Origin: a virus
Lineage: Duplodnaviria > Heunggongvirae > Uroviricota > Caudoviricetes
Length of the DNA stretch: 50,937 nucleotides
Strand: one strand, 5' to 3'
IMG/VR virus record: IMGVR_UViG_2541047814_000001
Shown: piece by piece, positions 1 through 50,937 of the stretch
Position numbering within the stretch: the stretch's first letter is position 1
How the letters are laid out: every line of letters begins with the position of its first letter
The notes under the pieces: generated by a model
What the model was told of the DNA's origin: nothing
Seen by the model: only the letters and a program-made list of their open reading frames with translations
Databases searched by the model: none
Made by a program: the position numbers and the translations under genes

Positions 1-558
1 ATGAATACAGCTATAACTTTTTCTAACGAGTCACCAAAAGTCTTTTTCAAAGATGGTCGCCTGGTTACCACCTCTCAAGCTGTTGCCGACTACTTCGATA
101 AACAACATAAACACGTTTTAGCTAAGATTGACACACTCGACTGCTCTCCCGAATTTACATCAGCCAACTTTTCGGCCGATGTTCAGACTGTCGAAATTGG
201 CAACGGCGCAGAACGTGAATCACGATGCTACCTGATCACAAAAGACGGCTTCATGTTCCTCGTAATGGGATTTACTGGCAAAAAAGCAGCCAGACTAAAA
301 GAAGCTTACATTGAAAAATTTAACGCAATGGAAGAAGAACTCCACAAACGTCCTCCTGCAGCACAAAACTCCCCCGCCCCAAATAATGGATGCGCATTAC
401 TGATCCACTTCGATAAACACGGTCAGGTCGAGTTCACAGAAAAAGTCCCCGCCGATGCGATGGTATGCACGCTGGAACGGTTTAAATTTTATCTGGAGCA
501 ACATGGGTGGATCGTTGCCCGTAAAGAACAATTGGTGGAAAGGTTGATGCGGTTTTAA
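1..558 (+). CDS. Rha-family phage regulatory protein (185 aa)
   Basis: N-terminal motif KDGRLVTTSQAVADYFDKQHKHVLAKID resembles the Rha regulatory domain; ATG at position 1; hairpin terminator follows. Family call from memory, not searched. Confidence 0.55.
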   Translation: MNTAITFSNESPKVFFKDGRLVTTSQAVADYFDKQHKHVLAKIDTLDCSPEFTSANFSADVQTVEIGNGAERESRCYLITKDGFMFLVMGFTGKKAARLKEAYIEKFNAMEEELHKRPPAAQNSPAPNNGCALLIHFDKHGQVEFTEKVPADAMVCTLERFKFYLEQHGWIVARKEQLVERLMRF

Positions 559-565
559 TGAATGC

Positions 566-600
566 AAAACCCCGGATGATCACCGGGGTTAATTTTATCG
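566..600. terminator. GC-rich hairpin (AAAACCCCGG-atgatca-CCGGGGTT) followed by T-rich tract; likely bidirectional terminator after rha
   Basis: Inverted repeat read directly in sequence 3' of the Rha ORF stop. Confidence 0.5.
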
Positions 601-918
601 AGCGTGATTGCCGCTAATCGCCATCGCTCTGATTGAGCGTAAATCATTCAGGTTATTCAGTTCTTCCTTCTGCTCTCGCTGACGTCAATAAATCCCATCA
701 TTGCGATCAACCTCATCCTTAACCATTGATGCGAGCAGTTCTTCCAGTTTCTGCGCTGACAGCTTTACCTGGTGATCTTCAGCATCTTCCCGGGCTATTG
801 TGGTTCGCGCAGTGGCTGATTTTGCTGACATCACCACAGGGGGCAGACGGACCATTGAACCATGGCCTCCGGAACAAATAAGGGCAAAAATAACAACCAC
901 TATCGAAAGCTCACAAAC

Positions 919-1127
919 TAACCGCAGCACGTTCCTGCATACGACGTGTCTGCGGCATAATCCCAATGATTACTCCCTGACAGGATTTGCAGGCCACTCA
1001 ATATCAGGTGCAGTTGATGTATCAACACGATTCAACAATACCCGATATTTATTCCATGCCTCCAGCAACGATCTTTCTTCCTCCGTTGCGATTTCCAGAT
1101 CTACAGCATCCTGCAGTGGCGCAATAT
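919..1127. repeat. Direct repeat copy 1 of the tfa 3' end plus downstream hairpin (partner at 1969-2177)
   Basis: About 200 bp near-identical to 1969-2177 in the same orientation (aaccgcagcacgtt...ggcataatcccaatgattactccctgacagg...). Confidence 0.8.
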
Positions 1128-1239
1128 ACTCACTGAATTCCTGGATGTAGAACTGTGTGGTGACGGTCTTCCAGCCATTCGGCTCCTGCTGTATCGAAGC
1201 ATACCAGGCTATTTCAATATCGCTATGCTGCGGCAGCAT
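970..1239 (-). pseudogene. Tail fibre assembly protein C-terminal fragment (89 aa; duplicated tfa 3' end with unrelated N-terminus)
   Basis: C-terminal ~50 aa ([51 protein letters not shown]) nearly identical to the C-terminus of the full tfa at 2019-2603. Confidence 0.55.
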
Positions 1240-1295
1240 TTAACCCCTTGTAATTCATCGCCATAATTGATTTAATTCACAAATAAAACTATAAC

Positions 1296-1964
1296 ATGGT
1301 GAAATCAATGAAAAAAAACACAGATGATGGGGCTAAAATTTACACACCACTTACCCTAAAGCTTTATGACTGGTGGGTTTTGGGAGTATCAAATCGGCTT
1401 GCATGGGGATGTCCTACAAAGGAACACCTTCTTCCACACTTTCTGGAACATGTAGGTAACAACCATCTGGATATTGGTGTTGGAACTGGGTTTTACCTTA
1501 CTCACGTACCTGAGAGTAGTCTGATATCTTTAATGGATTTGAACGAAGCTAGCCTGAACGCGGCATCTACAAGGGCTGGGGAATCAAAAATTAAACATAA
1601 AATTAGCCATGATGTTTTTGAACCTTATCCCGCGGCGTTACATGGTCAATTTGATTCCATTTCCATGTTTTACCTTCTTCACTGCCTGCCTGGAAATATA
1701 TCTACAAAAAGCTGTGTAATACGCAATGCGGCGCAGGCCTTAACTGACGATGGAACTCTATACGGAGCCACAATTCTTGGCGATGGAGTTGTGCACAATA
1801 GCTTCGGTCAAAAACTGATGCGCATTTACAATCAGAAAGGCATCTTTTCAAACACAAAAGATTCCGAAGAAGGCTTAACACATATACTCTCAGAGCATTT
1901 CGAGAATGTTAAAACCAAGGTTCAAGGTACTGTAGTAATGTTTTCCGCTTCAGGGAAAAAATAG
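1296..1964 (+). CDS. Class I SAM-dependent methyltransferase-like cargo protein (222 aa)
   Basis: Motif I-like LDIGVGTGFYL (hh-D-h-GxGxG); gene is visibly more AT-rich than flanking tail genes; sits between the two tfa 3'-end repeats on the opposite strand. Confidence 0.6.
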   Translation: MVKSMKKNTDDGAKIYTPLTLKLYDWWVLGVSNRLAWGCPTKEHLLPHFLEHVGNNHLDIGVGTGFYLTHVPESSLISLMDLNEASLNAASTRAGESKIKHKISHDVFEPYPAALHGQFDSISMFYLLHCLPGNISTKSCVIRNAAQALTDDGTLYGATILGDGVVHNSFGQKLMRIYNQKGIFSNTKDSEEGLTHILSEHFENVKTKVQGTVVMFSASGKK

Positions 1965-1968
1965 CATC

Positions 1969-2177
1969 CAACCGCAGCACGTTCTTGCTTAAGACGTGCT
2001 GCGGCATAATCCCAATGATTACTCCCTGACAGGGTTCGTAGGCCACTCAATATCAGGTGCAGTTGATGTATCAACACGGTTCAGCAACACCCGATACTTT
2101 TTCCAGGCTTCCAGCAATGAGGTTTCTTCCTCCGTTGCAATTTCCAGATCTGCAGCATCCTGAAGCGGCGCAATATG
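1969..2177. repeat. Direct repeat copy 2 (tfa 3' end and hairpin gcagcacgt-N11-acgtgctgc at 1974-2002)
   Basis: Matches 919-1127; the hairpin lies between the convergent methyltransferase and tfa genes. Confidence 0.8.
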
Positions 2178-2603
2178 CTCACTGGCTACCTGCATCAGGT
2201 TGTTTTTTGTTTCTTCCGCCTCCCGGATCCGGAACAGTTTTTCTGCTTCCGTATCCTTCACCCAGGCTGTGCCGTTCCACTTCTGAAACTCCCCTTCCGG
2301 CGATAACCAGGTAACATTTTCCGGTAACGGACCGAGTTCAGAAATAAATAACTCGTCCCCTGACGCTACGTCATAAACCGTTTTACCCCGATGGTCTTCA
2401 ACGAGATGCCACGATGCCTCATCACTGTTGAAAACAGCCACAAAGCCAGCAGGAATATCTGGTGGTGCAATATCGGTACTGTTTGCTGGCAGACCTGTAT
2501 GAGGCGGAATATATGCGTCACCTTCACCAATAAATTCATTAGTTCCGGCCAGCAGATTATAAATTTTTATGGTCCGTGCTTGTTCACTCATTCTGAATGC
2601 CAT
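2019..2603 (-). CDS. tfa: Tail fibre assembly protein Tfa (194 aa)
   Basis: Immediately downstream of stf with ATGA overlap; conserved Tfa C-terminal region; lambda gene order. Confidence 0.85.
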
Positions 2604-5600
2604 TATGCAAGCCTCACAATATAGTTAAATGCGATGTTTTTGACGGTGTTTTCCGCGTTACCCGCAGCGTTAACGGTGATGGTGTGTCCATGTGAACCAA
2701 TCGCAACGGAGTGCGTATGCGCACCAATACCTACAGTATGTGCATGTGCGCCAGAACTTGCTGCAGTACCAGACAGCGAGTGGGTATGAGCACCTGCTGA
2801 CTGTGTCTGAATACGTTGATAATACGATCTATAGGAAGAAGTCTCCGGGCTTACTTGATACTGTGAATTCTGGACATAAGTGAACCCACCGCCATCATAA
2901 AATGCTAACGCAGAACCGCCGCCTCCTGGCCAACGAATACCATTACCATGAGTATGAACACCGGCAGACCCCGTAGAGCCACTCAGACTGTGCGTATGCG
3001 CCCCGGTGTTATTCGTGGATTTAGTGCCGTAATCAAACGACGATGTGGTTTTCGTCCCCAAATCCGTACTGGATGCGCTGGCGCTGTGGGTGTGCGATTT
3101 AATGCCGTCCTGTTCCTGAGACAATACGGCCCGGCCACTGGCGGGTTTGCCCTTGATTGTCCAGCCGCGCATATCTGGAATAACACCTGAAGGATAGGCA
3201 ATAGCCAGTTTCGGATATGCTGCCTTATCAAACGTCTGCCCCTGCATGATTGCATAACCTGCAGGTGGTGTATCTGATGGCCACGGCAGCGGAACACCTG
3301 GCGGAAACGCTTCAATATTTGCCGAGCCGTCAAATTTTACGCCGTTAATTGTCCTTGCAGTTTGCAATTTGGTTGCTGTGCTTGCATTACCCGATAAAGA
3401 TCCAGTGATACCACCACTCGCGTTTAATTTAGTTGCAATTGTAACATTGCCAGTATGGTTACTAATTATAAACGGCCTTAAGCTATTGTGCGTACCAAGA
3501 CTGTTACCCGAATCTGTCAACATAAAATATGTGTTTGATCCATCATTTCGGATAAAGAATCCATAGTTGCCATAGGCAATACGCAGACCATTTGCTGACC
3601 TTGAAATAACCTCACCAGCAGCAGTTAAACCACCTGAAAGAGTCCCTCCAGTTAATGCCAATGCCCCAATATTTGAAGGGGTCAATGTGATATTTGCACT
3701 ACCATCAAATGACACACCGTTAATCGTTCTGGCTGCCTGAAGTTTCGTGGCGGTCGCAGCATTACCTGTAGTGTTTTGATTACCGGTAGCGTTGACTCCA
3801 GGCAAGTTGATATCTGCCGATCCATCAAATGCCACGCCCCCAATCTTACGTGCTGTCTTGATCTTGGTCGCAGTATCTGCGTTTCCGGTCAAATTACCAG
3901 TAACACTACCACCAACTTTTAGTCCATTACCGATGGACACCAACCCTGATCTTAAGTTTATAGAGAATGGTCTTAATGAACCGATGTCTCCATTTTCCCC
4001 CTCCCCTTCATTAGTCGGAATAAGATGAAGATGATCTTCGGAACGCCTAAAAATAAGGCCAAAGGCTTGGTTGAATATTCGAAGAGCATTTATCGTGCTG
4101 ATTTTTAACTGCCCTCCCATTGTGTCGCCAGTTTTTTGAACTGAACTATCTTTAACAGTTTTAACTGCCTTTGGCGTTGCCGCCAGCTTTTCACTGGTGC
4201 TGTTTGTTGCACTGCTGAGCTGTACTATCCCCTTTTTCGTCGTGCTCGCATCCTCCAGCGCCACGGCGGATGCAATATCCTCTGCCCGTTTTGCTGCTGT
4301 CTCGGCGCGCGTTGCCGCGGATTCAGCAGCAACTTTGCTCTGAGATGCAGCCGTCGCACTGCCTGCCGCCTCTGATGCTTTCGTTGTTGCTGTCGTGGCA
4401 CTACCTTTCGCTGCTGACGCTTGTCTGGTCGCCTCATCTTTTGAAGCAGACGCAGATGATGCCGATGACGCCGCTGAACTGGCTGACGATGCGGCTGCCG
4501 CCTTAGAGGAAGCAGCATTGTCTGCTGAAGTCTTTGCATTTGTTTCAGAGGTTTTTGCTGCAGAAGCAGACCTCGCTGCTGCAGTGGCTTGCTCAGTGGC
4601 TTTGCCAGCCTTCGTTGTGGCTGTTGAAGCGGATGATGCGGCGCTTTCTGCCGATTTTCCGGCGGCGGTGGCACTGGCTGAGGCCTGCCCGGCACTTGTT
4701 GACGCGGCACTGGCAGATAATGCAGCCGCTGTTTTTGAACCTGCCGCAGCTGAGGCGCTCTGTCCCGCTGCTGTTTCAGAAGACTTAGCGTTCGTCTCGG
4801 ACGTTTTTGCCGCCTTCGCGGAATTTCCTGCCGCCGTTGCCGAGGAAGCTGCACTACTGGCACTTGATGATGCATTCGTTTCTGAAGATTTCGCTGCCTC
4901 TTTTGAGGTCGCCGCACCCCGTGCCGAGGTGGCAGCTTCTGACGCCTTCGTGGTCGCTGTGGATGCAGAAGTGGCTGCCGATTTTTGTGATGCTGCGGCA
5001 TTCGTTTCTGACGTTTTCGCGGCACTGGCGCTGGTAGCTGCCGCGCTTTTTGATGACTCTGCAGCAGCAGCAGCACTTTTTGCTGCTTCACGGGTCTTTG
5101 TCGATGCCGTTCCTGCGCTGGAAGACGCTGACTGAGCCGACGACGCGGCCTGTCCGGCTGACGTGCTGGCGGCACGTGCTGAGGCTGCAGCATCGGTTGC
5201 ATGAGTTGCCGCCTCGCTGGCTGATGCACTGGCATCGCTGGCTGATTTTTTCGCGGCTGCCGTATTCTGTGCAACCGCGGAGGCGTTACGTGACACCTCT
5301 TCCACCATCTGCTCAAAGCGGCGCAGTGCCTCCGGTCGGACATCATCCTCCGTCATGGCACCGAGAAAATCATTCAGCGTACCTGATCTGGAACCTTCAT
5401 AGACGGTAATGGTCCCGGCATGTGAAGGCGGAAAACCTTCAACCAGCAGGGTGACGCTGTACTGACCATGCTCAACATCCATGCTGTAACGTCCGGCTTC
5501 ATCCGGATTTTCAGAGGCCACCGTGTTCACCACCACCGTGCTGCTGGTTCGTCTGGCCTTCAGCACAATGGTGCAGTTCTGTACTGGTTTTCCTGTGCCA

Positions 5601-5632
5601 TCTTTAAGCACGCCAGAAATTTTTACTGTCAT
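2603..5632 (-). CDS. stf: Side tail fibre protein Stf (1009 aa)
   Basis: N-terminus [22 protein letters not shown]... matches lambda Stf; long Ala/Ser/Thr-rich repeat region; C-terminal His-rich HxH motifs (GAHTHS..., [30 protein letters not shown]). Confidence 0.9.
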
Positions 5633-5643
5633 ACTTTTCCACC

Positions 5644-5678
5644 AATAAAAAAAGCCCGCAGCAGTGACGCCACGGGCT
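5644..5678 (-). terminator. Rho-independent terminator after lom (minus strand)
   Basis: Minus-strand reading gives hairpin AGCCCG...CGGGCT followed by a T tract. Confidence 0.55.
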
Positions 5679-5783
5679 TCAGGACAGTGTAACTTTACGT
5701 TTCCTCAAACGCAGTTCACCCCATAAGGTGGATGAACCTGCGTATCATAACAATATTTACAGAAGATAAATCGGCGTCTGTTG

Positions 5784-6383
5784 TCAGAAACGGTATCCGA
5801 TACCAACAATAAATGCATCCGTTCGCCAGTCGCCACTACCGGAACCTTCATAAGCAAGGTCAATGGTCACGGATTCGGTCGGATTAAACTGCACGCCAGC
5901 CCCCCACGCCAGAGACGTGTTGCTGTGGCGACCGTCATCACTTCCGGTCAGCACATCGTGCGTTTTCCCCTTGTTGTCAGTTACGCGGAGATAATCCCCG
6001 GAGAAAGTCGACACACGGCTGTAAGCCACACCCACCATCGCATACGCGCTGAACCATTCATTCACGCGTACAGACGGCCCCGCCATCACGCTGAACCAGC
6101 GGTTACGCACGGAATCTTCATGCCAGCGGGTATCGCTGTAGCGCGTTTTTTGCTCATCCTCAGCATTGGCATAACTGAAGGACGTAATCAGCCCCAGCGC
6201 GTCCGTAAACTCATAACGGTATTTCACGTTAATCCCGTTCAGATCATCACTACCGGGAACGTTCGTCGAGGCATGGAGATACCCCGCGCTCAGCGTGGAC
6301 TGATGTTCTGCTGCACTCGCTGGCGTAGCAGCGGCGACCTGCCAGACTACTGCGGACAAAATAACAGCACATAATTTACGCAT
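5784..6383 (-). CDS. lom: Lom outer-membrane protein (Ail/Lom/PagC family, 199 aa)
   Basis: Signal peptide then beta-barrel-like sequence ending ...GIGYRF; position between J and stf as in lambda. Confidence 0.9.
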   Translation of the reverse strand: MRKLCAVILSAVVWQVAAATPASAAEHQSTLSAGYLHASTNVPGSDDLNGINVKYRYEFTDALGLITSFSYANAEDEQKTRYSDTRWHEDSVRNRWFSVMAGPSVRVNEWFSAYAMVGVAYSRVSTFSGDYLRVTDNKGKTHDVLTGSDDGRHSNTSLAWGAGVQFNPTESVTIDLAYEGSGSGDWRTDAFIVGIGYRF

Positions 6384-6450
6384 AATTACCTCTCGCTTTT
6401 CTGCAATAAAAAAGGCGCCATTTCTGGCGCCCGTATCTGGGTTATAAAAT

Positions 6451-9400
6451 TCAGCTAATCGTGATGCCTGCAGTGGCTTTCTTCATCACCACAACCAGCA
6501 AATCGCTGATACTTGCTGTGGGATACCAGTTATTTACCAGCCATGCTGACACCGAAAACTCCAGTGTCATGTGACCGTGACCGGCAGGCATATCAATAAC
6601 ACCACTGTAAATCAGCGTATTATCCAGCGCGGTACGGTTATAAATTTCAGCACCGTTTTTCCGCACTATCAGACGGCATGAGGAGTAAATATCAGTATGC
6701 TCTTTCTCATGTTTAGCGCCGCTGAATGCCACCGCCGGAATAACAATCTGCCGGTCAAACGGCTGATCGTCATAAACCCTGACGGTAATGGTTCCTGATG
6801 GCCACCGCTCCGGTGCACGGGAGTCCCGGGGGAAAGCTTTGCCCACTGTTTTAACGAGATCGCCTTCAATCTGGTTCGCGGACAATTTTCCCAGAACCCG
6901 ACAGTTCTCGTTAATCGTGACGTTGTTGAGCGTCCCGGAGTTCGCATTCACGTTACCGCTGATATCGGCATTTTTCGCCGTCAGCCGCCCGTCCGGTGTC
7001 AGGGAAAATGCCGGAGGATTACCGCCGCTGGTAATGGTGGGAGCCGTCAGATATTTCAGGAACACTTCATTCATAAATATCTGATCGCCCTGACCAACAA
7101 ACATCGGCTTTGTGTTGCCATTCGCAGGATTAATCATCGCAATCCTGTCTGCCGCCAGCAGCACCTGACTCTGCATTCCTGCTGGCGTATTCTCAATACC
7201 GGCACCGATACCCGCAATATAAAGGCGTCCGTCCTGCATCTGCTGCAGTTTCACGGCCCACATGCTGTTCAGGTTATTATTTGTATCAACCTGAACTTTC
7301 TGTATCTGCTGGATTGCCGCACTCTGATTTTCCAGTTTTTTATTGACGGTCTGCGTGATTTCATTGCTGACATTCGTAATGGACGTCCTGATTTCAGCCA
7401 GGTCCGGCGCAAGCTGACCGTTATCAATCTGCGTCCACAGCTCCTGGGCCAGATGTGTTTTCCCGATTTCTCCTTTGAAAAAATCCAGGTAACCTTCCGC
7501 ATCATCGCTCGCCCGACCGACAGCCTCCACGAATGCCGATTTGCCAACAGTATTCACACTGCGGATATAAAAATAATAATCATGGCCCGGTTTGATATTG
7601 ATACTGGCAGCTATCCAGTACAGCGCCGAGCCAAGATAGCGGGCTGCGGTTTCAACCTGCCTGATATCCGCAATCCGCTTTTCCGAGAACCAGAACTCAA
7701 ACTGTACCGTCGGGTCATAAACGGCAAGATGCGGCGTGGCGGTTATCTGAAAATAGCCCGGCGTCAGCTCAATCCGCGACGGTGCTGCCGGTGCGGCAAT
7801 CCGGAAGGTGGTGGTGGCAGGTTCACCCTGCTGGCCATAGCTGTTTATCGCCCGCACCGTCAGGGTGTATTCCCCGAGCGGCAGGCCGCTGAAACGGTGC
7901 TCCGTGTCTGCGGTGATAGCGGTGGTCACCAGTCTGGCATCCGTTCCCTTACCACTGGTCAGGCGCAGACTGAAGCGCACACCCTTCACCACCCGCGGCG
8001 TGTCCCATTTCGCCTGCGCCAGATACTGGCCGTCAGCTGCGCTCACCTCCACCGTCAGGTGCTGCACTGCCGGTGGGATGACGCTGTTCAGGGAACCTGA
8101 CTGCGGCTCAAAGCGGGCACCGTTATCCACGATGGCTTCTTTTTCCGGTACGTGCTGCACCGCCGTGATGGCAAAGGTGCCGTCCGTGTTTTCCCGGACG
8201 GAGACACAGCGGAACAGGCGACGGCGCAGTGACGGCAGGGAGAGTCCCCACACCCCGTATGTCTCCACACCATCAGGCAGGGTACTGACCTGTATCCGGT
8301 CCGGCGCGGGGTGTTCGGTGATGTCCACACTCACTGGCTTACCGCTGCCGTTAATCAGGTTCACCGTGGCGGCACCGGTCTCCGGAAGTGTCACTTCACG
8401 GTCCAGCGTCAGGGTGCGGGTGGCAGCATCAATGGACAGGACACGTCCGCCGGTCAGGGTCCCGGCATAGTCGTTATCACAGATTTCAATGATGTCACCG
8501 GGTGTGTGCCGCAGCCCCTGAGACCCGAGCGTGAAATCCACCGTCTGCGTTTCCAGCAGTTCGGTCTTTATCACCCACAGTCCGGCACGGTGGGCCTGAC
8601 CGCGGCTGGTACAGCCGAACGCGTCCATCTTCAGCAGGTTGCGTCCGTAGCGCAGTATGGCTTCCGGGTCTTCCACCAGTTCCGTGGAGGTCTGCCAGCC
8701 GTTCTGCGGGTCGGTGTAATTCACCTCCACCGCCGTGTGCCGGTCCTTCAGGGCACTGAAGCTGTAGCGGAATCCCACGCCGTTATCATCCACCACCACA
8801 TCGCTGTTGGTGTACGGCCACACCACATCCGACGGGCGGTCCTGAACGAACGTCAGCGTCTGACCGTTCCATACCGGCATACAGCGCATCGCAGAGCAGA
8901 AATCACTGAGAACGTCCCACGCCTTACGCTGTTGTGCCAGGTACGCATTAAAGGTCATCCGCGGCTCGGTCCCCCCGAAACCATCCGGGACCGTCTGATC
9001 GCAGTACTGCCCGATGGCATACAGCGCCCACTTGTCCACATCCGCCGCCCCCAGACGTTTTCCCATGCCGTAGCGCGGGTGAGTCAGCATGTCCCACAGG
9101 CACCAGGCCGGGTTGTTGCTGTATGCCGGTTTCAGACTGCCGTCCCAGATACCACTGTACGTGCGTTTTTCCGGGTCATAGTTTGACGGCACCTGGATGA
9201 TACGACCGCGGATATGGTAGTTCACCGTCATCTGCTGGCCGCCGAACTGCTCCGCATCCACCTGCAGCCCCACAATGGCCGTGTTCGGGTAGCACTGTTT
9301 CACATCGATGATTTCGGTGTATGACGACCACAGCGTCTTATTCTGCAGCTGGTCCGTGGTGCTGTCCGCCGTCTCCCTGACCATCCGGATGTTAAAGGGC

Positions 9401-9924
9401 CGGGGAGGCAGATTATCCAGAATCACCGAGGCCAGGAACTGTGAGGTGGTCTTGCCGTTAATGGTGACGTCCTTTTCTGTCACCCAGTTACCGTTACGCT
9501 GTAACTGAATCAGCAGGCGGACGGTTGCCGGGTTACGGTCACCCTTTGAGGTGGTCTCCACCAGTGACTGCACCCCGAAGGTAACCCGCAGGCGGTCAAT
9601 GTTCGCGGACGTAATGGTGCGCGTCACCGGTTTTGCCTTCGTCACTTCCACGCCCAGTCCGGTTTCAGCTCCGGAGGACTCAAAGCCTTCCGGTGGTGTC
9701 TGCTCCTGCTCCCCGGCACGCCAGACCGCGGTCACACCGTGTATCACGGGATTACCGTCCGTGTCCGTCAGCGGGGTTTTGTTCACCAGAATACTCTGCA
9801 GTCCCTTCACCGGACCTTCTATCGGTCCCTCACCAATCGCATCAATCACACTCATCATCTGCGTGGATTTGAGATTATCCTTCGCCTCACGAGGCGTGTG
9901 TGCCTTACCGCCACCTTTTCCCAT
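6451..9924 (-). CDS. J: Host specificity / central tail fibre protein J (1157 aa)
   Basis: N-terminus [37 protein letters not shown] typical of lambda J; size and position; GGGGAAGG RBS upstream. Confidence 0.9.
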
Positions 9925-10027
9925 ACAGCCTTCCCCTGAATAAATTAACCGCCACTTGCCATTCCGTACAGAAGTCGGATATCCTTCGCCCGAAAAGCAT
10001 GAAACACATTTCTGCCATGCTAAAGAG

Positions 10028-10064
10028 AAACCCCGGTATCAGCAGATACCGGGGTTTTCTTTCA
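10028..10064. terminator. Strong hairpin (AAACCCCGGTATC-agca-GATACCGGGGTTTT) with T tract, in the I-J intergenic insertion
   Basis: Perfect 13-bp inverted repeat read in sequence; T-rich on both flanks. Confidence 0.55.
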
Positions 10065-10129
10065 TGCCCACCGATAATCCTGTTGGTTAAAACCGGTAAT
10101 GGCATAAAAATTCTGAATATCTTCACATT

Positions 10130-10157
10130 TTCACACACTGACTGTGGCGCGTATAAT
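10130..10157 (+). promoter_or_regulatory. Candidate sigma70 promoter (TTCACA - 16 nt - TATAAT) pointing antisense to the late operon
   Basis: -35 at 10130-10135 and consensus -10 TATAAT at 10152-10157; no ORF with start codon downstream before the terminator at 10223-10262. Confidence 0.35.
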
Positions 10158-10222
10158 TTCTCTGCGTTAATTTTTTTGTCGTGATATAAGAATAATTCCT
10201 TACACTTAATCTTCGTAACTCT

Positions 10223-10262
10223 CCCGCAGTTCCTGTCCGCGATCACTGCGGGATTTTTTTAT
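10223..10262 (+). terminator. Rho-independent terminator (CCCGCAGT-loop-ACTGCGGG + T8) on plus strand
   Basis: 8-bp stem followed by ATTTTTTTATTCTTTTT; the T tract follows the hairpin only on the plus strand. Confidence 0.6.
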
Positions 10263-10267
10263 TCTTT

Positions 10268-10948
10268 TTACCCCTGCCGCCCGATAACCACGACCTTTCC
10301 GCCCCCGCCTTCATCACGGGTGCTGATGTCCTGGGATATACGGCGGGAGCCAACCAGCATTTCCCCGTAAGGCACCGGCATCGGGTTCCCCTGGGCAATC
10401 ATGTTATCCAGCGAGGAAAAGTACGTGTTCTGTCTGCCGTTATCCGTTGCGCGGTAATCCGGTGTTTTTGCCTTCGGGGCCAGCATCTGGGCCACTCCGC
10501 CCAGTATCATGCTGGCACCCAGTGAAAACAGCATCGTGGTGGCAGAAAAACCACCGGCACTCAGGGCTGTACCCCATAACGCCATCGAGCCTCCGGCCGT
10601 GAAGAAAGAGCCCACGATGGCTGCCGCCCCCAGCACAATCTGCAGTCCACCCTTTCCGGCCCCGGCCAGTCGCGGCACAATGTGGATGACCGTTCCCTCA
10701 CCCAGCTGTTCGTGAAGACGGGCATACACCGCCTCCGGTGCCGTGTCATCACCGGCAATACGTATCTGGTACCAGCCTTCGTTCATCTGACGGCGAAAGC
10801 CCGGCATCTGCATCGACAGGGCGCGAATGGCTTCCGCTGCCGTGTTCACATACAGGCTGAGGCGGCGGCCAAATCGTTGCAAATCCCCGTGAAGGCAGAT
10901 GCGTGCCAGTGGCGGTGACGCCAGACAGAATGCGTTCGTCGTTGCCAT
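10268..10948 (-). CDS. I: Tail assembly protein I (226 aa)
   Basis: MATTNAFCLASPPLARICLHGDLQRFGRR... and C-terminal ...QNTYFSSLDNMIAQGN... match lambda I; overlaps the 3' end of K by about 100 nt. Confidence 0.85.
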   Translation of the reverse strand: MATTNAFCLASPPLARICLHGDLQRFGRRLSLYVNTAAEAIRALSMQMPGFRRQMNEGWYQIRIAGDDTAPEAVYARLHEQLGEGTVIHIVPRLAGAGKGGLQIVLGAAAIVGSFFTAGGSMALWGTALSAGGFSATTMLFSLGASMILGGVAQMLAPKAKTPDYRATDNGRQNTYFSSLDNMIAQGNPMPVPYGEMLVGSRRISQDISTRDEGGGGKVVVIGRQG

Positions 10949-11589
10949 TTTTCGGAATACCTCTCCCGTTTACTCAGTTGTTCAGGCAGATGGTGAAGCA
11001 GCTCACCGTTGCCGCAGTAAATGGCGGCATGGTTCGGTACCGAAGCACCAAAGCAGCACAGCAGAATATCGCCCGCCTGTGCAGAGGACAGGGGCACCCG
11101 GTAAAAGCCGGTGACCGCCATATTGTCCAGGTAAAGGTTCTGACCGTGGCGCCACCAGTCATCCTCGCGATGAAAATCCGGCATTTCAGTCCCCGCCAGA
11201 TGGTATGCATCCCGGAACAGGGTGTAACAGTCCGTCACCCCGTGCTCAAAGCGCCGTCCCGTCAGGTGCGGCACGCAGCGGAATTTGTGAATGTCACCCC
11301 GGCAGACCAGCCACCAGGGCAGTGCGCTTTTTATCTGCAGCCGCCGGTCAGCCTCGCTCAGCCAGGGCAGCCCACCGGGATGACTGTGGACCAGTGCCAC
11401 AATCTCCCCCTGCATCTCTGCCCGCAGCCAGTCTTCCGGTGCGATACGAAAATACGCCTCCGGCTCTGCAGAAATATTCACACAAGGGATATACCACTCC
11501 CCCTCCGGCGTGCTTATCACGAAGCCGCACGACTCCGCAGGCGCACACCGCCGGGCATGCGCCAGAATCGCTGATTCAGTCTGTGTCAT
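10846..11589 (-). CDS. K: Tail assembly protein K (JAMM/MPN + NlpC/P60 domains, 248 aa)
   Basis: Starts MTQTESAILAHARRCAPAESCGFV at an internal ATG of the listed ORF; JAMM motif HSHPGGLPWLSEAD; NlpC/P60-like Cys in TDCYTLF. Confidence 0.8.
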   Translation of the reverse strand: MTQTESAILAHARRCAPAESCGFVISTPEGEWYIPCVNISAEPEAYFRIAPEDWLRAEMQGEIVALVHSHPGGLPWLSEADRRLQIKSALPWWLVCRGDIHKFRCVPHLTGRRFEHGVTDCYTLFRDAYHLAGTEMPDFHREDDWWRHGQNLYLDNMAVTGFYRVPLSSAQAGDILLCCFGASVPNHAAIYCGNGELLHHLPEQLSKRERYSEKWQRRTHSVWRHRHWHASAFTGICNDLAAASACM

Positions 11590-11599
11590 AAACCGGGAT

Positions 11600-12298
11600 T
11601 TACTGCGAAAGTTTATTAATGGAAAGGAAACCGCCAAAATTGCCGACATTCCTGCGCAGTTCACACCCGCGCATGCACTTGCTGCATCTGTCCTTACGGA
11701 TATCCGTGGTGGGGTTGTCGAACTCATCCGCCACCGCAGGACCGTTATACCCGCATTCATCTCCCCGGTAATCCCACATACAGGTGTTCGCCAGCATGAT
11801 GCGACCGGGAAACAGCGCCCCGTCCGTCTCGGTCGGTGTAGCCAGCACAAACGAGGCCGTCATGGCTGTCAGCTGCGACATCTGCTCCACCACCCAGCGG
11901 TCACTCAGCTCCTGCTCCGGGTCCGCCTCCGGATTGCCCGCAACGAAATTCACCGCATCCAGAAAACGGGCATACACCCGGCGGCGGACCACCGTGGCCC
12001 CCACCAGACTCTGCAGGTCTTCCGCCATCCCGGTGACCAGACCGAACAGATTGGACACCGTCAGCGACGGTCTGGCACTGCTGCCCCGGCCGTTCATCTC
12101 AAAGCCGCTGCCGTCAATCGGGTATGCCTCATACTTACGCCCCTGCCAGGTGACCGGCTCCCCTTTTTCATTCAGCTCATTACAGAAAAAATACCGCTCA
12201 CCACCCTGTACCGTCAGGTCGATTTCCCAGAGTACCACCCGCGGTGACTGCTCTGACTTAACCGACTCGTTCAGACTTTCTTCTCGAATATCCTGCAT
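11600..12298 (-). CDS. L: Minor tail protein L (232 aa)
   Basis: Length equals lambda L; position between M and K; C-terminal Cys cluster. Confidence 0.9.
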   Translation of the reverse strand: MQDIREESLNESVKSEQSPRVVLWEIDLTVQGGERYFFCNELNEKGEPVTWQGRKYEAYPIDGSGFEMNGRGSSARPSLTVSNLFGLVTGMAEDLQSLVGATVVRRRVYARFLDAVNFVAGNPEADPEQELSDRWVVEQMSQLTAMTASFVLATPTETDGALFPGRIMLANTCMWDYRGDECGYNGPAVADEFDNPTTDIRKDRCSKCMRGCELRRNVGNFGGFLSINKLSQ

Positions 12299-12627
12299 CA
12301 GTTCACCACCTGCTTAAACTCCGCGCTGAACTCAACGCGCAACATCCCGACCCGCGCAGACCACCCGGCACAGGTCACCTTTATCTGCCGGTATGCATAG
12401 GGTGGCTTCCACAAAAATGCCTTCCAGCCACCGTGCTCTGCCAGGAACGCTTCCAGATGCCGGGCCTCCTCCCGGGTCACGGAAAGCGTCACCCTGTATG
12501 TTTTCAGGTCAGCATTCAGCCCTGCCGCCATACGCTGTGAGTACCCGTCACCAAAACGCACTTCACGCACCGATGGCTGCGAGTTCACCTCCATATCCGG
12601 CTTCACTTTCCAGCGAAAGGTTTTCAT
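12298..12627 (-). CDS. M: Minor tail protein M (109 aa)
   Basis: Length and position as lambda M; start overlaps H stop. Confidence 0.9.
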   Translation of the reverse strand: MKTFRWKVKPDMEVNSQPSVREVRFGDGYSQRMAAGLNADLKTYRVTLSVTREEARHLEAFLAEHGGWKAFLWKPPYAYRQIKVTCAGWSARVGMLRVEFSAEFKQVVN

Positions 12628-15197
12628 CCACCGCTCCCTGATAACATACCGCCATCACGCAACTGCAGCCGGAGTTCATCCTGTGCCCCCTTGCGGGCCA
12701 TCTCATACACCGCTTTCATCAGCTGCGGCCCTGCCCGCCCGTTGGGGCCGTCGTTCTGAATCACCACGTGATTGTTCTGATTAAAATTAATGCCTTCCGC
12801 CCGCCGCATCTGCGCCGGACTTCCGGCACCGCCGACATAACCACCTTCCGCATAGCCCCGCATCAGGCGGTACAGATTGCCGACACCAATCCGGCTGGTC
12901 GCCTCCTTCGTGAAGACAAACTCCCCGCGATGAACAATCCCCGCAGGTTCATATTTACCCCCCGTCCCCGTAAATCTCCCGGTCGCGAAATGGAAGTTCG
13001 CCGCCGCAGCCTGAATGGCTGTACCGCCTGACGCGGATGCGCCGCCACCAACAGCCCCGCCAATGGCGCTGCCGATACTCCCGACTATCCCCACCATCGC
13101 CTGCTTCAGAAAAATCTCTGTCAGCATGGACAGCACAGAACGGGTGAAACCACGCCAGTTCTGTTCGCTGCCGGTCAGCATCGCTGCCATATTCTGTGCA
13201 ATACCGTCAAAGGTCTGCGTGGCCGCGTTTTTAACCTGCGAAAAACTGTCCGTCGCACTTTCCGCCCACTCGCCCCAGCCGGACTTCATCCCGGCCATCC
13301 AGCTTCCACGAAGCTGCTCCTCCGCAGACCAGGTGTTCTTCAGTGCAGATGTGGCCTTCGCCAGCGCAGCCGGATTATCACCGTACACCTCACGAAGGCG
13401 CTGCTCTTCCGACTCCCGCTGCGCCTGACGGTCGGTGAGTCCGCGGGCTTTTGCGCTGATTGCCGCCTGCTTCGCGCTCTGCTGCTGTTCAAACCGCGCC
13501 GCCTGCTGTGCCAGCTCATTCAGCCGTTTCTGGTGTTCAATCTTGTCGCCCAGCTCAGCCAGCTGGCGTTTGTACTCCAGCGTCTCTTTCTCATGGGCCA
13601 GCAGGGATTTTTCCTGCTCAGATAACTGCCGTTTCGTGGCGGCCTCTTTCAGGACCACATACTGATTTTCCGCTTCCCATAAATCCCGGCGCTGCTGGCT
13701 GATTTTCTCATTCACACCGCTGTGTTTTTCCAGCGTCCTGAGCTCGGTTTCAAGCGCCAGCAGGGCTGCATGCGCCTGGTCTTCCTGGCGCTCACCGGCA
13801 GACACCTTCACACCGGACGGCTTTTTCTGCGTCGACTCATAATCCTTTTTTGCCGACGCCATCAGCGTGTTGTAATCCGCCTGCAGGATTTTCCCGTCTT
13901 TCAGGGCCTTATTCAGCTCTTCCTGCCGGGCGGTATATTTCTCCAGTGGCGTCAGCAGGCGCTCATACGCCTTCTGCGCCTCTCCGGTATACTTCAGCTG
14001 TGACGACTCACGCTCAGCCCTGTCCCTTGCCGCCAGTTCACCGGCTTTTTCCATATCCGACTGCAGCGTTGCCGCTGCCAGACCCAGACGGGCATTTTCC
14101 CGGTCATCCCATGCGCCCTGAAGGTTGGCACGAAAAGAGGCGGTTTTTCCCCGGCGCTGGCTCCGGCTCTGGTACCACTGCCATTTTTTATCCGCCTCAT
14201 CAAATGCCTTCTGCGCACTGGCGAGCATATCCGCTGAGGATTCCGGACGACCGATATCCAGAATGGCATCCCACATCGATTTGAATGCCTTCCCTGTTTT
14301 ATCCGCCCAGGTCTCCAGTGTTCCCATGTTTTCTTTCAGGCGACGGGTCTGCTCATCAAAGCCTTTCGTGGCGATATCGTTCGCCGCCTGCAATGCACCG
14401 GCCTCGTCTCCGGAACGCTGCAGCTGTGCAACATACGCAATCTGCTCTGCCGTCACGTTACGGAACTGGCGCGCCATCGCCATCAGTCCCGACGTCGGGT
14501 CAGTGGTCAGCTTCCCGAAGGCTTCAGCGACTTTATCCACCTCCACACCGGATGCAGACGCAAAACGCGCGACACTCTGGTTGATGGCATCAAACTGTTC
14601 ACCACCACGCACACCGGCATTCACCAGGGCTGCCAGTGACTCTCTCGCCTGGTTAAACGTCAGCCCTGCTGCCTGCCCGGCTCTTGAGAGAGTCAGCATA
14701 CGATCGGCAGTCAGTCCGGACTGATTACCGGAAAGAACCAGGGTTTTATTAAACGCTGAAAGCGTGGAATCTCCCTGGTACCAGGCGTACACCAGCGCAC
14801 CTGTCGCCACCGCCAGCGAGGTGACCCCGACCATCGGCAGGGTGATCGCACCGGCGAGCCCCCTGAACATGGGGATCATCCCGCCGAAGGAGTCCTTCAC
14901 CTGACCGCCCTGTTGCAGCAGGATCAGCCAGGGATTCTGACCACCGGCAAGCTGCGTGGCGATATCCGTAAACTGTGCGGGCAGGGTTCGCATGGCCGCT
15001 TTATACTGCCCGACGGAAATCCCGGCTTTTTGTGCAGCCAGCGCCTGGCGGCTCAGGCCCTGTTCAACAGCACTGGCGGTTTTTCTGGCGTCGGTATCCA
15101 GACCTGAAAAATGACGCCTTACCCGGCTCATCTGCTCATCGAAACGGACAGCATCCAGACTCAGGTCAATAACAAGATCACCAACCGGCTGGGACAT
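12624..15197 (-). CDS. H: Tail tape measure protein H (857 aa)
   Basis: Size, coiled-coil-rich composition, position downstream of G-T. Confidence 0.9.
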   Translation of the reverse strand: MSQPVGDLVIDLSLDAVRFDEQMSRVRRHFSGLDTDARKTASAVEQGLSRQALAAQKAGISVGQYKAAMRTLPAQFTDIATQLAGGQNPWLILLQQGGQVKDSFGGMIPMFRGLAGAITLPMVGVTSLAVATGALVYAWYQGDSTLSAFNKTLVLSGNQSGLTADRMLTLSRAGQAAGLTFNQARESLAALVNAGVRGGEQFDAINQSVARFASASGVEVDKVAEAFGKLTTDPTSGLMAMARQFRNVTAEQIAYVAQLQRSGDEAGALQAANDIATKGFDEQTRRLKENMGTLETWADKTGKAFKSMWDAILDIGRPESSADMLASAQKAFDEADKKWQWYQSRSQRRGKTASFRANLQGAWDDRENARLGLAAATLQSDMEKAGELAARDRAERESSQLKYTGEAQKAYERLLTPLEKYTARQEELNKALKDGKILQADYNTLMASAKKDYESTQKKPSGVKVSAGERQEDQAHAALLALETELRTLEKHSGVNEKISQQRRDLWEAENQYVVLKEAATKRQLSEQEKSLLAHEKETLEYKRQLAELGDKIEHQKRLNELAQQAARFEQQQSAKQAAISAKARGLTDRQAQRESEEQRLREVYGDNPAALAKATSALKNTWSAEEQLRGSWMAGMKSGWGEWAESATDSFSQVKNAATQTFDGIAQNMAAMLTGSEQNWRGFTRSVLSMLTEIFLKQAMVGIVGSIGSAIGGAVGGGASASGGTAIQAAAANFHFATGRFTGTGGKYEPAGIVHRGEFVFTKEATSRIGVGNLYRLMRGYAEGGYVGGAGSPAQMRRAEGINFNQNNHVVIQNDGPNGRAGPQLMKAVYEMARKGAQDELRLQLRDGGMLSGSGG

Positions 15198-16049
15198 ATC
15201 TCACACCTCCCGGAATCCCCGCTGAAGCCATCATTAATGCGGCATCATCCACCATGACATCCGCCACATCCGCAGACGATAAAATATCGCGCCCTCCGTC
15301 CCCACCGAACCGGACGCCTCCGGCAAGTCCTGCCGCTTTCTGCATCAGCATTTTGTCCTCATCCGGCCTCTCCACCTGCTCTTCCTCATGCCGGGGGACA
15401 AGCAGACTGAAATCAGAGGGATGCATATCCGGATCGCAAAAAAACAGGCTGAGTACAGCGTACGTCAGCCCGGAAAAATGCATATCCAGCTGGGTATCCT
15501 GAAAATAATGCGTGCGGTAAAAACGGTGCCAGTCGGCATATTCGGTGGATGTCATCCCGGCAAGCATGGCGCGCCAGTCGGGTCTCCCCATCTCACGCGC
15601 CAGTCTGAGGGCAAAGTTCAGCTCGCCGTCGAAGACTTTCCCGCAGAAAAATCATCATCAGTCAGCGTGTTATTTTTCGCCACTTCAGTAATATCAGTAT
15701 CCGGACGAACAGCTTCGATCATCCCGGACAGGCACAACACCACGTCTTCCGCCCGGGCAATGGCATCGGCAGGCCAGGTGGTGAGCACTTCCTGCTCTAT
15801 CTTCATCACGGCCTCATTCATTGACGGTGACTGCGTTTTCTGTGGATGGTTATGCCACAGGGACATCGCCACCAGAAACGCGCCGGTTCTGACGAGATCT
15901 TCCACGCTTACCTGCAGGTTGCCGCAGGATTCTGCCTGTTCTGCACGCCGTTTCAGGAGGGCAAGATGCTCGATACGCTGCAGCGCAGACAATTCGGAAA
16001 GCGTGACAGACACACCGTTATATTCAAATTGTTCTGTTTTCAGAAACAT
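15178..16049 (-). CDS. T: Tail assembly chaperone G-T fusion made by programmed -1 frameshift
   Basis: Slippery heptamer GGGAAAG on the minus strand (plus coords 15626-15632) near the end of G; T-frame ORF 15178-15591 continues in the -1 frame, as in lambda. Confidence 0.7.
15618..16049 (-). CDS. G: Tail assembly chaperone G (143 aa)
   Basis: Position between V and T; contains the slippery site near its 3' end. Confidence 0.85.
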   Translation of the reverse strand: MFLKTEQFEYNGVSVTLSELSALQRIEHLALLKRRAEQAESCGNLQVSVEDLVRTGAFLVAMSLWHNHPQKTQSPSMNEAVMKIEQEVLTTWPADAIARAEDVVLCLSGMIEAVRPDTDITEVAKNNTLTDDDFSAGKSSTAS

Positions 16050-16062
16050 GTATTACCTCCGT

Positions 16063-16815
16063 TTACCCTGCAGCGCCCGCTTCAGTAACGGTGACTTCAG
16101 CCACTGCGGCGAACTGACCATTTCCGCTCACCACAGGGATCTGCACCTTACCTGTCGCCACGCCGTTTACCGTAATTGTCATATCTTTCACACTAATGGT
16201 GGCTTTCGACGGATCGGCGGAAACCGCTCTGAACGTCTTGTCGGTTGCACTTTCCGGCTCAAAAGAAACCGTCAGGGTGGTTGTTTTCCCTTTTGCCACC
16301 GTACCGGATGTCGGCGTCACCTTAATCGCACTGACCGGCGTAATTTTGCTGCGTTCTTCCGCTACAGAAGGTTTACCCACGTTAGTGACTTTCACCGTGC
16401 GGGTGATCACTTCTTTCGCCGTCACGGCCTTACCGATACTGCTGACCCAGCCACGAAACACATCCACCGTGCCATTCGGAAAACGGATTTTATAGGCCCG
16501 GACATCGCCGCTTTCAAACCAGCCTATAAGCCCTTTCTGGCCTTCCTCTCCCGGTTTCCAGGCCAGCGTAAAACTGGTATCACCTGCAGATTTCTGCCCC
16601 TGCCCGGTCGCGGTCCAGTCCGCGTCTTCATCATCCAGGTAGTTATCATCGTAGGATTCTGCCGTCATCTCGCCCGGCGTCAGATCCTTCACCTTAGCCA
16701 GTCGCTGCCAGTCATCGTCTGACAACGGGTTTGCATAAGCATCACCCTTGCCGTTGTAAACCCACAGAGTGGTACCGGCACCTTTTACCGGCTCAAGGGG
16801 ATTTGGTGTTGCCAT
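16063..16815 (-). CDS. V: Major tail protein V (250 aa)
   Basis: [20 protein letters not shown]... N-terminus and C-terminal Ig-like region as in lambda V. Confidence 0.9.
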
Positions 16816-16822
16816 ATCGTCC

Positions 16823-17218
16823 TCACATCTCGTATGTAATGGAATAAGTCAGATCTGCAGAACTCCATAACGCCATATCGTCATCACGACGATACTCATA
16901 GCCCTGCGTAACCATCGTGGTAATCAGTCCTGCCAGTGCCGGGATCGCGGTCATCGCCGGGTAAATCCGGCTTTCCATCCACTGATCAAGCTCTGAATCC
17001 GGTACCTGTGCCGGTAAAAACACCTCAATATGCAGCGTGGCCCGCCAGGTATCTGCATCCAGCTCTTCACCGGTATACTCTGCATCCGTCAGATAAACCG
17101 CGATCGCAGGAAAATCCTCTTCGTCAAAAACAACGGGGCGACCATCAAACAGCGTCGCCCCGTGTTCATGCTGCTCGAGTGCATCCAGCACTGCGGCACG
17201 AATGTCAGTGTGTTTCAT
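16823..17218 (-). CDS. U: Tail terminator protein U (131 aa)
   Basis: Same length as lambda U; gene order. Confidence 0.85.
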
Positions 17219-17790
17219 CGTTTTATCGCAATCCTCAGTTGTTGTTTCAGCGCGTATGCCAGTTCTTTAGGCAGGCGTTCACGCCGGATACGGTCAACAT
17301 TCTCATCAAATGCCTGTTTCAGTGGGGCCGCCATCGGGATTTTCACCACCTGAATGGGAAGGCGATTACGCTTTTTCCTTCCCTTGTCGTCATTGCCCTC
17401 CTCATATCTGGCCTGGGGAAGACGTTGCATAACATGCCAGCGCCCATTATTTAATCGCTGGATAAATGCCCGCTGATAACGATGCTGACCGGCTTTGAGT
17501 ATGCTGTCCGGACGACGCCCCAGCATTCTGATCCCCAGCTTAATCACAGGGAGATCACCGCGGTTAACGATAATTCTGGCATTCGGATTTCTGACCGTCG
17601 CCCGTTTCAGTCTGGACCGTTCCTTTACCAGTTTCCGTCTCACCCTGGTTTCCCGGGCAACCTGTGACGAAGACTGATTAATCGCCGTTATGGCCACGCG
17701 GTTAATGGTCATTGCAGAAGCAGCCGGAATGGCGTTTTTACGAACCCGGCTCAGATTGTCAATCGCCTGATCAAGCCCTTTTATCGCCAT
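17215..17790 (-). CDS. Z: Tail completion protein Z (191 aa)
   Basis: Length and order as lambda Z. Confidence 0.85.
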   Translation of the reverse strand: MAIKGLDQAIDNLSRVRKNAIPAASAMTINRVAITAINQSSSQVARETRVRRKLVKERSRLKRATVRNPNARIIVNRGDLPVIKLGIRMLGRRPDSILKAGQHRYQRAFIQRLNNGRWHVMQRLPQARYEEGNDDKGRKKRNRLPIQVVKIPMAAPLKQAFDENVDRIRRERLPKELAYALKQQLRIAIKR

Positions 17791-17804
17791 AATTCACCCT
17801 GCGT

Positions 17805-18158
17805 TTATCGTCGCCGGTTAACTGCGGGTGGTTGCCCACGGTTGAGCCAGAGATAACAGCTGCCCCCGTCATCCGGAGAAACACGATCCACCCAGAATGT
17901 CTCACCATTAATGGTCAGCGTGTCACCACGCCGCACGGCACGCACCGTATCCGTCCGCACAAATAATGACGGGCAGCTTCCTTCAATACGGACCCCGCCA
18001 CCGGCAACCCCCAGCGACTCCGGATCGTCAAAAACCCCCTGAACTTCGCTGCCACACTGTGCCCCCGAGGTGAACTGCGCACAGAGTCCCATCACTTCAA
18101 CGATCGTACTGTCTACCCCGGCGAGGGCAGCATCAAAGGCATTCTGAAAATCACGCAT
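17805..18158 (-). CDS. FII: Head-tail connector protein FII (117 aa)
   Basis: Length and order as lambda FII. Confidence 0.85.
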   Translation of the reverse strand: MRDFQNAFDAALAGVDSTIVEVMGLCAQFTSGAQCGSEVQGVFDDPESLGVAGGGVRIEGSCPSLFVRTDTVRAVRRGDTLTINGETFWVDRVSPDDGGSCYLWLNRGQPPAVNRRR

Positions 18159-18532
18159 ATTCAGCCGTTCCGTGCTGTATCATGGCCGTTGCCAGTGATG
18201 ATGGCACCAGAACACGCATACCCCGTAACGCCAGCTCAACGGGACGACCTGTCTCCGGGCAATACCCCATTACTTGCAGGCACTTCCGTACCCGGACGGC
18301 TTTAACATCATCCGGAGCATCCGTGTTGTTCAACTGCTCACCATCGTCTGTGTGATTTTGATCAGCCCCGCTCTCATCAGAGTGCATAATGCCCTCCGGG
18401 GAAACAGCAAGCTCCTCTTCCCACTCAGACACACGTTGCGCAATATCCGCAGCACTCCCCGACATATCCGCCTCGCGCCCCAGCAGGCCAGCCAGTTGAC
18501 GAAGACGATTCAGATTTTCTTCTTTTGTTGCC
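18151..18532 (-). CDS. FI: DNA packaging protein FI-like (127 aa from the internal ATG)
   Basis: AGGAGG 6 nt upstream of ATG at 18530-18532 (MATKEENLNRL...); acidic protein between E and FII. Confidence 0.65.
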
Positions 18533-18585
18533 ATCTCAGCCTCCTGTGAAAAAAGACACGGGGGCATTTCGCCCCCGCTCACGGA

Positions 18586-19614
18586 TTATTTCACCTGCAC
18601 CACCACAAACTCATCCGGATCCGGCAGCACCATCAGCGGTGCGGACTGCGTCATGGTGAATTCACGGGCCGGATCGCCCACAGTCAGCCAGTGTTTCGGA
18701 TAACGGGAAGAGGCCACCACACCTTCGGACAACGCCTGCGCATCCTGAATGGCACCATAGCAACGAATGCCCTCTGCTGCCGTATTCCCCAGGACCAGTG
18801 TGCCCACCGGCAGATAACGTTTTTCGGTACCGTCGTCTGCCACATAAGACGTTTTCGCCACCACAATGGCCAGATCACCGTAATACCCTTTGAAAGACAC
18901 CACCGCTCCCAGGTCTTTCACTGCCGTTTCGAGTTGTGAATTTGAGCCGCGACGGGTATCCAGTTTTTCGCGGAACAGCTTAAAGCCATTCAGCAGACGC
19001 CAGACCGTACCGTCCATAATGGCAATATTTACAAGACCGCTGGCCTGATCGCAGTAAAGGTCAATATCATGCGTCGGATCAAACGTATCACGGTCCTGCT
19101 CAGACCATTTTTTACCGTCGGCCTGCTCAATGTTATTTCCTTCAGAGCGTCCGAAATCCACCTCGACCGTGTCAAACTGTTCCCCTTCCATGGTGTATTT
19201 GCCATACAGCACGGCATTCACCGCCTGCATTTCTTCCACCTGGACAATGGCGTGCTCTTCCTGTTTGAGGTTATCGGTAATGATACGCAGACGACGGTAG
19301 GCCGGGTCGTTCAGCTGAGCCGGATCTTCACCAGGAAGGCGCTCAACCGCCTGCTGGTAATTAAATTCGTGTTTGGGCTTGACGTAGCCCGGACGTAACA
19401 CGCGGGTTTCACCACCGCGATGGCGAAGCACTTTTCCTTCAACGATCGGGGAGACATAGGCCGCCACCGGCGTTTTTCCGGTAATTTTGTCCAGCATCAC
19501 CTCTTCGGTGTGGAAATTCACCGTACGGCGGAAAAACAGCTCCAGAAACAGCGCACGGAATTTAACTTTTTGTTCGGTATAACCGAGTAACTGGCGGGTC
19601 GTAAACAATCCCAT
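18586..19614 (-). CDS. E: Major capsid protein E (342 aa)
   Basis: Motifs shared with lambda E, e.g. KYTMEGEQFDTVEVDFGRSE, KLDTRRGSNS and the C-terminal GDPAREFTMTQSAPLMVLPDPDEFV. Confidence 0.95.
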   Translation of the reverse strand: MGLFTTRQLLGYTEQKVKFRALFLELFFRRTVNFHTEEVMLDKITGKTPVAAYVSPIVEGKVLRHRGGETRVLRPGYVKPKHEFNYQQAVERLPGEDPAQLNDPAYRRLRIITDNLKQEEHAIVQVEEMQAVNAVLYGKYTMEGEQFDTVEVDFGRSEGNNIEQADGKKWSEQDRDTFDPTHDIDLYCDQASGLVNIAIMDGTVWRLLNGFKLFREKLDTRRGSNSQLETAVKDLGAVVSFKGYYGDLAIVVAKTSYVADDGTEKRYLPVGTLVLGNTAAEGIRCYGAIQDAQALSEGVVASSRYPKHWLTVGDPAREFTMTQSAPLMVLPDPDEFVVVQVK

Positions 19615-19671
19615 AAATCAGTTCCTTTCATTAAGAAATCAGTCAGGCCAACGCGGTGGCCTGATAACGTG

Positions 19672-20019
19672 TTACGGCAGCGCCGCGTGACTCAGGGCAC
19701 TGCCGGTAAAGGCGTTGGCCTTTTTGTGTTCATCCACACTTTCAGGCCAGCGGATTGCCTCCGTCGCAAAGGTCCCCGACTTGTAATAGGTCAGCACCGC
19801 CTCTGTGCCTTCAAGCGGCAGTACCAGTATGCCAACCGCACTACCGGCTTTCTGTCCGTCCCAGACCACCAGTTTCCCGGTGGCCCCATCCAGCATCAGG
19901 GGTGTCAGTGCCGGTGTTGCCGAGGAAATCCCGCTGCTGCCTGTGGCGGTGTGAGCCGGATCATTACCGGCAAAAATACGTACTTCCGCACGCTGTTCAG
20001 TGATGGTTTTCGTCACCAT
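19672..20019 (-). CDS. D: Head decoration protein D (115 aa)
   Basis: Size and order; lambda D-like sequence. Confidence 0.9.
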   Translation of the reverse strand: MVTKTITEQRAEVRIFAGNDPAHTATGSSGISSATPALTPLMLDGATGKLVVWDGQKAGSAVGILVLPLEGTEAVLTYYKSGTFATEAIRWPESVDEHKKANAFTGSALSHAALP

Positions 20020-20055
20020 ATTGTTAAAACCTCGTATTGATGTTCAGCACTGACT

Positions 20056-21561
20056 TCATGGCATGGCCATGAGCATTTTCACGTCCGCATCACCGTCTTC
20101 TGACGCCTGTGACACGCCCCCCTGGACCGCAGCCGGTGAATGGTTCGCCATGAAATGTTCAAACAGGGCGGTTGTGGATGCAGAGACCGGTTCTGCCTTA
20201 CCTGATCCCGCAGCCAGCACAGCCCGGGCGCTCTCCACGGTCATTCCCGGGCAGGCAGCCAGCTGTTCAGCCTGCGCCTCAGCCCCTTTTGCCTCATCCA
20301 GGGCCATGATCTGATCACGGAGTGATGGTCCGGCATTCGCCTGCGGTGAAGCAGCCAGGATCGGGCGGGCTTTTTCCACCGTCATCTCCGGCATCGCCGC
20401 CAGCGTTACTGCCAGTTGTTCACGACCGTTCGCTTCTTCACACGCCATAATGCGATCGGCTTCACTCTGCGCGGATGCCACCGGCTGCTGCGGTGCCGCC
20501 GCGGCCAGAATCGCCCGGGCCTGTTCAACGCTCATGCCCTGTTGCCCTGCCAGCATCGTGGCAAGCTGTTCACGTCCTTTCGCTTCCTGGCATGTCAGGA
20601 TCCCCATCACTCGCTGGTTCTCCTGCACGGCGGCTTCCGTTGCAGTTAATTGCGGCATAGTGCCTCCTCTGACATTACTGTTCAGCGCCGTGGCCATCAC
20701 ACTGATGGCATCCGACGCATTGATTAATTCATCCGCCAGCCCGGCCTCAATGCCGGACTGACCTTCAAAAACGGCGGCCTCTGTTCCCGTGACCGCATCC
20801 ACAGACAACCCGGTATACATCGCCACTTTTTCGGCAAACATCCGGTGCGCCGCATCAATCCGCTGCTGCATATCCTGGCGAACCTCTGCCGGCAACGCTT
20901 CAAACTGATTGCCATCCACCTTGTGCGCCCCGGCATAAATCAGCGTGATATCCACACCGGCCTGCGCCAGATGACCGGCATAGCTGACATGGCTCATCAT
21001 CACGCCAATGGAGCCGATACGGGATGTCTGGGTAACCAGCCGTCGGGAGCAGGCCGACGCCAGCAGCATGGCTGCAGAACAGGCCGTGTCATTGCACAGT
21101 GCCCAGACCGGCTTCTGCTGACGGAGGCGGTAAATCATGTCAGCGCAGTCAAACGCGCCGGCGGCCTGCCCGCCCGGACTGTCAATGTCCAGCAGTATGC
21201 CCCGCACCTGGCTATCTGCCATTGCCTGCTGAAGACAGGCGACAATGCCGTCATAGCCAGTCATTCCGGAAAATGGCCGCATCCCCCCCAGCCGGTGCAC
21301 CAGCGTGCCGCTCACCGGCAGTACCGCAATACCGTTCACCACCCGGTAAACACGGGCCGGTCGTTTACCTCCGGCCATGTACTCGTCCGTTTCAGCCAGC
21401 ATTCCGGGAGCATCAAGCTGTACCTGCTGTTGTGGTACCGAAAGACTTGCTGCCCCCATCTCGCGCCCGAGCGCGCAAAAGAAAACCCGCGCATAGGCGG
21501 GCTCCAGAAGCAGCGGTTCATTGAATGCTGCGGCAATAATGTGTGAAAGATTACGTCTCAC
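20056..21561 (-). CDS. C: Head maturation protease / scaffold C (S49 peptidase family, 501 aa) with nested Nu3 scaffold region
   Basis: Position after portal B; C-terminal region has three diverged tandem ~34-aa repeats (…EA[KN]GREQLA…V[EQ][KQS]AR[AP]ILAA…). Confidence 0.85.
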   Translation of the reverse strand: MRRNLSHIIAAAFNEPLLLEPAYARVFFCALGREMGAASLSVPQQQVQLDAPGMLAETDEYMAGGKRPARVYRVVNGIAVLPVSGTLVHRLGGMRPFSGMTGYDGIVACLQQAMADSQVRGILLDIDSPGGQAAGAFDCADMIYRLRQQKPVWALCNDTACSAAMLLASACSRRLVTQTSRIGSIGVMMSHVSYAGHLAQAGVDITLIYAGAHKVDGNQFEALPAEVRQDMQQRIDAAHRMFAEKVAMYTGLSVDAVTGTEAAVFEGQSGIEAGLADELINASDAISVMATALNSNVRGGTMPQLTATEAAVQENQRVMGILTCQEAKGREQLATMLAGQQGMSVEQARAILAAAAPQQPVASAQSEADRIMACEEANGREQLAVTLAAMPEMTVEKARPILAASPQANAGPSLRDQIMALDEAKGAEAQAEQLAACPGMTVESARAVLAAGSGKAEPVSASTTALFEHFMANHSPAAVQGGVSQASEDGDADVKMLMAMP

Positions 21562-23143
21562 GTGGTGTTGTCTCCTCTTCCGGCCTGCGACTCTCCGCTA
21601 TCTGCTGCTGATACGCCTGCGCTATCCACACCGGACGTGAGAGTCCGGCTTTTTCCCGCTCTGCAGATTCCCTGACCTGCTGGCGGAAAATGTCCTGATA
21701 ATCCTCGCCCATCAGCGCCAGCTCTTTCTCATACGTGCTCAGTCCGGCCTCAATGCGCATCACTGATTCCTGAACCTCCTTGAGCCCGTCAATGGCCATT
21801 CTTCCGGCTCCAATCCACTCAGCCCGTGACCAGGCTGATCGCGCCTGATAAAAATCAAAACGTGCCCGTGGCGGACGAATAATCCCCCGAAGAAGTGCCT
21901 CTTCCAGCCAGCAGGAAAACATCTGCGTGGCCAGCCGGGACGCAATAAATTTTCGCCGCCCCATAAAATAGCGCCACGACTCATTGGCGGAGGCGCGGGC
22001 ACTTGAATAACTGACCTTCGAGTAATCACGGGACAACTGTTCGTAGGAAACGCCAAGACCGGCGGCGATATACCGCAGCAGCGCCTGTTCAAGCGCCGAA
22101 AATCCATTGTCTGAATCCTGCGCGGTCTGAAGTTTCAGATCATCACCGGGGAAAAGGTGCGGAATTTTGACACCGCCCAGCGTCACGTGATTCGTGTCAT
22201 ACCAGGTGGAGAACTTATCCAGAATATTAATAAGCGGATTATCCTTCTGCCCCTGCGGCGCACCGGCGATATATTCAAAGGCCTTTTCGGTATCAAGTTC
22301 ACTTTCAATCGTCGCTGCATACATCGCCTTCACTATGGCCGACTGAAGCTGTGTTGCCTGCAGGGAATCGAGCATCTTCAGCCGTTCCATGACGCTGTAA
22401 AACTGATTAGCCCCACGGGTCTGCCCGTCCTCCACCGGCTCGAAAATATGCAGCATGGCCGGACGCCCGGTGGGAAGTTCACGCGGGATCCGTTCCCATC
22501 GTCCACTACCAGAGAACGGAAAATCGTCCTCACAAATATGGTACGCGACGGCACGGCCATATCGATCGACCTCCACACCGGCCCGCAGAAAACGGTTCCC
22601 CATACCGTGTCCAGGCGTGTCCACCCGTTTCGGACTCACGGCTTTAAAACGCGTACGGAATAACTGCGTGGTTTCCGTATCCCAGACCGGCTGCACAAAG
22701 ATTTCGCCGTTAAACGCATGAACGCCCACACCTTCACGGATAAATTCCGTGAACGTGCGTTTTCCTTCCACGTCGATCTCACCAAACATCCCTTCGGCGT
22801 ATTCCGACCAGGCCGCCTCCACCTCATCGACAAAGCTTTTTGCTGCGGTCTCCCGCATCCCCAGCCAGCGCCAGTTCGGACGGTAGCTGATCAGAAACAT
22901 ATGCCCGACAATGTGATCCTTATGCAGAGCCACCGCATTCGCCGCTATTCCGTTATTGCGCACCAGATCATCTGCCCGGGCATTCCCCAGACGCAACGCG
23001 GGTAGCAGGGCCGCATCGGCACTCTGCGCCGGTGGCAACCACTCCGCCATTTGCCCGCCAAATCCTGCGCCGCCCCCGTTGTAGCTGAGACTCTCACGAA
23101 GCGGAACGCCATTCACATCAATCAGGACAGGCGTTCGTTTCAT
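21551..23143 (-). CDS. B: Portal protein B (530 aa)
   Basis: Size and order as lambda B; overlaps W and C. Confidence 0.95.
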   Translation of the reverse strand: MKRTPVLIDVNGVPLRESLSYNGGGAGFGGQMAEWLPPAQSADAALLPALRLGNARADDLVRNNGIAANAVALHKDHIVGHMFLISYRPNWRWLGMRETAAKSFVDEVEAAWSEYAEGMFGEIDVEGKRTFTEFIREGVGVHAFNGEIFVQPVWDTETTQLFRTRFKAVSPKRVDTPGHGMGNRFLRAGVEVDRYGRAVAYHICEDDFPFSGSGRWERIPRELPTGRPAMLHIFEPVEDGQTRGANQFYSVMERLKMLDSLQATQLQSAIVKAMYAATIESELDTEKAFEYIAGAPQGQKDNPLINILDKFSTWYDTNHVTLGGVKIPHLFPGDDLKLQTAQDSDNGFSALEQALLRYIAAGLGVSYEQLSRDYSKVSYSSARASANESWRYFMGRRKFIASRLATQMFSCWLEEALLRGIIRPPRARFDFYQARSAWSRAEWIGAGRMAIDGLKEVQESVMRIEAGLSTYEKELALMGEDYQDIFRQQVRESAEREKAGLSRPVWIAQAYQQQIAESRRPEEETTPRET

Positions 23144-23346
23144 AACCTCACTCCCAGCGGACGACGGCGACGTCGGGTTGTCCCCAGTACCGACTCCGCA
23201 TCATTGATCGCCCGGTTAAGCTCATCCAGAGAAGCCGCCGTATATTCAATTCTGCGACCATCTTTCTGGACAGACACCACCCGTTTACCGGTTAATAAAT
23301 CAAGGCGCGCCTGACGCAGCGCCTGTAGTTCAGCGACTGTAACCAT
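23140..23346 (-). CDS. W: Head-tail joining protein W (68 aa)
   Basis: 68 aa, same as lambda W; order. Confidence 0.9.
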   Translation of the reverse strand: MVTVAELQALRQARLDLLTGKRVVSVQKDGRRIEYTAASLDELNRAINDAESVLGTTRRRRRPLGVRL

Positions 23347-25258
23347 TCACTCCTCCGGACAGCTTCGCTGCCAGTTCTTTAAGGGTTGGCCGGGTCGTCT
23401 CTTCTTCCCGGGATTTTGCCAGTACAGCCAGATCAAGCTGCCAGCGTTGCACGGACACACGTAATGCCGCATAGGCATACACCAGGCAGTCCAGCGCTTC
23501 GTTACGCCGCTTTTTGTTATCCCACAGCAGACGCATCTTTCCTTTTTCCCACTTCTCCACAAGCTCTTCCGCGACCAGTTGCTGCGCCTCTGTCTGCGAA
23601 AAAATCTCCGGATCATCAGGAAAACGGATGGCATACGACGTGGCTTCATCCGCAGGCGTGGGATCGGCTTTCATACGGGCATAGAGAATTTCTTTTGCGG
23701 TGTCCGTCCCCACTTCACACAGATACACGCCCCGCTGATTGCGGGTTTTCGGCATGGTGATCACCGGCTTGCCATAGACAGATGCGCCTTTTACCGGCAG
23801 CACCCGGAAAACACCGTGTTTTTTTGACCTCTGATAGACAATTTCACCATCGATCCCCCCGGTGTCCCAGCAGACACGGGAAATGGTCATTTCGGTTCCG
23901 TCTGCATGGCAGTATTTTTTGTTGATCGCCGCATCCACACGTAACAGCGTCTCTTCCTCATCGGGACGGCCCATAATGATGATTTTATCCACCAGAAAAG
24001 CTTCCTCTCCCGGTGCCCATCCCCAGACATACATCTCAAAACGGTTTCGCTGCGAGTCAATGCCCGCCGTCAGATAAACCACCCGGGCTGGCACCGCCGC
24101 CGTGTAATGCACGACCTTATCCATCAGTACCTGGTGATCGAGTTTTTCGCCCACGGCCTCTTCCCAGGTCTCGCCCAGCGTGGTGTTCACAAAGGTTTTC
24201 AGGCCGTTGGGATCTTTCAGTGCATCCAGCCAGTCATAGACTATCTGTACCCAGGTGGTGAACGGACTGTACGCCGTCCAGATATGGAACGTGATGGAGC
24301 GCGGCGGCGGAATTTCATTATCCGCGGCGCTGAAAAACGTCAGACCGTCACGGGTCCACATCCCCGTGTTTTCACAGATCCACCGCCCGTTGCTCTGGTC
24401 AAGCTCAGACTGATGGATCACGCAGCCATGATGTTCACAGAGGTAGAAAACGCTTTCGGGGCTGTCCTTCTCCCATTTAAGGCCAAAAGGCGTGGATTCA
24501 TCGCCAAATTTCAGATACTGCTCCTCCCCACAGTGTGGGCAGGGCACATAAAAACGCATGAAATGCGCCGACTCGTTGGCCGCTTTTTCGATCTGGCAGG
24601 TGCCTTTGATTTTAGGCGTCGAGCCGCGAATGGATTTGGGCCATACAGAGCCCTCAATACGTTTATCCCCAAGCAGGGTTGGCGAACCCTCTTTTTCGAC
24701 ATCCGGTTCGAACGAGGAAAGTTCGTCATAGCAGACCACGTCCACGGATTTTTCACGGTAGTTTTTAGCGGCAGCCCCGCCCAGGCACCAGAAGCCCACG
24801 CCCGATGAAAAACGTTTCAGCGTGAGGGTATTATCACGATGTTTACGCCCAAACCACGGTGCAAGATCGAGTAAAACCGGCACATCCCTGATCGTGGGTT
24901 CCACATGAGATTTCATAAAATCTTCAGCAGCAGAATCCGTGGGCTGGAAAAGAAGGCTGTTGCGTGATTTATGCTCAATAAAATAAGCCTCCACTCCCAG
25001 CAACATCTTTGTATAACCAACACGGGCAGATTTAATCAGATTAACAGTGCGGATCCGGTCATTCCCCATGCTGTTCATGATGGCAACCTGAAACGGCAGT
25101 GTTTCCCACCGCCCCGGGGTGTAAGATGACTCTTTCGGAAGGTAATAATGTCGATCTGCCCACTGAACTGTCGTCAGAGGGACAGGAATTTTTAGCGCAA
25201 GGAGGCCGGTTGCTATCGCTCCTGCAGAATTAGCCGCCCTCAGTTCGTCTGAAATCAT
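23330..25258 (-). CDS. A: Terminase large subunit A (about 642 aa; start chosen at MISDELR..., N-terminal ~40 aa diverged from lambda)
   Basis: Extensive lambda A-like motifs ([36 protein letters not shown]); overlaps Nu1 3' end as in lambda. Confidence 0.9.
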
Positions 25259-25778
25259 CAATCCACCTGCGCACATTCTCACCGGCTTCAGAAGCCACAT
25301 CGGATGCTTTCGCGATTTCAGTTTTCACAGCATCAAGATGTACGGGTGATATATCAGGGTATTTACGCTGCAGTGTCTGAGGGACACGGACAAGGATCCC
25401 TGATATATTCTGTGCCACTCGCTGAAAGATGTAGGTAAATAACTCCGTCTCGAGGACAAGGCCTTCCTCACGAGCATTTTTCAGCTCCTGTGCATCGGCC
25501 TGTGCCTTCGTCAGTCGGTAACGTTCGTAATCAATGGTGCCGGGCTGAAGGTCTGATTCGCTGGCAGCCCTCAAATCCTCGATCTCTTTACGGAGTTTTT
25601 CGTTTTCAATATCAGCTTCCCTCTGCGCATACCACTGAATGGCAGCAGTTGTATCAAAAACTGATTCAGTCCCTTTCCCTCCACCAGAAACTAGTGGTAA
25701 CCCCTGACTCTGCCAGGCGGTGATGGTCCTGACATCAACGCCAAAAATATCGGCCAGTTTTTTCTTATTGACGTTCAT
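25230..25778 (-). CDS. nu1: Terminase small subunit Nu1 (182 aa)
   Basis: [28 protein letters not shown]... matches lambda Nu1 N-terminal wHTH. Confidence 0.9.
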
Positions 25779-25947
25779 ACACTCCCCCGGGAACCAGAAA
25801 GGATCTGAAAATGGCGTTTTCTAACAAAAACAGCCTTTGTCAGATCCTTTTATATTTTTAAAATTCTATTGATAATCAATCAGTTAAAAAGAAGAAGAAC
25901 GGATCTGATTTTTCCCTAAAAATTTTCATAAATAGCGAAAACCCGCG

Positions 25948-25959
25948 AGGTCGCCGCCC
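25948..25959 (-). other. cos: cosN cohesive-end site (5'-GGGCGGCGACCT-3' on minus strand); cosB between here and nu1
   Basis: Minus strand reads ACGGGGCGGCGACCTCGCGGGTTTTCGCTATTTATGAAAA, the lambda cos sequence. Confidence 0.8.
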
Positions 25960-26048
25960 CGTAACCGGTCGGATCGCCGGAAAGGACCCACGAAAATGAT
26001 AATGATTATCATCTATATAAGGTTTATCACAACATGTGTGAACCGCCC

Positions 26049-26473
26049 CGGGAATCCTGGAGACTAAACTTCCTGAGAAAGAGGTAAACAGGATGACTAA
26101 AAATACTCGTTTTTCCCCCGAAGTCCGTCAACGGGCAGTCCGTATGGTTCTGGAAAGTCAGAGCGAATATGACTCACAATGGGCGACAATTTGTTCCATT
26201 GCTCCAAAGATTGGCTGTACGCCGGAGACTCTGCGTGTCTGGGTTCGCCAGCATGAGCGGGATACCGGGGGCGGTGATGGAGGGCTCACCACCGCTGAAC
26301 GTCAGCGTCTGAAAGAGCTGGAACGTGAAAATCGTGAACTGCGCCGCAGTAACGATATCCTTCGCCAGGCTTCCGCTTATTTTGCGAAGGCGGAGTTCGA
26401 CCGCCTCTGGAAAAAATGATGCCACTGCTGGATAAGCTGCGTGAGCAGTACGGGGTCGGACCGCTATGCAGCG
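26049..26473 (+). mobile_element. Truncated IS3-family element (IS629-like): left IR, orfA and the first ~20 codons of orfB
   Basis: Left end TGAACCGCCCCGGGAATCCTGGAGACTAAACTTCC; orfA complete; orfB frame ([19 protein letters not shown]) breaks after about 20 codons. Confidence 0.7.
26093..26419 (+). CDS. IS3-family transposase OrfA (108 aa, IS629-like)
   Basis: [23 protein letters not shown]... with HTH and leucine zipper typical of IS3 OrfA. Confidence 0.8.
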
Positions 26474-26579
26474 AACAATCAATTATGACGCAGGTATCGT
26501 ATTAATTGATCTGCATCAAATTAACGTAAAAGCAACTTCAGATAATACAAATCAGCAACACTGAATATGGGGAAACATT

Positions 26580-26765
26580 ATGTCATCAAAGAACAGAACC
26601 CGCAGAACAACAACCCGCAACATCCGATTTCCAAACCAGATGATTGAACAAATTAACATCGCTCTTGATCTGAAAGGTTCAGGAAACTTTTCAGCGTGGG
26701 TTATTGAAGCCTGCAGAAGAAGGCTGTCAACAGAGAGTTCGGGTATGAATTACATAATTAAGTAA
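26580..26765 (+). CDS. YlcI/YnfO-like small protein (DUF3950-like, 61 aa)
   Basis: MSSKNRTRRTTTRNIRFPNQMIEQINIALDLKGSGNFSAWVIEACRRRL resembles cos-proximal YlcI/YnfO proteins of K-12 lambdoid prophages (from memory). Confidence 0.5.
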   Translation: MSSKNRTRRTTTRNIRFPNQMIEQINIALDLKGSGNFSAWVIEACRRRLSTESSGMNYIIK

Positions 26766-27528
26766 CATGGTGTTCACAGAACACGCAGTTACCGGACACA
26801 TCAGTTTTCCATTCGCTCCCCGGCAGTACAGGCTTCCCCTCTGACGGGATAGCCTGAAAAAATAACACAGAAAATTATTTGTTATAATTAATATAACTTA
26901 CTCAAAAAAAAGCGACGAGAAAATCAGCATCAACGAACAATAAGCGCCAATACGTGATAACAAATGGCAGCCATATTTATCTGCAGTATAAGCAATGGAC
27001 AGGATAACCACACCAGAAACCGTCAGCATAAAATCCACTTGAACTTCCCCGGACAAAATCGACTCATCTAAAGATTTACAGCTCTTTTTATTATCAATAT
27101 GTTAAAAGTAAAATAAACAGATGTTCAATAACACGAATACAAAAACGTGCTGAAATTCAATGAATCCATTTCTGTGTCATCAATTAATAGTGATAAACAT
27201 CCGGTTTCTTCCACCATCGCACCGGACAGGCGACTATGAGGGGACAACGCCGCGCTCCGTTAACGCGGTAAACCCCGGTGTGTATCGTTTTTGATTATCC
27301 CCGCACACTCGCGCAGAGGAGTCTCCCTGTCGGGCTGCGGTCTCTGTTAATGAGGGAATACAGCGACGATACGGCGCATCAACAAAACTTATTTCAGGCA
27401 CTGAGTACGGATATATTCCTGCGCCCCTTCCAGTTTATGAGACGACAATAACTCAGTCCGCCTGGCGCCGATTATTCTGGCCGGTTTTGTAACCTGAGTG
27501 TCATTTACATGATCCAACAGGAAATGGC

Positions 27529-29028
27529 GTGACGCTCAATACTTCTCAGGTCAGTTACTATATGACTCAGCGTAAGAAAGGTATAACTCAGCATATCTCG
27601 GCCATGAAGGCTGGTATCTCAGTCCGTTCTGGTCGTCGGATCGAAAAAGGAGAGTGGGCAAAAAACAGTGTTCGGCACTGGCGCACACGCAAAGATCCTC
27701 TGGAAGCTGTGTGGGACAGCATGCTTGTTCCTCTGTTGAAAGAGAGGCCGGCTCTGACACCAACAACTCTGCTGGAGATGCTACAGGATAAATATCCCGG
27801 CCAGTACCCCAACAGCCTTCGAAGAACAATGCAACGGCGGGTCCGCGAATGGAAGCTACAGTATGGTGCAGAGCAGGAGGTCATGTTCCGCCAGCGACAT
27901 CAGCCCGGTCTGCGAGGTCTGTCGGACTTTACTGAACTGAAAGGTGTAGTTGTCACCATCGCCGGTAAGTTGTTGGCGCATAAGTTGTATCACTTCCGTC
28001 TGGAATGGAGCCACTGGAGCTGGATGCGGGTTGTGCTGGGTGGTGAGAGCTTCTCTGCTCTGGCTGAAGGTCTGCAGGAAGCCCTCGGACAACTGGGCGG
28101 AGTGCCGGTAGAACATAAAACGGACAGCCTGAGGGCAGCATGGAAACAACAGGGCGAAGATGGACGCCGCGAGCTGACTGAGCGTTATGCTGCTCTCTGT
28201 CAGCACTACGGAATGCAGGGCGTACACAATAATGCCGGTCGGGGCCACGAAAATGGCTCGGTTGAAAGTGCCCACGGACATCTGAAAAGGCGTATCTGTC
28301 AGGCGCTGATACTGCGGGGCAGTAACGACTTCAGCACCATAGAAGAATATCAGGCCTTCATCACTCAGCAGGTTATGCGGCACAACCGTAACAATCAGGA
28401 TCTGGTCAAGGAAGAACGTCTTCATCTGAAACCGCTGCCGCTTCGTCGCAGTGCTGACTATGATGAGCTGACTGTGAGGGTTAGCCGCAGCAGTACCATC
28501 AATGTGAAGCACGTCGTCTACAGCGTACCTTCCCGGCTTGTAGGTCAACTGTTACGGGTCCGGTTATGGGACGATCGTCTGAGCTGTTACGTTGGCAGCA
28601 GCGAGGTCATGAGCTGCCCACGTGTCAGACCAGAAAAAGGGAAGACGCGGGCCCGTCGTATCGACTTCCGACATGTGATCGACAGTCTGGCAAAAAAGCC
28701 CGGTGCGTTCTGCCATGCAACGCTGAGAAATGACATCCTGCCAGACGATGAATGGCGGAGGCTGTGGCGTCGCTTATGTAATCATCTGGAACCCGACATG
28801 GCAGGCAGGCTGATGGTACATGCTCTGAAACTGGCTGCAGGATACGACGATATCTCAGTCGTGGCAAAAGGTATGGAGCAGATGCTGAATACCCCGGGAA
28901 ACGTGGATCTGCACCGGCTGATGCGCTTCCTGGGTATAAAGGAAAAGGCGTTGCCGGTAGTCAATGTGAAACAGCATAACCTGAGCAGTTATGAGCAACT
29001 ACTGCGTGGCAAGGGAGGTTCGCAGTGA
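27529..29028 (+). CDS. istA: IS21-family transposase IstA (499 aa)
   Basis: N-terminal HTH, DDE-type core, typical IstA length; followed by istB. Confidence 0.85.
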   Translation: MTLNTSQVSYYMTQRKKGITQHISAMKAGISVRSGRRIEKGEWAKNSVRHWRTRKDPLEAVWDSMLVPLLKERPALTPTTLLEMLQDKYPGQYPNSLRRTMQRRVREWKLQYGAEQEVMFRQRHQPGLRGLSDFTELKGVVVTIAGKLLAHKLYHFRLEWSHWSWMRVVLGGESFSALAEGLQEALGQLGGVPVEHKTDSLRAAWKQQGEDGRRELTERYAALCQHYGMQGVHNNAGRGHENGSVESAHGHLKRRICQALILRGSNDFSTIEEYQAFITQQVMRHNRNNQDLVKEERLHLKPLPLRRSADYDELTVRVSRSSTINVKHVVYSVPSRLVGQLLRVRLWDDRLSCYVGSSEVMSCPRVRPEKGKTRARRIDFRHVIDSLAKKPGAFCHATLRNDILPDDEWRRLWRRLCNHLEPDMAGRLMVHALKLAAGYDDISVVAKGMEQMLNTPGNVDLHRLMRFLGIKEKALPVVNVKQHNLSSYEQLLRGKGGSQ

Positions 29029-29780
29029 GCAATATCCATCACCTTGAACGCAGCCTGCGTAAACTACGCCTGACACGAGTTGGAGCTGAATGGCACGCTC
29101 TGGAAAAACGAGCACTGGCAGAAGGCTGGACACCATCGCGCTATCTTCTGACGCTATGCAATGAAGAACTCCTGTGGCGCGAGAGTGAAAAACTGCGTCG
29201 TTATAAAAAGGAGGCCCGGTTGCCAGTTGCCAAAACGCTAAGCGAATACGACTTCAGTCAGGTGCCGGAACTGAATGGAGCTCAGTTCCGGCAACTCTGT
29301 GAAACGACAGACTGGGTTGATGCAGGAGAAAACGTTCTGCTGTTCGGAGCCAGCGGGTTGGGGAAAAGCCATCTGGCGGCAGCGATCGTGGATGGCGTAG
29401 TAGGCCAGGGCTACCGGGCCCGGTTCTACAGCGCAGGAGAGTTGTTGCAGGAACTACGTAAAGCCAGAGCGCAGTTGAAACTGAATGAGCTGCTACTGAA
29501 ACTGGATCGCTACCGGGTGATAGTGGTGGATGATCTTGGCTATGTCAAACGCGACAGCGCCGAAACGGGAGTACTGTTCGAGTTAATAGCGCATCGCTAT
29601 GAACGTGGGAGCCTGGTGATAACCAGTAACCATCCGTTCAGCATGTGGGGCAGCATCTTCGTGGATGAGACTATGGCGGTGGCGGCGGCAGACCGGCTGA
29701 TCCATCACGGATATATGTTCGAACTGAAAGGTGAAAGCTACAGGAAAAAGACAGCGAAGGCAGTAACAAGCGCGACTTGA
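29025..29780 (+). CDS. istB: IS21-family ATP-binding helper IstB (251 aa)
   Basis: Walker A GASGLGKSHLA and Walker B VIVVDDLGY. Confidence 0.85.
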   Translation: MSNIHHLERSLRKLRLTRVGAEWHALEKRALAEGWTPSRYLLTLCNEELLWRESEKLRRYKKEARLPVAKTLSEYDFSQVPELNGAQFRQLCETTDWVDAGENVLLFGASGLGKSHLAAAIVDGVVGQGYRARFYSAGELLQELRKARAQLKLNELLLKLDRYRVIVVDDLGYVKRDSAETGVLFELIAHRYERGSLVITSNHPFSMWGSIFVDETMAVAAADRLIHHGYMFELKGESYRKKTAKAVTSAT

Positions 29781-29828
29781 TGTCGCACTGAAGGGTGCGG
29801 CCAGTATAGTTGGCGCGAGTCGGCAAAA

Positions 29829-30272
29829 CTAGTTGACGTCTAATACCAGTTGCTTCTGCATCGTCATCAGCCGCTCTCTGAGGGTGAAATAATCCCGTGT
29901 AACGGTGTCTGCCAGTTGGGGGCCGGTTGCATTATCCACGCGGGCGGTGCCGGTGGCTTCACGCACGGGACCTGGACAGGTGGCGTTGATACGCAGGCGC
30001 TTACGACCAGCGGCAACGTCAGCGCGAAGAGTTTCATTTTCAGCTTTCGCATCAGCTAACTCCTTCGTGTATTTTGCATCGAGCGCAGCAACATCACGCT
30101 GACGCATCTGCATGTCAGTAATTGCCGCGTTCGCCAGCTTCAGTTCTCTGACATTTTTGTCGCGCTGGGCTTTGTAGGTAATGGCGTTATCACGGTAATG
30201 ATTCAGCCCCAGACTAAGCGCACCACAGGCCACCAGCAGGGCAATGATGACCACGCACAGTACGCGGTTCAT
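29829..30272 (-). CDS. Rz: i-spanin Rz (147 aa)
   Basis: N-terminal TM segment then coiled coil; directly downstream of endolysin; contains embedded Rz1. Confidence 0.8.
29867..30052 (-). CDS. Rz1: o-spanin Rz1 lipoprotein, embedded in Rz in the +1 frame (61 aa)
   Basis: Lipobox ...VVSAC followed by proline-rich [29 protein letters not shown], as in lambda Rz1. Confidence 0.75.
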
Positions 30273-30570
30273 TTCACCACCAGCGTATCTGACCGATGAA
30301 ATAACCGGAGGCCATAATCACAAACACCAGCCAGATAAGAATGAACTTCCAGGTGGATAATTTTTCAGCCATCACTCGAATCTCCCGAATCAGTTTGCTA
30401 AAATCAAACACACTTTCTCCTTTGACTTTTCCGGAGTCAGGAAACACAAAACCCCGCTTGGTGCCAACAAACGGGGTTTTTACTTTTATTCACTTACGTT
30501 TCGCCAGTTCGCAGGATTTCGTGTTATCCGCCCGCGTGGCCATACCTTATTTTTCAGCAAAATATTCTGC

Positions 30571-31104
30571 TTATCTGTCGATTCCCCAGCACGCCAGCGC
30601 GCTCTCCTGGTCACGACGGGATACCTGACCGTAGCAGTTGTTTGAACGAATACGGCAGTCTCTGCCACCGTCCTTAATCCACCAGCGAATCGCCTCACAC
30701 GCTCCCCTGCGATCACCTGCATTAATTCGTTTATAAAACGTCGACGGGAAACACTTACCGGGACCAATGTTGTACGGACAGAATGACGCGATCCCCGCTT
30801 TCTGGGGTTCACTCAATGGCACTCTGATGTTTTTCTCCACCCATGCCAGCGCCTTATCACGCTCAATGGCGTTAACCCGGTCGCATTTTTCCTTCGACAA
30901 CTTCATGCCCGGAACGACAGGTTTGCCATCCACCAGGATGGCACCGCGGCAGATGGTCCAGATACCCGCACCATCACGGTATGCCGTGGTGTGGTTACCT
31001 TCCTTTTCATCCAGAAACTGGTCGAGAATGTCAGGCGCAGGCGCACCAGCGGCAATCAGCGCCAGAACGGCAGCCGACAGGCCGTATCTGATTTTTGCGT
31101 TCAT
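30571..31104 (-). CDS. R: Endolysin R, T4-type lysozyme (GH24) with SAR-like N-terminus (177 aa)
   Basis: E-D-T catalytic region DEKEGNHTTAYRDGAGIWTICRG; hydrophobic Ala/Gly-rich N-terminal segment. Confidence 0.85.
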   Translation of the reverse strand: MNAKIRYGLSAAVLALIAAGAPAPDILDQFLDEKEGNHTTAYRDGAGIWTICRGAILVDGKPVVPGMKLSKEKCDRVNAIERDKALAWVEKNIRVPLSEPQKAGIASFCPYNIGPGKCFPSTFYKRINAGDRRGACEAIRWWIKDGGRDCRIRSNNCYGQVSRRDQESALACWGIDR

Positions 31105-31209
31105 GGATATTTATCAGGATTTATCGGTTTCTGAGCCCTGGATATGTTTATCAGTTCCAGCCTGTTGCCTCAGGCTGCTAACAGGTCAATACAATCATGA
31201 GGATTATTT

Positions 31210-31482
31210 ATGGACAATAACACCATTTCTCTACAGGAGTTGCTCGACAGCATTTCCAGGCTTCGGGAAGACGTGAATACCCTTACCGTCGCCTTCTCAT
31301 ATCTGGCATTCTCAATTCCAAGGGAACAGATGCAATCAACGCTGGCATCAATCCAGTTTGAATCATGCAATCCCAAATGGTCTCAGGAACAACAAGACTC
31401 TTTCAGGCGGCTTGCTGTATTACTGGATGAAAAATATGCTGGTAAAATTACCATTTCGGCGGACTCTTCAGAGAACCCGTAA
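31210..31482 (+). CDS. Hypothetical protein (90 aa) antisense within the lysis cassette
   Basis: GAGGA RBS 6 nt upstream of ATG; upstream TTGCCT...TACAAT promoter-like elements; non-repetitive composition; overlaps the 3' end of the YdfR-like gene. Confidence 0.35.
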   Translation: MDNNTISLQELLDSISRLREDVNTLTVAFSYLAFSIPREQMQSTLASIQFESCNPKWSQEQQDSFRRLAVLLDEKYAGKITISADSSENP

Positions 31483-31792
31483 TTATTCCCGGTAGTTTTC
31501 CTCTGTAGGTTATCAACACATCCTGCGCCTCTAAAATTACGGGGCGCTTTTCCGGCGACTGCTCATCCCCTTCACATAACCCGGCAGCAACATCCAGGAA
31601 GACCTGTCTGATGCTCCTTCTGGCTGCTGCCTCATAAAACTCCAGCGCGGCACCTTCAACACGGTCCAGCGAGATGTCCAGGTCAAAAATTTCACCGTCA
31701 AAGCGTTTTTTGTCCCGTAACGCTAAAGTTACCGTAACTTTATTCTCAAAATTGCGGATCCCTTTCACAATCAGTTCATAGTTTTGAGTCAT
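31448..31792 (-). CDS. YdfR-like (DUF1327-like) protein between holin and endolysin (114 aa)
   Basis: Position matches ydfR between essQ and rrrQ in Qin; family assignment from memory. Confidence 0.5.
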   Translation of the reverse strand: MTQNYELIVKGIRNFENKVTVTLALRDKKRFDGEIFDLDISLDRVEGAALEFYEAAARRSIRQVFLDVAAGLCEGDEQSPEKRPVILEAQDVLITYRGKLPGIITGSLKSPPKW

Positions 31793-31796
31793 TGAA

Positions 31797-32012
31797 TTAC
31801 TCTCCCCGTGCAGCCTTACGACGGTCCTCTCTGATTTTGAAATACAGGTTAGTCAGATATGTCAGCAGCCCAAACAGCAGACTCCCCAGCACGCCTATTG
31901 CCGCCCACTGAGACGGGGAAACCCTGTCCAGCAACTGCAGGAACCAGTAGCCCGTTCCCACCGCTGACGTGGTGTATGACACACCTGTTGTGATTTTTTC
32001 CATCTGGTACAT
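31797..32012 (-). CDS. S: Class II holin / pinholin, S21-like (71 aa, possible dual start MYQM)
   Basis: [67 protein letters not shown] closely resembles phage 21 S. Confidence 0.8.
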
Positions 32013-32044
32013 ACCCCGTCTCCCGTTATCCGGAAGCTGACAAC

Positions 32045-32078
32045 AATAAAAAAAGCCACCAGTTAAGTACTGATGGCT
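32045..32078 (-). terminator. Hairpin plus T7 terminator between nanS-p and the holin (minus strand)
   Basis: Minus strand GCCATCAGTACTTAACTGGTGGC followed by TTTTTTT. Confidence 0.5.
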
Positions 32079-32162
32079 CTGATAACTCATGCAGGCATCT
32101 CAGACGACCCACTGACACTACCGGTGAGTTTAACGATACCTTCCATTTGGCTGGCTCACTTT

Positions 32163-34016
32163 TTATGATGATGCCGGTGCATTTATCTCCAGCACCAGAC
32201 TTTCTATCTCAACGCCATACGCTGCATTTTTGGTAATATCCGTCAGCGTCAGCGCATTCAGCCCCAGTGTCAGACTGTCTTTTATGACCTGGAATGCCGG
32301 GCCAGCCACTCCATTCAGTTTCGGAGTAACCGTGGCACTGCCGGCGGTGAACACCAGCTCCAGCGTCTGCCAGTCGTTACTGTAATTCCCGAACTCGCCC
32401 AACTTTGTGTTTCCTGCTTTCTTGTGATGCATCAGATTCAGTTTGCCGTCTGTGGTCTGGGTGAAGAACGACATCAGGAACGGGTTACCAGTCCCGGTCA
32501 TCGCCACGACGTCAGGTAACGCTACATCGGTATACAGATAAATTCCCAGACCGAACTGGTTGTTGGTCAGTGCGCCTGACAGTCGAAACTTACAGCTCAG
32601 TCTGCCACCCCGTGTCAGCAGGGAGACTGCGTCATCCACCGGGCGCGTCAGGGACCAGGCTTTATTGCTCTGCTTGGTGATCTTAAATACACCATCTGAC
32701 AACTGAATTCCGCCATTCTTAATGCTCCAGCCCTGCGCAGCAGCGTCTCCGGCTGTCGGCAACAGGGAGATTGTGCGTATGGATGCATCTTCAGACGGCC
32801 CCGATGGCGTGTCGCCGCCGGGCGAGGCTTTGATTTCCGGTGCCTTACCACTAATGAAGGCTAAGGTGCGACCGGCTACGTTCAGAATAGCCGTTGCCAT
32901 ACGATCGGGAATAATGCCACGACGCGCCCATGAGCTGAAATGCGTCGGGCGATTTGATGATACCCAGTTTTTGTTCGTTCGGGATGCCGAACCGTAATAA
33001 CCAGACCCGGCAATATCAGGATCTTCTGACGGGTTGTTTGTCGGTGTATTAACTCCGCTACCATCGGTCATAAAGGGAACAAAATAAATCTGCTGGGATT
33101 CTTTACCTTTATATGCACCATATACCACTTCATATTGCGTACCGTGTTCTTGTTTCCACGCGTATGTCGTGTCGCCACAAATCCAGGGGACTGATGCCGG
33201 ACTTCCACCGTGACACTGCGCCGCCAGCCCGGCAAGGTCAGCACGGAACTGCTGTACCATTGCAAGAAATGCTGCTGGCTGCTGGGCGTAACTGGCATTC
33301 GTCATATCGAATTCCCCCTGCATCCAGCATATCGCCAGCAAAACGTTTTTCGGGTTTTTCTGCAATGCTGCCTTCGTGCGGAAAAGCAGATCCTGATATA
33401 ACGGCTTACCCACTCCCCAGCGAGCCGAATCCTGACTGGCTCCCGTGGACTCGCTGAATGTCCCCTCCGTGCCCTGGGTGAATGCCGAACCACCACGACA
33501 GCATGGTACCAGCAGGATCCCCGCATTATTAGGGATATACGGAAGCAGTTTTTTGGCAATATGTAAGCCCTGTCCGACACAGCCGTACTGCCCTTTGCTC
33601 AGGTCAGCCCGGGGATGGTTAATCGTACTCATATCCTGAACATCATGCAGACAATGGTCAGCAGGAATGATGTCGTTAAATACGCATACTTCACCACCGG
33701 GAGTCACTGTGTTACGACGGGCCAGTTGCTTAATGCGCGGATGGGGCGCATCGTATGAATCCGGAAGCGGAAGCCCTTCACCGTAAGCCATGGCATTGGA
33801 TTGCCCGGCCAGTACGATGACGTAGTACCACTCCGGCTCAGTTGCACCACTGACGACCACATCACCTTCTGCTGCAATCGCCTGCATCAGGGTATAAGGG
33901 GTTATGGCCACCGGACTACCAAACGGCTGCCAGCCCTCCTTCAGTTTTTGTGTCAGTCGTTTCGCAAGGTCTGACGGCGATGCCGCCCTGACCACGTCAT
34001 AGTGTTTAAATGCCAT
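32163..34016 (-). CDS. nanS-p: Prophage sialate O-acetylesterase NanS-p-like (DUF1737 N-terminus + SGNH/SASA esterase, 617 aa)
   Basis: SGNH motif LAGQSNAMAYGEG; N-terminal MAFKHYDVVRAASPSDLAKRL domain; position downstream of Q/tRNAs as in Stx phages. Confidence 0.75.
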   Translation of the reverse strand: MAFKHYDVVRAASPSDLAKRLTQKLKEGWQPFGSPVAITPYTLMQAIAAEGDVVVSGATEPEWYYVIVLAGQSNAMAYGEGLPLPDSYDAPHPRIKQLARRNTVTPGGEVCVFNDIIPADHCLHDVQDMSTINHPRADLSKGQYGCVGQGLHIAKKLLPYIPNNAGILLVPCCRGGSAFTQGTEGTFSESTGASQDSARWGVGKPLYQDLLFRTKAALQKNPKNVLLAICWMQGEFDMTNASYAQQPAAFLAMVQQFRADLAGLAAQCHGGSPASVPWICGDTTYAWKQEHGTQYEVVYGAYKGKESQQIYFVPFMTDGSGVNTPTNNPSEDPDIAGSGYYGSASRTNKNWVSSNRPTHFSSWARRGIIPDRMATAILNVAGRTLAFISGKAPEIKASPGGDTPSGPSEDASIRTISLLPTAGDAAAQGWSIKNGGIQLSDGVFKITKQSNKAWSLTRPVDDAVSLLTRGGRLSCKFRLSGALTNNQFGLGIYLYTDVALPDVVAMTGTGNPFLMSFFTQTTDGKLNLMHHKKAGNTKLGEFGNYSNDWQTLELVFTAGSATVTPKLNGVAGPAFQVIKDSLTLGLNALTLTDITKNAAYGVEIESLVLEINAPASS

Positions 34017-34209
34017 GAATCCTCCCGGGCGGGATAATGTTGTGAGTCAGATAAGGAGCAGGCTGAAGTCCGGAAGTTACAGGACAATGGCAGAAGGGAG
34101 ACTACAGCCCGCAATTCGAAAAAGACCGCGCAGTTGCGCAGAGTGATTACTATGGGGTATTATTCGCCAGCTGAAATATTACTTCACGTTTTATTGTTTA
34201 TTCCTTGCC

Positions 34210-34238
34210 GCCCGCGTCTCCCAGCGCGGGCTTTTTTT
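34210..34238 (+). terminator. Plus-strand rho-independent terminator (GCCCGCG-loop-CGCGGGC + T7)
   Basis: 7-bp GC stem and T7 read directly; a candidate promoter (TTGCGC - 18 nt - TATTAT, 34134-34163) lies about 50 nt upstream on the same strand. Confidence 0.55.
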
Positions 34239-34241
34239 GTC

Positions 34242-34430
34242 CATAAGAAAGCCCCTCCGGAGAGGGGCTAAAGCCGCGTATCTGTATCATCATGCACATG
34301 GTGCCGGGTGCCTCCCGGTGAGTTCAGCCCGGTGCCACTAAACCCGCGTCATTCTCGTTTTGATAATCAGAGATTATACCGTCACCAGTCGCCCCTCCGC
34401 TCAGGGGGATTCACCATGCGAAATTTTTTT
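34242..34430. repeat. Direct repeat unit 1 (about 180 bp, imperfect) with GCCCCTCCGGAGAGGGGC hairpin
   Basis: Shares blocks with 34735-34915 (aaagcccctccggagaggggct, ggtgccgggtgcctcccggtga, cccctccgc.cagggggattcaccatgc, tgaattgtgag). Confidence 0.6.
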
Positions 34431-34734
34431 AACAAATGCCCAGTCTGACAGGCAACTGTCAACTTACTGAATTGTGAGCAACATAGCATTTAACGGGGAA
34501 CCTGTTTTCTGCAGTAAAAAGGCCCACCGGAGCGGATGGGCCTGGAAGGATAGCGGTCATGTGATGCCGGTTTCCCGGTAACTCAGCACCGGTATCTGAG
34601 TCAACGTTTTCTCTACTGGGTCATTTCCGATACGCCCTGCCTGCTGACAGGCTTTCATCACATCTGAAAATATAGCACCCTGACTGATACTGTAGTACCT
34701 AAGGTTCCAGAAACTGTGATGTATCCGGCACAGA

Positions 34735-34915
34735 AAAGCCCCTCCGGAGAGGGGCTGGAGAGTGGCGCTATGTGCCATTGCATGGTGCCGGGTGCCTCCC
34801 GGTGAATTCAGTACCAGCACCTGAATCCGCGATTATCCCATATACCTACTCGCTGATTGCCCCTCCGCACAGGGGGATTCACCATGCCAGTTTCTTTTAA
34901 CAAACTCCCCGCAAA
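34735..34915. repeat. Direct repeat unit 2 (partner of 34242-34430)
   Basis: Same conserved blocks in the same order and orientation. Confidence 0.6.
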
Positions 34916-34989
34916 CCAGACAACAGTCAACCGCCTGAATTGTGAGACATTTAAAAAAAGCCCGCAAAAGCGAGCCAGGGAAAATAAGT

Positions 34990-35067
34990 GTGGCGCGTTG
35001 TACTGGATTCGAACCAGTGACCGATTGCTTAGAAGGCAATTGCTCTGTCCGGCTGAGCTAACAACGC
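34990..35067 (-). tRNA. tRNA-Arg (anticodon UCU)
   Basis: Minus strand folds as cloverleaf; anticodon loop CTTCTAA; T-loop TTCGAAT; 3' CCA encoded. Confidence 0.8.
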
Positions 35068-35080
35068 AGGATACAGATAA

Positions 35081-35157
35081 TGGACCGCCTTCGGGGACCC
35101 GAACTCCGCGCAACCAGCTTCGAAAGCTGGCGCTCTTTCCTGATGAGCTAATGGCGG
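35081..35157 (-). tRNA. tRNA-like gene, probably Arg (anticodon read as UCG); atypical T-arm
   Basis: D-arm GCTC...GAGC, anticodon stem CCAGC/GCTGG with loop TTTCGAA, CCA end; T-stem has one mismatch and T-loop is TTCGGGT. Confidence 0.45.
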
Positions 35158-35164
35158 TATGTGA

Positions 35165-35240
35165 TGGTGGCCCTTGCTGGATTTGAACCAGCGACCTGGC
35201 GATTATGAGTCGCTCGCTCTCACCACTGAGCTAAAGGGCC
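35165..35240 (-). tRNA. tRNA-Ile2-like (anticodon CAU; ileX/ileZ type)
   Basis: GGCCCTTTAGCTCAGTGGTGAGAGCGAGCGACTCATAATCGC...GGGCCACCA; near-canonical cloverleaf, 76 nt. Confidence 0.85.
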
Positions 35241-35289
35241 GGGAGCAGAATAATAATGGTGCGTAATTAATTCTGCAATCTCATCCGTT

Positions 35290-36339
35290 TCAAACGATTA
35301 AATCCTGAACTTCCCTGACTGTCTGCTCAAAACGTCCGGTCTCCAGTTCAACGCCAATCGCACGACGCCCAAGCGCCAGTGCCGCTTTTACCGTTGAACC
35401 TGAGCCCATAAAAAAATCTGCAACCAGGTCACCCGGACGACTGCTTGCGCTGATTATCTGCTGCAGCATTTCTGCCGGTTTTTCGCACGGATGTTTCCCG
35501 GGATAGAACTGCACCGGTTTATGTGTCCACACATCCGTGTACGGCACCTGCGCCGTCACACCAAAATACCGCCGCAGATGCTTATATTCACTCTGCAGCT
35601 CCACATACTGCCGGTTCAGTGACGTATACGTATCCACCAGCTGGTGGTGGGGCTTTTCCAGTTCACCGCGCTGATGTTTCTCTTCTGCCACCCGGGCAAA
35701 CAGCGACTGTAATTTCAGATAATCGCTTTCGTTCGGTAGCTGCCACTGACTGGCACTGAACCAGTGCGACACCATGTTTTTCTTTCCTGTGGCATCTGCA
35801 ATCTGTTTTGCCGTTATCCCCAGGGCAGCGCGCGCATCACGAAAGTAAGAAATCAGCGGGGCCATCACATGCTGTTTCAGTGCACTGCCCTTCGCCGCAT
35901 ACCCGGCATCTTTCGGACGATACGGCCCCTGATAATGTTCCGCGAACAGAATGCGCTCTGTGGCGGGGAAATACGCCCGCAGGCTTTCCTTGTTGCATCC
36001 GTTCCAGCGTCCGGACGGCTTCGCCCAGATAATATGGTTCAGCACACTGAAGCGTTCACGCATCATGATTTCGATATCAGATGCCAGGCGATGACCACAG
36101 AACAGGTAAAGACTTCCGACAGGTTTCAGCACCCGCCAGAACTGCGCCAGACACTGGTCCAGCCACTTCAGGTAATCATCGTCGCCCTTCCACTGGTTAT
36201 CCCAGCCCTCAGGCTTCACTTTAAAGTACGGCGGGTCCGTGACTATCAGGTCAACAGAATTTTCGGGTAACGACCGGATAAATTCCAGGCAGTCGGCGTT
36301 GATTAACTCACAACTGGATATTTTTACAGTATTAAGCAT
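35290..36339 (-). CDS. DNA methyltransferase (N6-adenine/N4-cytosine type, DPPY motif, 349 aa)
   Basis: Catalytic motif IVTDPPYF; C-terminal SAM-binding FFMGSGST; position between Q and the tRNAs. Confidence 0.8.
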   Translation of the reverse strand: MLNTVKISSCELINADCLEFIRSLPENSVDLIVTDPPYFKVKPEGWDNQWKGDDDYLKWLDQCLAQFWRVLKPVGSLYLFCGHRLASDIEIMMRERFSVLNHIIWAKPSGRWNGCNKESLRAYFPATERILFAEHYQGPYRPKDAGYAAKGSALKQHVMAPLISYFRDARAALGITAKQIADATGKKNMVSHWFSASQWQLPNESDYLKLQSLFARVAEEKHQRGELEKPHHQLVDTYTSLNRQYVELQSEYKHLRRYFGVTAQVPYTDVWTHKPVQFYPGKHPCEKPAEMLQQIISASSRPGDLVADFFMGSGSTVKAALALGRRAIGVELETGRFEQTVREVQDLIV

Positions 36340-36489
36340 GGATCATTAAGCCTGTCTCTGATAGGCTCATTCTGCTTTTGCGCAAAGCAGTGGGCCTGAG
36401 GTTTGCTTGTGAACCCAACGCATGAGCAGATGGCTGGTGGGTGCCCCTAACACCCACCAGCCGCCCATTTACCACAAATAAAAAAGCCT

Positions 36490-36687
36490 TCAGGACTGAA
36501 GGCGTCTGTAACAACCGAACTGATAGTCTGCCAGACCCGCCATAACCAGCTGGGTCAGTATTAACTGGCAGCGTTCGCGTGAAAGGTAAGTATTCTGCGC
36601 TATCTCCCCGACTGTCGCCGGTTCGGTAACGCTTAATTCATTAAACACCACTCTGGCGGTTTCTGTCATATCCTGCTGTTTTAGCAT
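36490..36687 (-). CDS. Small hypothetical protein, possible winged-helix DNA-binding (65 aa from MLKQQD...)
   Basis: AAGGA-like RBS upstream of internal ATG; helix-turn-helix-like TVGEIAQNTYLSRERCQLILTQLVMAGL. Confidence 0.4.
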   Translation of the reverse strand: MLKQQDMTETARVVFNELSVTEPATVGEIAQNTYLSRERCQLILTQLVMAGLADYQFGCYRRLQS

Positions 36688-36807
36688 GTCTTTTTCCTTT
36701 TTCCGGTTAACGTGACATACCAATAACTCTTGTCGAAAAAGCCAGCAAGCTGAAAGACCCGTATTCGCAACCACCAGCGTGTTTACTGTACTGACGCGAT
36801 TTTGGGC

Positions 36808-36834
36808 ATAAAAAAAAACCGCCTGACGGCAGTT
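36808..36834 (-). terminator. tR'-like terminator just downstream of the Q-like gene (also a hairpin + T8 on the plus strand)
   Basis: Minus strand AAAAAAAA-CTGCCGTCAGGCGG-TTTTTTTTT; imperfect stem, long T tract. Confidence 0.5.
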
Positions 36835-36874
36835 TTTTTTCTTACTTTGCCATCGCGTACAAAATCGGCAAAAT

Positions 36875-36915
36875 ATCAGATTTATACGAAACGTACGCTA
36901 TTTAATTGACTTTTG
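36875..36915 (-). promoter_or_regulatory. Candidate late promoter PR' with -10 TATAAA immediately after the Q stop
   Basis: TATAAA (plus 36881-36886) about 16 nt 3' of the Q stop; -35 is weak; a start here would give a short 6S-like leader ending at the tR'-like terminator. Confidence 0.3.
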
Positions 36916-37591
36916 CAATATCTCGTCGTGAAAAAGTCGCTTTTTGTTGCGCTCTTATTTTCACGGTGCAAATCACAGATTCTCTATCGAGACTCTTAAA
37001 AATATCGCACATCTCACGCCAGTAGTTCGCATAATTATGGCTCCAGTTATCAGGCTTAACTCCACACAGTCTGGCAAGCTCCTGTCTCTGGTAGACCTCA
37101 CACCCGGTAATCCATCCTCTGACATCCTGTGCCGCCAGCCAGATCAACTTCTTCACGCGCTCCTGCGTTTTCCCTGCAATTTTTCTGGTGCCGTACCGGG
37201 TTTTAAATTCATTCCACACCCACTGCGTTATCGCGATCTGATATTCCCAACAAATACTCCCGCTGTAACACCACAACAACCAGGCTTTATGATGTTCTTC
37301 AAGAGACAGAACAGCCCGCCGCCACGATGATGTCGAAAACTCAACCGGACTGACGAGAGGAATTGACACCCCCTTCGCCAGCGATTGCTTTCCCGGGATT
37401 GGTGGATTATCCCGCGTTATCATTTTTCCAGTCACTTCATCGCGGTACCGGATTTTTTTACGCCTGTAACGCCCTGTATCAAACATGGCATTCTCCTGCC
37501 AGGCCTCAAGCTGCCCTTTTGTTGATCCACTCAAATCGGCGGTGGCAATCATGAGTTGCTCACGAACAAACTGTAAATACTGGTTATTCAT
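36902..37591 (-). CDS. Antitermination protein Q-like (229 aa)
   Basis: Position between rusA and the PR'/tR'-like signals and late genes; size similar to Qin-type Q. No diagnostic motif confirmed by eye. Confidence 0.5.
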   Translation of the reverse strand: MNNQYLQFVREQLMIATADLSGSTKGQLEAWQENAMFDTGRYRRKKIRYRDEVTGKMITRDNPPIPGKQSLAKGVSIPLVSPVEFSTSSWRRAVLSLEEHHKAWLLWCYSGSICWEYQIAITQWVWNEFKTRYGTRKIAGKTQERVKKLIWLAAQDVRGWITGCEVYQRQELARLCGVKPDNWSHNYANYWREMCDIFKSLDRESVICTVKIRAQQKATFSRRDIAKVN

Positions 37592-37953
37592 GCGTACTCC
37601 AGTTCTGTGATTTTTATCCCCAACCGCCCACCAGGAACAAGCTGACCGCGCACAATATTAATTTCATCAAACTGCTCGTCGTCTATGAGCAGCCCCGCAT
37701 GCGTCAGTACATCCAGTGGTGCCTTCAGGATATTGTCCAGGTCACGACGGCGCTTATCCGGTGGCTCTGCAATAATTTCTATTGCCGGCCTTCCGGACAG
37801 GTTTAATTTCAGTTGCTGCTGGCGAACAATAAGCGCCACATCACGGCGATAACGCTCACCGACTTTTGATACAAAATATGTGCTGCCACGACGTCGCCAG
37901 TAAGTGTTCACCGTTGGCGGGTAAGGCAAAACAAATTCTATGCGTTCAGTCAT
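37588..37953 (-). CDS. rusA: Holliday junction resolvase RusA (121 aa)
   Basis: PPTVNTYWRRRG and RRRDLDNILKAPLDVLTHAGLLIDDEQ match RusA catalytic-core motifs. Confidence 0.85.
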   Translation of the reverse strand: MTERIEFVLPYPPTVNTYWRRRGSTYFVSKVGERYRRDVALIVRQQQLKLNLSGRPAIEIIAEPPDKRRRDLDNILKAPLDVLTHAGLLIDDEQFDEINIVRGQLVPGGRLGIKITELEYA

Positions 37954-39009
37954 TTATGCTTTCCACTTCAGAACACCCGAATTTCTCGCGTGCATTAAAA
38001 AACGAATCAGCAACAACAGCTGGCTGCCGTGTTTTTCTTCAAAATCTTTTACCCCGGCGTGTAGTTCGCTATGGCATTTACGGCACAGCGGAATAACAAA
38101 CAAATCATCAGCCTTTGTTCCCATCCCTCCCAGTCCATGACCAATGATGTGATGCGGATCATCTGCCTGATTGCCACACGTCATGCATTTCTGCGTTTTT
38201 ACCCAACGCGTGTATACAGGCATCTCTTCCCGTTGTGATTTCTGGCGCTGGAGATACTGAGCCGGTGACTCCGGATCAACGGCAATGCTGACCACCGTCT
38301 TTTCCTGTGGCGGGTTTTGCTGGTGGGCGTGAGGCAGCGGCGCAAGATTTTTTGTGCGCTGCTTCAGTATGCTGGTGGCGGTCTGCTCTCCCGGTACGAT
38401 GTCGCTTTCACGGTACATTGAGCGGATTTTTTCCGCACGCAACCCCAGCGAACGACGTAATACCGCTTCCGGTAGCGCGTCCGCCACCTGATTGCGGACC
38501 GCCCACCAGGATAATTCAGCCAGCGATAATTCCCGCTCCTGCGAGCCATTCATTGCATGGCGTATGACGTCAATCATCCATGCAGACAGGTTTTGGTGAG
38601 CAAGTTGCCCGAGTGATTCGGAGGTCTGGTCGCGCAGCTGGTTGTCGCAGTGCCAGCACAACACCATTGCGCCGGTACCATAACGGTGAATGACGGTTTC
38701 ACTGTGGTGATAATCGCCGTGTGGCCACTGGCAGGATTTAACATGGCGCAGTAACCAGTCAGACAATGCGCCAGCGCCACCAGCAGCACGAATCACTCGT
38801 TCGTCGCTGAAAAATGGCAGTAATGATTTATCCTCCGCCAGCGGCTGGCGAACGGCAGGAACGACCCCGGACGGCAGATTACGCATGCTTTTCGGTTCCG
38901 GCTCCACCAGTACCCGGGTATTGTGGAATACCGGCATGGATTCACGGCCCGGCTTAACGATCACCAGCCCGAGTTCCGGTACCAGAACAGGTCGAAGTAA
39001 TACCCGCAC
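37954..39009 (-). CDS. DUF968-like protein with C-terminal HNH-like Cys/His cluster (351 aa)
   Basis: CMTCGNQADDPHHIIGHGLGGMGTKADDLFVIPLCRKCHSELH; position upstream of rusA/Q as ydfU in Qin (from memory). Confidence 0.55.
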   Translation of the reverse strand: MRVLLRPVLVPELGLVIVKPGRESMPVFHNTRVLVEPEPKSMRNLPSGVVPAVRQPLAEDKSLLPFFSDERVIRAAGGAGALSDWLLRHVKSCQWPHGDYHHSETVIHRYGTGAMVLCWHCDNQLRDQTSESLGQLAHQNLSAWMIDVIRHAMNGSQERELSLAELSWWAVRNQVADALPEAVLRRSLGLRAEKIRSMYRESDIVPGEQTATSILKQRTKNLAPLPHAHQQNPPQEKTVVSIAVDPESPAQYLQRQKSQREEMPVYTRWVKTQKCMTCGNQADDPHHIIGHGLGGMGTKADDLFVIPLCRKCHSELHAGVKDFEEKHGSQLLLLIRFLMHARNSGVLKWKA

Positions 39010-39010
39010 G

Positions 39011-39283
39011 TTACCTCCAGATGCGTTGCTGGAATGTGCGGGACGGACGCGGTGGGCGTTCAGAGTAAGGAAGCCTGACGGAGATTATCCAGTGACGATA
39101 ATCGAGGCTGAGGGCTTTCTTAATCTCGTATCCGCGTCTGCGGTAGTTATGAATTAGCCATTCGGCCTGTTCTTCAGTACATGGTGGGTGTTGGTACCAG
39201 TCGGTTTTAAATGCGTGTGAACGCCGCCCATGCCGGATGGCAAGGTCGGTATCAGAATTGTGAAATTTGGTTTTGTGCGCCAT
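39011..39283 (-). CDS. Hypothetical phage protein (90 aa)
   Basis: ORF abutting the DUF968-like gene; no motif recognised. Confidence 0.4.
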   Translation of the reverse strand: MAHKTKFHNSDTDLAIRHGRRSHAFKTDWYQHPPCTEEQAEWLIHNYRRRGYEIKKALSLDYRHWIISVRLPYSERPPRPSRTFQQRIWR

Positions 39284-39450
39284 CTGTTTTCTCTGCTGGC
39301 GCAGCAGGTGTCAGGTGTTCAGGCTGACGTGCGAATTGTAAACCAGAATGCCAGAAAAAAACAAAACCCGCCGAAGCGGGTTAAGTGCGGGTGCGTTGAG
39401 GATGCCTGACACATCAGAGGTGGCGAGGGATTTCTCCCCCGCCAGGTCTC

Positions 39451-39606
39451 TTACTCCTCAGGTTCGTAAGCTGTGAAGACAGCGACCTCCGTCTGGCCGG
39501 TTCGGAGTCGTACCTCGCAGAGGTCTTTCCTCGTTACCAGTGCCGTCACTATGACGGTTAAACAGATGACGATCAGGGCGATTAACATCGCCTTTTGCTG
39601 CTTCAT
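39451..39606 (-). CDS. hok: Hok/Gef-family type I toxin (51 aa)
   Basis: MKQQKAMLIALIVICLTVIVTALVTRKDLCEVRLRTGQTEVAVFTAYEPEE is a near-canonical Hok sequence; the in-frame upstream extension is probably leader, not coding. Confidence 0.85.
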   Translation of the reverse strand: MKQQKAMLIALIVICLTVIVTALVTRKDLCEVRLRTGQTEVAVFTAYEPEE

Positions 39607-39843
39607 AGCCTGCTTCCCCTTGCCTTTCGGCACGTAAGAGGCTAACCTACATTTGTGAGACATAGATTGGGCCTCAGATTAATGTTAAGCGTCTTGCAGG
39701 ACGCGAAATGTTAACTGGGGCTTTTCTCTATCTGCCTTTCAGTGTTCATGCCTGAGACAGATAGCCTCAAGCACCCGCAGCCATTCTACTTAACTCACGT
39801 CACCTCGCCAATATGAAATCAATCAGAAAGGTGATCCATAAAA

Positions 39844-40530
39844 TCACTCCTTCTCTTCTTTTCCGTAGTGGAGTTGGCCAATTTTGATAAGAGGGCGTCC
39901 CTGAGATTTGCGGTGTAGATTGGTATCGCGCAGAGAATACACACAGCCACAATATTCCTGCTGATAGAATTTTTCGCGCTTGCTGATTTCAATCATACGG
40001 GACGAGCCGCCCTGCTTGCGCCAGTTATAATCCCAGTACACCATACCCGGATAATGCGCAACAGCTCGCCGCCCACACTCGTTAACCTGCTGCATATTTT
40101 TCCAGCGTGAAATGCCCAGTGAACTGCTGATCACACTGAAACCATTTTCAGCAGCGTACAACGCTGTCCGCTCAAAACGCATGTCAAAACACATGGTACA
40201 ACGGATCCCCCTCTCAGGCTCCCATTCCATTCCTTTGGCACGTTCAAACCAGTTGTCGGTGTCGTAATCAGCATCGATAAACGGCACGCCGTGTTGTTCA
40301 GCAAAGCGAATATTTTCATCCTTACGAATTAAATACTCTTTCTGAGGATGAATGTTCGGGTTGTAGAAAAAGATGGTGTAGTCGATTCCCGAGGCCTGAA
40401 GCGCCTCCATCACTTCACCGGAACATGGAGCACAGCAAGAGTGCAGTAGTAGTTTGTTTGCCCCGTTTGGGAGCTCCAATTTAGGCCGTTTGAAATCAGC
40501 AATAGTCATAAATATTTTTATTGGGGTCAT
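39844..40530 (-). CDS. queH: Epoxyqueuosine reductase QueH-like (DUF208, 228 aa)
   Basis: Conserved Cys motifs [28 protein letters not shown] and [11 protein letters not shown], as I recall for the DUF208/QueH family. Confidence 0.7.
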
Positions 40531-40683
40531 GAAAATAGCACAGAGTGTAGCATCAGAGCAGGTCTATCGGGAATATATGTCTAAATCTGGTAATATCTGG
40601 TTTTGACGCAAAGCGGACAACCACGCTGGCTCTACCCTGCGCCATGAAAATGTCAATTCACATCTGAACTAATGCTCTTTAAT

Positions 40684-41124
40684 CTAGTAACGTCTAAAAT
40701 ACCTAACATTTCCTTGATAAAATGCCAGTACACGCTGCATAGCTTCGCTCTTCCGGCACTCGCGACAGATTATATTCAGGCGCCTGTCGTAGCGGCGTAT
40801 TTCGCCGTCTGGTAACGACCAGATAAGGTCCGGATCAACCACTGCAGGTTTCTTCACCTTTGCCCTTGAGAGTTTTTTGCGAGCATTTTGCCAGTCCTTA
40901 CGCGCCTGTTCAGACGGGAATAACCCGTAACCAGAGTTGTATACATCGCCACTGGCAACCAGCTCTCTGGCGAGAACACTCATCAGATATCTTGTCGCAC
41001 CTGTCCTGGCTTCCAGTTGCCGCAACGTCTCGCGACCGCTCAGACGTACAAGTTCAACAACCTGCCCTTTAATTTTTTCCCGCTCTTCTTGTGTAAATAC
41101 TTTTGCCATAAGCGCCTCCGGCAA
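40684..41124 (-). CDS. Hypothetical phage protein (146 aa)
   Basis: ORF in the nin-like region; C-terminal CxxC (CRECRK); no family recognised. Confidence 0.45.
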   Translation of the reverse strand: MPEALMAKVFTQEEREKIKGQVVELVRLSGRETLRQLEARTGATRYLMSVLARELVASGDVYNSGYGLFPSEQARKDWQNARKKLSRAKVKKPAVVDPDLIWSLPDGEIRRYDRRLNIICRECRKSEAMQRVLAFYQGNVRYFRRY

Positions 41125-41895
41125 TCACTTTTCCGATACAACACGGCGGGAAGAATCAGTAATCTGTCGAACAATATCCCGGTGCTTGTTCAGCTCCCGC
41201 AGCGCGGCGCAGACTCGCTCCCACTTCTGAACATCACTTTTCGCCCTGCGCAGCGCCAGGTTTGCCCTGCGAAGGGACGGAAAAATCAGCTCATCTGCTT
41301 GCGTTTCGGTAAACGATGGCAACGGCTGCACAATGTCCGCCACAGTTTCTGTTTTAATTTCTTCCTGTGTTGCGGCTTCCCGGACTGGTAACGCAGCACC
41401 TGCTGGCTGAGGAAAGGCCTTACCATCACTTTCCGTTACCAGCGCGGCTTTCGGCTCTGCTGGTAAATTATCGCCCGGCATGCAGTAACGAAATTTACCG
41501 TTCTGATTAACGCGTGCCAGCCGCCCCGTTGCGGTTACCACCGCCAGCGTGGAAGCAACCTTGCGAGTACTGACACCGAACTTACCCGCCAGTTCCTCAC
41601 ACGTTTTAGCCCCATCCTGACCGATAAACTCAATCATCATGTCTGCGGTAACTTTTTGTTCGACCTCCCCGGTCAGCATATCCTGTGCTTCAGATTTTAC
41701 TGGCCGCTCTTCGGTTACCCGGGATTCACCTTCGCCAGCCAGAAACCAGGTGTGACCAGTTTTATCAACGACGCCTTTTCTTTTGAGTTCCCACAGCTCG
41801 TTGACAGCCTCTTCACGACTGATTCCAAGGCGAGCTGCCACCACATGTGAAGAGGCTTTTTTCAGTGCTTTCAGTGCGTCAGATACGGTTTCCAT
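41125..41895 (-). CDS. Hypothetical protein with two winged-helix-like segments (256 aa)
   Basis: HTH-like VAARLGISREEAVNELWELKRKGVV and AGKFGVSTRKVASTLAVVTATGRLARV; downstream of the DnaC-like gene. Confidence 0.45.
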   Translation of the reverse strand: METVSDALKALKKASSHVVAARLGISREEAVNELWELKRKGVVDKTGHTWFLAGEGESRVTEERPVKSEAQDMLTGEVEQKVTADMMIEFIGQDGAKTCEELAGKFGVSTRKVASTLAVVTATGRLARVNQNGKFRYCMPGDNLPAEPKAALVTESDGKAFPQPAGAALPVREAATQEEIKTETVADIVQPLPSFTETQADELIFPSLRRANLALRRAKSDVQKWERVCAALRELNKHRDIVRQITDSSRRVVSEK

Positions 41896-41916
41896 TAAAA
41901 TTTCCTCCGGACAAAA

Positions 41917-42663
41917 TTACTTCACAACCCTCATATTGCTGACATTTGGACGCCAGCTATCCCAGTTAAACGTCACCCATCGACCACCGTTCATGGTCAT
42001 GCGGTCCATAATCCTCTCACCAAGAAGCGTACTCATTGCGGCATGATTCAGGTTTGTTAACATCCCGACACTGCACAGTGATGCTGTCCGGCGATCAATT
42101 ATCTGGTGCAATACCACCTGCTCGTTTTTCGTCTCCCGCTGAACGCCTATTTCATCCAGGACCAGCAAATCAACCCCGCAAAGCTCCTGTAAAAATTTTT
42201 CCCCGGATTTGCCGTTGTCGTAGCTGTCATGCAACACGCTCATGACGTCAGACACGGTGACGATAATCACGCTGCGCCCCTTCACCATCAGCCGGTTGCC
42301 CATCGCCGCTGCAAGGTGATTTTTCCCGGTGCCGGTTTTACCGCTGAACACAAAATTCGTGCACCCGGTCATCAGTTCGTCAGCTATGGATTTGGCCTGG
42401 CTCAGCGCGTATTTTTGCCCGTCGTTCTGCACCTGATAATTTGCAAACGAGCATTTGCTGTGCAGAGGCTGGATGCCCGAACGATTCAGGATTTTTTCCA
42501 CCCGCAACTGGCGATTCTGGCGGTTAATCTCCTCGCTGCGTTTTCGTCCTTCAGCAAGTTGCCATTCCCGCCACTCCTCCACCGTCCGGTACGGTGGAAC
42601 CGACCCCTGTGGTGCAAGTCTGCGAATACGTTCAAGAACCCCAACTGCCGCAATGTTTTTCAT
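41917..42663 (-). CDS. DnaC-like helicase loader (AAA+ ATPase, YdaV-like, 248 aa)
   Basis: Walker A SGKTGTGKNHLAAA and Walker B LLVLDEIG; same length as Rac YdaV. Confidence 0.8.
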   Translation of the reverse strand: MKNIAAVGVLERIRRLAPQGSVPPYRTVEEWREWQLAEGRKRSEEINRQNRQLRVEKILNRSGIQPLHSKCSFANYQVQNDGQKYALSQAKSIADELMTGCTNFVFSGKTGTGKNHLAAAMGNRLMVKGRSVIIVTVSDVMSVLHDSYDNGKSGEKFLQELCGVDLLVLDEIGVQRETKNEQVVLHQIIDRRTASLCSVGMLTNLNHAAMSTLLGERIMDRMTMNGGRWVTFNWDSWRPNVSNMRVVK

Positions 42664-42669
42664 GACACG

Positions 42670-43617
42670 TCACCCCCTGAATCCCGGCGGTATTTCAGTG
42701 TCCGGTTCAGAAATGTGATTCACGCAACGCTGCGCAGGCGAACGCCCCAGGCGGATAACCAGTTCATCCCATTTTTCCCGGAGTTTTGCCGGACTCATGA
42801 TGTTTTTTACCCAGAACGAATCCCGCTGGAGACGCCCAAACATTTCACAAATTTGTCTGTGAGTTCTGCCATCCAGCATCCGCATTGTGCGAACGTCATT
42901 GGCCCATGCTGTCCAGTTGGGTTCTTTCGGTCTAGTGATCTCGCCATCATAGCTGGCCGCCTGCTCGTAAAGACTCACGATTCGTCCCCAGATCCACTGT
43001 GCGCACACCAAATCTTCCTGACTTCCCCACTGGCGTTTTTTCGCACTGAACACAACCGCGTCAGGGTGTCGGGTTAAAAAATCCTGTTCAGCCGTCTGCG
43101 GGTCCGGTTGCGAAGCGTCCGGACAAGAAGATCTTTTATCTGACGGATCAGGTTTTAATACTGACGGATCGGGGTCAATCATCGCCCCCCTAATCGGCAG
43201 TTTTTTATCAACAGTTGATCCATCAAAATTTGACGGGTCAACCGTTGAGGGGTCATTTTTTGCCGGGCTAATTTTTCTTTTCGGTTTATATGACTCACGC
43301 GCCGCCGCCGCAGCTGCTTCGAGTTTTTCCACATTAAGCCGATAGATATTGCTTACATTACGCCCACCGACCTTACGCTCTTCCTTCGTCAGCCAGCCCT
43401 CTTTCGCCAGTTCTGCAATAGCCGATTTCACTGTGGATTCACTTCTTGCACCGATCTGACGCCGGATAGTTTCAATGGCAGGCCATGACACGCCCTCGTC
43501 ATTGCTGTAGTCTGCAAGACGGGCCATAACCGCCACCCTGGATAAGATCATGCCGGTGAAGGCGCACCCTTCCCAGACAAGACCATGAAGCTTGCTGCTC
43601 ATAAAACCCCCGAACAC
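42670..43617 (-). CDS. Replication initiation/organiser protein, YdaU-like (DUF1376-like, 315 aa)
   Basis: N-terminal wHTH, internal Pro/Asp-rich repeats (DPSTVDPSNFDGSTVD), position upstream of the DnaC-like loader. Confidence 0.55.
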   Translation of the reverse strand: MFGGFMSSKLHGLVWEGCAFTGMILSRVAVMARLADYSNDEGVSWPAIETIRRQIGARSESTVKSAIAELAKEGWLTKEERKVGGRNVSNIYRLNVEKLEAAAAAARESYKPKRKISPAKNDPSTVDPSNFDGSTVDKKLPIRGAMIDPDPSVLKPDPSDKRSSCPDASQPDPQTAEQDFLTRHPDAVVFSAKKRQWGSQEDLVCAQWIWGRIVSLYEQAASYDGEITRPKEPNWTAWANDVRTMRMLDGRTHRQICEMFGRLQRDSFWVKNIMSPAKLREKWDELVIRLGRSPAQRCVNHISEPDTEIPPGFRG

Positions 43618-43624
43618 CGTGCTT

Positions 43625-44050
43625 TTAGTGCATCACCACAGCATTCCCTGCCGGGCCGCCGCGATTCATCTGGTCATACAAAACAACCGCTGACGCAACA
43701 AAATCATCGACATCCTTCACCAGCCGATCCCTCCGTTCGACGATCTCACGGTAATATTCAGAACTGTGGCTGCGCATACGGGCCACCAGCAAAGGCGGCA
43801 TCGCCTTTTCGATCGCCGGTAACAGAGCCTGCATTTTTTCAACAGCATCAGGGGTGTCTTTATCCAGCCAACGGAAAATTTTCTGGGTATTACGGGCCAG
43901 GGCTTCCGGATGGCTGTCGTCGTACAGTTCAGGGAACGTCATCCCCAGTTCGAAATAAGTCCGGGCTATTTCAGCTGCAGGAACTTTCTCACCATCAGGG
44001 TATGCCCAGGCATTCATCGCCATGCGGATGTGCTCATGTTTGATTTTCAT
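43625..44050 (-). CDS. YdaT-like protein (CII-position analogue, 141 aa)
   Basis: Size and position directly after the Cro-like gene as ydaT in Rac. Confidence 0.5.
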   Translation of the reverse strand: MKIKHEHIRMAMNAWAYPDGEKVPAAEIARTYFELGMTFPELYDDSHPEALARNTQKIFRWLDKDTPDAVEKMQALLPAIEKAMPPLLVARMRSHSSEYYREIVERRDRLVKDVDDFVASAVVLYDQMNRGGPAGNAVVMH

Positions 44051-44357
44051 GAATCATTTGCCTCTTGATGCTTCGGGTATGATCGTTTTCGTCATTTGGT
44101 TGCTTCATCGACATATTCTGCGAATAACATGACGAGCGTCGTAAGTATGTCCAATCAACATCAGGACGAAGTTCTTCACACAGGACACCACCTTTTGTTG
44201 CTCGTTCAATCGCAGGACATCTCTCAGCAGGTAACTGACGTACACCTTTGATCCATTGATTTACGCTTGGAGGAGATACACCTAAAAGCCTAGCCATTGC
44301 TGATTGCCCACCGACAACAGCACAAGCTCGTTTGAATGAATAGTTATCTTTTTTCAT
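44034..44357 (-). CDS. Cro-like HTH regulator, YdaS-like (107 aa from MKKDNY...)
   Basis: HTH ACAVVGGQSAMARLLGVSPPSVNQWIKG; GGAG RBS 8 nt upstream of ATG at 44355-44357 (listed ORF starts at an upstream GTG); divergent from the repressor. Confidence 0.7.
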   Translation of the reverse strand: MKKDNYSFKRACAVVGGQSAMARLLGVSPPSVNQWIKGVRQLPAERCPAIERATKGGVLCEELRPDVDWTYLRRSSCYSQNMSMKQPNDENDHTRSIKRQMIHENQT

Positions 44358-44386
44358 CGAATGAACTCCAAAAAACACGCAACAAT

Positions 44387-44427
44387 ATTAGGCTTAGCCT
44401 AATGAAATTGTCAATAGGCTATGCCTA
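44387..44427. promoter_or_regulatory. Operator cluster (OR-like): palindromes ATTAGGC-TTA-GCCTAAT and TAGGC-TAT-GCCTA between divergent repressor and cro-like genes
   Basis: Perfect 17-bp palindrome at 44387-44403 and a second at 44415-44427. Confidence 0.5.
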
Positions 44428-44481
44428 ATACATCGAGAGTAGGGATTGCCTAACGCGATGCGCATAGGAGACTATTAAGCA

Positions 44482-44958
44482 ATGCTTAGTGGTAAAGACT
44501 TAGGCCGAGCGATAGAGCAGGCCATTAACAAAAAAATTGCATCAGGAGCCGTCAAATCAAAGGCGGAAATCGCACGTCATTTCAAAGTCCAACCACCATC
44601 AATCCATGACTGGATTAAGAAAGGTTCGATAAGTAAAGACAAACTTCCAGAACTATGGCGTTTCTTTTCTGATGTGGTTGGTCCAGAGCATTGGGGGCTT
44701 AACGAATACCCCATACCAACCCCATCCACTTCAGATACAAAAAGTGAACTTTTAGACATAAACAGCCTTTATCAAGCCGCCTCTGATGAAAAAAAAGCAA
44801 TTGTGGCTTTCATCTTATCTGGAAATGCTACGGAGCCTAGTTGGGTTGATTATGACGTTCGCGCCTACATTGCCGCAATGGAAATGAAGGTAGCTAACTA
44901 TCTGAAAAATCAAGAATCAAAACGGAAAAGCCAGAACATCACCAAGACAGGAACTTAA
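44482..44958 (+). CDS. Prophage repressor, RacR-like HTH protein (158 aa; no S24 peptidase domain seen)
   Basis: HTH KAEIARHFKVQPPSIHDWIKKGSI; divergent from cro-like gene; flanked by operator palindromes; same length as Rac RacR. Confidence 0.6.
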   Translation: MLSGKDLGRAIEQAINKKIASGAVKSKAEIARHFKVQPPSIHDWIKKGSISKDKLPELWRFFSDVVGPEHWGLNEYPIPTPSTSDTKSELLDINSLYQAASDEKKAIVAFILSGNATEPSWVDYDVRAYIAAMEMKVANYLKNQESKRKSQNITKTGT

Positions 44959-45053
44959 ACTTATATGGTCCGACGGGAAATTCCTAGTTCCCGTTAGTTA
45001 ACTCCTACTACCTCTCCCACAAACCATCACCTATTAGGTTGCGCCCAAATTAT

Positions 45054-45095
45054 TAGGCATAGCCTATTGACAAGTAATTAGGCATTTCCTATAGT
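45054..45095 (+). promoter_or_regulatory. PL-like early-left promoter (TTGACA - 17 nt - TATAGT) overlapped by TAGGC...GCCTA operator sites
   Basis: -35 at 45067-45072, -10 at 45090-45095; palindrome TAGGC-ATA-GCCTA at 45054-45066 and imperfect TAGGCATTTCCTA in the spacer. Confidence 0.5.
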
Positions 45096-45276
45096 TTTCC
45101 CATACCAACCCATCCCGTCCCACACAATACAGGGCAATACCTCGAGTTACCAGGCAGTGGTCAGGGGTTAAGTAGCCAGCCCGAGGCGTAAGAACATGAC
45201 GGCAGGGTTCAACTTTAATAACTATGCAGCAGGTTTTTGTTCCGCTACCCCGGCGTTAAGGGGAAATGAGGTCAGC

Positions 45277-45429
45277 ATGGATACTATCGAGCTTGGCAAC
45301 AACGAATCTCTGGTATGCGGCGTGTTTCCCAACCAGGACGGCACGTTTACCGCGATGACATATACCAGAAGCAAAACGTTTAAAACTGAAGCTGGCGCGC
45401 GTCGCTGGTTAACCAGAAACACTGACTGA
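45277..45429 (+). CDS. Small protein, YdfA-like by position (50 aa from MDTIEL...)
   Basis: GAGG RBS 5 nt upstream of internal ATG; first gene after the PL-like promoter. Confidence 0.45.
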   Translation: MDTIELGNNESLVCGVFPNQDGTFTAMTYTRSKTFKTEAGARRWLTRNTD

Positions 45430-45440
45430 TGAGGTTGACG

Positions 45441-45761
45441 ATGGAATTTAAAGATTTACCAGTACCATTCCAGGAAATGGCATCGAATGTGGTTCGCTCT
45501 CAACTGGCGACTCTTGACCTGAGTACCGTAGAAAAAGAAACCATCGACAATATATCCGGTAACGTACGCCGAGCCTTTATCGGGCTGTACGAAGAGAAGC
45601 AGCTCTCTGATAACCAGGATTTACATGAAAAATACTTCCTGGATCTAATGGACATCATTGATAAGGGGTTTGGCTTGTTAATGAAAAAGAAAGGGATTCG
45701 AATAGAACCCCTTGAAAATTACTTTGCAACAAAAAGCATTAATTCTTTTGATTCAAAATAA
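45441..45761 (+). CDS. Hypothetical protein (106 aa), YdfB/YdfC-position gene
   Basis: GAGG RBS upstream of ATG (MEFKDL...); hydrophilic; upstream of the dicF region. Confidence 0.4.
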   Translation: MEFKDLPVPFQEMASNVVRSQLATLDLSTVEKETIDNISGNVRRAFIGLYEEKQLSDNQDLHEKYFLDLMDIIDKGFGLLMKKKGIRIEPLENYFATKSINSFDSK

Positions 45762-46014
45762 GAGAATTAATTACAGACTTAACATGCTCTTTCTCATGAT
45801 TGAAGCTCTCATGATTGAAAGTGCCGGGTTGAAGCGAGTCGATATAATCAACAAGACTCTGTCGTACGACTTCATTTTTATCCATAACAGATGCAAGAAA
45901 TGAAATTGCTAAAAGAGTTATATCACTACGCGCCGCAGCATGTTGCAATGCTTTATCAAAATTATTAATCTGGCGTATCAGGGAGTTAATGATTTCATCA
46001 TTTTCAGTCGACAT
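45739..46014 (-). CDS. Hypothetical protein (91 aa) antisense to the early-left transcript
   Basis: Strong RBS AGGAGG-gtgaa-ATG; complex composition; 3' end overlaps the convergent plus-strand gene by 23 bp. Confidence 0.35.
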   Translation of the reverse strand: MSTENDEIINSLIRQINNFDKALQHAAARSDITLLAISFLASVMDKNEVVRQSLVDYIDSLQPGTFNHESFNHEKEHVKSVINSLILNQKN

Positions 46015-46348
46015 TTCACCCTCCTGAGGGTTGGTGATTAAGGAGTTCTCCACGGGTGAGGTGGAGTGCGTGCGCCGGACACGGGTGAGCATCCGGCACT
46101 GACAGTTTACTGAAAGGATATTTCCCTGAAAAGTCAGACCATAACGCGAAAGCGCCCGGCGAGGTAGCTGGTTCATAGATAGCCTGTCGTTAAATTTTCG
46201 TCGACCGTGCGTTTCCGGTTGTGGCAATCCGCGAAATGGCGCGGCGGTAAGTATGGCGGGGTTATTCCTTCCCCGTTGAGGACACCGAGTTGTCAGGTTG
46301 ACCATACGCTTAAGTGACAACCCCGCTGCAACGCCCTCTGTTATCAAT

Positions 46349-46406
46349 TTTCTGGTGACGTTTGGCGGTATCAGTTTTACTCCGTGACTGCTCTGCCGCC
46401 CTTTTT
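46349..46406 (+). ncRNA. dicF: DicF sRNA (53 nt plus T-tract terminator)
   Basis: TTTCTGGTGACGTTTGGCGGTATCAGTTTTACTCCGTGACTGCTCTGCCGCCC followed by TTTTT matches the DicF sequence as I recall it; lies upstream of dicB as in Qin. Confidence 0.65.
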
Positions 46407-46575
46407 AAAGTGAATTTTGTGATGTGGTGAATGCGGCTGAGCGCACGCGGAACAGTTAAAACCAAAAACAGTGTTATGGGTGGATTCTCTGTATCCGGCG
46501 TTAATTGTTAACTGGTTAACGTCACCTGGAGGCACCAGGCACCGCATCACAAAATTCATTGTTGAGGACGCGATA

Positions 46576-46764
46576 ATGGAAACGTTATTACCAAACATTA
46601 ATACGTCTGAAGGTTGTTTTGAAATTGGTGTCACTATCAGTAACCCTGTATTTACTGAAGATGCCATTAACAAGAGAAAACACGAACGGGAGCTATTAAA
46701 TAAAATATGCATTCTTTCAATGCTGGCCCGTTTACGTCCGATACAAAAAGGATGCTGGCAATGA
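46576..46764 (+). CDS. dicB: Cell-division inhibitor DicB (62 aa)
   Basis: METLLPNINTSEGCFEIGVTISNPVFTEDAINKRKHERELLNKICILSMLARLRPIQKGCWQ; 62 aa; GAGGA RBS; downstream of dicF. Confidence 0.75.
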   Translation: METLLPNINTSEGCFEIGVTISNPVFTEDAINKRKHERELLNKICILSMLARLRPIQKGCWQ

Positions 46765-46952
46765 ATACAGCATTTGCACTTGTTCTGACAGTTTTTCTTG
46801 TTTCCGGAGAGCCAGTTGATATTGCAGTCAGTGTTCACAGGACAATGCAGGAGTGTGTGACTGCAGCAACCGAACAGAAAATTCCCGGTAACTGTTACCC
46901 GGTCGATAAAGTTATTCACCAGGATAATAACGAAATCCCGGCAGGTCTTTAA
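46761..46952 (+). CDS. ydfD: YdfD-like small protein with N-terminal hydrophobic segment (63 aa)
   Basis: ATGA overlap with dicB stop; MNTAFALVLTVFLVSGEP signal/TM-like; size equals Qin YdfD. Confidence 0.6.
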   Translation: MNTAFALVLTVFLVSGEPVDIAVSVHRTMQECVTAATEQKIPGNCYPVDKVIHQDNNEIPAGL

Positions 46953-47044
46953 AACAGTTCCGTAATAAATATCCGGTTTCATTCTTATATGCCAGCAATG
47001 GCAGGGATTTGTTCACCCTTAAATCTGTAATGAGGTAAAACAAA

Positions 47045-49516
47045 ATGAGTAAAGTCTTTATTTGCGCCGCCATTCCGGACGAACAGGCAATAAAGGAAGA
47101 AGGTGCCGTCGCTGTAGCCACTGCCATTGAAGCCGGTGATGAACGTCGCGCCCGCGCAAAATTTCACTGGCAATTCCTGGAACATTATCCGGCTGCTCAG
47201 GACTGCGCTTATAAATTTCTTGTCTGCGAGGATAAACCCGGTATACCCCGCCCTGCCCTCGATTCCTGGGATGCTGAATATATGCAGGAAAACCGCTGGG
47301 ATGAGGAGTCTGCTTCCTTTGTCCCGGTTGAGACTGAATCAGATCCGATGAACGTCACTTTTGACAAGCTGGCCCCTGAAGTACAGAACGCTGTCATGGT
47401 TAAGTTCGACACATGTGAAAACATCACCGTTGATATGGTTATTAGCGCACAGGAATTGTTGCAGGAAGACATGGCAACATTCGACGGACATATCGTTGAA
47501 GCGTTGATGAAAATGCCAGAAGTTAACGCCATGTATCCGGAGCTTAAGCTGCATGCCATCGGGTGGGTTAAGCATAAATGTAAGCCTGGTGCCAAATGGC
47601 CCGAAATTCAGGCAGAGATGCGCATCTGGAAAAAACGTCGCGAAGGTGAACGCAAGGAAACCGGAAAATACACGTCTGTTGTTGATCTCGCCCGCGCCAG
47701 AACCAATCAACAGCACAGTGAAAATTCAACAGGAAAAATCAGCCCGGTCATTGCTGCCATTCATCGCGAATACAAGCAGACATGGAAAACACTGGATGAC
47801 GAACTGGCCTACGCTCTCTGGCCTGGTGATGTGGATGCCGGAAACATTGACGGCAGCATCCATCGCTGGGCAAAAAATGAAGTTATCGACAACGACCGCG
47901 AAGACTGGAAGCGTATCTCGGCATCAATGCGCAAACAGCCTGATGCCCTTCGCTACGACCGCCAGACTATTTTTGGCCTTGTCCGTGAACGTCCGATCGA
48001 CATTCACAAAGACCCTGTGGCACTGAACAAATACATTACTGAATACCTGACTACAAAGGGCGTGTTTGAAGATGAAGGAAGAAATCAGAGCGCAACTGAT
48101 ACTCTCTCGTCGCCAGTACCAGAAACTGATGCAGTGGAAACGGCAATTCCGGGCAACGAAAAAACCGAATGCAAAGTGGAAGTCGAACCATCTGTAGAGC
48201 GTGAGGGGCCGTTCTACTTCCTCTTCACCGACAAGGATGGCGAAAAATACGGTCGCGCAAACAAACTTTCTGGTCTGGAAAAAGCACTAGCCTTGGGAGC
48301 TACGGAAATCACAAAAGAGGAATACTTCGCACGTAAAAACGGCACGTACTCAGGTTCACAACAAAATACTGGTGCATCTGACACGACCGCACAACCAGAG
48401 CCGGTAAAAGTTACCGCTGACGAAGTAAACAAAATTATGCAGGCAGCCAATATCAGCCAGCCTGACGCCGATAAGTTGCTTGCTGCCTCTCGCGGAGAAT
48501 TTGTTGCAGGGATTAGCGACCCGAATGATCCGAAATGGGTAAAGGGGATTGAAACCCGCGATTCTGTAAACCAGAACCAGCAAGAATCGGAACAGAACGA
48601 CCAGAAAGCGGAACAAAACAGCCCAAATACGCAACAAAACGAGCCAGAAACGAAACAACCTGAGCCAGTAGCGCAACAGGAACCGGAAAAAGTCTGCACC
48701 GCCTGCGGTCAAAGCGGTGGCGGCAACTGCCCTGATTGTGGCGCGGTGATGGGTGACGCAACATACCAGGAAACATTCGATGAAGAGAATCAGGTTGAAG
48801 TTCAGGAAAATGATCCGAAGGAAATGGAAGGCGCTGAACATCCACACAAGGAGAATGCTGGTAGCGCTCAGGATCACGCCAGCGATAGTGAAACTGGCGA
48901 GACGGCAGATCCCTTAATTGCGATGAACGGTCATCACGTTATCACATCCACCAGCAGGACGTGTGACCATCTAATGATCGACCTTGAAACCATGGGAAAA
49001 AATCCTGATGCCCCGATTATCTCAATAGGTGCAATATTTTTCGATCCGCAAACCGGAGATATGGGACCGGAATTTAGTAAGACTATCGATCTGGAAACTG
49101 CTGGCGGAGTCATTGATCGTGACGTCATTAAAAGGTGGCTGAAGCAATCACGTGAAGCGCAGTCTGCCATTATGACCGATGAAATCCCGTTAGATGATGC
49201 ACTGTTACAATTGCGGGAATTTATCGACGAAAACTCCGGTGAATTTTTTGTTCAGGTCTGGGGAAATGGAGCCAACTTCGACAACACGATTTTGCGCCGT
49301 TCATACGAACGGCAGGGGATCCCCTGCCCGTGGCGTTACTACAACGATCGCGATGTACGCACAATCGTTGAGCTGGGGAAAGCCATAGACTTCGATGCCA
49401 GAACGGCTATTCCATTCGAAGGTGAGCGCCATAATGCACTTGATGACGCCCGTTACCAGGCAAAATACATTTCAGTTATCTGGCAAAAACTGATCCCGAA
49501 TCAGGCTGATTTTTAA
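47045..49516 (+). CDS. Large exonuclease-like protein with C-terminal DnaQ-like DEDDh 3'-5' exonuclease domain (823 aa)
   Basis: Exo motifs MIDLETMG, VWGNGANFDNTIL, HNALDDARY in the C-terminal ~190 aa; Cys cluster CTACGQSGGGNCPDCG; Gln/Glu/Asn-rich linker. Confidence 0.75.
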   Translation: MSKVFICAAIPDEQAIKEEGAVAVATAIEAGDERRARAKFHWQFLEHYPAAQDCAYKFLVCEDKPGIPRPALDSWDAEYMQENRWDEESASFVPVETESDPMNVTFDKLAPEVQNAVMVKFDTCENITVDMVISAQELLQEDMATFDGHIVEALMKMPEVNAMYPELKLHAIGWVKHKCKPGAKWPEIQAEMRIWKKRREGERKETGKYTSVVDLARARTNQQHSENSTGKISPVIAAIHREYKQTWKTLDDELAYALWPGDVDAGNIDGSIHRWAKNEVIDNDREDWKRISASMRKQPDALRYDRQTIFGLVRERPIDIHKDPVALNKYITEYLTTKGVFEDEGRNQSATDTLSSPVPETDAVETAIPGNEKTECKVEVEPSVEREGPFYFLFTDKDGEKYGRANKLSGLEKALALGATEITKEEYFARKNGTYSGSQQNTGASDTTAQPEPVKVTADEVNKIMQAANISQPDADKLLAASRGEFVAGISDPNDPKWVKGIETRDSVNQNQQESEQNDQKAEQNSPNTQQNEPETKQPEPVAQQEPEKVCTACGQSGGGNCPDCGAVMGDATYQETFDEENQVEVQENDPKEMEGAEHPHKENAGSAQDHASDSETGETADPLIAMNGHHVITSTSRTCDHLMIDLETMGKNPDAPIISIGAIFFDPQTGDMGPEFSKTIDLETAGGVIDRDVIKRWLKQSREAQSAIMTDEIPLDDALLQLREFIDENSGEFFVQVWGNGANFDNTILRRSYERQGIPCPWRYYNDRDVRTIVELGKAIDFDARTAIPFEGERHNALDDARYQAKYISVIWQKLIPNQADF

Positions 49517-49580
49517 TGTTCAACCCCGGTCGTTGCCCACCAGCTATAGTGGCGGCGACCATGATTAGCGAACGACGCTC

Positions 49581-49829
49581 ATGGCAAGACTTATTCTGCT
49601 CACTGAGTGGGCAAAAGAGGAATTCAGTGAACCGGTCCCTACTCCGAGTACGTTAAGTAAATACGCTAAAGCCGGAATGATATTTCCTCTCCCCAAAAAA
49701 GTTGGAAGACGCTGGCGAGTGGATCCGCAAGCTCGCTTTGTCGGAATGGTAAACAAGCCGGAGGTGATCGCCACAGATCACCCTGCTTTGAAGAGGATAC
49801 TGGAAGATGGCGCGCCCGCGAAAATATAA
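49581..49829 (+). CDS. xis: Excisionase-like protein (82 aa)
   Basis: Small basic protein immediately upstream of and overlapping int; IFPLPKKVGRRWRVD resembles Xis winged helix. Confidence 0.55.
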   Translation: MARLILLTEWAKEEFSEPVPTPSTLSKYAKAGMIFPLPKKVGRRWRVDPQARFVGMVNKPEVIATDHPALKRILEDGAPAKI

Positions 49830-50937
49830 AACCGATGTTCCGGGATTATCTCCGTATTTTGACAAAAGAAATAACAAAGTTTACTGGCGTTACAGGCATC
49901 CCATAACAGGCAAAAATCACGGTCTCGGCAGTATTGACCAGAAACTGGCAGAAACTATTGCAGCAGAAGCGAACAGCCGTCTTGCCCGGCAGCAAATGGA
50001 ACAAATGCTCAGTCTGCAGGAGAAAATTATTAGTGATACCGGCGGTTCATCAACCGTTACCATTTTTCTGAATAATTACAGAAAAATTCAACAGGAAAGA
50101 TATGAAAACGGCGAGATCAAACTCAACACGCTGAAACAGAAAGCGGCCCCTCTCAGGGTATTTGATGAACGTTTTGGCACCAGACCGTTAGATGCCATAA
50201 CCGTAAAAGATGTGGTATCAGTACTGGAAGAGTACAAGGCCAGAGGACATAACAGAATGGGACAAATTTTCAGGAAAGTACTGATCGATGTTTTCCGGGA
50301 AGCTCAGCAAACGGGCGATGTCCCGCCAGGCTTTAACCCTGCAGAATCGGCAAAAAAACCGCAGGTGCGGATATCAAGACAGCGACTGACTTTTGATGAG
50401 TGGATGATGATTTATAACGCAGCGGAAAAGGATGGTTACTTTTTACAGCGCGGTATGCTGCTGGCACTGATGACAGGCCAGCGCCTTTCAGATATTTGCA
50501 AAATGCAATTTTCGGATATCCGGGATGGTTATCTTCATGTCGAACAGCAAAAAACAGGAACCCGGATTGCCATCCCTCTGGCTCTGCGTTGCGATAAATT
50601 AAATCTCACCCTGGATGATGTGGTGTCATCCTGCCGCGATTGCGTTCTTAGTCCGTGGCTATTGCACCACCATCACGCGAAAGGGACAGCTAAGCGCGGC
50701 GGGATGGTTAAGCCAGCAACATTAACCGTTGCATTTAAAAAAGCCCGGGATTCTGTGGATTACAACTGGCGTGCTAATGGCACCCCTCCCTCTTTCCATG
50801 AGCAGAGATCTTTATCAGAGCGATTGTTCAGAGAGCAGGGGGTTGATACCAAAATTTTGCTAGGCCATTCGAATCAAAAAATGACCGATATTTACAACGA
50901 CGCACGCGGTAAGGAATGGAAAAAACTGGTCATTTGA
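49807..50937 (+). CDS. int: Tyrosine integrase, lambda Int family (376 aa)
   Basis: N-terminal arm-binding domain (MARPRKYKTDVPGLSPYFDKRNNKVYWRYRHPITGKNHGLG) and catalytic motifs (GQRLSDICKMQFSDI, HEQRSLSERL, LLGHSNQKMTDIYNDARG) parallel lambda Int. Confidence 0.9.
   Translation: MARPRKYKTDVPGLSPYFDKRNNKVYWRYRHPITGKNHGLGSIDQKLAETIAAEANSRLARQQMEQMLSLQEKIISDTGGSSTVTIFLNNYRKIQQERYENGEIKLNTLKQKAAPLRVFDERFGTRPLDAITVKDVVSVLEEYKARGHNRMGQIFRKVLIDVFREAQQTGDVPPGFNPAESAKKPQVRISRQRLTFDEWMMIYNAAEKDGYFLQRGMLLALMTGQRLSDICKMQFSDIRDGYLHVEQQKTGTRIAIPLALRCDKLNLTLDDVVSSCRDCVLSPWLLHHHHAKGTAKRGGMVKPATLTVAFKKARDSVDYNWRANGTPPSFHEQRSLSERLFREQGVDTKILLGHSNQKMTDIYNDARGKEWKKLVI

Follow-up and report, generated by a model that had tools for sequence, protein, structure and literature searches.

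Prophage context and features of the locus

The window (the whole stretch of DNA analyzed, 50,937 nt; IMG/VR record IMGVR_UViG_2541047814_000001) is a lambdoid Escherichia coli prophage with genes mostly on the minus strand. A replication module (DnaC-like ATPase, DUF1627 and DUF977 genes) is followed by queH, a hok/mok/sok locus, a 90-aa ORF, a DUF968/HNH gene, RusA and antiterminator Q, and past Q by an orphan DNA methyltransferase gene, three tRNA genes, a SASA-type esterase gene and the lysis genes. The nin-like setting originally proposed for queH and hok, between the replication genes and Q, was borne out, as was the absence of relBE genes beside hok, none being found there in the ORF list, by Pfam or in the RefSeq annotation. 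A BLAST comparison with a prophage of E. coli AR_0013 gave 99.95% identity over window positions 29846-43267; elsewhere the two differ by indels and identity falls to 88-96%. The AR_0013 copy covers window positions 20028-50937; in the remaining ~20 kb of the window, as judged from the layout, the sizes and order of the ORFs are those usual for lambdoid morphogenesis genes. The AR_0013 prophage adjoins ompW and the window's own end is an integrase gene, so that the ompW insertion site is known for the AR_0013 copy only. The features of the locus are as follows, in window coordinates:

40684-41124: DUF977-family gene, last of the replication module
40558-40545, minus strand: CTCTGATGCTACAC, conserved 5' boundary of the queH cassette, ~36 nt ahead of the start codon, where sequence shared with the most divergent context sets in
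40552-40544, minus strand: extended -10-like TGcTACACT, candidate queH promoter
39844-40509, minus strand: queH (DUF208), epoxyqueuosine reductase QueH, 666 bp, 221 aa (Pfam, RefSeq and start-codon comparison)
39811-39783, minus strand: hok mRNA promoter, -35 TTGGCG (39811-39806), 17-nt spacer, -10 TAGAAT (39788-39783) (promoter scan)
39360-39776, minus strand: predicted full-length hok mRNA, ~417 nt (Rfam leader match, fold and terminator scan)
39776-39765, minus strand: tac element, GGGUGCUUGAGG, paired 5'-3' with fbi in the MFE and centroid folds
39451-39663, minus strand: mok frame, 70 aa, overlapping hok and mediating hok translation; start aligned with the annotated mokC start
39451-39606, minus strand: hok, intact, 51-aa membrane toxin
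39401-39389, minus strand: fbi element, CCUCAACGCACCC
39382-39365, minus strand: intrinsic terminator of the hok mRNA (terminator scan)
39620-39648, plus strand: predicted Sok promoter, -35 TTGCCT (39620-39625), 17-nt spacer, -10 TAACCT (39643-39648) (read from the sequence)
39655-39731, plus strand: predicted Sok antisense RNA, ~75 nt (projected from annotated K-12 sokC and sokB)
36902-37591: antiterminator Q
34991-35240, minus strand: three tRNA genes, anticodons CAU (Ile2), UCG (Arg) and UCU (Arg)

Identity and start codon of queH

The longest ORF at queH (39844-40530, minus strand) encodes 228 aa and was described in the original prediction as a 228-aa protein with the cysteine signature of QueH/DUF208, to be checked by HMM comparison with DUF208. 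The comparison returned a full-length match to Pfam PF02677 (E 1.1e-65, 221.5 bits against a cut-off of 23.5, profile positions 1-174 of 175). The protein also matched the solved QueH of Thermotoga maritima (PDB 7lc5, E 7.8e-22), with the N-terminal CCAPx, central RCxxC and C-terminal YCGC motifs in register, and seven cysteines (C32, C33, C36, C111, C114, C194 and C196 in 228-aa numbering) were invariant in an alignment of the phage protein with 11 homologues. At the level of sequence, the gene product is thereby confirmed as a member of the QueH/DUF208 family with its catalytic-ligand motif intact, resembling both the T. maritima enzyme and the QueH proteins of Erwinia, Providencia, Photorhabdus and Proteus in its full-length Pfam match and its CCAPC, RCxxC and CGC motifs. 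RefSeq names the product 'epoxyqueuosine reductase QueH' (WP_000150294.1, 221 aa); since a search of the protein against NCBIfam gave no model match, this name must stem from another rule.

The family assignment and the cysteines of the original prediction thus held; the length did not. The upstream ATG at 40530 is ATT in the prophage copy of an O7:H15 strain, chromosomal QueH homologues begin at the second ATG (Met8) and the RefSeq protein has 221 aa, so the start was placed at Met8 and the coding sequence at 39844-40509. No Shine-Dalgarno sequence accompanies this start codon. The phage protein differs from T. maritima QueH in that the Asp of the CCAPD motif is replaced by Cys36. In the structure of the T. 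maritima enzyme described by Li et al. in 2021, this residue (Asp13) is said to ligate an extra iron, and the conserved cysteines are reportedly the ligands of the [4Fe-4S] cluster and the adjacent iron. The ligand set of the phage enzyme may therefore differ from that of the solved enzyme.

Upstream region and the variable slot

The 14-mer CTCTGATGCTACAC was invariant in five prophage and phage contexts, and the O7:H15 copy diverges upstream of it. A scan for consensus sigma-70 promoters called none for queH, yielding only the hok promoter and a chance site on the plus strand; the candidate queH promoter consists of an extended -10 only, which weighs against assured expression in the lysogen. 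A search for a riboswitch or other RNA element upstream of queH gave no Rfam match at the gathering threshold, and only a chance miRNA match when positions 40480-40760 were searched at E up to 5. No terminator was found upstream of queH by terminator scan, and the gene has the same orientation as the replication genes and Q.

In four RefSeq-annotated prophages (window/AR_0013, NCTC10537, strain 7/2 and O7:H15 ST70), queH follows the DUF977-family gene that closes the replication module; in HannyBb, an isolated phage, the place of the DUF977-family gene is taken by an equivalent one of 141 aa with a Ren-like annotation. Downstream, queH is followed by hok in the window, NCTC10537 and HannyBb, by the Kiwa genes KwaA/KwaB in strain 7/2 and by a DUF1971 gene in O7:H15 ST70; because this neighbor varies, queH and hok do not form a functional unit. 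In phages that carry the hok locus without queH, the match breaks off at ~39841, at the queH stop codon. The gene is intact in the NCTC10537 prophage copy, which is interrupted by IS elements, and in the Qin-like region of strain 7/2. Related phages have PD-T7-1 (mEp460) or a PDC-S15/FRG protein (Tritos) in the same slot; a PADLOC-DB search returned no match for QueH, Hok, the 90-aa ORF, DUF968 or DUF977. As judged from these sequence comparisons, queH is cargo: it occupies a variable slot behind the phage replication genes, a cargo hotspot that in related lambdoid phages holds defense genes.

The hok/mok/sok locus

The original prediction of a canonical 51-aa Hok downstream of queH was upheld: the protein matched Pfam PF01848 (HOK_GEF, E 1.6e-22), and the locus could be aligned with K-12 hokC and hokB over its full length, where a frame disruption, the outcome that would have spoken against it, did not appear. 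In RefSeq the gene is named hokD (WP_000813262.1). The hok promoter begins 33 nt past the queH stop codon, and its -10 TAGAAT aligns with the TATAAT of K-12 hokC. The predicted mRNA folds with an MFE of -173.7 kcal/mol (z -7.2). Rfam family RF01794 ('sok') matched 39601-39776 on the hok strand with 120.5 bits (gathering score 59); since the alignment ends at the hok AUG, this family describes the leader of the hok mRNA and not the antisense RNA. A Sok gene had been suggested upstream of hok on the plus strand at roughly 39610-39720, and homology places Sok and its promoter within or near that interval, at ~39655-39731 and 39620-39648. The predicted Sok RNA forms a stem-loop followed by a U-run (-31.8 kcal/mol, z -4.7). 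By sequence, then, the predicted regulatory anatomy of hok is complete, with its own promoter, tac/fbi pairing, mok and a putative Sok.

The locus resembles hok/sok of plasmid R1, hokC/sokC and hokB/sokB of K-12 and the MokW/HokW loci of lambdoid and Stx phages, with which the promoter, tac, mok, Sok target, hok, fbi and terminator can be aligned. It differs from hokC and hokB by an extra 18-20-nt hairpin (GCGUC...GACGC) in the leader/Sok region, and from the hokD of K-12, which belongs to the relBE operon, in that the phage 'HokD' lies outside a relBE operon and has kept mok/sok control. About 100 phage records without queH contain this locus at 88-98% identity, under the names MokW, HokD or gef. 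The locus would be expected to act as a standard type I toxin-antitoxin module, in which the unstable antisense Sok silences the stable folded hok mRNA and loss of Sok leads to mok-coupled translation of the Hok membrane toxin. In a prophage such a module may serve in stabilization of the element, stress response or abortive infection.

Phage tRNAs and codon usage

Three phage tRNA genes, including one of CAU (Ile2) type, had been noted beforehand; they were located at 34991-35240, and RefSeq annotates the CAU tRNA as tRNA-Ile. Queuosine (Q) is made only on tRNAs with GUN anticodons; none of the three anticodons is of this kind, so the phage tRNAs are not QueH substrates. Codons AGA, AGG, CGA, CGG and ATA are 1.5- to 25-fold richer in prophage genes than in flanking host genes (AR_0013 copy), and enrichment of these rare codons in the phage genes explains the tRNAs. 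Within the codon pairs decoded by Q-tRNAs, the NAU share was unshifted (0.573 in prophage genes, 0.583 in flanking host genes, AR_0013 copy), and a codon-usage rationale for Q was dropped on these values. Other queH prophages carry tRNA-Gly/Thr genes, or no tRNA gene within the ~5 kb flanks examined. The functional link between queH and the phage tRNAs that had been suggested is not supported, given the anticodons, the NAU share and the tRNAs that differ or are unseen in the flanks of other queH prophages.

Distribution and origin of queH

Among 5,426 complete E. coli genomes, 995 (~18%) carry queH, and nearly all copies are chromosomal. The match spans at least 80% of the coding sequence in 985 of the 995 carriers, and every sampled copy is annotated as QueH. 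The queH-hok block is present in 741 genomes, about 75% of queH copies (741 vs 985). Core queG (b4166) was found in all 5,426 genomes, and queH is therefore always a second enzyme for the same step. Prophage copies of queH gave dN/dS values of 0.042-0.063 with dS up to 0.46; ratios this low at such synonymous divergence indicate strong purifying selection on the protein.

The phage protein is 78-90% identical to the aligned RefSeq-named QueH homologues of Erwinia, Photorhabdus, Providencia, Proteus, Ewingella and Serratia symbiotica. For the Erwinia-type protein, the one for which context was checked, the gene lies between purL and glrK on long contigs. These identities together with the purL-glrK placement suggest, at the sequence level, that the phage gene was captured from an enterobacterial chromosome. 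It is set apart from chromosomal queH (e.g. at the Erwinia-type purL-glrK site) by its location on a lambdoid prophage in a species that already has QueG. A QueH relative is encoded by 191 viral contigs in IMG/VR, and the best 80 loci listed are all E. coli prophage copies with 100% identity. HannyBb, where the gene is annotated as hypothetical, is the only deposited phage genome that convincingly carries queH. Records of 'phages' from outside E. coli with QueH (very large Acinetobacter and Staphylococcus records, and short fecal contigs) were rejected as unconvincing phage genomes.

Discussion

The reading that we consider best (probability about 0.65) is that two independent and conventional modules lie side by side, and that queH is a cobalamin-independent back-up for QueG. 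E. coli has the Q pathway (tgt, queA and so on). Its QueG is invariably present but depends on B12, a cofactor that the species is unable to synthesize de novo, and the prophage QueH is therefore most likely a B12-sparing isozyme. In the pathway, QueA makes epoxyqueuosine (oQ34), which QueG or QueH then reduces to Q34 (PMC5372724); QueG requires cobalamin, whereas QueH works without it and depends on iron (PMC13443448, PMC5615194). The title of Frey et al. 1988, as cited in PMC10639084, states that E. coli requires a cobamide to convert oQ to Q. The phage enzyme, Fe-S/Fe-dependent and working without cobalamin, would convert oQ34 to Q34 on host tRNA-Asp, -Asn, -His and -Tyr, and lysogens carrying it could complete queuosine when cobalamin is scarce or its import fails. 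The gene would then be accessory cargo of the moron type, taken from an enterobacterial chromosome and kept by selection. That the phage QueH is enzymatically active, that lysogens express it and that they benefit from its sparing of B12 is inferred. In E. coli, oQ and Q may not differ functionally, which weighs against such a benefit.

QueH and QueG of E. coli share a predicted reaction, oQ34 to Q34 (PMC5372724), and differ in that QueG has an unrelated fold and needs cobalamin, and in that queG is core and queH accessory. B12-dependent and B12-independent isozymes such as MetH and MetE are known to share a genome (PMC6461909). The QueG/QueH pair is like MetH/MetE in placing a cobalamin-independent alternative beside a cobalamin-dependent enzyme, and unlike it in that a phage carries the independent isozyme, which only about 18% of strains have. 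Phage clusters for 7-deazaguanine (preQ0/G+) modification of DNA (FolE, QueCDE, DpdA) are a further case of queuosine-pathway enzymes borrowed by phages; they act on DNA through DpdA, whereas queH occurs alone. No deazaguanine-pathway, preQ0-synthesis or DpdA/TGT-like transglycosylase gene is annotated in the AR_0013 copy (window 20028-50937), and with queH standing alone in this way tRNA is the expected substrate of QueH.

A different use of the same enzyme would be in the lytic cycle: queH would be off in the lysogen and, on induction, be read from the early-right promoter together with the replication and nin genes, raising Q relative to oQ to tune phage translation. This proposal fits the position of queH in a co-oriented, operon-like array that also contains the replication genes and Q and has no terminator upstream of queH; the phage early promoter may be the sole source of queH transcripts, and then only after induction. 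In Shewanella, queG is specifically induced by phage infection, and the proportion of Q to oQ rises (bioRxiv 10.64898/2026.03.05.709803); HannyBb shows that an isolated phage has the gene. However, NAU use is no higher in the prophage genes of the AR_0013 copy than in the host, and the conserved 5' edge of the cassette, with its extended -10, travels with queH. The gene has moreover been kept intact in the IS-interrupted NCTC10537 copy and in the Qin-like region of strain 7/2, which argues for selection at the level of the host. On balance we regard a lytic auxiliary as unlikely. That queH is a neutral passenger of recombination without function is hardly credible: on paper it is fully redundant with core queG, but it is near full length in 985 of 995 carriers, has been retained across different phage backbones, and shows the dN/dS of 0.04-0.06 given above at dS up to 0.46.

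The suggestion that decoding is altered by a coordinated package of queH, hok and the three tRNAs, with hok co-transcribed with queH or stabilizing it, drew on the short distance between the genes (237 nt from the queH stop to the hok ATG, with no terminator between) and on the fact that this hok adjoins about 75% of queH copies. Comparison has largely refuted it, and we give it very little credence. The hok gene has its own conserved promoter and full tac/fbi/Sok control, its locus occurs without queH in about 100 phage records in which the match ends at the queH stop, and Kiwa or DUF1971 genes replace hok downstream of some queH copies; transcription of hok with queH as a unit, as the original prediction allowed, is likewise unsupported, given the same observations. 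The tRNA genes lie at a distance of 4.2 kb, their products do not receive Q, and the flanks examined in other queH prophages show different tRNA genes or none. Also improbable, if somewhat less so, is a part for queH in conflict between phage and host or between phages, for example through modification of GUN tRNAs that changes susceptibility to anticodon nucleases or defense systems. Colicin E5 has been linked to Q-tRNA. By fixing Q rather than oQ in GUN tRNAs independently of B12 and BtuB, queH could conceivably alter the outcome of superinfection or of attack by anticodon nucleases and other defenses, and btuB-null cells, resistant to phages and colicins that use BtuB, could keep full Q. 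Such a part would account for the position of queH in a lambdoid defense hotspot (PD-T7-1 in mEp460, PDC-S15 in Tritos, KwaA/KwaB after queH in strain 7/2), and hok/sok itself has been reported to act against T4, a claim that is disputed, the classic effect not having been reproduced in a 2026 re-test (PMC13047441). Against it, QueH has no PADLOC match, is 78-90% identical to enterobacterial QueH with all catalytic cysteines kept, and sits in a kind of hotspot where cargo unrelated to defense is also found. Were a conflict role true, one side consequence would be a strain-dependent supply of queuine to the animal host.

Both genes are already named in RefSeq across hundreds of genomes, and hok/sok is well known in lambdoid phages. 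Carriage of queH by phages is little noticed: a search of the literature available to us turned up no account of QueH carried by a phage or prophage of E. coli, and the virus survey of Hutinet et al. 2019 reported no homologues of QueA, QueG or QueH among the viruses analyzed (PMC6884629). As the components are standard and already annotated, the value of the observation lies in a physiological hypothesis that is cheap to test and not in a new kind of system.

K-12-type strains need imported cobalamin for the step from oQ to Q. Should the prophage-borne back-up enzyme work in lysogens, roughly one E. coli strain in five would not need vitamin B12 to complete queuosine. It would then be a clear case of a temperate phage with a queuosine-specific tRNA-modification enzyme, where the 2019 survey reported none, and strains would differ in Q versus oQ and possibly in NAU/NAC decoding, in Q-linked biofilm and virulence traits and in the release of queuine in the gut.

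Cargo region upstream of hok

The place between the replication module, which ends with a DUF977 gene, and hok/nin is occupied by queH in the window. In related lambdoid phages this same slot is occupied by anti-phage defence genes:

L093 (phage mEp460), 3495-4844: PD-T7-1
L094 (phage Tritos), 3546-4880: PDC-S15 (FRG domain)
L010 (prophage locus of E. coli strain 7/2), 3153-4792: Kiwa KwaA/KwaB

Downstream of queH, the junction with hok contains a short reading frame:

39819-39839 (-): six-codon ORF MDHLSD

Ahead of this ORF stands an AAGGAG that shares bases with the queH stop codon. The ORF is kept in the strain 7/2 copy and lies within sequence common to hok-bearing phages that have no queH.

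Leader, antisense strand and 3' end of hok

39601-39776 (-): Rfam match to RF01794 ("sok antitoxin")
39681-39701 (both strands): extra hairpin insert in the hok leader/Sok region, compared with K-12 hokC and hokB
39361-39442 (-): IsrK-like similarity, sub-threshold (27 bits; gathering score 50; E 7e-4)

The RF01794 match lies on the hok-mRNA strand and the Rfam consensus stops at the hok AUG. What the model describes is thus the hok leader and not antisense Sok, and automatic annotation from it would assign "sok" to the wrong strand. Relative to K-12 hokC and hokB, the leader/Sok region contains an additional 18-20 nt in the form of a perfect 5-bp hairpin (GCGUC-N6-GACGC), which lengthens the predicted Sok to ~75 nt and is shared with hok of the NCTC10537 prophage. 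The weak similarity to IsrK, a Salmonella prophage sRNA, overlaps the fbi/terminator region at the hok 3' end and is probably a resemblance of hairpin and terminator only.

Region between Q and the lysis genes

35290-36339 (-): orphan type II N6/N4 DNA methyltransferase (PADLOC MTase_II, E 4e-167)
34991-35240 (-): tRNA trio Ile2(CAU)-Arg(UCG)-Arg(UCU)
34239-34448 (-) and 34726-34916 (-): two STnc100 sRNA copies (165 and 136 bits)
32163-34016 (-): 617-aa protein carrying DUF1737, a sialate O-acetylesterase-like domain (SASA) and DUF6645

The methyltransferase gene has Q on one side and the tRNAs on the other, and its surroundings show no evident restriction partner. Directly after the tRNA trio come the two STnc100 copies, followed by the SASA esterase gene. 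Being downstream of Q and the tRNAs, this gene is at the stx position of Stx phages. No stx genes were seen here: the ORFs from the tRNAs to the lysis genes are accounted for, and the near-identical prophage of E. coli AR_0013 has none annotated.

Codon use was compared between prophage genes and flanking host genes in the CDS set of the AR_0013 copy.

Codons per 1000 in prophage and flanking host genes
AGA: 8.1, 1.7
AGG: 5.2, 0.2
CGA: 5.5, 3.7
CGG: 13.0, 5.8
ATA: 8.7, 3.3

This enrichment fits the phage trio supplying tRNAs for rare codons.

Insertion sequences and other RNAs

27529-29780 (+): IS21-family-like gene pair (499-aa transposase-like ORF and 251-aa IstB ATPase)
26374-26473 (+): ALIL frameshift pseudoknot, marking an IS3-family remnant
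46350-46401 (+): DicF antisense sRNA, immunity-proximal (76.7 bits)
2062-2260 (-): IS009 RNA, tail-fibre end of the prophage (Rfam, 225 bits)

The insertion site of the IS21-family-like pair adjoins the Rz lysis gene (29829-30272), and the pair is missing from the otherwise near-identical AR_0013 prophage. The IS3-family remnant lies near this pair; in the AR_0013 copy, by contrast, that IS contains a group II intron. Near DicF, dicB is annotated in the AR_0013 copy, as in Qin-type prophages.

Nature of the slot

Since the place filled by queH in the window holds defence genes in related lambdoid phages, it is a cargo/defence hotspot.

What the first reader, a model, noticed from the sequence alone, without database searches (positions are those of the whole stretch)
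44380..46952. Mosaic early region: Rac-type immunity/replication genes joined to a Qin-type dicF-dicB-ydfD module
The repressor (158 aa), YdaS-like Cro, YdaT-, YdaU- and DnaC-like proteins follow the Rac pattern, while the operon downstream of the repressor contains DicF, DicB (62 aa) and a YdfD-like protein as in Qin. Perfect TTAGGC-N3-GCCTAA palindromes flank the repressor gene on both sides (OR-like 44387-44427; OL-like 45054-45095 overlapping a TTGACA-17-TATAGT promoter). This gives a testable operator for a repressor type whose binding site is not something I can cite.
Basis: partly seen in the sequence, partly recalled or inferred. Interest (0 to 1): 0.4.

Follow-up and report, generated by a model that had tools for sequence, protein, structure and literature searches.

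The report
RacR-controlled dicF-dicB prophage early region
This is the immunity and early-left region of an ordinary lambda-like E. coli prophage: a RacR repressor flanked by its already published operator sites, next to the well-known DicF/DicB cell-division-inhibitor genes. It is correctly read, but almost all of it is already known.

Summary
RacR (158 aa, 90% identical to K-12 RacR), a YdaS/Cro-like gene, DicF (identical to K-12 dicF), DicB (62 aa) and YdfD are at the stated coordinates. TAGGC-N3-GCCTA sites cluster on both sides of racR: 5 of the 6 window hits, against 0.87 expected.

Segment-by-segment comparison confirms a mosaic relative to K-12:
- 44027-45264 is Rac-like (86%).
- 46029-47811 is Qin-like (96%).
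- 45409-46028 matches neither.

Three corrections:
- The "YdaU-like" protein is an O-like replication initiator, not DUF1376.
- YdaT is only 31% identical to K-12 YdaT.
- Only one site is a perfect 6+6 palindrome.

The RacR operator (T/A)TAGGC-n3-GCCTA(T/A) was footprinted and published in 2022, so the operator is not a new handle. The downstream pair (45053-45092), interlocked with a TTGACA-17-TATAGT promoter, is not mentioned in the RacR papers I searched. Yet the same cassette sits next to RacR homologues in Mixta, Proteus and Achromobacter.

Best reading: a lambda-like OL/PL under RacR drives DUF1391-orf106-DicF-DicB-YdfD. Repressor binding to these sites is inferred, not shown.

The same arrangement is in at least 144 of 5426 complete E. 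coli genomes. Low interest.

The parts
41917..42663 (-). DnaC-like helicase loader (YdaV homologue)
   Evidence: NCBIfam PRK12377 506 bits. 80% identical to K-12 YdaV.
42670..43602 (-). O-like replication initiator (not YdaU)
   Evidence: phrog_391 388 bits and Pfam HTH_36. Only the C-terminal 19 aa resemble YdaU. No DNA similarity to Rac.
43625..44050 (-). YdaT/CII-like regulator, divergent allele
   Evidence: Pfam YdaT_toxin 40.9 bits and phrog_163 'CII-like'. 31% identical to K-12 YdaT.
44040..44057 (-). YdaT-box ATGATT-N6-AATCAA over the ydaT start codon
   Evidence: Pattern match. Same sequence as the footprinted K-12 YdaT-box (PMC11879457).
44034..44357 (-). ydaS (Cro-like)
   Evidence: Pfam YdaS_toxin 103.9 bits and P22_Cro. 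85% identical to K-12 YdaS.
44385..44414 (-). PydaST (PR-like) promoter TTGACA-18-TAATAT
   Evidence: Scan, 10 of 12 positions. Same hexamers as the mapped K-12 PydaST (PMC11879457).
44388..44402 (.). OR operator, TTAGGC-TTA-GCCTAA, overlaps the -10 of PydaST
   Evidence: Corresponds to published RacR O1 (PMC9638921).
44414..44428 (.). OR operator, ATAGGC-TAT-GCCTAA, abuts the -35 of PydaST
   Evidence: Part of a 23-nt perfect mirror repeat with the OL side (I2).
44439..44453 (.). OR operator with one core mismatch (GTAGGG-ATT-GCCTAA)
   Evidence: Conserved in K-12 Rac.
44475..44489 (.). Inverted repeat TTAAGC-AAT-GCTTAG over the racR ATG
   Evidence: Read from the sequence. Equals the published operator overlapping the racR start (PMC9638921). 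It reads TTAGGC-AAT-GCTTA in distant homologues.
44482..44958 (+). racR repressor, 158 aa
   Evidence: NCBIfam NF049929 equivalog 244.6 bits. 90% identical to K-12 RacR.
45034..45048 (.). Weak third OL-side site TTAGGT-TGC-GCCCAA
   Evidence: D1. Present in K-12 Rac, absent in distant loci.
45053..45067 (.). OL operator A, TTAGGC-ATA-GCCTAT, abuts the -35 of PL
   Evidence: Core arms invariant in 8 of 8 loci from Escherichia to Achromobacter.
45067..45095 (+). PL-like promoter TTGACA-17-TATAGT
   Evidence: Scan, 11 of 12 positions. The -35 is conserved directly after operator A in 8 of 8 loci.
45078..45092 (.). OL operator B, TTAGGC-ATT-TCCTAT, overlaps the spacer and -10 of PL
45096..45276 (+). 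PL leader. 45101-45240 is shared with many other E. coli prophages.
   Evidence: 3700 genomes match this half. No significant fold. No Rfam hit.
45277..45429 (+). DUF1391 gene (YdfA/YdaF-like), 50 aa
   Evidence: Pfam 97.8 bits. 88% identical to YdfA and 84% to YdaF.
45441..45761 (+). 106-aa ORF, phage family of unknown function
   Evidence: phrog_6937 224 bits. Absent from K-12 Rac and Qin.
45739..46014 (-). Convergent 91-aa ORF with an AGGAGG ribosome-binding site and its own terminator-like hairpin (45713-45691)
   Evidence: Annotated as hypothetical WP_000102678.1. No Pfam, PHROG or PADLOC hit.
46029..46348 (+). Untranslated pre-DicF segment (RNase III/E processing region in Qin)
   Evidence: About 98% identical to Qin. 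Processing described in PMC10448788.
46349..46401 (+). DicF sRNA
   Evidence: Rfam RF00039 76.7 bits. Identical to K-12 b1574.
46576..46764 (+). dicB, 62 aa
   Evidence: Pfam PF05358 125.9 bits and NCBIfam NF049927 130.7 bits. 87% identical to K-12 DicB.
46761..46952 (+). ydfD (DUF1482), 63 aa. Its start overlaps the dicB stop (ATGA).
   Evidence: Pfam 88 bits. 94% identical to K-12 YdfD.
46990..47013 (+). Terminator-like hairpin after ydfD
   Evidence: Fits the Qin transcripts that end after ydfD (PMC10448788).
47045..49516 (+). 823-aa exonuclease (intact counterpart of the Qin ydfE pseudogene; RecE-related)
   Evidence: phrog_2082. 97% identical to ydfE over 256 aa and 39% to RecE.

Best explanation
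The region is the immunity and early-left segment of a lambda-like E. coli prophage that in strain MS 145-7 sits next to ompW.

Architecture:
- RacR, a CI analogue without a LexA-type cleavage domain, is transcribed divergently from ydaS (Cro-like) and ydaT (CII-like).
- Two mirror-image promoter/operator cassettes flank racR. Each has one (T/A)TAGGC-N3-GCCTA(T/A) site abutting the -35 TTGACA and a second site 25-26 bp away over the spacer and -10.
- The left cassette is the known PydaST/OR. The right cassette (45053-45095) is a PL/OL equivalent.

Proposed mechanism:
- In the lysogen RacR occupies both cassettes. It silences PydaST and also PL.
- PL is the only strong promoter upstream of DUF1391-orf106-DicF-DicB-YdfD.
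- When RacR is lost or inactivated, PL fires. [quoted passage not shown] DicB, acting with MinC, blocks septation. The host therefore stops dividing early in induction.
- The dicBF cassette here is thus under RacR rather than DicA.

Shown: gene and RNA identities, site positions and their conservation.
Inferred: RacR binding at OL, PL activity, and dependence of DicF/DicB on PL.
For: Identities:
- Gene and RNA assignments rest.

Operator sites:
- The sites cluster well beyond chance.
- A 23-nt perfect inverted repeat links OR site plus -35 to OL site plus -35 (I2).
- The promoters match 11 of 12 and 10 of 12 consensus positions.
- K-12 Rac has the same layout. Its arms are conserved while the N3 spacers differ, TTA versus GAC and TAT versus TGT.
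- In 12 loci with RacR homologues of 57-90% identity, every hit with at most 1 mismatch lies either within about 100 bp upstream of racR or in a downstream group, most often a pair spaced 25 bp. There are no hits elsewhere in about 85 kb.
- The OL cassette [site][TTGAC(A/T)]N6-T[site] followed by a -10-like hexamer (TATAGT, TAATAT or variants) is kept in Mixta, Proteus, a Pseudomonadota MAG and Achromobacter.

Literature:
- RacR footprints and the consensus for the racR-ydaS intergenic region are in PMC9638921.
- RacR forms an octamer (PMC11014345).
- The Rac left-operon genes ydaG, ydaF, kilR, ydaE and racC rise 40-70 fold when RacR falls (PMC6765115 and PMC11014345; bioRxiv 10.64898/2026.09.06.749655).
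- In Qin, DicF comes only from the polycistronic transcript of the repressor-controlled upstream promoter. No internal promoter was found (PMC10448788).

No + strand terminator-like site lies between PL and dicF.
Against: - No binding, transcription-start or expression data exist for this prophage.
- Operator B at PL has a core mismatch (TCCTA).
- A convergent 91-aa gene lies between PL and dicF and could interfere with read-through.
- One older study cited in PMC10448788 proposed a promoter upstream of dicB.
- Rho-dependent termination in the roughly 320-nt untranslated pre-dicF segment cannot be excluded.
- Three of the 12 RacR-homologue loci (Klebsiella, Nitrosomonas MAG, Aeromonas MAG) show no OL pair within 3.5 kb.
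Confidence: 0.8

Rival explanations
1. The downstream palindromes are a relic or a secondary binding site, and dicF-dicB are expressed from their own promoter or by read-through, independent of RacR.
For: - One earlier report of a promoter upstream of dicB is mentioned in PMC10448788.
- A convergent ORF and a long untranslated segment lie between PL and dicF.
Against: - The operator/-35/-10 interlock is conserved across genera.
- Qin data show no internal promoter.
- No other promoter-like site on the + strand lies between 45096 and 46349.
- K-12 left-operon genes are derepressed when RacR falls.
Confidence: 0.1
2. The sites at PL are used mainly by YdaS (Cro-like) rather than RacR. OL would then act late, to shut down early-left transcription, not to maintain lysogeny.
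For: - In CP-933P both PaaR2 and YdaS regulate PL933P (PMC8630535).
- RacR and YdaS are said to compete for the same operators (PMC11014345).
Against: - The sites match the half-site ATTAGGC derived from RacR footprints (PMC9638921).
- The two readings are not exclusive. In lambda both proteins use the same sites.
Confidence: 0.07
3. The 'mosaic' is only an artefact of comparing with two decayed K-12 remnants. On this view the arrangement is the ordinary intact state of a common prophage lineage, not a recombinant.
For: - The arrangement is found in at least 144 complete genomes.
- K-12 Rac retains an 80% identical dicF-dicB spacer in front of kilR, and kilS shares the DicF terminator half.
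- The dicBF module pairs with other repressors in isolated phages such as Tritos.
- The PL leader is shared by many prophages.
Against: Sharp changes in identity are real: 86% Rac-like, then no similarity, then 96% Qin-like. Modular exchange did therefore occur at some time, as in all lambdoid phages.
Confidence: 0.5

Closest known systems
E. coli K-12 Rac prophage immunity region (racR / ydaS-ydaT, RacR operators; PMC9638921, PMC11014345, PMC11879457)
   Same: - RacR is 90% identical, YdaS 85% and YdaV 80%.
- The operator motif is the same, and so is the layout of sites on both sides of racR.
- The PydaST hexamers and the YdaT-box are the same.
   Different: - Downstream of PL, Rac carries ydaG-ydaF-[sieB]-kilS-kilR-ydaE-racC. 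This window carries DUF1391-orf106-[orf91]-dicF-dicB-ydfD instead.
- The initiator belongs to a different family.
- YdaT is 31% identical.
E. coli K-12 Qin prophage dicBF operon (ydfABC-dicF-dicB-ydfDE under DicA/DicC; PMC10448788)
   Same: - dicF is identical.
- The pre-dicF processing region is about 98% identical.
- DicB is 87% identical and YdfD 94%.
- The N-terminal 256 aa of the exonuclease are 97% identical to the Qin ydfE pseudogene.
- A DUF1391 gene comes first in both operons.
   Different: - The repressor, operators and promoter are RacR-type, not DicA/dicBp.
- ydfB and ydfC are replaced by orf106 and a convergent orf91.
- The exonuclease is intact, not cut by IS2.
CP-933P (E. coli O157:H7) PaaR2 / YdaS / YdaT switch with PR, PRM and PL933P (PMC8630535)
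   Same: - A repressor gene diverges from ydaS-ydaT.
- Operator sets lie on both sides of the repressor operon.
- The repressor forms an octamer.
- Division-inhibitor genes (kil and/or dicB) lie on the repressor side.
   Different: - The repressor family and operator sequence differ (consensus GTTTAGTAA).
- CP-933P carries a toxin-antitoxin pair in the repressor operon.
Phage lambda CI with OL/OR and PL/PR
   Same: - A repressor gene is bracketed by two promoter/operator sets.
- The sites overlap the -35 and -10.
- The repressor is octamer-capable.
- The early-left operon carries a host division inhibitor (kil).
   Different: - The operator is a 15-bp site with a 3-bp spacer.
- The OL-OR distance is about 0.65 kb rather than 2.3 kb.
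- The repressor has no RecA-sensitive domain.
- There is no N gene after PL.

Membership tests
RacR repressor family | Sequence passes the NCBIfam equivalog NF049929 | tested here: met
   244.6 bits against a cut-off of 200. 90% identical to K-12 RacR.
RacR repressor family | Divergent ydaS-ydaT, with (T/A)TAGGC-n3-GCCTA(T/A) operators in the intergenic region | tested here: met
   Sites at 44388, 44414, 44439 and 44475. Motif as published in PMC9638921.
RacR repressor family | The protein binds these operators and represses PydaST | not testable with these tools
   Shown for K-12 RacR only (PMC9638921).
DicF sRNA (Rfam RF00039) | Covariance-model score above the gathering threshold, full length | tested here: met
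   76.7 bits against 48, model positions 1-52. Identical to K-12 dicF.
DicF sRNA (Rfam RF00039) | Embedded in a polycistronic dicB-type operon, upstream of dicB | tested here: met
   dicF at 46349-46401 and dicB at 46576. The pre-dicF region is about 98% identical to Qin.
DicB | Pfam PF05358 and NCBIfam NF049927 above cut-off | tested here: met
   125.9 and 130.7 bits.
YdfD (DUF1482) | Pfam PF07358 above cut-off; gene directly after dicB | tested here: met
   88 bits against 25. ATGA overlap with the dicB stop.
YdaU (DUF1376) replication protein | Homology to K-12 YdaU / Pfam DUF1376 | tested here: not met
   No DUF1376 hit. The protein hits HTH_36 and phrog_391, O-like. BLASTP similarity is limited to the last 19 aa.
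YdaT (CII-like) | Pfam PF06254 above cut-off; YdaT-box over its own start codon | tested here: met
   40.9 bits against 21. Box at 44040-44057. Only 31% identical to K-12 YdaT.
Lambda-type OL/OR immunity architecture | Operator sets overlapping outward promoters on both sides of the repressor gene | tested here: met
   Conserved across genera.
Lambda-type OL/OR immunity architecture | Repressor-mediated OL-OR looping or cooperative repression | not testable with these tools
   Only the octameric state of K-12 RacR is reported (PMC11014345).

The most novel reading that the evidence does not exclude
RacR-type immunity modules carry a second operator pair (OL) fused to a PL promoter. This pair is conserved, and I did not find it described in the RacR papers I could search.

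Together with the reported RacR octamer, this suggests lambda-like OL-OR looping over about 0.65 kb. The published model instead has four dimers sitting side by side in the racR-ydaS intergenic region.

In the prophage lineage seen here, this OL/PL would place the DicF/DicB division block in the RacR regulon. In such strains loss of RacR would then be toxic through DicBF as well as through YdaS/YdaT.
Probability: 0.4. Interest if true: 0.3.

Novelty: new member of a known kind. Interest (0 to 1): 0.15.

Why it matters
It matters little beyond tidy annotation. Every component is characterised: RacR, its operator motif, YdaS/YdaT, DicF, DicB and YdfD. Module shuffling is the rule in lambdoid phages.

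Two small points could be useful:
- PGAP does not annotate dicF in the identical RefSeq copy. The sRNA is therefore invisible in that annotation, and probably in the other copies of this arrangement.
- The conserved OL/PL cassette gives RacR workers a second, easily testable target. It would explain the 40-70-fold derepression of the Rac left operon and the octameric state of RacR. It also predicts that dicBF is repressed by RacR, not DicA, in about 3% of E. coli genomes.

Tried and rejected
- LexA boxes: I searched for CTGT-N8-ACAG to link induction to an SOS-controlled antirepressor. The single hit, at 13118, is at chance level. The left end of the window differs from strain MS 145-7, so the ash/Rha genes of that strain cannot be assumed here.
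- PL leader as a structured RNA (nut- or put-like): I tested 45101-45280. The fold gives z = +1.2, and Rfam at E<=1 returns only DicF. Rejected.
- orf106, orf91, DUF1391 and YdfD as defence genes: no PADLOC hits.
- DicF in 11 of the RacR-homologue loci from other species: none within 3.5 kb. The racR-dicBF link therefore looks specific to E. coli prophages.
- Faubladier & Bouche 1994 (PMC205167), on dicF-related prophage sequences, is not held. I could not check whether the kilS/dicF slot homology was already reported.
- The 13-nt exact repeat CCCATACCAACCC (44710 and 45099) is not conserved in K-12. I treat it as chance.
- The heavy protein-database searches and structure prediction were not used. 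They would not change the verdict.
Full report
WHAT IS THERE

The right-hand 9 kb of the window is the replication, immunity, early-left and integration part of a lambda-like E. coli prophage. The stretch 44000-47100 is 100% identical to DNA in several complete E. coli genomes. One example is strain MS 145-7, where the prophage ends with xis and int next to ompW. At least 144 of 5426 complete genomes hold 80% or more of this 3.1-kb stretch in one place.

Gene calls, from ORFs, Pfam, NCBIfam and PHROG scans and the RefSeq annotation:
- DnaC-like loader, 41917-42663 (-)
- O-like initiator, 42670-43602 (-)
- YdaT/CII-like, 43625-44050 (-)
- YdaS/Cro-like, 44034-44357 (-)
- RacR, 44482-44958 (+)
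- DUF1391, 45277-45429
- a 106-aa phage ORF, 45441-45761
- a convergent 91-aa ORF, 45739-46014 (-)
- DicF, 46349-46401
- DicB, 46576-46764
- YdfD, 46761-46952
- an 823-aa exonuclease, 47045-49516
- xis and int

CHECK OF THE OBSERVATION

RacR passes the NCBIfam equivalog model (244.6 bits, cut-off 200) and is 90% identical to K-12 RacR. DicF scores 76.7 bits against a gathering score of 48 and is identical to K-12 dicF in the alignment. DicB (62 aa) and YdfD (63 aa) pass their Pfam models. They are 87% and 94% identical to the K-12 proteins.

The core motif TAGGC-N3-GCCTA with at most 1 mismatch occurs six times in the window. Five of those hits are at 44389, 44415, 44440, 45054 and 45079. The expectation is 0.87, and no shuffle of 100 reached 6. 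The promoter TTGACA-17-TATAGT is at 45067-45095, matching 11 of 12 positions. A mirror promoter TTGACA-18-TAATAT is at 44414-44385 on the other strand.

Corrections:
- Only 44388-44402 is a perfect TTAGGC-N3-GCCTAA. The others are perfect over 5+5 bases or have one core mismatch.
- The "YdaU-like" protein is not YdaU-like. It gives no DUF1376 hit. It hits HTH_36 and phrog_391 "replication initiation O-like", and only its last 19 residues align with YdaU.
- YdaT is 31% identical to K-12 YdaT.

THE MOSAIC

BLASTN of 41000-50937 against K-12 Rac and Qin, with alignments A1 and A2, gives these blocks:

| Window range | Content | Similarity |
|---|---|---|
| 41736-42706 | DnaC-like loader | 77% Rac-like |
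| 42707-44026 | initiator, ydaT | no similarity to either |
| 44027-45264 | ydaS, OR, racR, OL/PL, leader | 86% Rac-like |
| 45239-45408 | DUF1391 | 92% Qin-like; 86% to Rac ydaF over 45286-45410 |
| 45409-46028 | orf106, orf91 | no similarity to either |
| 46029-47811 | pre-dicF, dicF, dicB, ydfD, 5' part of exonuclease | 96% Qin-like |
| 48469-48918 | exonuclease | 77% recE-like |

It is also ordinary:
- The dicF-dicB-ydfD block is present at 80% coverage or more in 3828 of 5426 genomes, with up to 10 places per genome.
- The same block is joined to a different CI/Cro pair in the isolated phage Tritos.
- The RacR immunity block is joined to kil in phage vB_EcoS-683R6.
- K-12 Rac keeps the same slot. 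The dicF-dicB spacer is 80% identical to the DNA in front of kilR, and the sRNA KilS shares the DicF terminator half but not its 5' seed.
- The population data place the immunity-module boundary at about the +1 of PL. The operator half of a 281-nt probe is found in 1080 genomes, while the leader half (45101-45240) is found in 3700.

THE OPERATORS

It is. Wisniewska and colleagues footprinted RacR on the K-12 racR-ydaS intergenic region. They derived the half-site ATTAGGC and defined inverted repeats 5'-(T/A)TAGGC-n3-GCCTA(T/A)-3' as operators (PMC9638921). They later described four inverted repeats and an octameric RacR (PMC11014345). The window's sites at 44388, 44414, 44439 and 44475 (the last over the racR ATG) correspond one-to-one to the K-12 sites.

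The downstream set is not mentioned in those papers. Searches of PMC9638921 for ydaG, ydaF, kilR, sieB, looping or left operator found nothing. PMC11014345 places all four sites between racR and ydaS.

The comparative evidence for the downstream set is strong:
- K-12 Rac has the same pair and promoter.
- OR site plus -35 and OL site plus -35 form a 23-nt perfect inverted repeat, so PL and PydaST are mirror copies of one cassette (I2).
- In 12 loci encoding RacR homologues (57-90% identity, from Escherichia, Mixta, Klebsiella, Proteus, Achromobacter and MAGs), every motif hit lies either just upstream of racR or in a downstream group, most often a pair spaced 25 bp. No hits occur elsewhere in about 85 kb.
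- The downstream cassette [TAGGC-N3-GCCTA][TTGAC(A/T)]-N6-T-[TAGGC-N3-GCCTA], followed by a -10-like hexamer (TATAGT, TAATAT or variants), is kept in 8 of 8 loci that have it. The N3 spacers and flanks vary freely.

MECHANISM

The sequence features above are shown. The following steps are inferred. RacR bound at OL represses PL, and PL transcribes DUF1391-orf106-DicF-DicB-YdfD. A terminator-like hairpin follows ydfD at 46990. This matches the Qin transcripts that stop after ydfD (PMC10448788).

Support comes from two systems:
- In K-12 Rac, the left-operon genes (ydaG, ydaF, kilR, ydaE, racC and on to xisR/intR) rise 40-70 fold or more when RacR is lowered.
- In Qin, DicF arises only by RNase III/RNase E processing of the transcript from the repressor-controlled promoter upstream of ydfA, with no internal promoter.

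The processing region is about 98% conserved here. No other + strand promoter-like or terminator-like site lies between PL and dicF. The dicBF division-inhibition cassette is therefore most likely under RacR in this lineage, where Qin uses DicA. The functions of DicF (ftsZ mRNA pairing) and DicB (division block with MinC) are taken from the literature, not tested here.

NOVELTY AND SCORE

All parts are known and the operator motif is published. The identical DNA is already in RefSeq with racR and dicB annotated, though dicF is not. The only point I could not find in the literature is the conserved OL/PL cassette of RacR-type immunity modules. With it comes the implication that OL-OR looping may explain the RacR octamer.

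I rate this a new member of a known kind, with interest 0.15.

Noticed in passing
window 46290-46580 versus K-12 Rac (L002 7225-7520, - strand): The Rac sRNA KilS occupies the same slot as DicF. The two share the terminator half (GGCGG-ATCAGTTTT...CCGCCCTTTTT). The spacer down to the kilR/dicB start codon is about 80% identical, but the 5' seed differs. The paper that named KilS (PMC8175672) does not mention DicF, and the Rfam DicF model does not hit the Rac-like locus.
   Followed up: partly
window 45101-45240: The untranslated leader just downstream of PL is shared by far more E. coli genomes (3700 of 5426, up to 7 places per genome) than the operator/promoter part upstream of it (1080). The immunity-module boundary therefore sits at about +1 of PL. 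The leader shows no significant fold and no Rfam match.
   Followed up: partly
window 45739-46014 (- strand), hairpin 45713-45691: A 91-aa ORF lies convergent to the PL operon. It has a strong AGGAGG ribosome-binding site and its own terminator-like hairpin. It has no Pfam, PHROG or PADLOC hit. It sits in the position that the opposite-strand gene sieB occupies in K-12 Rac, so it may be a lysogen-expressed moron.
   Followed up: partly
window 42670-43602 (- strand): The replication initiator is O-like (phrog_391, HTH_36) but ends in the same ...IPPGFRG tail as K-12 YdaU, a protein of a different family. The downstream DnaC-like loader is 80% identical to YdaV. The shared tail may be the loader-docking peptide kept through an initiator swap.
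   Followed up: no
window 44040-44057: A YdaT-box (ATGATT-CATGAA-AATCAA) identical to the footprinted K-12 box overlaps the ydaT start codon, although this YdaT is only 31% identical to K-12 YdaT.
   Followed up: partly
L001 (NZ_CP146655.1) 8350-8402, equal to window 46349-46401: The RefSeq/PGAP annotation of the identical prophage lists dicB and the DUF1482 gene but no dicF ncRNA feature.
   Followed up: no
window 34239-34448 and 34726-34916 (- strand); 34994-35240; 39601-39776: There are two STnc100 sRNA copies, three tRNA genes and a hok/sok (hokD-type) locus in the late-regulatory part of the prophage. A match to the IS009 RNA family lies at 2062-2260.
   Followed up: no
window 1780-2460 versus L016: The left end of the window does not match the ash/Rha region annotated at these coordinates in strain MS 145-7. 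The ALIL pseudoknot also sits at a different coordinate (26374 versus 28790). The window therefore comes from a related but not identical prophage or strain.
   Followed up: no

What the first reader, a model, noticed from the sequence alone, without database searches (positions are those of the whole stretch)
45739..46347. Unannotated-looking 91-aa minus-strand ORF with a strong Shine-Dalgarno, antisense to the ydfC-dicF precursor region
The dicF-dicB operon is on the plus strand. On the minus strand, an ORF starting at 46014 is preceded by AGGAGG-gtgaa-ATG, encodes a non-repetitive 91-aa protein and overlaps the convergent plus-strand gene by 23 bp. The in-frame upstream extension to 46347 is Arg-rich and GC-rich and is probably non-coding (the DicF precursor region on the other strand). 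A protein gene antisense to a DicF precursor would be regulatory.
Basis: seen in the sequence. Interest (0 to 1): 0.5.

Follow-up and report, generated by a model that had tools for sequence, protein, structure and literature searches.

The report
Annotated small prophage gene beside DicF
The 91-codon frame is a real small prophage gene of unknown function, already annotated as hypothetical; the GC-rich stretch upstream of it is non-coding and contains a strongly conserved, pseudoknotted RNA element that precedes DicF-type small RNAs in many phages and matches no Rfam family.

Summary
The ORF at 45739-46014(-) has AGGAGG-gtgaa-ATG, overlaps the convergent gene by 23 bp, and has an open in-frame extension to 46347.

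**It is not unannotated.** RefSeq calls it WP_000102678.1, hypothetical protein.

**It is a real gene:**
- dN/dS is 0.28, the lowest of six frames (P about 0.003).
- Indels are in-frame.
- Full-length homologues at 25-36% identity occur in E. coli and Salmonella prophages. It is a divergent member of PHROG 18692 (hhalign 94.8%).

**Setting.** The gene is AT-rich cargo (35% GC). It lies head-on inside the early-left (dicBF) operon of a Rac/Qin-like prophage, in a slot where unrelated small ORFs replace it in other prophages. K-12 Qin lacks it. Its function is unknown, and a regulatory antisense role is not shown.

**The upstream extension is non-coding and has two parts:**
- A roughly 100-nt leader that travels with this gene family.
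- A 128-nt element on the plus strand (46200-46327). It has a boxA-like motif, four helices and a pseudoknot, with covariation support. It lies just upstream of DicF-type terminators in more than 80% of E. coli genomes, and also occurs in phage P1, a 186-like prophage and other Enterobacterales. It has no Rfam match and no match to HK022 or HK639 put RNA.

That RNA element is the more interesting object.

The parts
45739..46014 (-). ORF91: 91-aa protein gene (10.3 kDa, pI 5.4, predicted four helices). RefSeq WP_000102678.1, 'hypothetical protein'. Divergent member of PHROG 18692.
   Evidence: ORF listing. RefSeq annotation. dN/dS 0.28, lowest of six frames. Permutation test P=0.003 and 0.0001. 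In-frame 15-nt and 27-nt deletions in relatives. Homologues at 25-36% identity. hhalign 94.8%, E 5e-8. AlphaFold2 gives four helices at pLDDT 66-68.
46020..46025 (-). Shine-Dalgarno AGGAGG, 5 nt before the ATG. It can pair in a small ACCCU/AGGGU hairpin.
   Evidence: Sequence. MFE fold. The GGAG core is kept in all four family contexts.
45681..45713 (-). Terminator-like hairpin AAGGGGTTCTATTCGAATCCCTT followed by TCTTTTTCAT, 26 nt after the ORF91 stop. It lies inside the 3' coding part of the convergent gene.
   Evidence: Scan. The same hairpin and tail follow the Salmonella 186-like homologue (L008 6299-6321). It is absent behind allele C, so its function is uncertain.
46015..46110 (-). Proximal leader, the putative 5' UTR of ORF91. 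It has hairpins at 46074-46097 and 46048-46066. Its nucleotides are conserved far better than the ORF itself.
   Evidence: Alignment of four family contexts, including Salmonella L154, which has no R1 element. The leader is also kept in K-12, where the ORF is missing.
46104..46132 (-). Candidate weak sigma-70 promoter for ORF91: -35 TTTTCA at 46132-46127, 17-nt spacer, -10 TAAACT at 46109-46104, TSS near 46097. Inference only.
   Evidence: Read from alignment A10. It matches 8 of 12 consensus positions, below the scanner's threshold. It is kept in E. coli alleles and in Salmonella L154 (TAAGCT) but not in L008.
46015..46347 (-). The Arg-rich in-frame 'extension' of the ORF. It is not coding.
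   Evidence: A 1-nt indel in relatives. Variable open length. It is the same DNA as the K-12 ydfC-dicF spacer, which is unannotated there. The spacer has a match in 4429 of 5426 E. coli genomes.
46200..46327 (+). R1 element, a conserved structured RNA candidate. Components: boxA-like GTGCGTTTCC..GTTGTGG; P1 CCGCG/CGCGG; P2 CGGU/ACCG; variable P3 hairpin; P4 AGUUGUCA/UGACAACC; pseudoknot GUAUGG/CCAUAC. It ends 22 nt before DicF.
   Evidence: Covariance model R1 hits once in the window at 148.7 bits. Covariation: 10 pairs with double changes against 2.7+-1.1 in shuffles, 0 of 500 shuffles as high. Fully compensated P4 in Izhakiella. No Rfam match at E<=10.
46350..46401 (+). DicF sRNA, included as context.
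   Evidence: Rfam RF00039, 76.7 bits.
45429..45761 (+). Convergent early-operon gene (110 aa, phrog_6937). Its last 23 nt overlap ORF91. Its C-terminal 35 aa resemble the tail of the Salmonella partner gene.
   Evidence: PHROG E 7e-67. BLASTP 46% identity over 35 aa to L008's 214-aa partner protein. Partner alignment.

Best explanation
The interval holds two unrelated things.

**(1) ORF91 is a genuine small protein gene.** It is AT-rich accessory ('moron'-type) cargo of a Rac/Qin-like prophage, inserted head-on into the early-left (dicBF-type) operon.
- Shown: it is under purifying selection as a protein. It belongs to a family (PHROG 18692) that always sits on the strand opposite the early operon, with its 3' end overlapping the preceding early gene. 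It has a strong ribosome-binding site.
- Inferred: it is transcribed on its own from a weak promoter in the conserved roughly 100-nt leader (TSS near 46097). In this allele it ends at the hairpin at 45713-45691.
- Inferred: the acidic four-helix product acts as a protein, most likely by binding another protein, while the early operon is repressed in the lysogen.
- Inferred: because the unit is convergent with the early gene and overlaps its 3' end, its transcription should also oppose that gene, as lambda OOP does for cII.

**(2) The 'extension' upstream is non-coding.** Its distal 128 nt (46200-46327) are a conserved pseudoknotted RNA element. It most likely acts in the plus-strand (DicF-sense) transcript, and it belongs with DicF rather than with ORF91.
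For: **Coding**
- Against the 87%-identical TUM1880 allele, dN/dS is 0.28, the lowest of six frames.
- 19 of 42 substitutions are synonymous against 11.2+-2.5 expected (P=0.003).
- There are 18 amino-acid changes against 27.7+-2.5 expected (P=1e-4).
- 66% of random substitution sets would create a stop codon.
- Deletions of 15 and 27 nt are in-frame.

**Family**
- Collinear homologues of 91-93 aa occur in E. coli and Salmonella at 25-36% identity, with invariant L12, D20, R29, D31, L34, S38, K46, R51 and H77.
- PHROG 18692 matches: 8e-63, 1e-41 and 8e-21 for relatives, and 0.022 for ORF91 itself.
- hhalign gives 94.8% probability, E 5e-8, over 83 columns.

**Architecture**
- The gene has the opposite orientation and a 23- or 41-bp 3' overlap in the window, L157, L154-156 and L008.

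**Cargo character**
- GC is 0.35 against 0.52 for the window.
- A roughly 590-bp module is inserted relative to K-12.
- The ORF is present in 198 of 5426 E. coli genomes.
- The same slot, behind the same SD, holds phrog_7249 or phrog_10348 ORFs, or nothing.

**Leader and terminator:**

**Extension non-coding and R1 element:**
Against: - There is no expression data of any kind for this gene. K-12, where most transcriptomics exists, lacks it.
- The promoter is only an 8-of-12 consensus match read from an alignment, and it is not kept in the Salmonella 186-like context.
- The terminator-like hairpin is absent behind allele C. It also lies in a protein-coding tail that exists without ORF91 (L041). 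It may therefore be conserved for the other strand.
- No Pfam, NCBIfam, PADLOC or PDB relative gives any functional hint.
- The structure models are only medium confidence and match generic helical repeats.
- Only one diverged allele pair was available for dN/dS.
- The strand on which R1 acts is not settled by wobble pairs: 32 G-U against 30 A-C.
Confidence: 0.6

Rival explanations
1. First reader's reading. The ORF91 transcription unit exists mainly to make an antisense RNA against the DicF precursor or early operon, which would keep the toxic dicF/dicB silent. The protein would be secondary.
For: - The unit is antisense to the operon transcript and convergent with the early gene.
- Its leader is conserved better than its coding part.
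- A 9-of-12 promoter-like site, TTAACA-16-GAGAAT, lies at 46511-46484(-). It would give an RNA fully antisense to DicF, and it recurs in L157.
- There is a lambda precedent in OOP-cII (established knowledge).
Against: - Protein-level purifying selection and a conserved residue pattern persist across alleles whose coding DNA no longer shows recognisable similarity.
- About 78% of E. coli genomes have a match to the spacer that precedes dicF but not to this gene.
- Unrelated ORFs can occupy the slot.
- The number of promoter-like matches in the region is what shuffles give.
Confidence: 0.12
2. ORF91 and the C-terminal tail of the convergent early gene form a two-part cassette. They could be a protein pair, such as an inhibitor and its target, or a toxin-antitoxin-like pair. 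The cassette moves as a unit.
For: - The 3' overlap is kept in all contexts.
- The tail is 46% identical between E. coli and the Salmonella 186-like partner, although the N-terminal domains differ.
- In L154 a type-2 tail exists as a free-standing 71-aa protein. In L157 it is fused to the phrog_1363 N-domain.
Against: - Tail type does not track ORF subfamily. P0019 is closer to allele C (45% against 34%) but is paired with a type-1 tail.
- The phrog_6937 protein, with its tail, occurs without ORF91 in L041 and L032.
- There are no toxin or antitoxin hits in Pfam or PADLOC.
Confidence: 0.15
3. The ORF is a chance open frame that annotation pipelines propagate, and it is not translated.
For: - It is a small orphan with no Pfam or NCBIfam family.
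- Only 15 close relatives were found in 5.8 billion proteins.
- There is no match in deposited phage genomes.
Against: - 8 of 5000 shuffles stay open.
- dN/dS and permutation tests favour coding.
- Remote full-length homologues in another genus occupy the same genomic position.
- It has a strong SD.
Confidence: 0.04

Closest known systems
PHROG 18692 (phage protein family of unknown function, about 92 aa)
   Same: Same length and collinear alignment. The RxD and EKxH motifs are shared. The position and orientation in prophage early-left regions are the same. Profile-profile probability is 94.8%.
   Different: ORF91 and its allele B form a divergent branch at 25-34% identity. The family HMM scores ORF91 only at E 0.022. 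The family has no known function, so membership explains nothing about mechanism.
Lambda OOP RNA / cII (a convergent transcript overlapping the 3' end of an early regulatory gene)
   Same: A convergent unit whose 3' end overlaps the 3' end of an early-operon gene. In the Salmonella 186-like prophage the overlapped gene hits a 'CII-like regulator' PHROG.
   Different: OOP is a 77-nt non-coding RNA, whereas this is a translated 91-aa gene. No RNase III or antisense effect has been tested. The resemblance is recalled from established knowledge and is not a test.
Phage 'morons' and accessory-gene hotspots in lambdoid and P2-like prophages
   Same: AT-rich DNA, its own translation signals, a patchy distribution, and a slot where unrelated ORFs alternate.
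   Different: No promoter or terminator has been shown by experiment. No defence or anti-defence family matches.
HK022 put and HK639 putL-like antiterminator RNAs (comparison for the R1 element)
   Same: A cis RNA of about 70-130 nt in the leader of early operons, upstream of intrinsic terminators. In P1 the R1 match starts about 20 nt after the -10 box of the C1-controlled Pban promoter. HK639 putL-like is 126 nt long and lies about 75 nt after pL.
   Different: The R1 model finds nothing at E<=1 in the HK022 immunity region and nothing at the HK639 put site. R1 has a pseudoknot and a boxA-like motif, whereas put RNA has two stem-loops (PMC9378689). Antitermination is untested.
P1 'dicF-like region' (annotated misc_feature in NC_005856)
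   Same: It overlaps the 3' part of the P1 R1 match (R1 at L133 1476-1597; feature at 1553-1654), so the sequence similarity to the dicF region was noticed by the P1 annotators.
   Different: It is annotated only as a similarity. In what I could read there is no structure, function or family. Reviews call the K-12 counterpart a 'long untranslated region' or the 'ydfC 3' UTR' (PMC5069750, PMC9438474).

Membership tests
PHROG 18692 | Significant match to the family profile | tested here: inconclusive
   ORF91 scores E 0.022 (16 bits) over 9-88 of 92. Relatives P0019, P0037 and allele C score 8e-21, 1e-41 and 8e-63.
PHROG 18692 | Homology to bona fide members over the full length | tested here: met
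   BLASTP to P0019: 36% identity over 90 aa, E 7e-11. hmmsearch E 9e-5 in 1.84 billion proteins. hhalign 94.8%, E 5e-8, 83 columns.
PHROG 18692 | Same genomic setting: opposite strand in the prophage early-left operon, with a 3' overlap on the preceding gene | tested here: met
   Seen in the window, L157-159, L154-156 and L008.
YmgB/AriR-TomB small helical regulators (lead from memory) | Match to the Pfam family | tested here: not met
   No Pfam hit at E<=1 for ORF91. None of the 11 family members hits such a family.
Known anti-phage defence or toxin-antitoxin components | Match to a PADLOC, Pfam or NCBIfam model | tested here: not met
   Only BrxA at E 0.014 (12.7 bits), against a fragment of a 259-position profile. 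Nothing in NCBIfam.
DicF sRNA (RF00039) | Score above the Rfam gathering threshold | tested here: met
   46350-46401(+) scores 76.7 bits against a threshold of 48. It lies outside ORF91 and outside R1.
HK022/HK639 put antiterminator RNA (for R1) | Sequence or structure similarity to put RNAs | tested here: not met
   No R1 hit at E<=1 in HK022 27500-32500. No hit on the annotated HK639 putL-like RNA.
HK022/HK639 put antiterminator RNA (for R1) | Location in the transcribed leader of an early operon, upstream of terminators and co-directional with the operon | tested here: met
   P1 Pban. Phage Ayreon, after cI and an annotated promoter. A DicA-type repressor context. Qin. A DicF-type or other intrinsic terminator lies 25-50 nt downstream in most contexts.
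HK022/HK639 put antiterminator RNA (for R1) | Factor-independent antitermination that depends on the RNA polymerase beta' zinc-binding domain | not testable with these tools
   This needs reporter or in vitro transcription assays.
Lambda-type nut site (for R1) | boxA followed by a boxB hairpin, with an N-type protein encoded downstream | tested here: inconclusive
   A boxA-like GTGCKCTYY motif (TGCTCTTTCC in Trabulsiella) lies 17-20 nt before the P1 hairpin. The P1 phage copies lack the motif. No N-like gene was seen among the annotated neighbours, but none was specifically searched for.
Any Rfam family (for R1 and the leader) | cmscan match | tested here: not met
   For 45650-46450 on both strands, only DicF has a credible match. 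All other hits are at E>=3 to eukaryotic families.

The most novel reading that the evidence does not exclude
The 128-nt element at 46200-46327(+) is an undescribed class of cis-acting phage leader RNA. It would be a pseudoknotted, boxA-associated processive antiterminator, or else a terminator-controlling or processing module. Its role would be to decide whether RNA polymerase stops at the DicF-type terminator (making the sRNA) or reads on into dicB and the rest of the early operon. It is shared by lambdoid, P1-like and 186-like phages across Enterobacterales. ORF91-type cargo genes are inserted head-on next to it, so their transcription could collide with it.
Probability: 0.3. Interest if true: 0.75.

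Novelty: new member of a known kind. Interest (0 to 1): 0.4.

Why it matters
ORF91 matters little on its own. It adds a divergent branch to a phage protein family of unknown function, and it shows that the dicBF operon of some E. coli lineages carries a head-on accessory gene that K-12 has lost.

The non-coding part could matter more. DicF is a textbook sRNA, and the DNA upstream of it is described only as a long untranslated region. Here that DNA contains an element that is conserved more widely than DicF itself. The element has covariation-supported helices and a pseudoknot. It sits directly before the terminator that forms DicF's 3' end, and it also occurs at the start of the P1 ban operon.

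If the element controls termination or processing, it would explain how a single transcript yields either DicF or the downstream toxic DicB. It would also add a new RNA class to phage early-gene control.

Tried and rejected
- **Small helical regulator families.** My first guess from the sequence was YmgB/AriR or TomB. Pfam shows no hit for ORF91 or for any of 11 family members.
- **Other protein libraries.** NCBIfam, PADLOC and a PDB sequence profile gave nothing credible.
- **Deposited phage genomes.** tblastn found no match to ORF91.
- **Thermodynamic folding.** Neither the spacer nor the ORF91 mRNA folds better than shuffles (z -0.9).
- **'R1 is the leader of ORF91'.** Rejected. Salmonella L154-156 carry the ORF and the proximal leader but no R1. 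Most R1 copies have no such ORF nearby.
- **'The terminator hairpin defines the cassette'.** Weakened. It is absent behind allele C, and the tail exists without ORF91.
- **Strand of R1 from G-U against A-C counts.** Inconclusive, at 32 against 30.
- **R1 as an HK022 or HK639 put homologue.** No model hit.
- **My own strict terminator scan downstream of R1.** It missed the long-loop DicF-type stems, so that statement rests on reading the flanks by eye.
- **Literature.** Searches on dicF with antisense, antitermination, dicF-like, and the WP accession found no description of either feature. King et al. 2011 and the P1 genome paper were not available.

Full report
**1. What is at the coordinates**

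The window region is the early-left arm of a Rac/Qin-like lambdoid prophage. In order it contains:
- a racR-type repressor gene, 44482-44958(+);
- a DUF1391/ydfA homologue, 45196-45429(+);
- a 110-aa ORF, 45429-45761(+), phrog_6937 at E 7e-67;
- the minus-strand ORF under study, 45739-46014;
- a GC-rich spacer of about 335 bp;
- DicF, 46350-46401(+), Rfam 76.7 bits;
- dicB, a DUF1482/ydfD gene and an 823-aa exonuclease.

- The sequence reads AGGAGG-GTGAA-ATG.
- The ORF encodes 91 aa and overlaps the convergent gene by 23 bp.
- An in-frame open extension runs up to a TTG at 46347.

Two points in the title are wrong. RefSeq annotates the ORF as WP_000102678.1, 'hypothetical protein'. This prophage also has no ydfB or ydfC.

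**2. Is ORF91 a gene?**

Its DNA occurs in 198 of 5426 complete E. coli genomes, mostly at 99% identity or more. A second allele at about 87% identity and a variant with a 15-nt deletion also exist.

Against the 87% allele:
- dN/dS is 0.28 in the ORF91 frame, the lowest of the six frames.
- 19 of 42 substitutions are synonymous, against 11.2+-2.5 expected when the same substitutions are placed at random (P=0.003).
- Only 18 residues differ, against 27.7+-2.5 expected (P=1e-4).
- Two thirds of random placements would create a stop codon.
- The 15-nt and 27-nt deletions keep the frame.
- Only 8 of 5000 composition-matched shuffles stay open over 91 codons.

The exhaustive HMMER search found a 92-aa Salmonella protein, P0019 (E 9e-5). 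It is 36% identical from end to end. Further searches found the E. coli 'allele C' and the Salmonella P0033/P0037 group.

All of these proteins are 91-93 aa and collinear. They share L12, D20, R29, D31, L34, S38, K46, R51 and H77. These relatives are core PHROG 18692 (8e-63 to 8e-21). ORF91 itself scores only 0.022, but the profile-profile comparison gives 94.8%, E 5e-8.

I conclude that ORF91 is a real gene and a divergent member of that family. Its function is unknown:
- There is no Pfam, NCBIfam, PADLOC or PDB relative.
- AlphaFold2 gives a four-helix model at only pLDDT 66-68.
- The fold matches are generic.

**3. Setting and architecture**

Compared with K-12 Qin, a module of about 590 bp is present here. 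It consists of the 110-aa ORF plus ORF91. Its right end lies only about 14 nt upstream of the ORF91 ATG. K-12 keeps the whole spacer but lacks the SD and the gene.

The module is AT-rich, at 0.35-0.39 GC against 0.52 for the window.

A scan of viral contigs with a spacer motif gave 120 loci. Behind the same SD, at the same offset, these loci carry one of the following:
- ORF91;
- allele B;
- allele C;
- an unrelated 73-aa ORF (phrog_7249);
- nothing.

A 77-aa ORF (phrog_10348) starts about 30 nt further upstream in one locus.

The family gene lies on the strand opposite the early operon, and its 3' end overlaps the preceding early gene by 23 or 41 bp. This holds in every context examined:
- the window;
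- E. coli L157-159;
- Salmonella Rac-like L154-156;
- Salmonella 186-like L008.

The overlapped tails come in two types. They can be fused to different N-terminal domains or stand alone.

A terminator-like hairpin with a U-run follows ORF91 at 45713-45681. It recurs almost unchanged behind the Salmonella 186-like homologue. It is missing behind allele C.

**4. The upstream 'extension' is not coding**

A 1-nt indel shifts the frame in close relatives, and the open length varies. The same DNA is the K-12 ydfC-dicF spacer, which has a match in 4429 of 5426 E. coli genomes. It divides into two parts.

*Proximal part (about 46015-46110).* This part is conserved in all four ORF91-family contexts. 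For example, TGCCGGATGCTYACCYGTGTCCGGCGCAC is nearly invariant while the proteins are only 25-36% identical. One of those contexts, Salmonella L154, has no R1 element. I read this part as the 5' UTR of the family. A candidate weak promoter lies just upstream: -35 at 46132-46127 and -10 at 46109-46104. That promoter is inference only. It matches 8 of 12 consensus positions and is not kept in L008.

*Distal part (46200-46327).* I call this the R1 element.

**5. The R1 element**

Alignment of copies shows the following components:
- a boxA-like motif, GTGCKCTYY...GTTGTGG;
- hairpin P1, CCGCG/CGCGG;
- P2, CGGU/ACCG;
- a P3 hairpin that varies in sequence and length but is always present (CGGGG/CCCCG, CUGGGG/CUCCAG, CGAGG/CCUCG, CAGGG/CCCUG, CCCGGG/CCCGGG and others);
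- P4, RGUUGUCA/UGACAACC;
- a pseudoknot, GUAUGG/CCAUAC.

The copies come from:
- lambdoid prophages;
- P1 and P7-like phage-plasmids;
- a Salmonella 186-like prophage;
- Citrobacter, Serratia symbiotica, Trabulsiella, Erwinia tracheiphila and Izhakiella.

On 57 distinct sequences, 95.4% of cells are paired. Ten pairs show double changes, against 2.7+-1.1 in shuffles (0 of 500 as high) and 1-4 in slid controls. Izhakiella carries a fully compensated P4, GGGUAACCA/UGGUUACCC, and the P1 phage copy carries a compensated pseudoknot pair.

Caveats on that result:
- The alignment was fitted to the model.
- Many sequences are close relatives.
- G-U against A-C counts (32 against 30) do not decide the strand.

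I infer the plus strand from context. In every setting the element is co-directional with the early operon:
- Qin: between the ydf genes and dicF.
- CPS-53-like prophage, phage Ayreon and a DicA-type phage: after the repressor gene.
- P1: the match starts about 20 nt after the -10 box of the C1-controlled Pban promoter.
- 186-like prophage: in the cox-side operon.

In most contexts a DicF or DicF-like GGCGG...CCGCC stem with a U-run follows R1 within 25-50 nt. In P1 a different intrinsic terminator follows (read by eye).

Comparison with known RNAs:
- Rfam 15 has no match.
- The R1 model does not hit the HK022 immunity region or the annotated HK639 putL-like RNA.
- P1's record marks an overlapping stretch only as a 'dicF-like region'.
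- Papers I could read call the K-12 stretch a long untranslated region or the ydfC 3' UTR (PMC5069750, PMC9438474).

Position and architecture suggest a leader RNA that governs what happens at the DicF terminator, whether by antitermination, conditional termination or processing. This is a hypothesis. It works like put in position only, and it fails the membership test for put.

**6. Verdict**

It is already annotated, belongs to a known but uncharacterised phage family, and looks like swappable accessory cargo. The proposed regulatory antisense role is possible but unsupported.

The more notable result came from following the 'non-coding extension'. It contains a widely conserved, structured RNA element tied to DicF-type sRNAs. 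I could not find that element described as such.

Scores: interest 0.4 overall, with ORF91 alone at about 0.2. Novelty: new member of a known kind for the ORF. The R1 element may be a new RNA class. That reading has a probability of about 0.3 and an interest of 0.75 if true.

Noticed in passing
window 46200-46327 (+); also L004 2234-2361 (K-12), L133 1476-1597 (P1), L008 5748-5888 (-): A conserved 128-nt pseudoknotted RNA candidate (R1) with a boxA-like motif lies directly upstream of DicF-type terminators. It has no Rfam family and no similarity to HK022 or HK639 put by covariance model.
   Followed up: yes
L108, L112, L010, L041, L032 (viral contigs), at the position equivalent to window 45739-46028: The slot behind the conserved leader and SD is hypervariable. 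It holds PHROG 18692 alleles, or a 73-aa phrog_7249 ORF, or nothing. In the last case the phrog_6937 gene abuts the leader. A 77-aa phrog_10348 ORF starts about 30 nt further upstream in L010.
   Followed up: partly
L131 2481-2700, L147/L148, L152, L153, L142, L154 4720-4790: Downstream of R1, or in L154 without R1, lie DicF-like RNAs (UUUGGCGGUACC...GGUACCGCC+U-run). None was reported at Rfam's DicF gathering threshold in the loci scanned, so DicF appears to be one branch of a wider, more variable sRNA family. The Erwinia and Izhakiella versions contain an SD and an ATG inside the stem.
   Followed up: no
L157 4204-4392 (-); L137 40-228; L148 1630-1815; L008 4338-4425: IsrK and/or C4 antisense-RNA modules (P1 immI-like, upstream of an Ash/pRha-type gene in L157) lie elsewhere in several of the prophage loci that carry R1.
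   Followed up: no
window 46484-46511 (-); L157 4517-4544 (+): A promoter-like site, TTAACA-16-GAGAAT (9 of 12), lies between dicB and dicF and points antisense through DicF. It is conserved in a second prophage. The number of such matches in the region is what chance gives.
   Followed up: partly
L145, L146, L149 (genome contigs): MAGs labelled Bacillota, Veillonella parvula and Collinsella carry E. coli or P1-type R1+DicF sequence at near identity. These are probably binning contaminants.
   Followed up: no
window 34239-35240 (-), 39601-39776 (-), 26374-26473 (+), 2062-2260 (-): Other Rfam hits in the window: two STnc100 copies next to three tRNA genes, a sok antitoxin (hok/sok-type locus), an ALIL frameshift pseudoknot (IS3-family element) and IS009.
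   Followed up: no
L004 2043-2060 (K-12 Qin) against window 46015-46030: K-12 Qin retains the whole ORF91 leader up to, but not including, the SD. It looks like a deletion derivative of a prophage that once carried cargo at this slot. The minus-strand leader there would run into antisense ydfC.
   Followed up: partly

What the first reader, a model, noticed from the sequence alone, without database searches (positions are those of the whole stretch)
47045..49516. Recombination slot filled by one large DEDDh exonuclease rather than an exo/bet or recE/recT pair
Between dicB/ydfD and xis/int, where lambda carries exo-bet-gam and Rac carries recET, there is a single 823-aa protein. Its only recognisable catalytic domain is a C-terminal DnaQ-like 3'-5' exonuclease; the N-terminal ~600 aa and a Cys4 cluster have no function I can assign. 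No single-strand annealing protein is visible in the window.
Basis: partly seen in the sequence, partly recalled or inferred. Interest (0 to 1): 0.4.

Follow-up and report, generated by a model that had tools for sequence, protein, structure and literature searches.

The report
RecE-like protein with swapped exonuclease
The 823-residue protein is the intact form of the E. coli K-12 pseudogene ydfE: a RecE-type recombination protein whose usual 5'-3' nuclease and partner gene recT have been replaced by a 3'-5' DEDDh exonuclease; it is very common in E. coli prophages but its function has not been tested.

Summary
An 823-aa ORF (47045-49516, +) lies between dicF-dicB-ydfD and xis-int. It has a C-terminal DEDDh exonuclease (PF16473, E 9e-63, all five catalytic residues) and a Cys4 knuckle. 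No annealase or RecBCD inhibitor was found in the window.

Residues 238-345 and 474-624, which include the Cys4 motif, are clearly homologous to the non-catalytic part of Rac RecE, and residues 1-230 probably are. Residues 1-256 are 97% identical to the K-12 Qin pseudogene ydfE.

Across relatives, two N-terminal types combine freely with either a RecE PD-(D/E)XK nuclease or this DEDDh domain. All 80 PD-(D/E)XK loci have recT immediately downstream. None of 85 DEDDh sequences has any annealase.

The prophage has 14 Chi sites against 2.3 expected, and fits the published "no Rec module, high Chi" class of lambdoid phages.

The gene occurs in 75% of complete E. coli genomes, is under purifying selection, and is already catalogued as "exonuclease".

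Most likely it is a 3'-end DNA-processing enzyme made during lytic growth in a phage that relies on host RecBCD/RecA. That function is inferred, not shown. Interest is modest.

The parts
47045..49516 (+). Intact ydfE-type gene: 823-aa RecE-scaffold/DEDDh exonuclease fusion
   Evidence: ORF. PHROG 2082 'exonuclease' matches full length. PGAP names WP_000048527.1 'exonuclease'. aa 1-256 are 97% identical to K-12 ydfE.
47045..47662 (+). aa 1-206: two confident N-terminal domains, alpha/beta 1-95 and helical 102-206 (YdfE-type N-terminus); probably a divergent RecE PF06630-type domain
47756..48073 (+). aa 238-343: helical middle domain shared with RecE
   Evidence: hhalign against RecE 270-380 gives probability 100%, E 1e-46. 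BLASTP 27% identity to RecE 295-368. NCBIfam PRK09709 partial hit. AF2 confident.
48197..48355 (+). aa 385-437: small beta-beta-alpha-beta-alpha domain, no known relative
   Evidence: AF2 pLDDT about 90 or higher. No hhalign match to RecE 380-470.
48464..48916 (+). aa 474-624: RecE-conserved segment (helical pair, Q/E/N/P-rich linkers, Cys4 knuckle); homology to RecE ends here
   Evidence: 74% identical to Rac-SA53 RecE 471-614. DNA 85% identical to recE over gene positions 1438-1834. Linkers have pLDDT below 50.
48695..48739 (+). Cys4 knuckle C551/C554/C562/C565 (probable small zinc ribbon)
   Evidence: Sequence. Conserved in RecE. Weak Pfam DZR hit, E 0.11. AF2 pLDDT about 72.
48968..49483 (+). 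aa 642-813: DEDDh 3'-5' exonuclease domain (Rv2179c-like / DexA-like)
   Evidence: PF16473 E 9.4e-63. Catalytic D646, E648, D746, H796, D801. PDB hit to 8kel, identified as T4 DexA from the NAR paper. 36% identical to EcD.
46350..46401 (+). DicF sRNA, upstream in the same transcriptional orientation
   Evidence: Rfam RF00039, 76.7 bits.
46576..46952 (+). dicB and ydfD (DUF1482), immediately upstream
   Evidence: Pfam DicB E 4.9e-37 and DUF1482 E 3.7e-25. PGAP annotation.
49581..50937 (+). xis and int, immediately downstream; only a 64-bp gap after the exonuclease stop, so no room for recT
   Evidence: ORFs. PGAP excisionase and integrase. In Rac the order is recE-recT-ralR-ydaC-xis-int.
30230..49544 (.). 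14 Chi sites (GCTGGTGG), all in this span, 10 on the - strand (the lambda-map top strand); two lie in or just after the exonuclease gene (48948, 49537)
   Evidence: 14 found against 2.27 expected; none of 100 shuffles reached 14. Orientations listed.
37588..37953 (-). RusA Holliday-junction resolvase; with the adjacent DUF968/HNH protein, the only other nuclease-type DNA-transaction genes recognised in the prophage
   Evidence: PGAP annotation. Adjacent DUF968/HNH protein.

Best explanation
The gene is the intact form of ydfE. It belongs to the RecE (exonuclease VIII) family. The long non-catalytic RecE scaffold is retained: N-terminal domains, helical middle domain and a Cys4-containing linker. 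The C-terminal PD-(D/E)XK 5'-3' nuclease, together with the adjacent recT annealase gene, has been replaced by a DexA/Rv2179c-type DEDDh 3'-5' exonuclease domain.

Shown here:
- the domain homologies;
- intact catalytic residues;
- combinatorial module exchange among relatives;
- strict coupling of recT to the PD-(D/E)XK version and its absence from the DEDDh version;
- purifying selection on every segment;
- no annealase and no Gam/Abc2-type RecBCD inhibitor in the prophage;
- Chi enrichment in the lambda-active orientation.

Inferred:
- The gene is the last before xis/int in the dicF-dicB-ydfD operon, which is repressor-controlled in Qin. The protein would therefore be made after induction.
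- The flexible RecE scaffold would deliver the nuclease to the same DNA ends or partner that RecE addresses.
- There the nuclease would trim 3' ends of DNA.
- Homologous recombination and concatemer formation would be left to host RecBCD-Chi/RecA plus phage RusA.
For: Domains:
- PF16473 E 9e-63 and all five DEDDh residues.
- RecE homology of aa 246-626 and of aa 1-230 and 238-345 by hhalign.
- aa 1-256 are 97% identical to K-12 ydfE.

Module map of 50%-identity representatives:
- YdfE-N + DEDDh: the window protein, P0003, P0123.
- YdfE-N + PD-(D/E)XK: P0130, P0173, P0206, P0247.
- RecE-N + DEDDh: P0139, P0239, P0243, P0257, P0258.
- RecE-N + PD-(D/E)XK: P0190, P0255, P0260.

Co-occurrence:
- 0 of 85 DEDDh-bearing sequences (909 kb) contain RecT, Bet, Erf, lambda Exo, Gam or Abc1/2.
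- 80 of 80 PD-(D/E)XK loci contain recT, at a median of 20 bp downstream.

Recombination context:
- A stand-alone homologue (56% identical) sits inside the Erf-SSB-exo-Abc2 Rec module of phage mEp235.
- Zheng et al. 2025 (PMC12315714) report DnaQ-like nucleases in lambdoid Rec modules and near int.

Chi:
- Window 14 against 2.3 expected, 10 in the active orientation, none in the ~24-kb structural arm.
- Tritos 11 and Evi 15, against 3 in mEp235, which has a Rec module.

Maintenance:
- dN/dS 0.10-0.29 in the scaffold segments and 0.24-0.48 in the DEDDh domain.
- 69 of 80 loci intact.
- Present in deposited phage genomes Tritos, Evi and mEp460_ev081.

Precedent: T4 DexA, the characterised relative, is a 3'-5' DNA exonuclease used in DNA scavenging and intron homing (PMC12153337).
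Against: - No biochemical or genetic data exist for this fusion. Substrate (DNA or RNA) and polarity are inferred from family membership.
- 3'-5' exonucleases usually antagonise RecA-type recombination, as Zheng et al. note, so a pro-recombination role is not obvious.
- Zheng et al. explicitly do not count DnaQ-type genes next to int as Rec-module genes.
- Distant stand-alone homologues lie in replication or other early contexts without an annealase.
- The 80 DEDDh loci are close relatives (at least 95% identical in that domain), so the 0/85 count is not made of independent events.
- The annealase screen used profiles plus a limited tblastn seed set. Sak, Sak4 and other families were covered only through Pfam, PHROG and PGAP.
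- This prophage carries IS insertions. Chi enrichment could partly reflect residence in the chromosome, although the Chi-free structural arm argues against that.
Confidence: 0.5

Rival explanations
1. It is a prophage-encoded anti-phage nuclease of the DexA/EcD ('HREX') type. It would be expressed in the lysogen and would degrade incoming hypermodified (5hmC) T-even DNA from its 3' ends, protecting the host.
For: - The domain is homologous to EcD (36% identity, E 3e-33). I recovered EcD from viral contigs using its published primer, and it has the reported Ala78.
- EcD protects E. coli from T4 and cuts only 5hmC DNA (PMC12153337).
- That paper notes K-12 lacks DexA homologues, which fits ydfE being truncated before the DEDDh domain.
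- Prophages often carry defence genes.
Against: - Both residues the paper shows are needed for 5hmC recognition differ here: DexA W152/EcD Trp corresponds to Y766, and DexA D169/EcD Glu corresponds to K778/A779.
- The tetramer-forming Asp that EcD has lost (DexA D90, EcD A78) is retained here as D718.
- The protein is a fusion to a RecE scaffold, not a stand-alone enzyme of about 190 aa.
- The gene sits at the end of the dicB early operon. A consensus scan found no + strand promoter-like site in 46300-49900.
- PADLOC gives only a generic DEDDh match, E 1.5e-5.
Confidence: 0.12
2. It is an exoribonuclease, as the NCBI name '3'-5' exoribonuclease' and the Pfam family's founding member Rv2179c suggest. 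It would act on phage or host RNAs during induction, for example trimming or degrading transcripts or small RNAs.
For: - The best Pfam model is the 'Rv2179c-like 3'-5' exoribonuclease' domain, with a weak RNase_T hit.
- Many database sources name it an exoribonuclease.
- DicF sRNA is encoded in the same operon.
Against: - The characterised phage and E. coli relatives, DexA and EcD, are DNA exonucleases (PMC12153337).
- The domain replaces a DNA nuclease on a DNA-recombination scaffold.
- A close stand-alone homologue lies between SSB and Abc2 in a Rec module.
Confidence: 0.08
3. The large N-terminal region hides an annealase or other recombinase activity, so the single protein is a complete exonuclease-plus-annealase recombination system.
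For: - The region is large (about 470 aa of folded domains), conserved (dN/dS 0.10-0.29) and of unknown function.
- Full-length RecE improves linear-linear recombination relative to its nuclease domain alone (review PMC11611040, citing Fu et al. 2012).
Against: - No Pfam, PHROG or NCBIfam annealase match.
- The same scaffold, when joined to the PD-(D/E)XK nuclease, is accompanied by recT in 80 of 80 loci. The scaffold therefore does not substitute for an annealase.
Confidence: 0.04
4. It is a decaying or selfish remnant with no current function, left after recombination deleted the recE 3' end and recT.
For: - Truncated copies exist: K-12 ydfE and about 11 of 80 loci.
- One representative, P0227, has substitutions at two catalytic positions.
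- This prophage carries IS insertions.
Against: - dN/dS 0.10-0.29 in the scaffold segments and 0.24-0.48 in the DEDDh domain.
- 69 of 80 frames intact.
- Catalytic residues invariant in 6 of 7 diverse representatives.
- Present in 75% of complete E. coli genomes, often in several copies.
- Present in deposited phage genomes.
Confidence: 0.05

Closest known systems
RecE (exodeoxyribonuclease VIII) of the Rac prophage
   Same: - Same position in the early-left operon near xis/int.
- Homologous non-catalytic scaffold: aa 238-345 and aa 474-624 including the Cys4 motif, and probably aa 1-230.
- Similar length and a beads-on-a-string layout.
   Different: - C-terminal nuclease is DEDDh (3'-5'), not PD-(D/E)XK (5'-3').
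- No adjacent recT, ralR or ydaC.
- Scores 283 bits against the 1269-bit cutoff of the RecE equivalog model.
- N-terminus does not match Pfam PF06630 directly.
YdfE (b1577), pseudogene of the E. coli K-12 Qin prophage
   Same: Same gene: aa 1-256 are 97% identical, and the upstream context ydfA...dicF-dicB-ydfD is the same.
   Different: K-12 ydfE is cut by IS2E after codon 256, so it lacks the middle domain, the Cys4 linker and the exonuclease. The window copy is complete.
T4 DexA and E. coli EcD (HREX exonucleases; PDB 8KEL/8KEN; PMC12153337)
   Same: Same DEDDh fold family with identical catalytic residues. The window domain is 25-27% identical to DexA and 36% identical to EcD.
   Different: - Those are stand-alone proteins of about 190-227 aa.
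- The 5hmC-recognition residues (Trp and Asp/Glu) are Tyr and Lys/Ala here.
- The tetramer-interface Asp that EcD has lost is retained here.
Stand-alone DnaQ-like nuclease of lambdoid Rec modules (e.g. phage mEp235; class described by Zheng et al. 2025)
   Same: 56% identical exonuclease domain. Lambdoid early-left operon close to xis/int.
   Different: In mEp235 it is a 182-aa protein flanked by Erf, SSB and Abc2. Here it is fused to a RecE scaffold, and the phage has no annealase, SSB or RecBCD inhibitor.
'No Rec module - high Chi' (LLS-type) lambdoid phages (Zheng et al. 2025, PMC12315714; also Bobay et al. 2013, as cited there)
   Same: No annealase and no RecBCD inhibitor. Chi is over-represented, biased to the lambda-active orientation and located in the right arm.
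   Different: That class is defined at the level of the whole phage. Its authors set DnaQ-type genes near int aside without analysing them. RecBCD dependence of this prophage is untested.
'RecE-2' proteins (Zheng et al. 2025)
   Same: RecE-related scaffold proteins in lambdoid early-left operons. Relatives with no recognisable C-terminal domain exist in this family (P0125, P0129, P0131 and others).
   Different: RecE-2 proteins are described as lacking a nuclease domain. This protein has an intact DEDDh nuclease.

Membership tests
RecE / exodeoxyribonuclease VIII (NCBIfam NF007259 equivalog) | Whole-protein score at or above the curated cutoff (1269 bits) | tested here: not met
   282.7 bits, covering only aa 246-626 against profile positions 271-603 of 877.
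RecE / exodeoxyribonuclease VIII | C-terminal PD-(D/E)XK (lambda-Exo-like) 5'-3' nuclease domain | tested here: not met
   No PF12684 hit, whereas Rac-SA53 RecE has one. No BLASTP or tblastn similarity to the RecE C-terminus.
RecE / exodeoxyribonuclease VIII | Non-catalytic central region with the Cys4 motif | tested here: met
   74% identity over aa 474-624. hhalign probability 100% for aa 238-345.
RecE / exodeoxyribonuclease VIII | N-terminal Exonuc_VIII domain (PF06630) | tested here: inconclusive
   No direct Pfam hit. Profile-profile probability 86%, E 4.7e-6, against a 2.6% control.
RecE / exodeoxyribonuclease VIII | Partner annealase gene recT immediately downstream | tested here: not met
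   xis starts 64 bp after the stop codon. No RecT by tblastn. The control set has recT in 80 of 80 loci.
RecE / exodeoxyribonuclease VIII | 5'-3' dsDNA exonuclease activity | not testable with these tools
   Needs an enzyme assay.
DEDDh (DnaQ-like) exonuclease, Rv2179c-like family PF16473 | Profile match above the gathering threshold | tested here: met
   211.5 bits against a cutoff of 27, covering aa 642-813 and profile positions 2-177 of 177.
DEDDh (DnaQ-like) exonuclease, Rv2179c-like family PF16473 | Exo I/II/III catalytic residues D, E, D, H, D | tested here: met
   D646, E648, D746, H796 and D801, aligned with DexA D7/E9/D119/H186/D191.
DEDDh (DnaQ-like) exonuclease, Rv2179c-like family PF16473 | 3'-5' exonuclease activity and its substrate (DNA or RNA) | not testable with these tools
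   Needs an enzyme assay.
HREX (DexA/EcD 5hmC-recognising exonuclease; PMC12153337) | Homology to DexA/EcD | tested here: met
   36% identical to EcD (E 3e-33) and 25-27% identical to DexA.
HREX (DexA/EcD 5hmC-recognising exonuclease; PMC12153337) | 5hmC-recognition residues (DexA W152 and D169) conserved | tested here: not met
   W152 aligns with Y766. D169 aligns with K778/A779. EcD has Trp and Glu at these positions.
HREX (DexA/EcD 5hmC-recognising exonuclease; PMC12153337) | Loss of the tetramer-forming Asp (DexA D90, Ala78 in EcD) | tested here: not met
   The aligned residue is D718. The alignment in this loop is of moderate reliability.
HREX (DexA/EcD 5hmC-recognising exonuclease; PMC12153337) | Protection of the host against T-even phages | not testable with these tools
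   Needs plaque assays on lysogens.
Single-strand annealing proteins (RecT/Red-beta, Erf, Rad52-like Sak, Sak4) | Sequence-profile match anywhere in the protein or prophage | tested here: not met
   for the protein. for the prophage.
Single-strand annealing proteins (RecT/Red-beta, Erf, Rad52-like Sak, Sak4) | Annealase fold in the N-terminal 473 aa | tested here: not met
LLS-type 'no Rec module, high Chi' lambdoid phage (PMC12315714) | No annealase, no lambda Exo or RecE-type 5'-3' nuclease, no RecBCD inhibitor | tested here: met
LLS-type 'no Rec module, high Chi' lambdoid phage (PMC12315714) | Abundant Chi, mostly in the lambda-active orientation, towards the right arm | tested here: met
   14 sites against 2.27 expected, 10 of 14 on the lambda-top strand, all within window 30.2-49.5 kb.
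LLS-type 'no Rec module, high Chi' lambdoid phage (PMC12315714) | Growth aided by host RecBCD | not testable with these tools
   Needs plating on recB/recC/recD hosts.

The most novel reading that the evidence does not exclude
The RecE-family N-terminal scaffold, whose function has been unknown since RecE was described, may be a platform that does not depend on the type of nuclease and that brings whichever nuclease it carries to DNA ends or to a host partner. On that reading, the DEDDh fusions define an annealase-independent branch of phage recombination or replication restart, based on 3'-end processing, that works with host RecBCD-Chi/RecA rather than replacing it.
Probability: 0.15. Interest if true: 0.6.

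Novelty: new variant of a known kind. Interest (0 to 1): 0.35.

Why it matters
- If the module-swap reading is right, nature has joined one scaffold to two nucleases of opposite polarity, with the annealase present only with the 5'-3' nuclease.
- This gives a direct handle on two open questions: what the dispensable-looking N-terminal two-thirds of RecE does, and how Rec-module-less, Chi-rich lambdoid phages manage recombination-dependent growth.
- It also corrects annotation. Labels such as 'exodeoxyribonuclease VIII' or 'exoribonuclease' on this very common gene (75% of complete E. coli genomes) are unsupported. K-12 ydfE can be described as its truncated form.
- In practice, the family could matter for recombineering tools and for understanding prophage-prophage recombination in pathogenic E. 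coli.
- All functional statements remain inferences.

Tried and rejected
- Literature searches for 'Rv2179c + prophage + exonuclease' and 'ydfE + Qin + exonuclease' returned nothing. I found no paper on this fusion.
- The supplement of Zheng et al. is not held, so I could not see how they classified mEp460 or Tritos.
- The search for homologous proteins returned only near-identical E. coli copies. The precomputed Pfam accessions PF27430 and PF27432 are not in my local Pfam copy, so I could not resolve their names.
- The search for related loci with the DEDDh alignment also returned only copies at 95% identity or more. The co-occurrence count therefore lacks phylogenetic independence.
A plain 17-mer search worked instead. 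The reverse primer differs from the recovered gene by one extra A, so identity with HAK9828821.1 rests on the start sequence, the length class and Ala78, not on an exact match.
- PADLOC gave only a generic CRISPR-associated DEDDh hit.
- Rejected, hidden annealase: no fold or profile match, and recT accompanies the same scaffold elsewhere.
- Rejected, pseudogene: dN/dS and ORF intactness argue against it.
- Rejected, canonical RecE: the defining nuclease and recT are absent.
Full report
**Observation.**
- It follows DicF (Rfam, 46350-46401), dicB and ydfD/DUF1482. It is followed after 64 bp by xis and int.
- Pfam places an Rv2179c-like DEDDh 3'-5' exonuclease domain at aa 642-813 (E 9.4e-63).
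- All five catalytic residues are present: D646, E648, D746, H796 and D801. They align with DexA D7/E9/D119/H186/D191.
- The Cys4 cluster is C551/C554/C562/C565, inside a Q/E/N/P-rich stretch.

**Origin of the window.** Window 44000-50937 is 100% identical to a lambdoid prophage integrated beside ompW in E. coli MS 145-7 and other strains. PGAP calls the gene 'exonuclease'. Other sources call it '3'-5' exoribonuclease' or 'exonuclease VIII'.

**No annealase.**
- PGAP names no RecT, Bet or Erf in the prophage.
- PHROG and Pfam scans of ten early-region proteins of unclear function find an O-like initiator, a DUF968/HNH protein, DUF977 (PHROG 'Ren-like'), DUF1627 and small unknowns. They find no annealase and no Gam/Abc2.
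- tblastn with Rac RecT and the RecE C-terminus, lambda Exo/Bet/Gam and P22 Erf/Abc1/Abc2 finds nothing in the window.
- RusA and the DUF968/HNH protein are the only other nuclease-type DNA-transaction genes recognised.

**The N-terminal 620 residues are RecE-like.**
- NCBIfam's RecE model (PRK09709) matches aa 246-626 to its positions 271-603. The score is 283 bits against a cutoff of 1269.
- BLASTP against Rac-SA53 RecE gives 74% identity over aa 474-624 against RecE 471-614, including the Cys4 motif. It gives 27% over aa 262-336. Similarity stops at the start of RecE's C-terminal, nuclease-containing part.
- RecE itself has PF06630 at its N-terminus and a PD-(D/E)XK domain (PF12684) at its C-terminus. 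The window protein matches neither directly.
- Profile-profile comparison gives aa 238-345 against RecE 270-380 at probability 100%, E 1e-46. It gives aa 1-230 against the RecE N-terminus at probability 86%, E 4.7e-6. A mismatched control scored 2.6%.
- aa 1-256 are 97% identical to the K-12 Qin pseudogene ydfE (b1577), which IS2E truncates. The window gene is therefore the intact ydfE.

**Structure.**
- AlphaFold2 with a 58-sequence alignment gives confident domains at aa 1-95, 102-206, 238-343 and 385-437 (pLDDT mostly above 90). They are joined by low-confidence linkers.
- The full-length model adds a helical pair at 458-482, a small Cys4 knuckle (pLDDT about 72) and the DEDDh domain at 638-820. 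The overall picture is beads on a string.
- BFVD gives nothing at E 0.001 or better. AFDB was not available.
- A 2023 review states that the RecE N-terminal domain is of unknown function and that full-length RecE improves linear-linear recombination (PMC11611040).

**Module exchange.** The N-terminal 470 aa have only 189 clusters at 50% identity among 1.84 billion representatives. Mapping reference modules onto the long relatives shows all four combinations:
- YdfE-type N-terminus + DEDDh
- YdfE-type N-terminus + RecE PD-(D/E)XK
- RecE-type N-terminus + DEDDh
- RecE-type N-terminus + PD-(D/E)XK

Many relatives have C-terminal regions with no Pfam domain. These probably correspond to the 'RecE-2' proteins of Zheng et al. 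In seven diverse DEDDh domains the catalytic residues are invariant, except in P0227, which has changes at two of them.

**Coupling to recT.**
- 85 sequences carrying the DEDDh version (the window, four annotated loci and 80 IMG/VR loci; 909 kb in total) contain no RecT, Bet, Erf, lambda Exo, Gam, Abc1 or Abc2.
- Of these, 65 have the YdfE-type N-terminus and 18 the RecE type.
- In a control set of 80 IMG/VR loci carrying the RecE PD-(D/E)XK domain, all 80 have recT, at a median of 20 bp downstream.
- The exchanged unit is therefore [PD-(D/E)XK domain + recT] against [DEDDh domain alone].
- Because recT accompanies the same scaffold elsewhere, the scaffold is unlikely to be an annealase.
- Caveat: the DEDDh loci are close relatives, so these are not independent events.

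**Phage-level context.** Zheng, Casjens, Davidson, Amundsen and Smith (2025, PMC12315714) report the following:
- 22% of enterobacterial lambdoid phages have no Rec module, and most of these carry many Chi sites.
- One such phage, LLS, grows better with RecBCD.
- DnaQ-like nucleases occur inside some Rec modules, and sporadically near int.

This prophage fits that class.
- It has 14 Chi sites against 2.27 expected, and none of 100 shuffles reached 14.
- All 14 lie in window 30.2-49.5 kb, the right arm in lambda orientation. Ten are in the lambda-active orientation. None lies in the ~24-kb structural arm.
- Deposited phage genomes with the same gene and no annealase have 11 (Tritos) and 15 (Evi) Chi sites, mostly in the active orientation.
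- mEp235, which has Erf-SSB-exo-Abc2, has 3.
- In mEp235 the exonuclease is a stand-alone 182-aa homologue, 56% identical, inside the Rec module.
- More distant stand-alone homologues lie in replication or other early regions.

The family is therefore a general phage DNA-metabolism accessory, and recombination is only one of its contexts.

**Defence alternative.** Kang et al. (2025, PMC12153337) show that T4 DexA (PDB 8KEL/8KEN, my only PDB sequence hits) and a stand-alone E. coli homologue, EcD, recognise 5hmC DNA. They also show that EcD protects cells from T4.
- Using the published EcD primer I recovered a 189-aa protein from viral contigs. It starts MIDTET and has Ala78, as reported.
- It is 36% identical to the window domain.
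- Both residues shown to be needed for 5hmC recognition differ here: Trp corresponds to Y766, and Asp/Glu corresponds to K778/A779.
- The Asp that EcD has lost is retained here as D718.
- PADLOC has only a generic DEDDh match.
- The gene's position at the end of the dicB operon argues against constitutive expression. In Qin that operon is repressed by DicA, which I take from established knowledge and did not test here. A consensus scan found no + strand promoter-like site nearby.

**Prevalence and selection.**
- The DEDDh-coding 591 nt occur in 4,084 of 5,426 complete E. coli genomes, with up to 7 copies per genome.
- 69 of 80 IMG/VR copies have intact frames of at least 780 codons.
- dN/dS is 0.10-0.29 for the three scaffold segments and 0.24-0.48 for the DEDDh domain. 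dS is very uneven between segments, which indicates mosaic ancestry.

**Verdict.**
- The best-supported reading is a RecE-family scaffold carrying a swapped 3'-5' DEDDh DNA exonuclease.
- It would be made during lytic development in a Chi-rich phage that leaves recombination to host RecBCD/RecA and to RusA.
- The homologies, the module exchange, the recT coupling, the Chi pattern and the selection are shown. The substrate, the polarity, the timing of expression and the biological role are inferred.
- The gene is common and already catalogued, so interest is modest. Its main value is as a natural experiment on the unexplained RecE N-terminal region.

Noticed in passing
window 27529-29780 (+): Two ORFs (499 aa with a Mu-transposase C-terminal domain, and 251 aa IstB_IS21) form an IS21-family element. 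It accounts for about 2.4 kb that is absent from the MS 145-7 copy of the prophage, which is otherwise collinear with the window. It lies between the terminase/cos region and the lysis genes, so this copy may be defective.
   Followed up: partly
window 1-25800 versus 30230-49544: All 14 Chi sites lie in the early/lysis half of the prophage. The ~24-kb head-tail arm has none, although E. coli's average density would predict about five. Three Chi sites cluster at 30230-30686, in the lysis region (lysis-protein and lysozyme genes).
   Followed up: partly
L006:3079-3999 (E. coli K-12 MG1655, ydfE b1577): The K-12 pseudogene ydfE is the first 256 codons of this exonuclease gene (97% identical), truncated by IS2E. 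K-12 therefore lacks the DEDDh domain. This agrees with the remark in PMC12153337 that K-12 has no DexA homologue.
   Followed up: yes
window 47045-49516 compared with L026, L069 and others: Synonymous divergence between copies varies about ten-fold along the gene (dS 0.03-0.08 in the DEDDh part, about 0.39 in the middle domain). This indicates recombination breakpoints inside the gene.
   Followed up: partly
P0227 (representative homologue, RecE-type N-terminus + DEDDh): This variant has Lys in place of the catalytic Glu (DLKT) and Ala in place of the Exo II Asp (SFAN). It is probably catalytically dead but otherwise conserved.
   Followed up: no
window 34239-35240 (-): Two copies of the sRNA family STnc100 and three tRNA genes (Arg, Arg and Ile in PGAP) lie between the DNA methyltransferase gene (35290-36339) and the SASA-family esterase gene (32163-34016), downstream of Q.
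   Followed up: no
window 39451-39776 (-) and 39844-40509 (-): A hokD/sok type I toxin-antitoxin pair, with an epoxyqueuosine reductase (queH) gene next to it, lies within the prophage nin-like region.
   Followed up: no
window 2062-2260 (-) and 26374-26473 (+): Rfam IS009 matches inside the tail-fibre assembly gene. An ALIL pseudoknot (IS3-type frameshift element) with a partial transposase lies near the terminase genes.
   Followed up: no
window 1-558 (+) and 1296-1964 (+): [quoted passage not shown] They lie beyond the tail-fibre genes, and I did not determine whether they are prophage cargo or flanking DNA.
   Followed up: no
hits P0001-P0120: The precomputed domain table attaches two recent Pfam accessions, PF27430 and PF27432, to this family in addition to PF16473. 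They are not in my local Pfam copy, so curated domain definitions for the scaffold may already exist.
   Followed up: no
L171:3775-5859 (phage mEp235): A compact Rec module, Erf - SSB - DEDDh exonuclease - Abc2-like, lies directly upstream of xis/int. It is a clear example of the DnaQ-type nuclease as a Rec-module member.
   Followed up: partly
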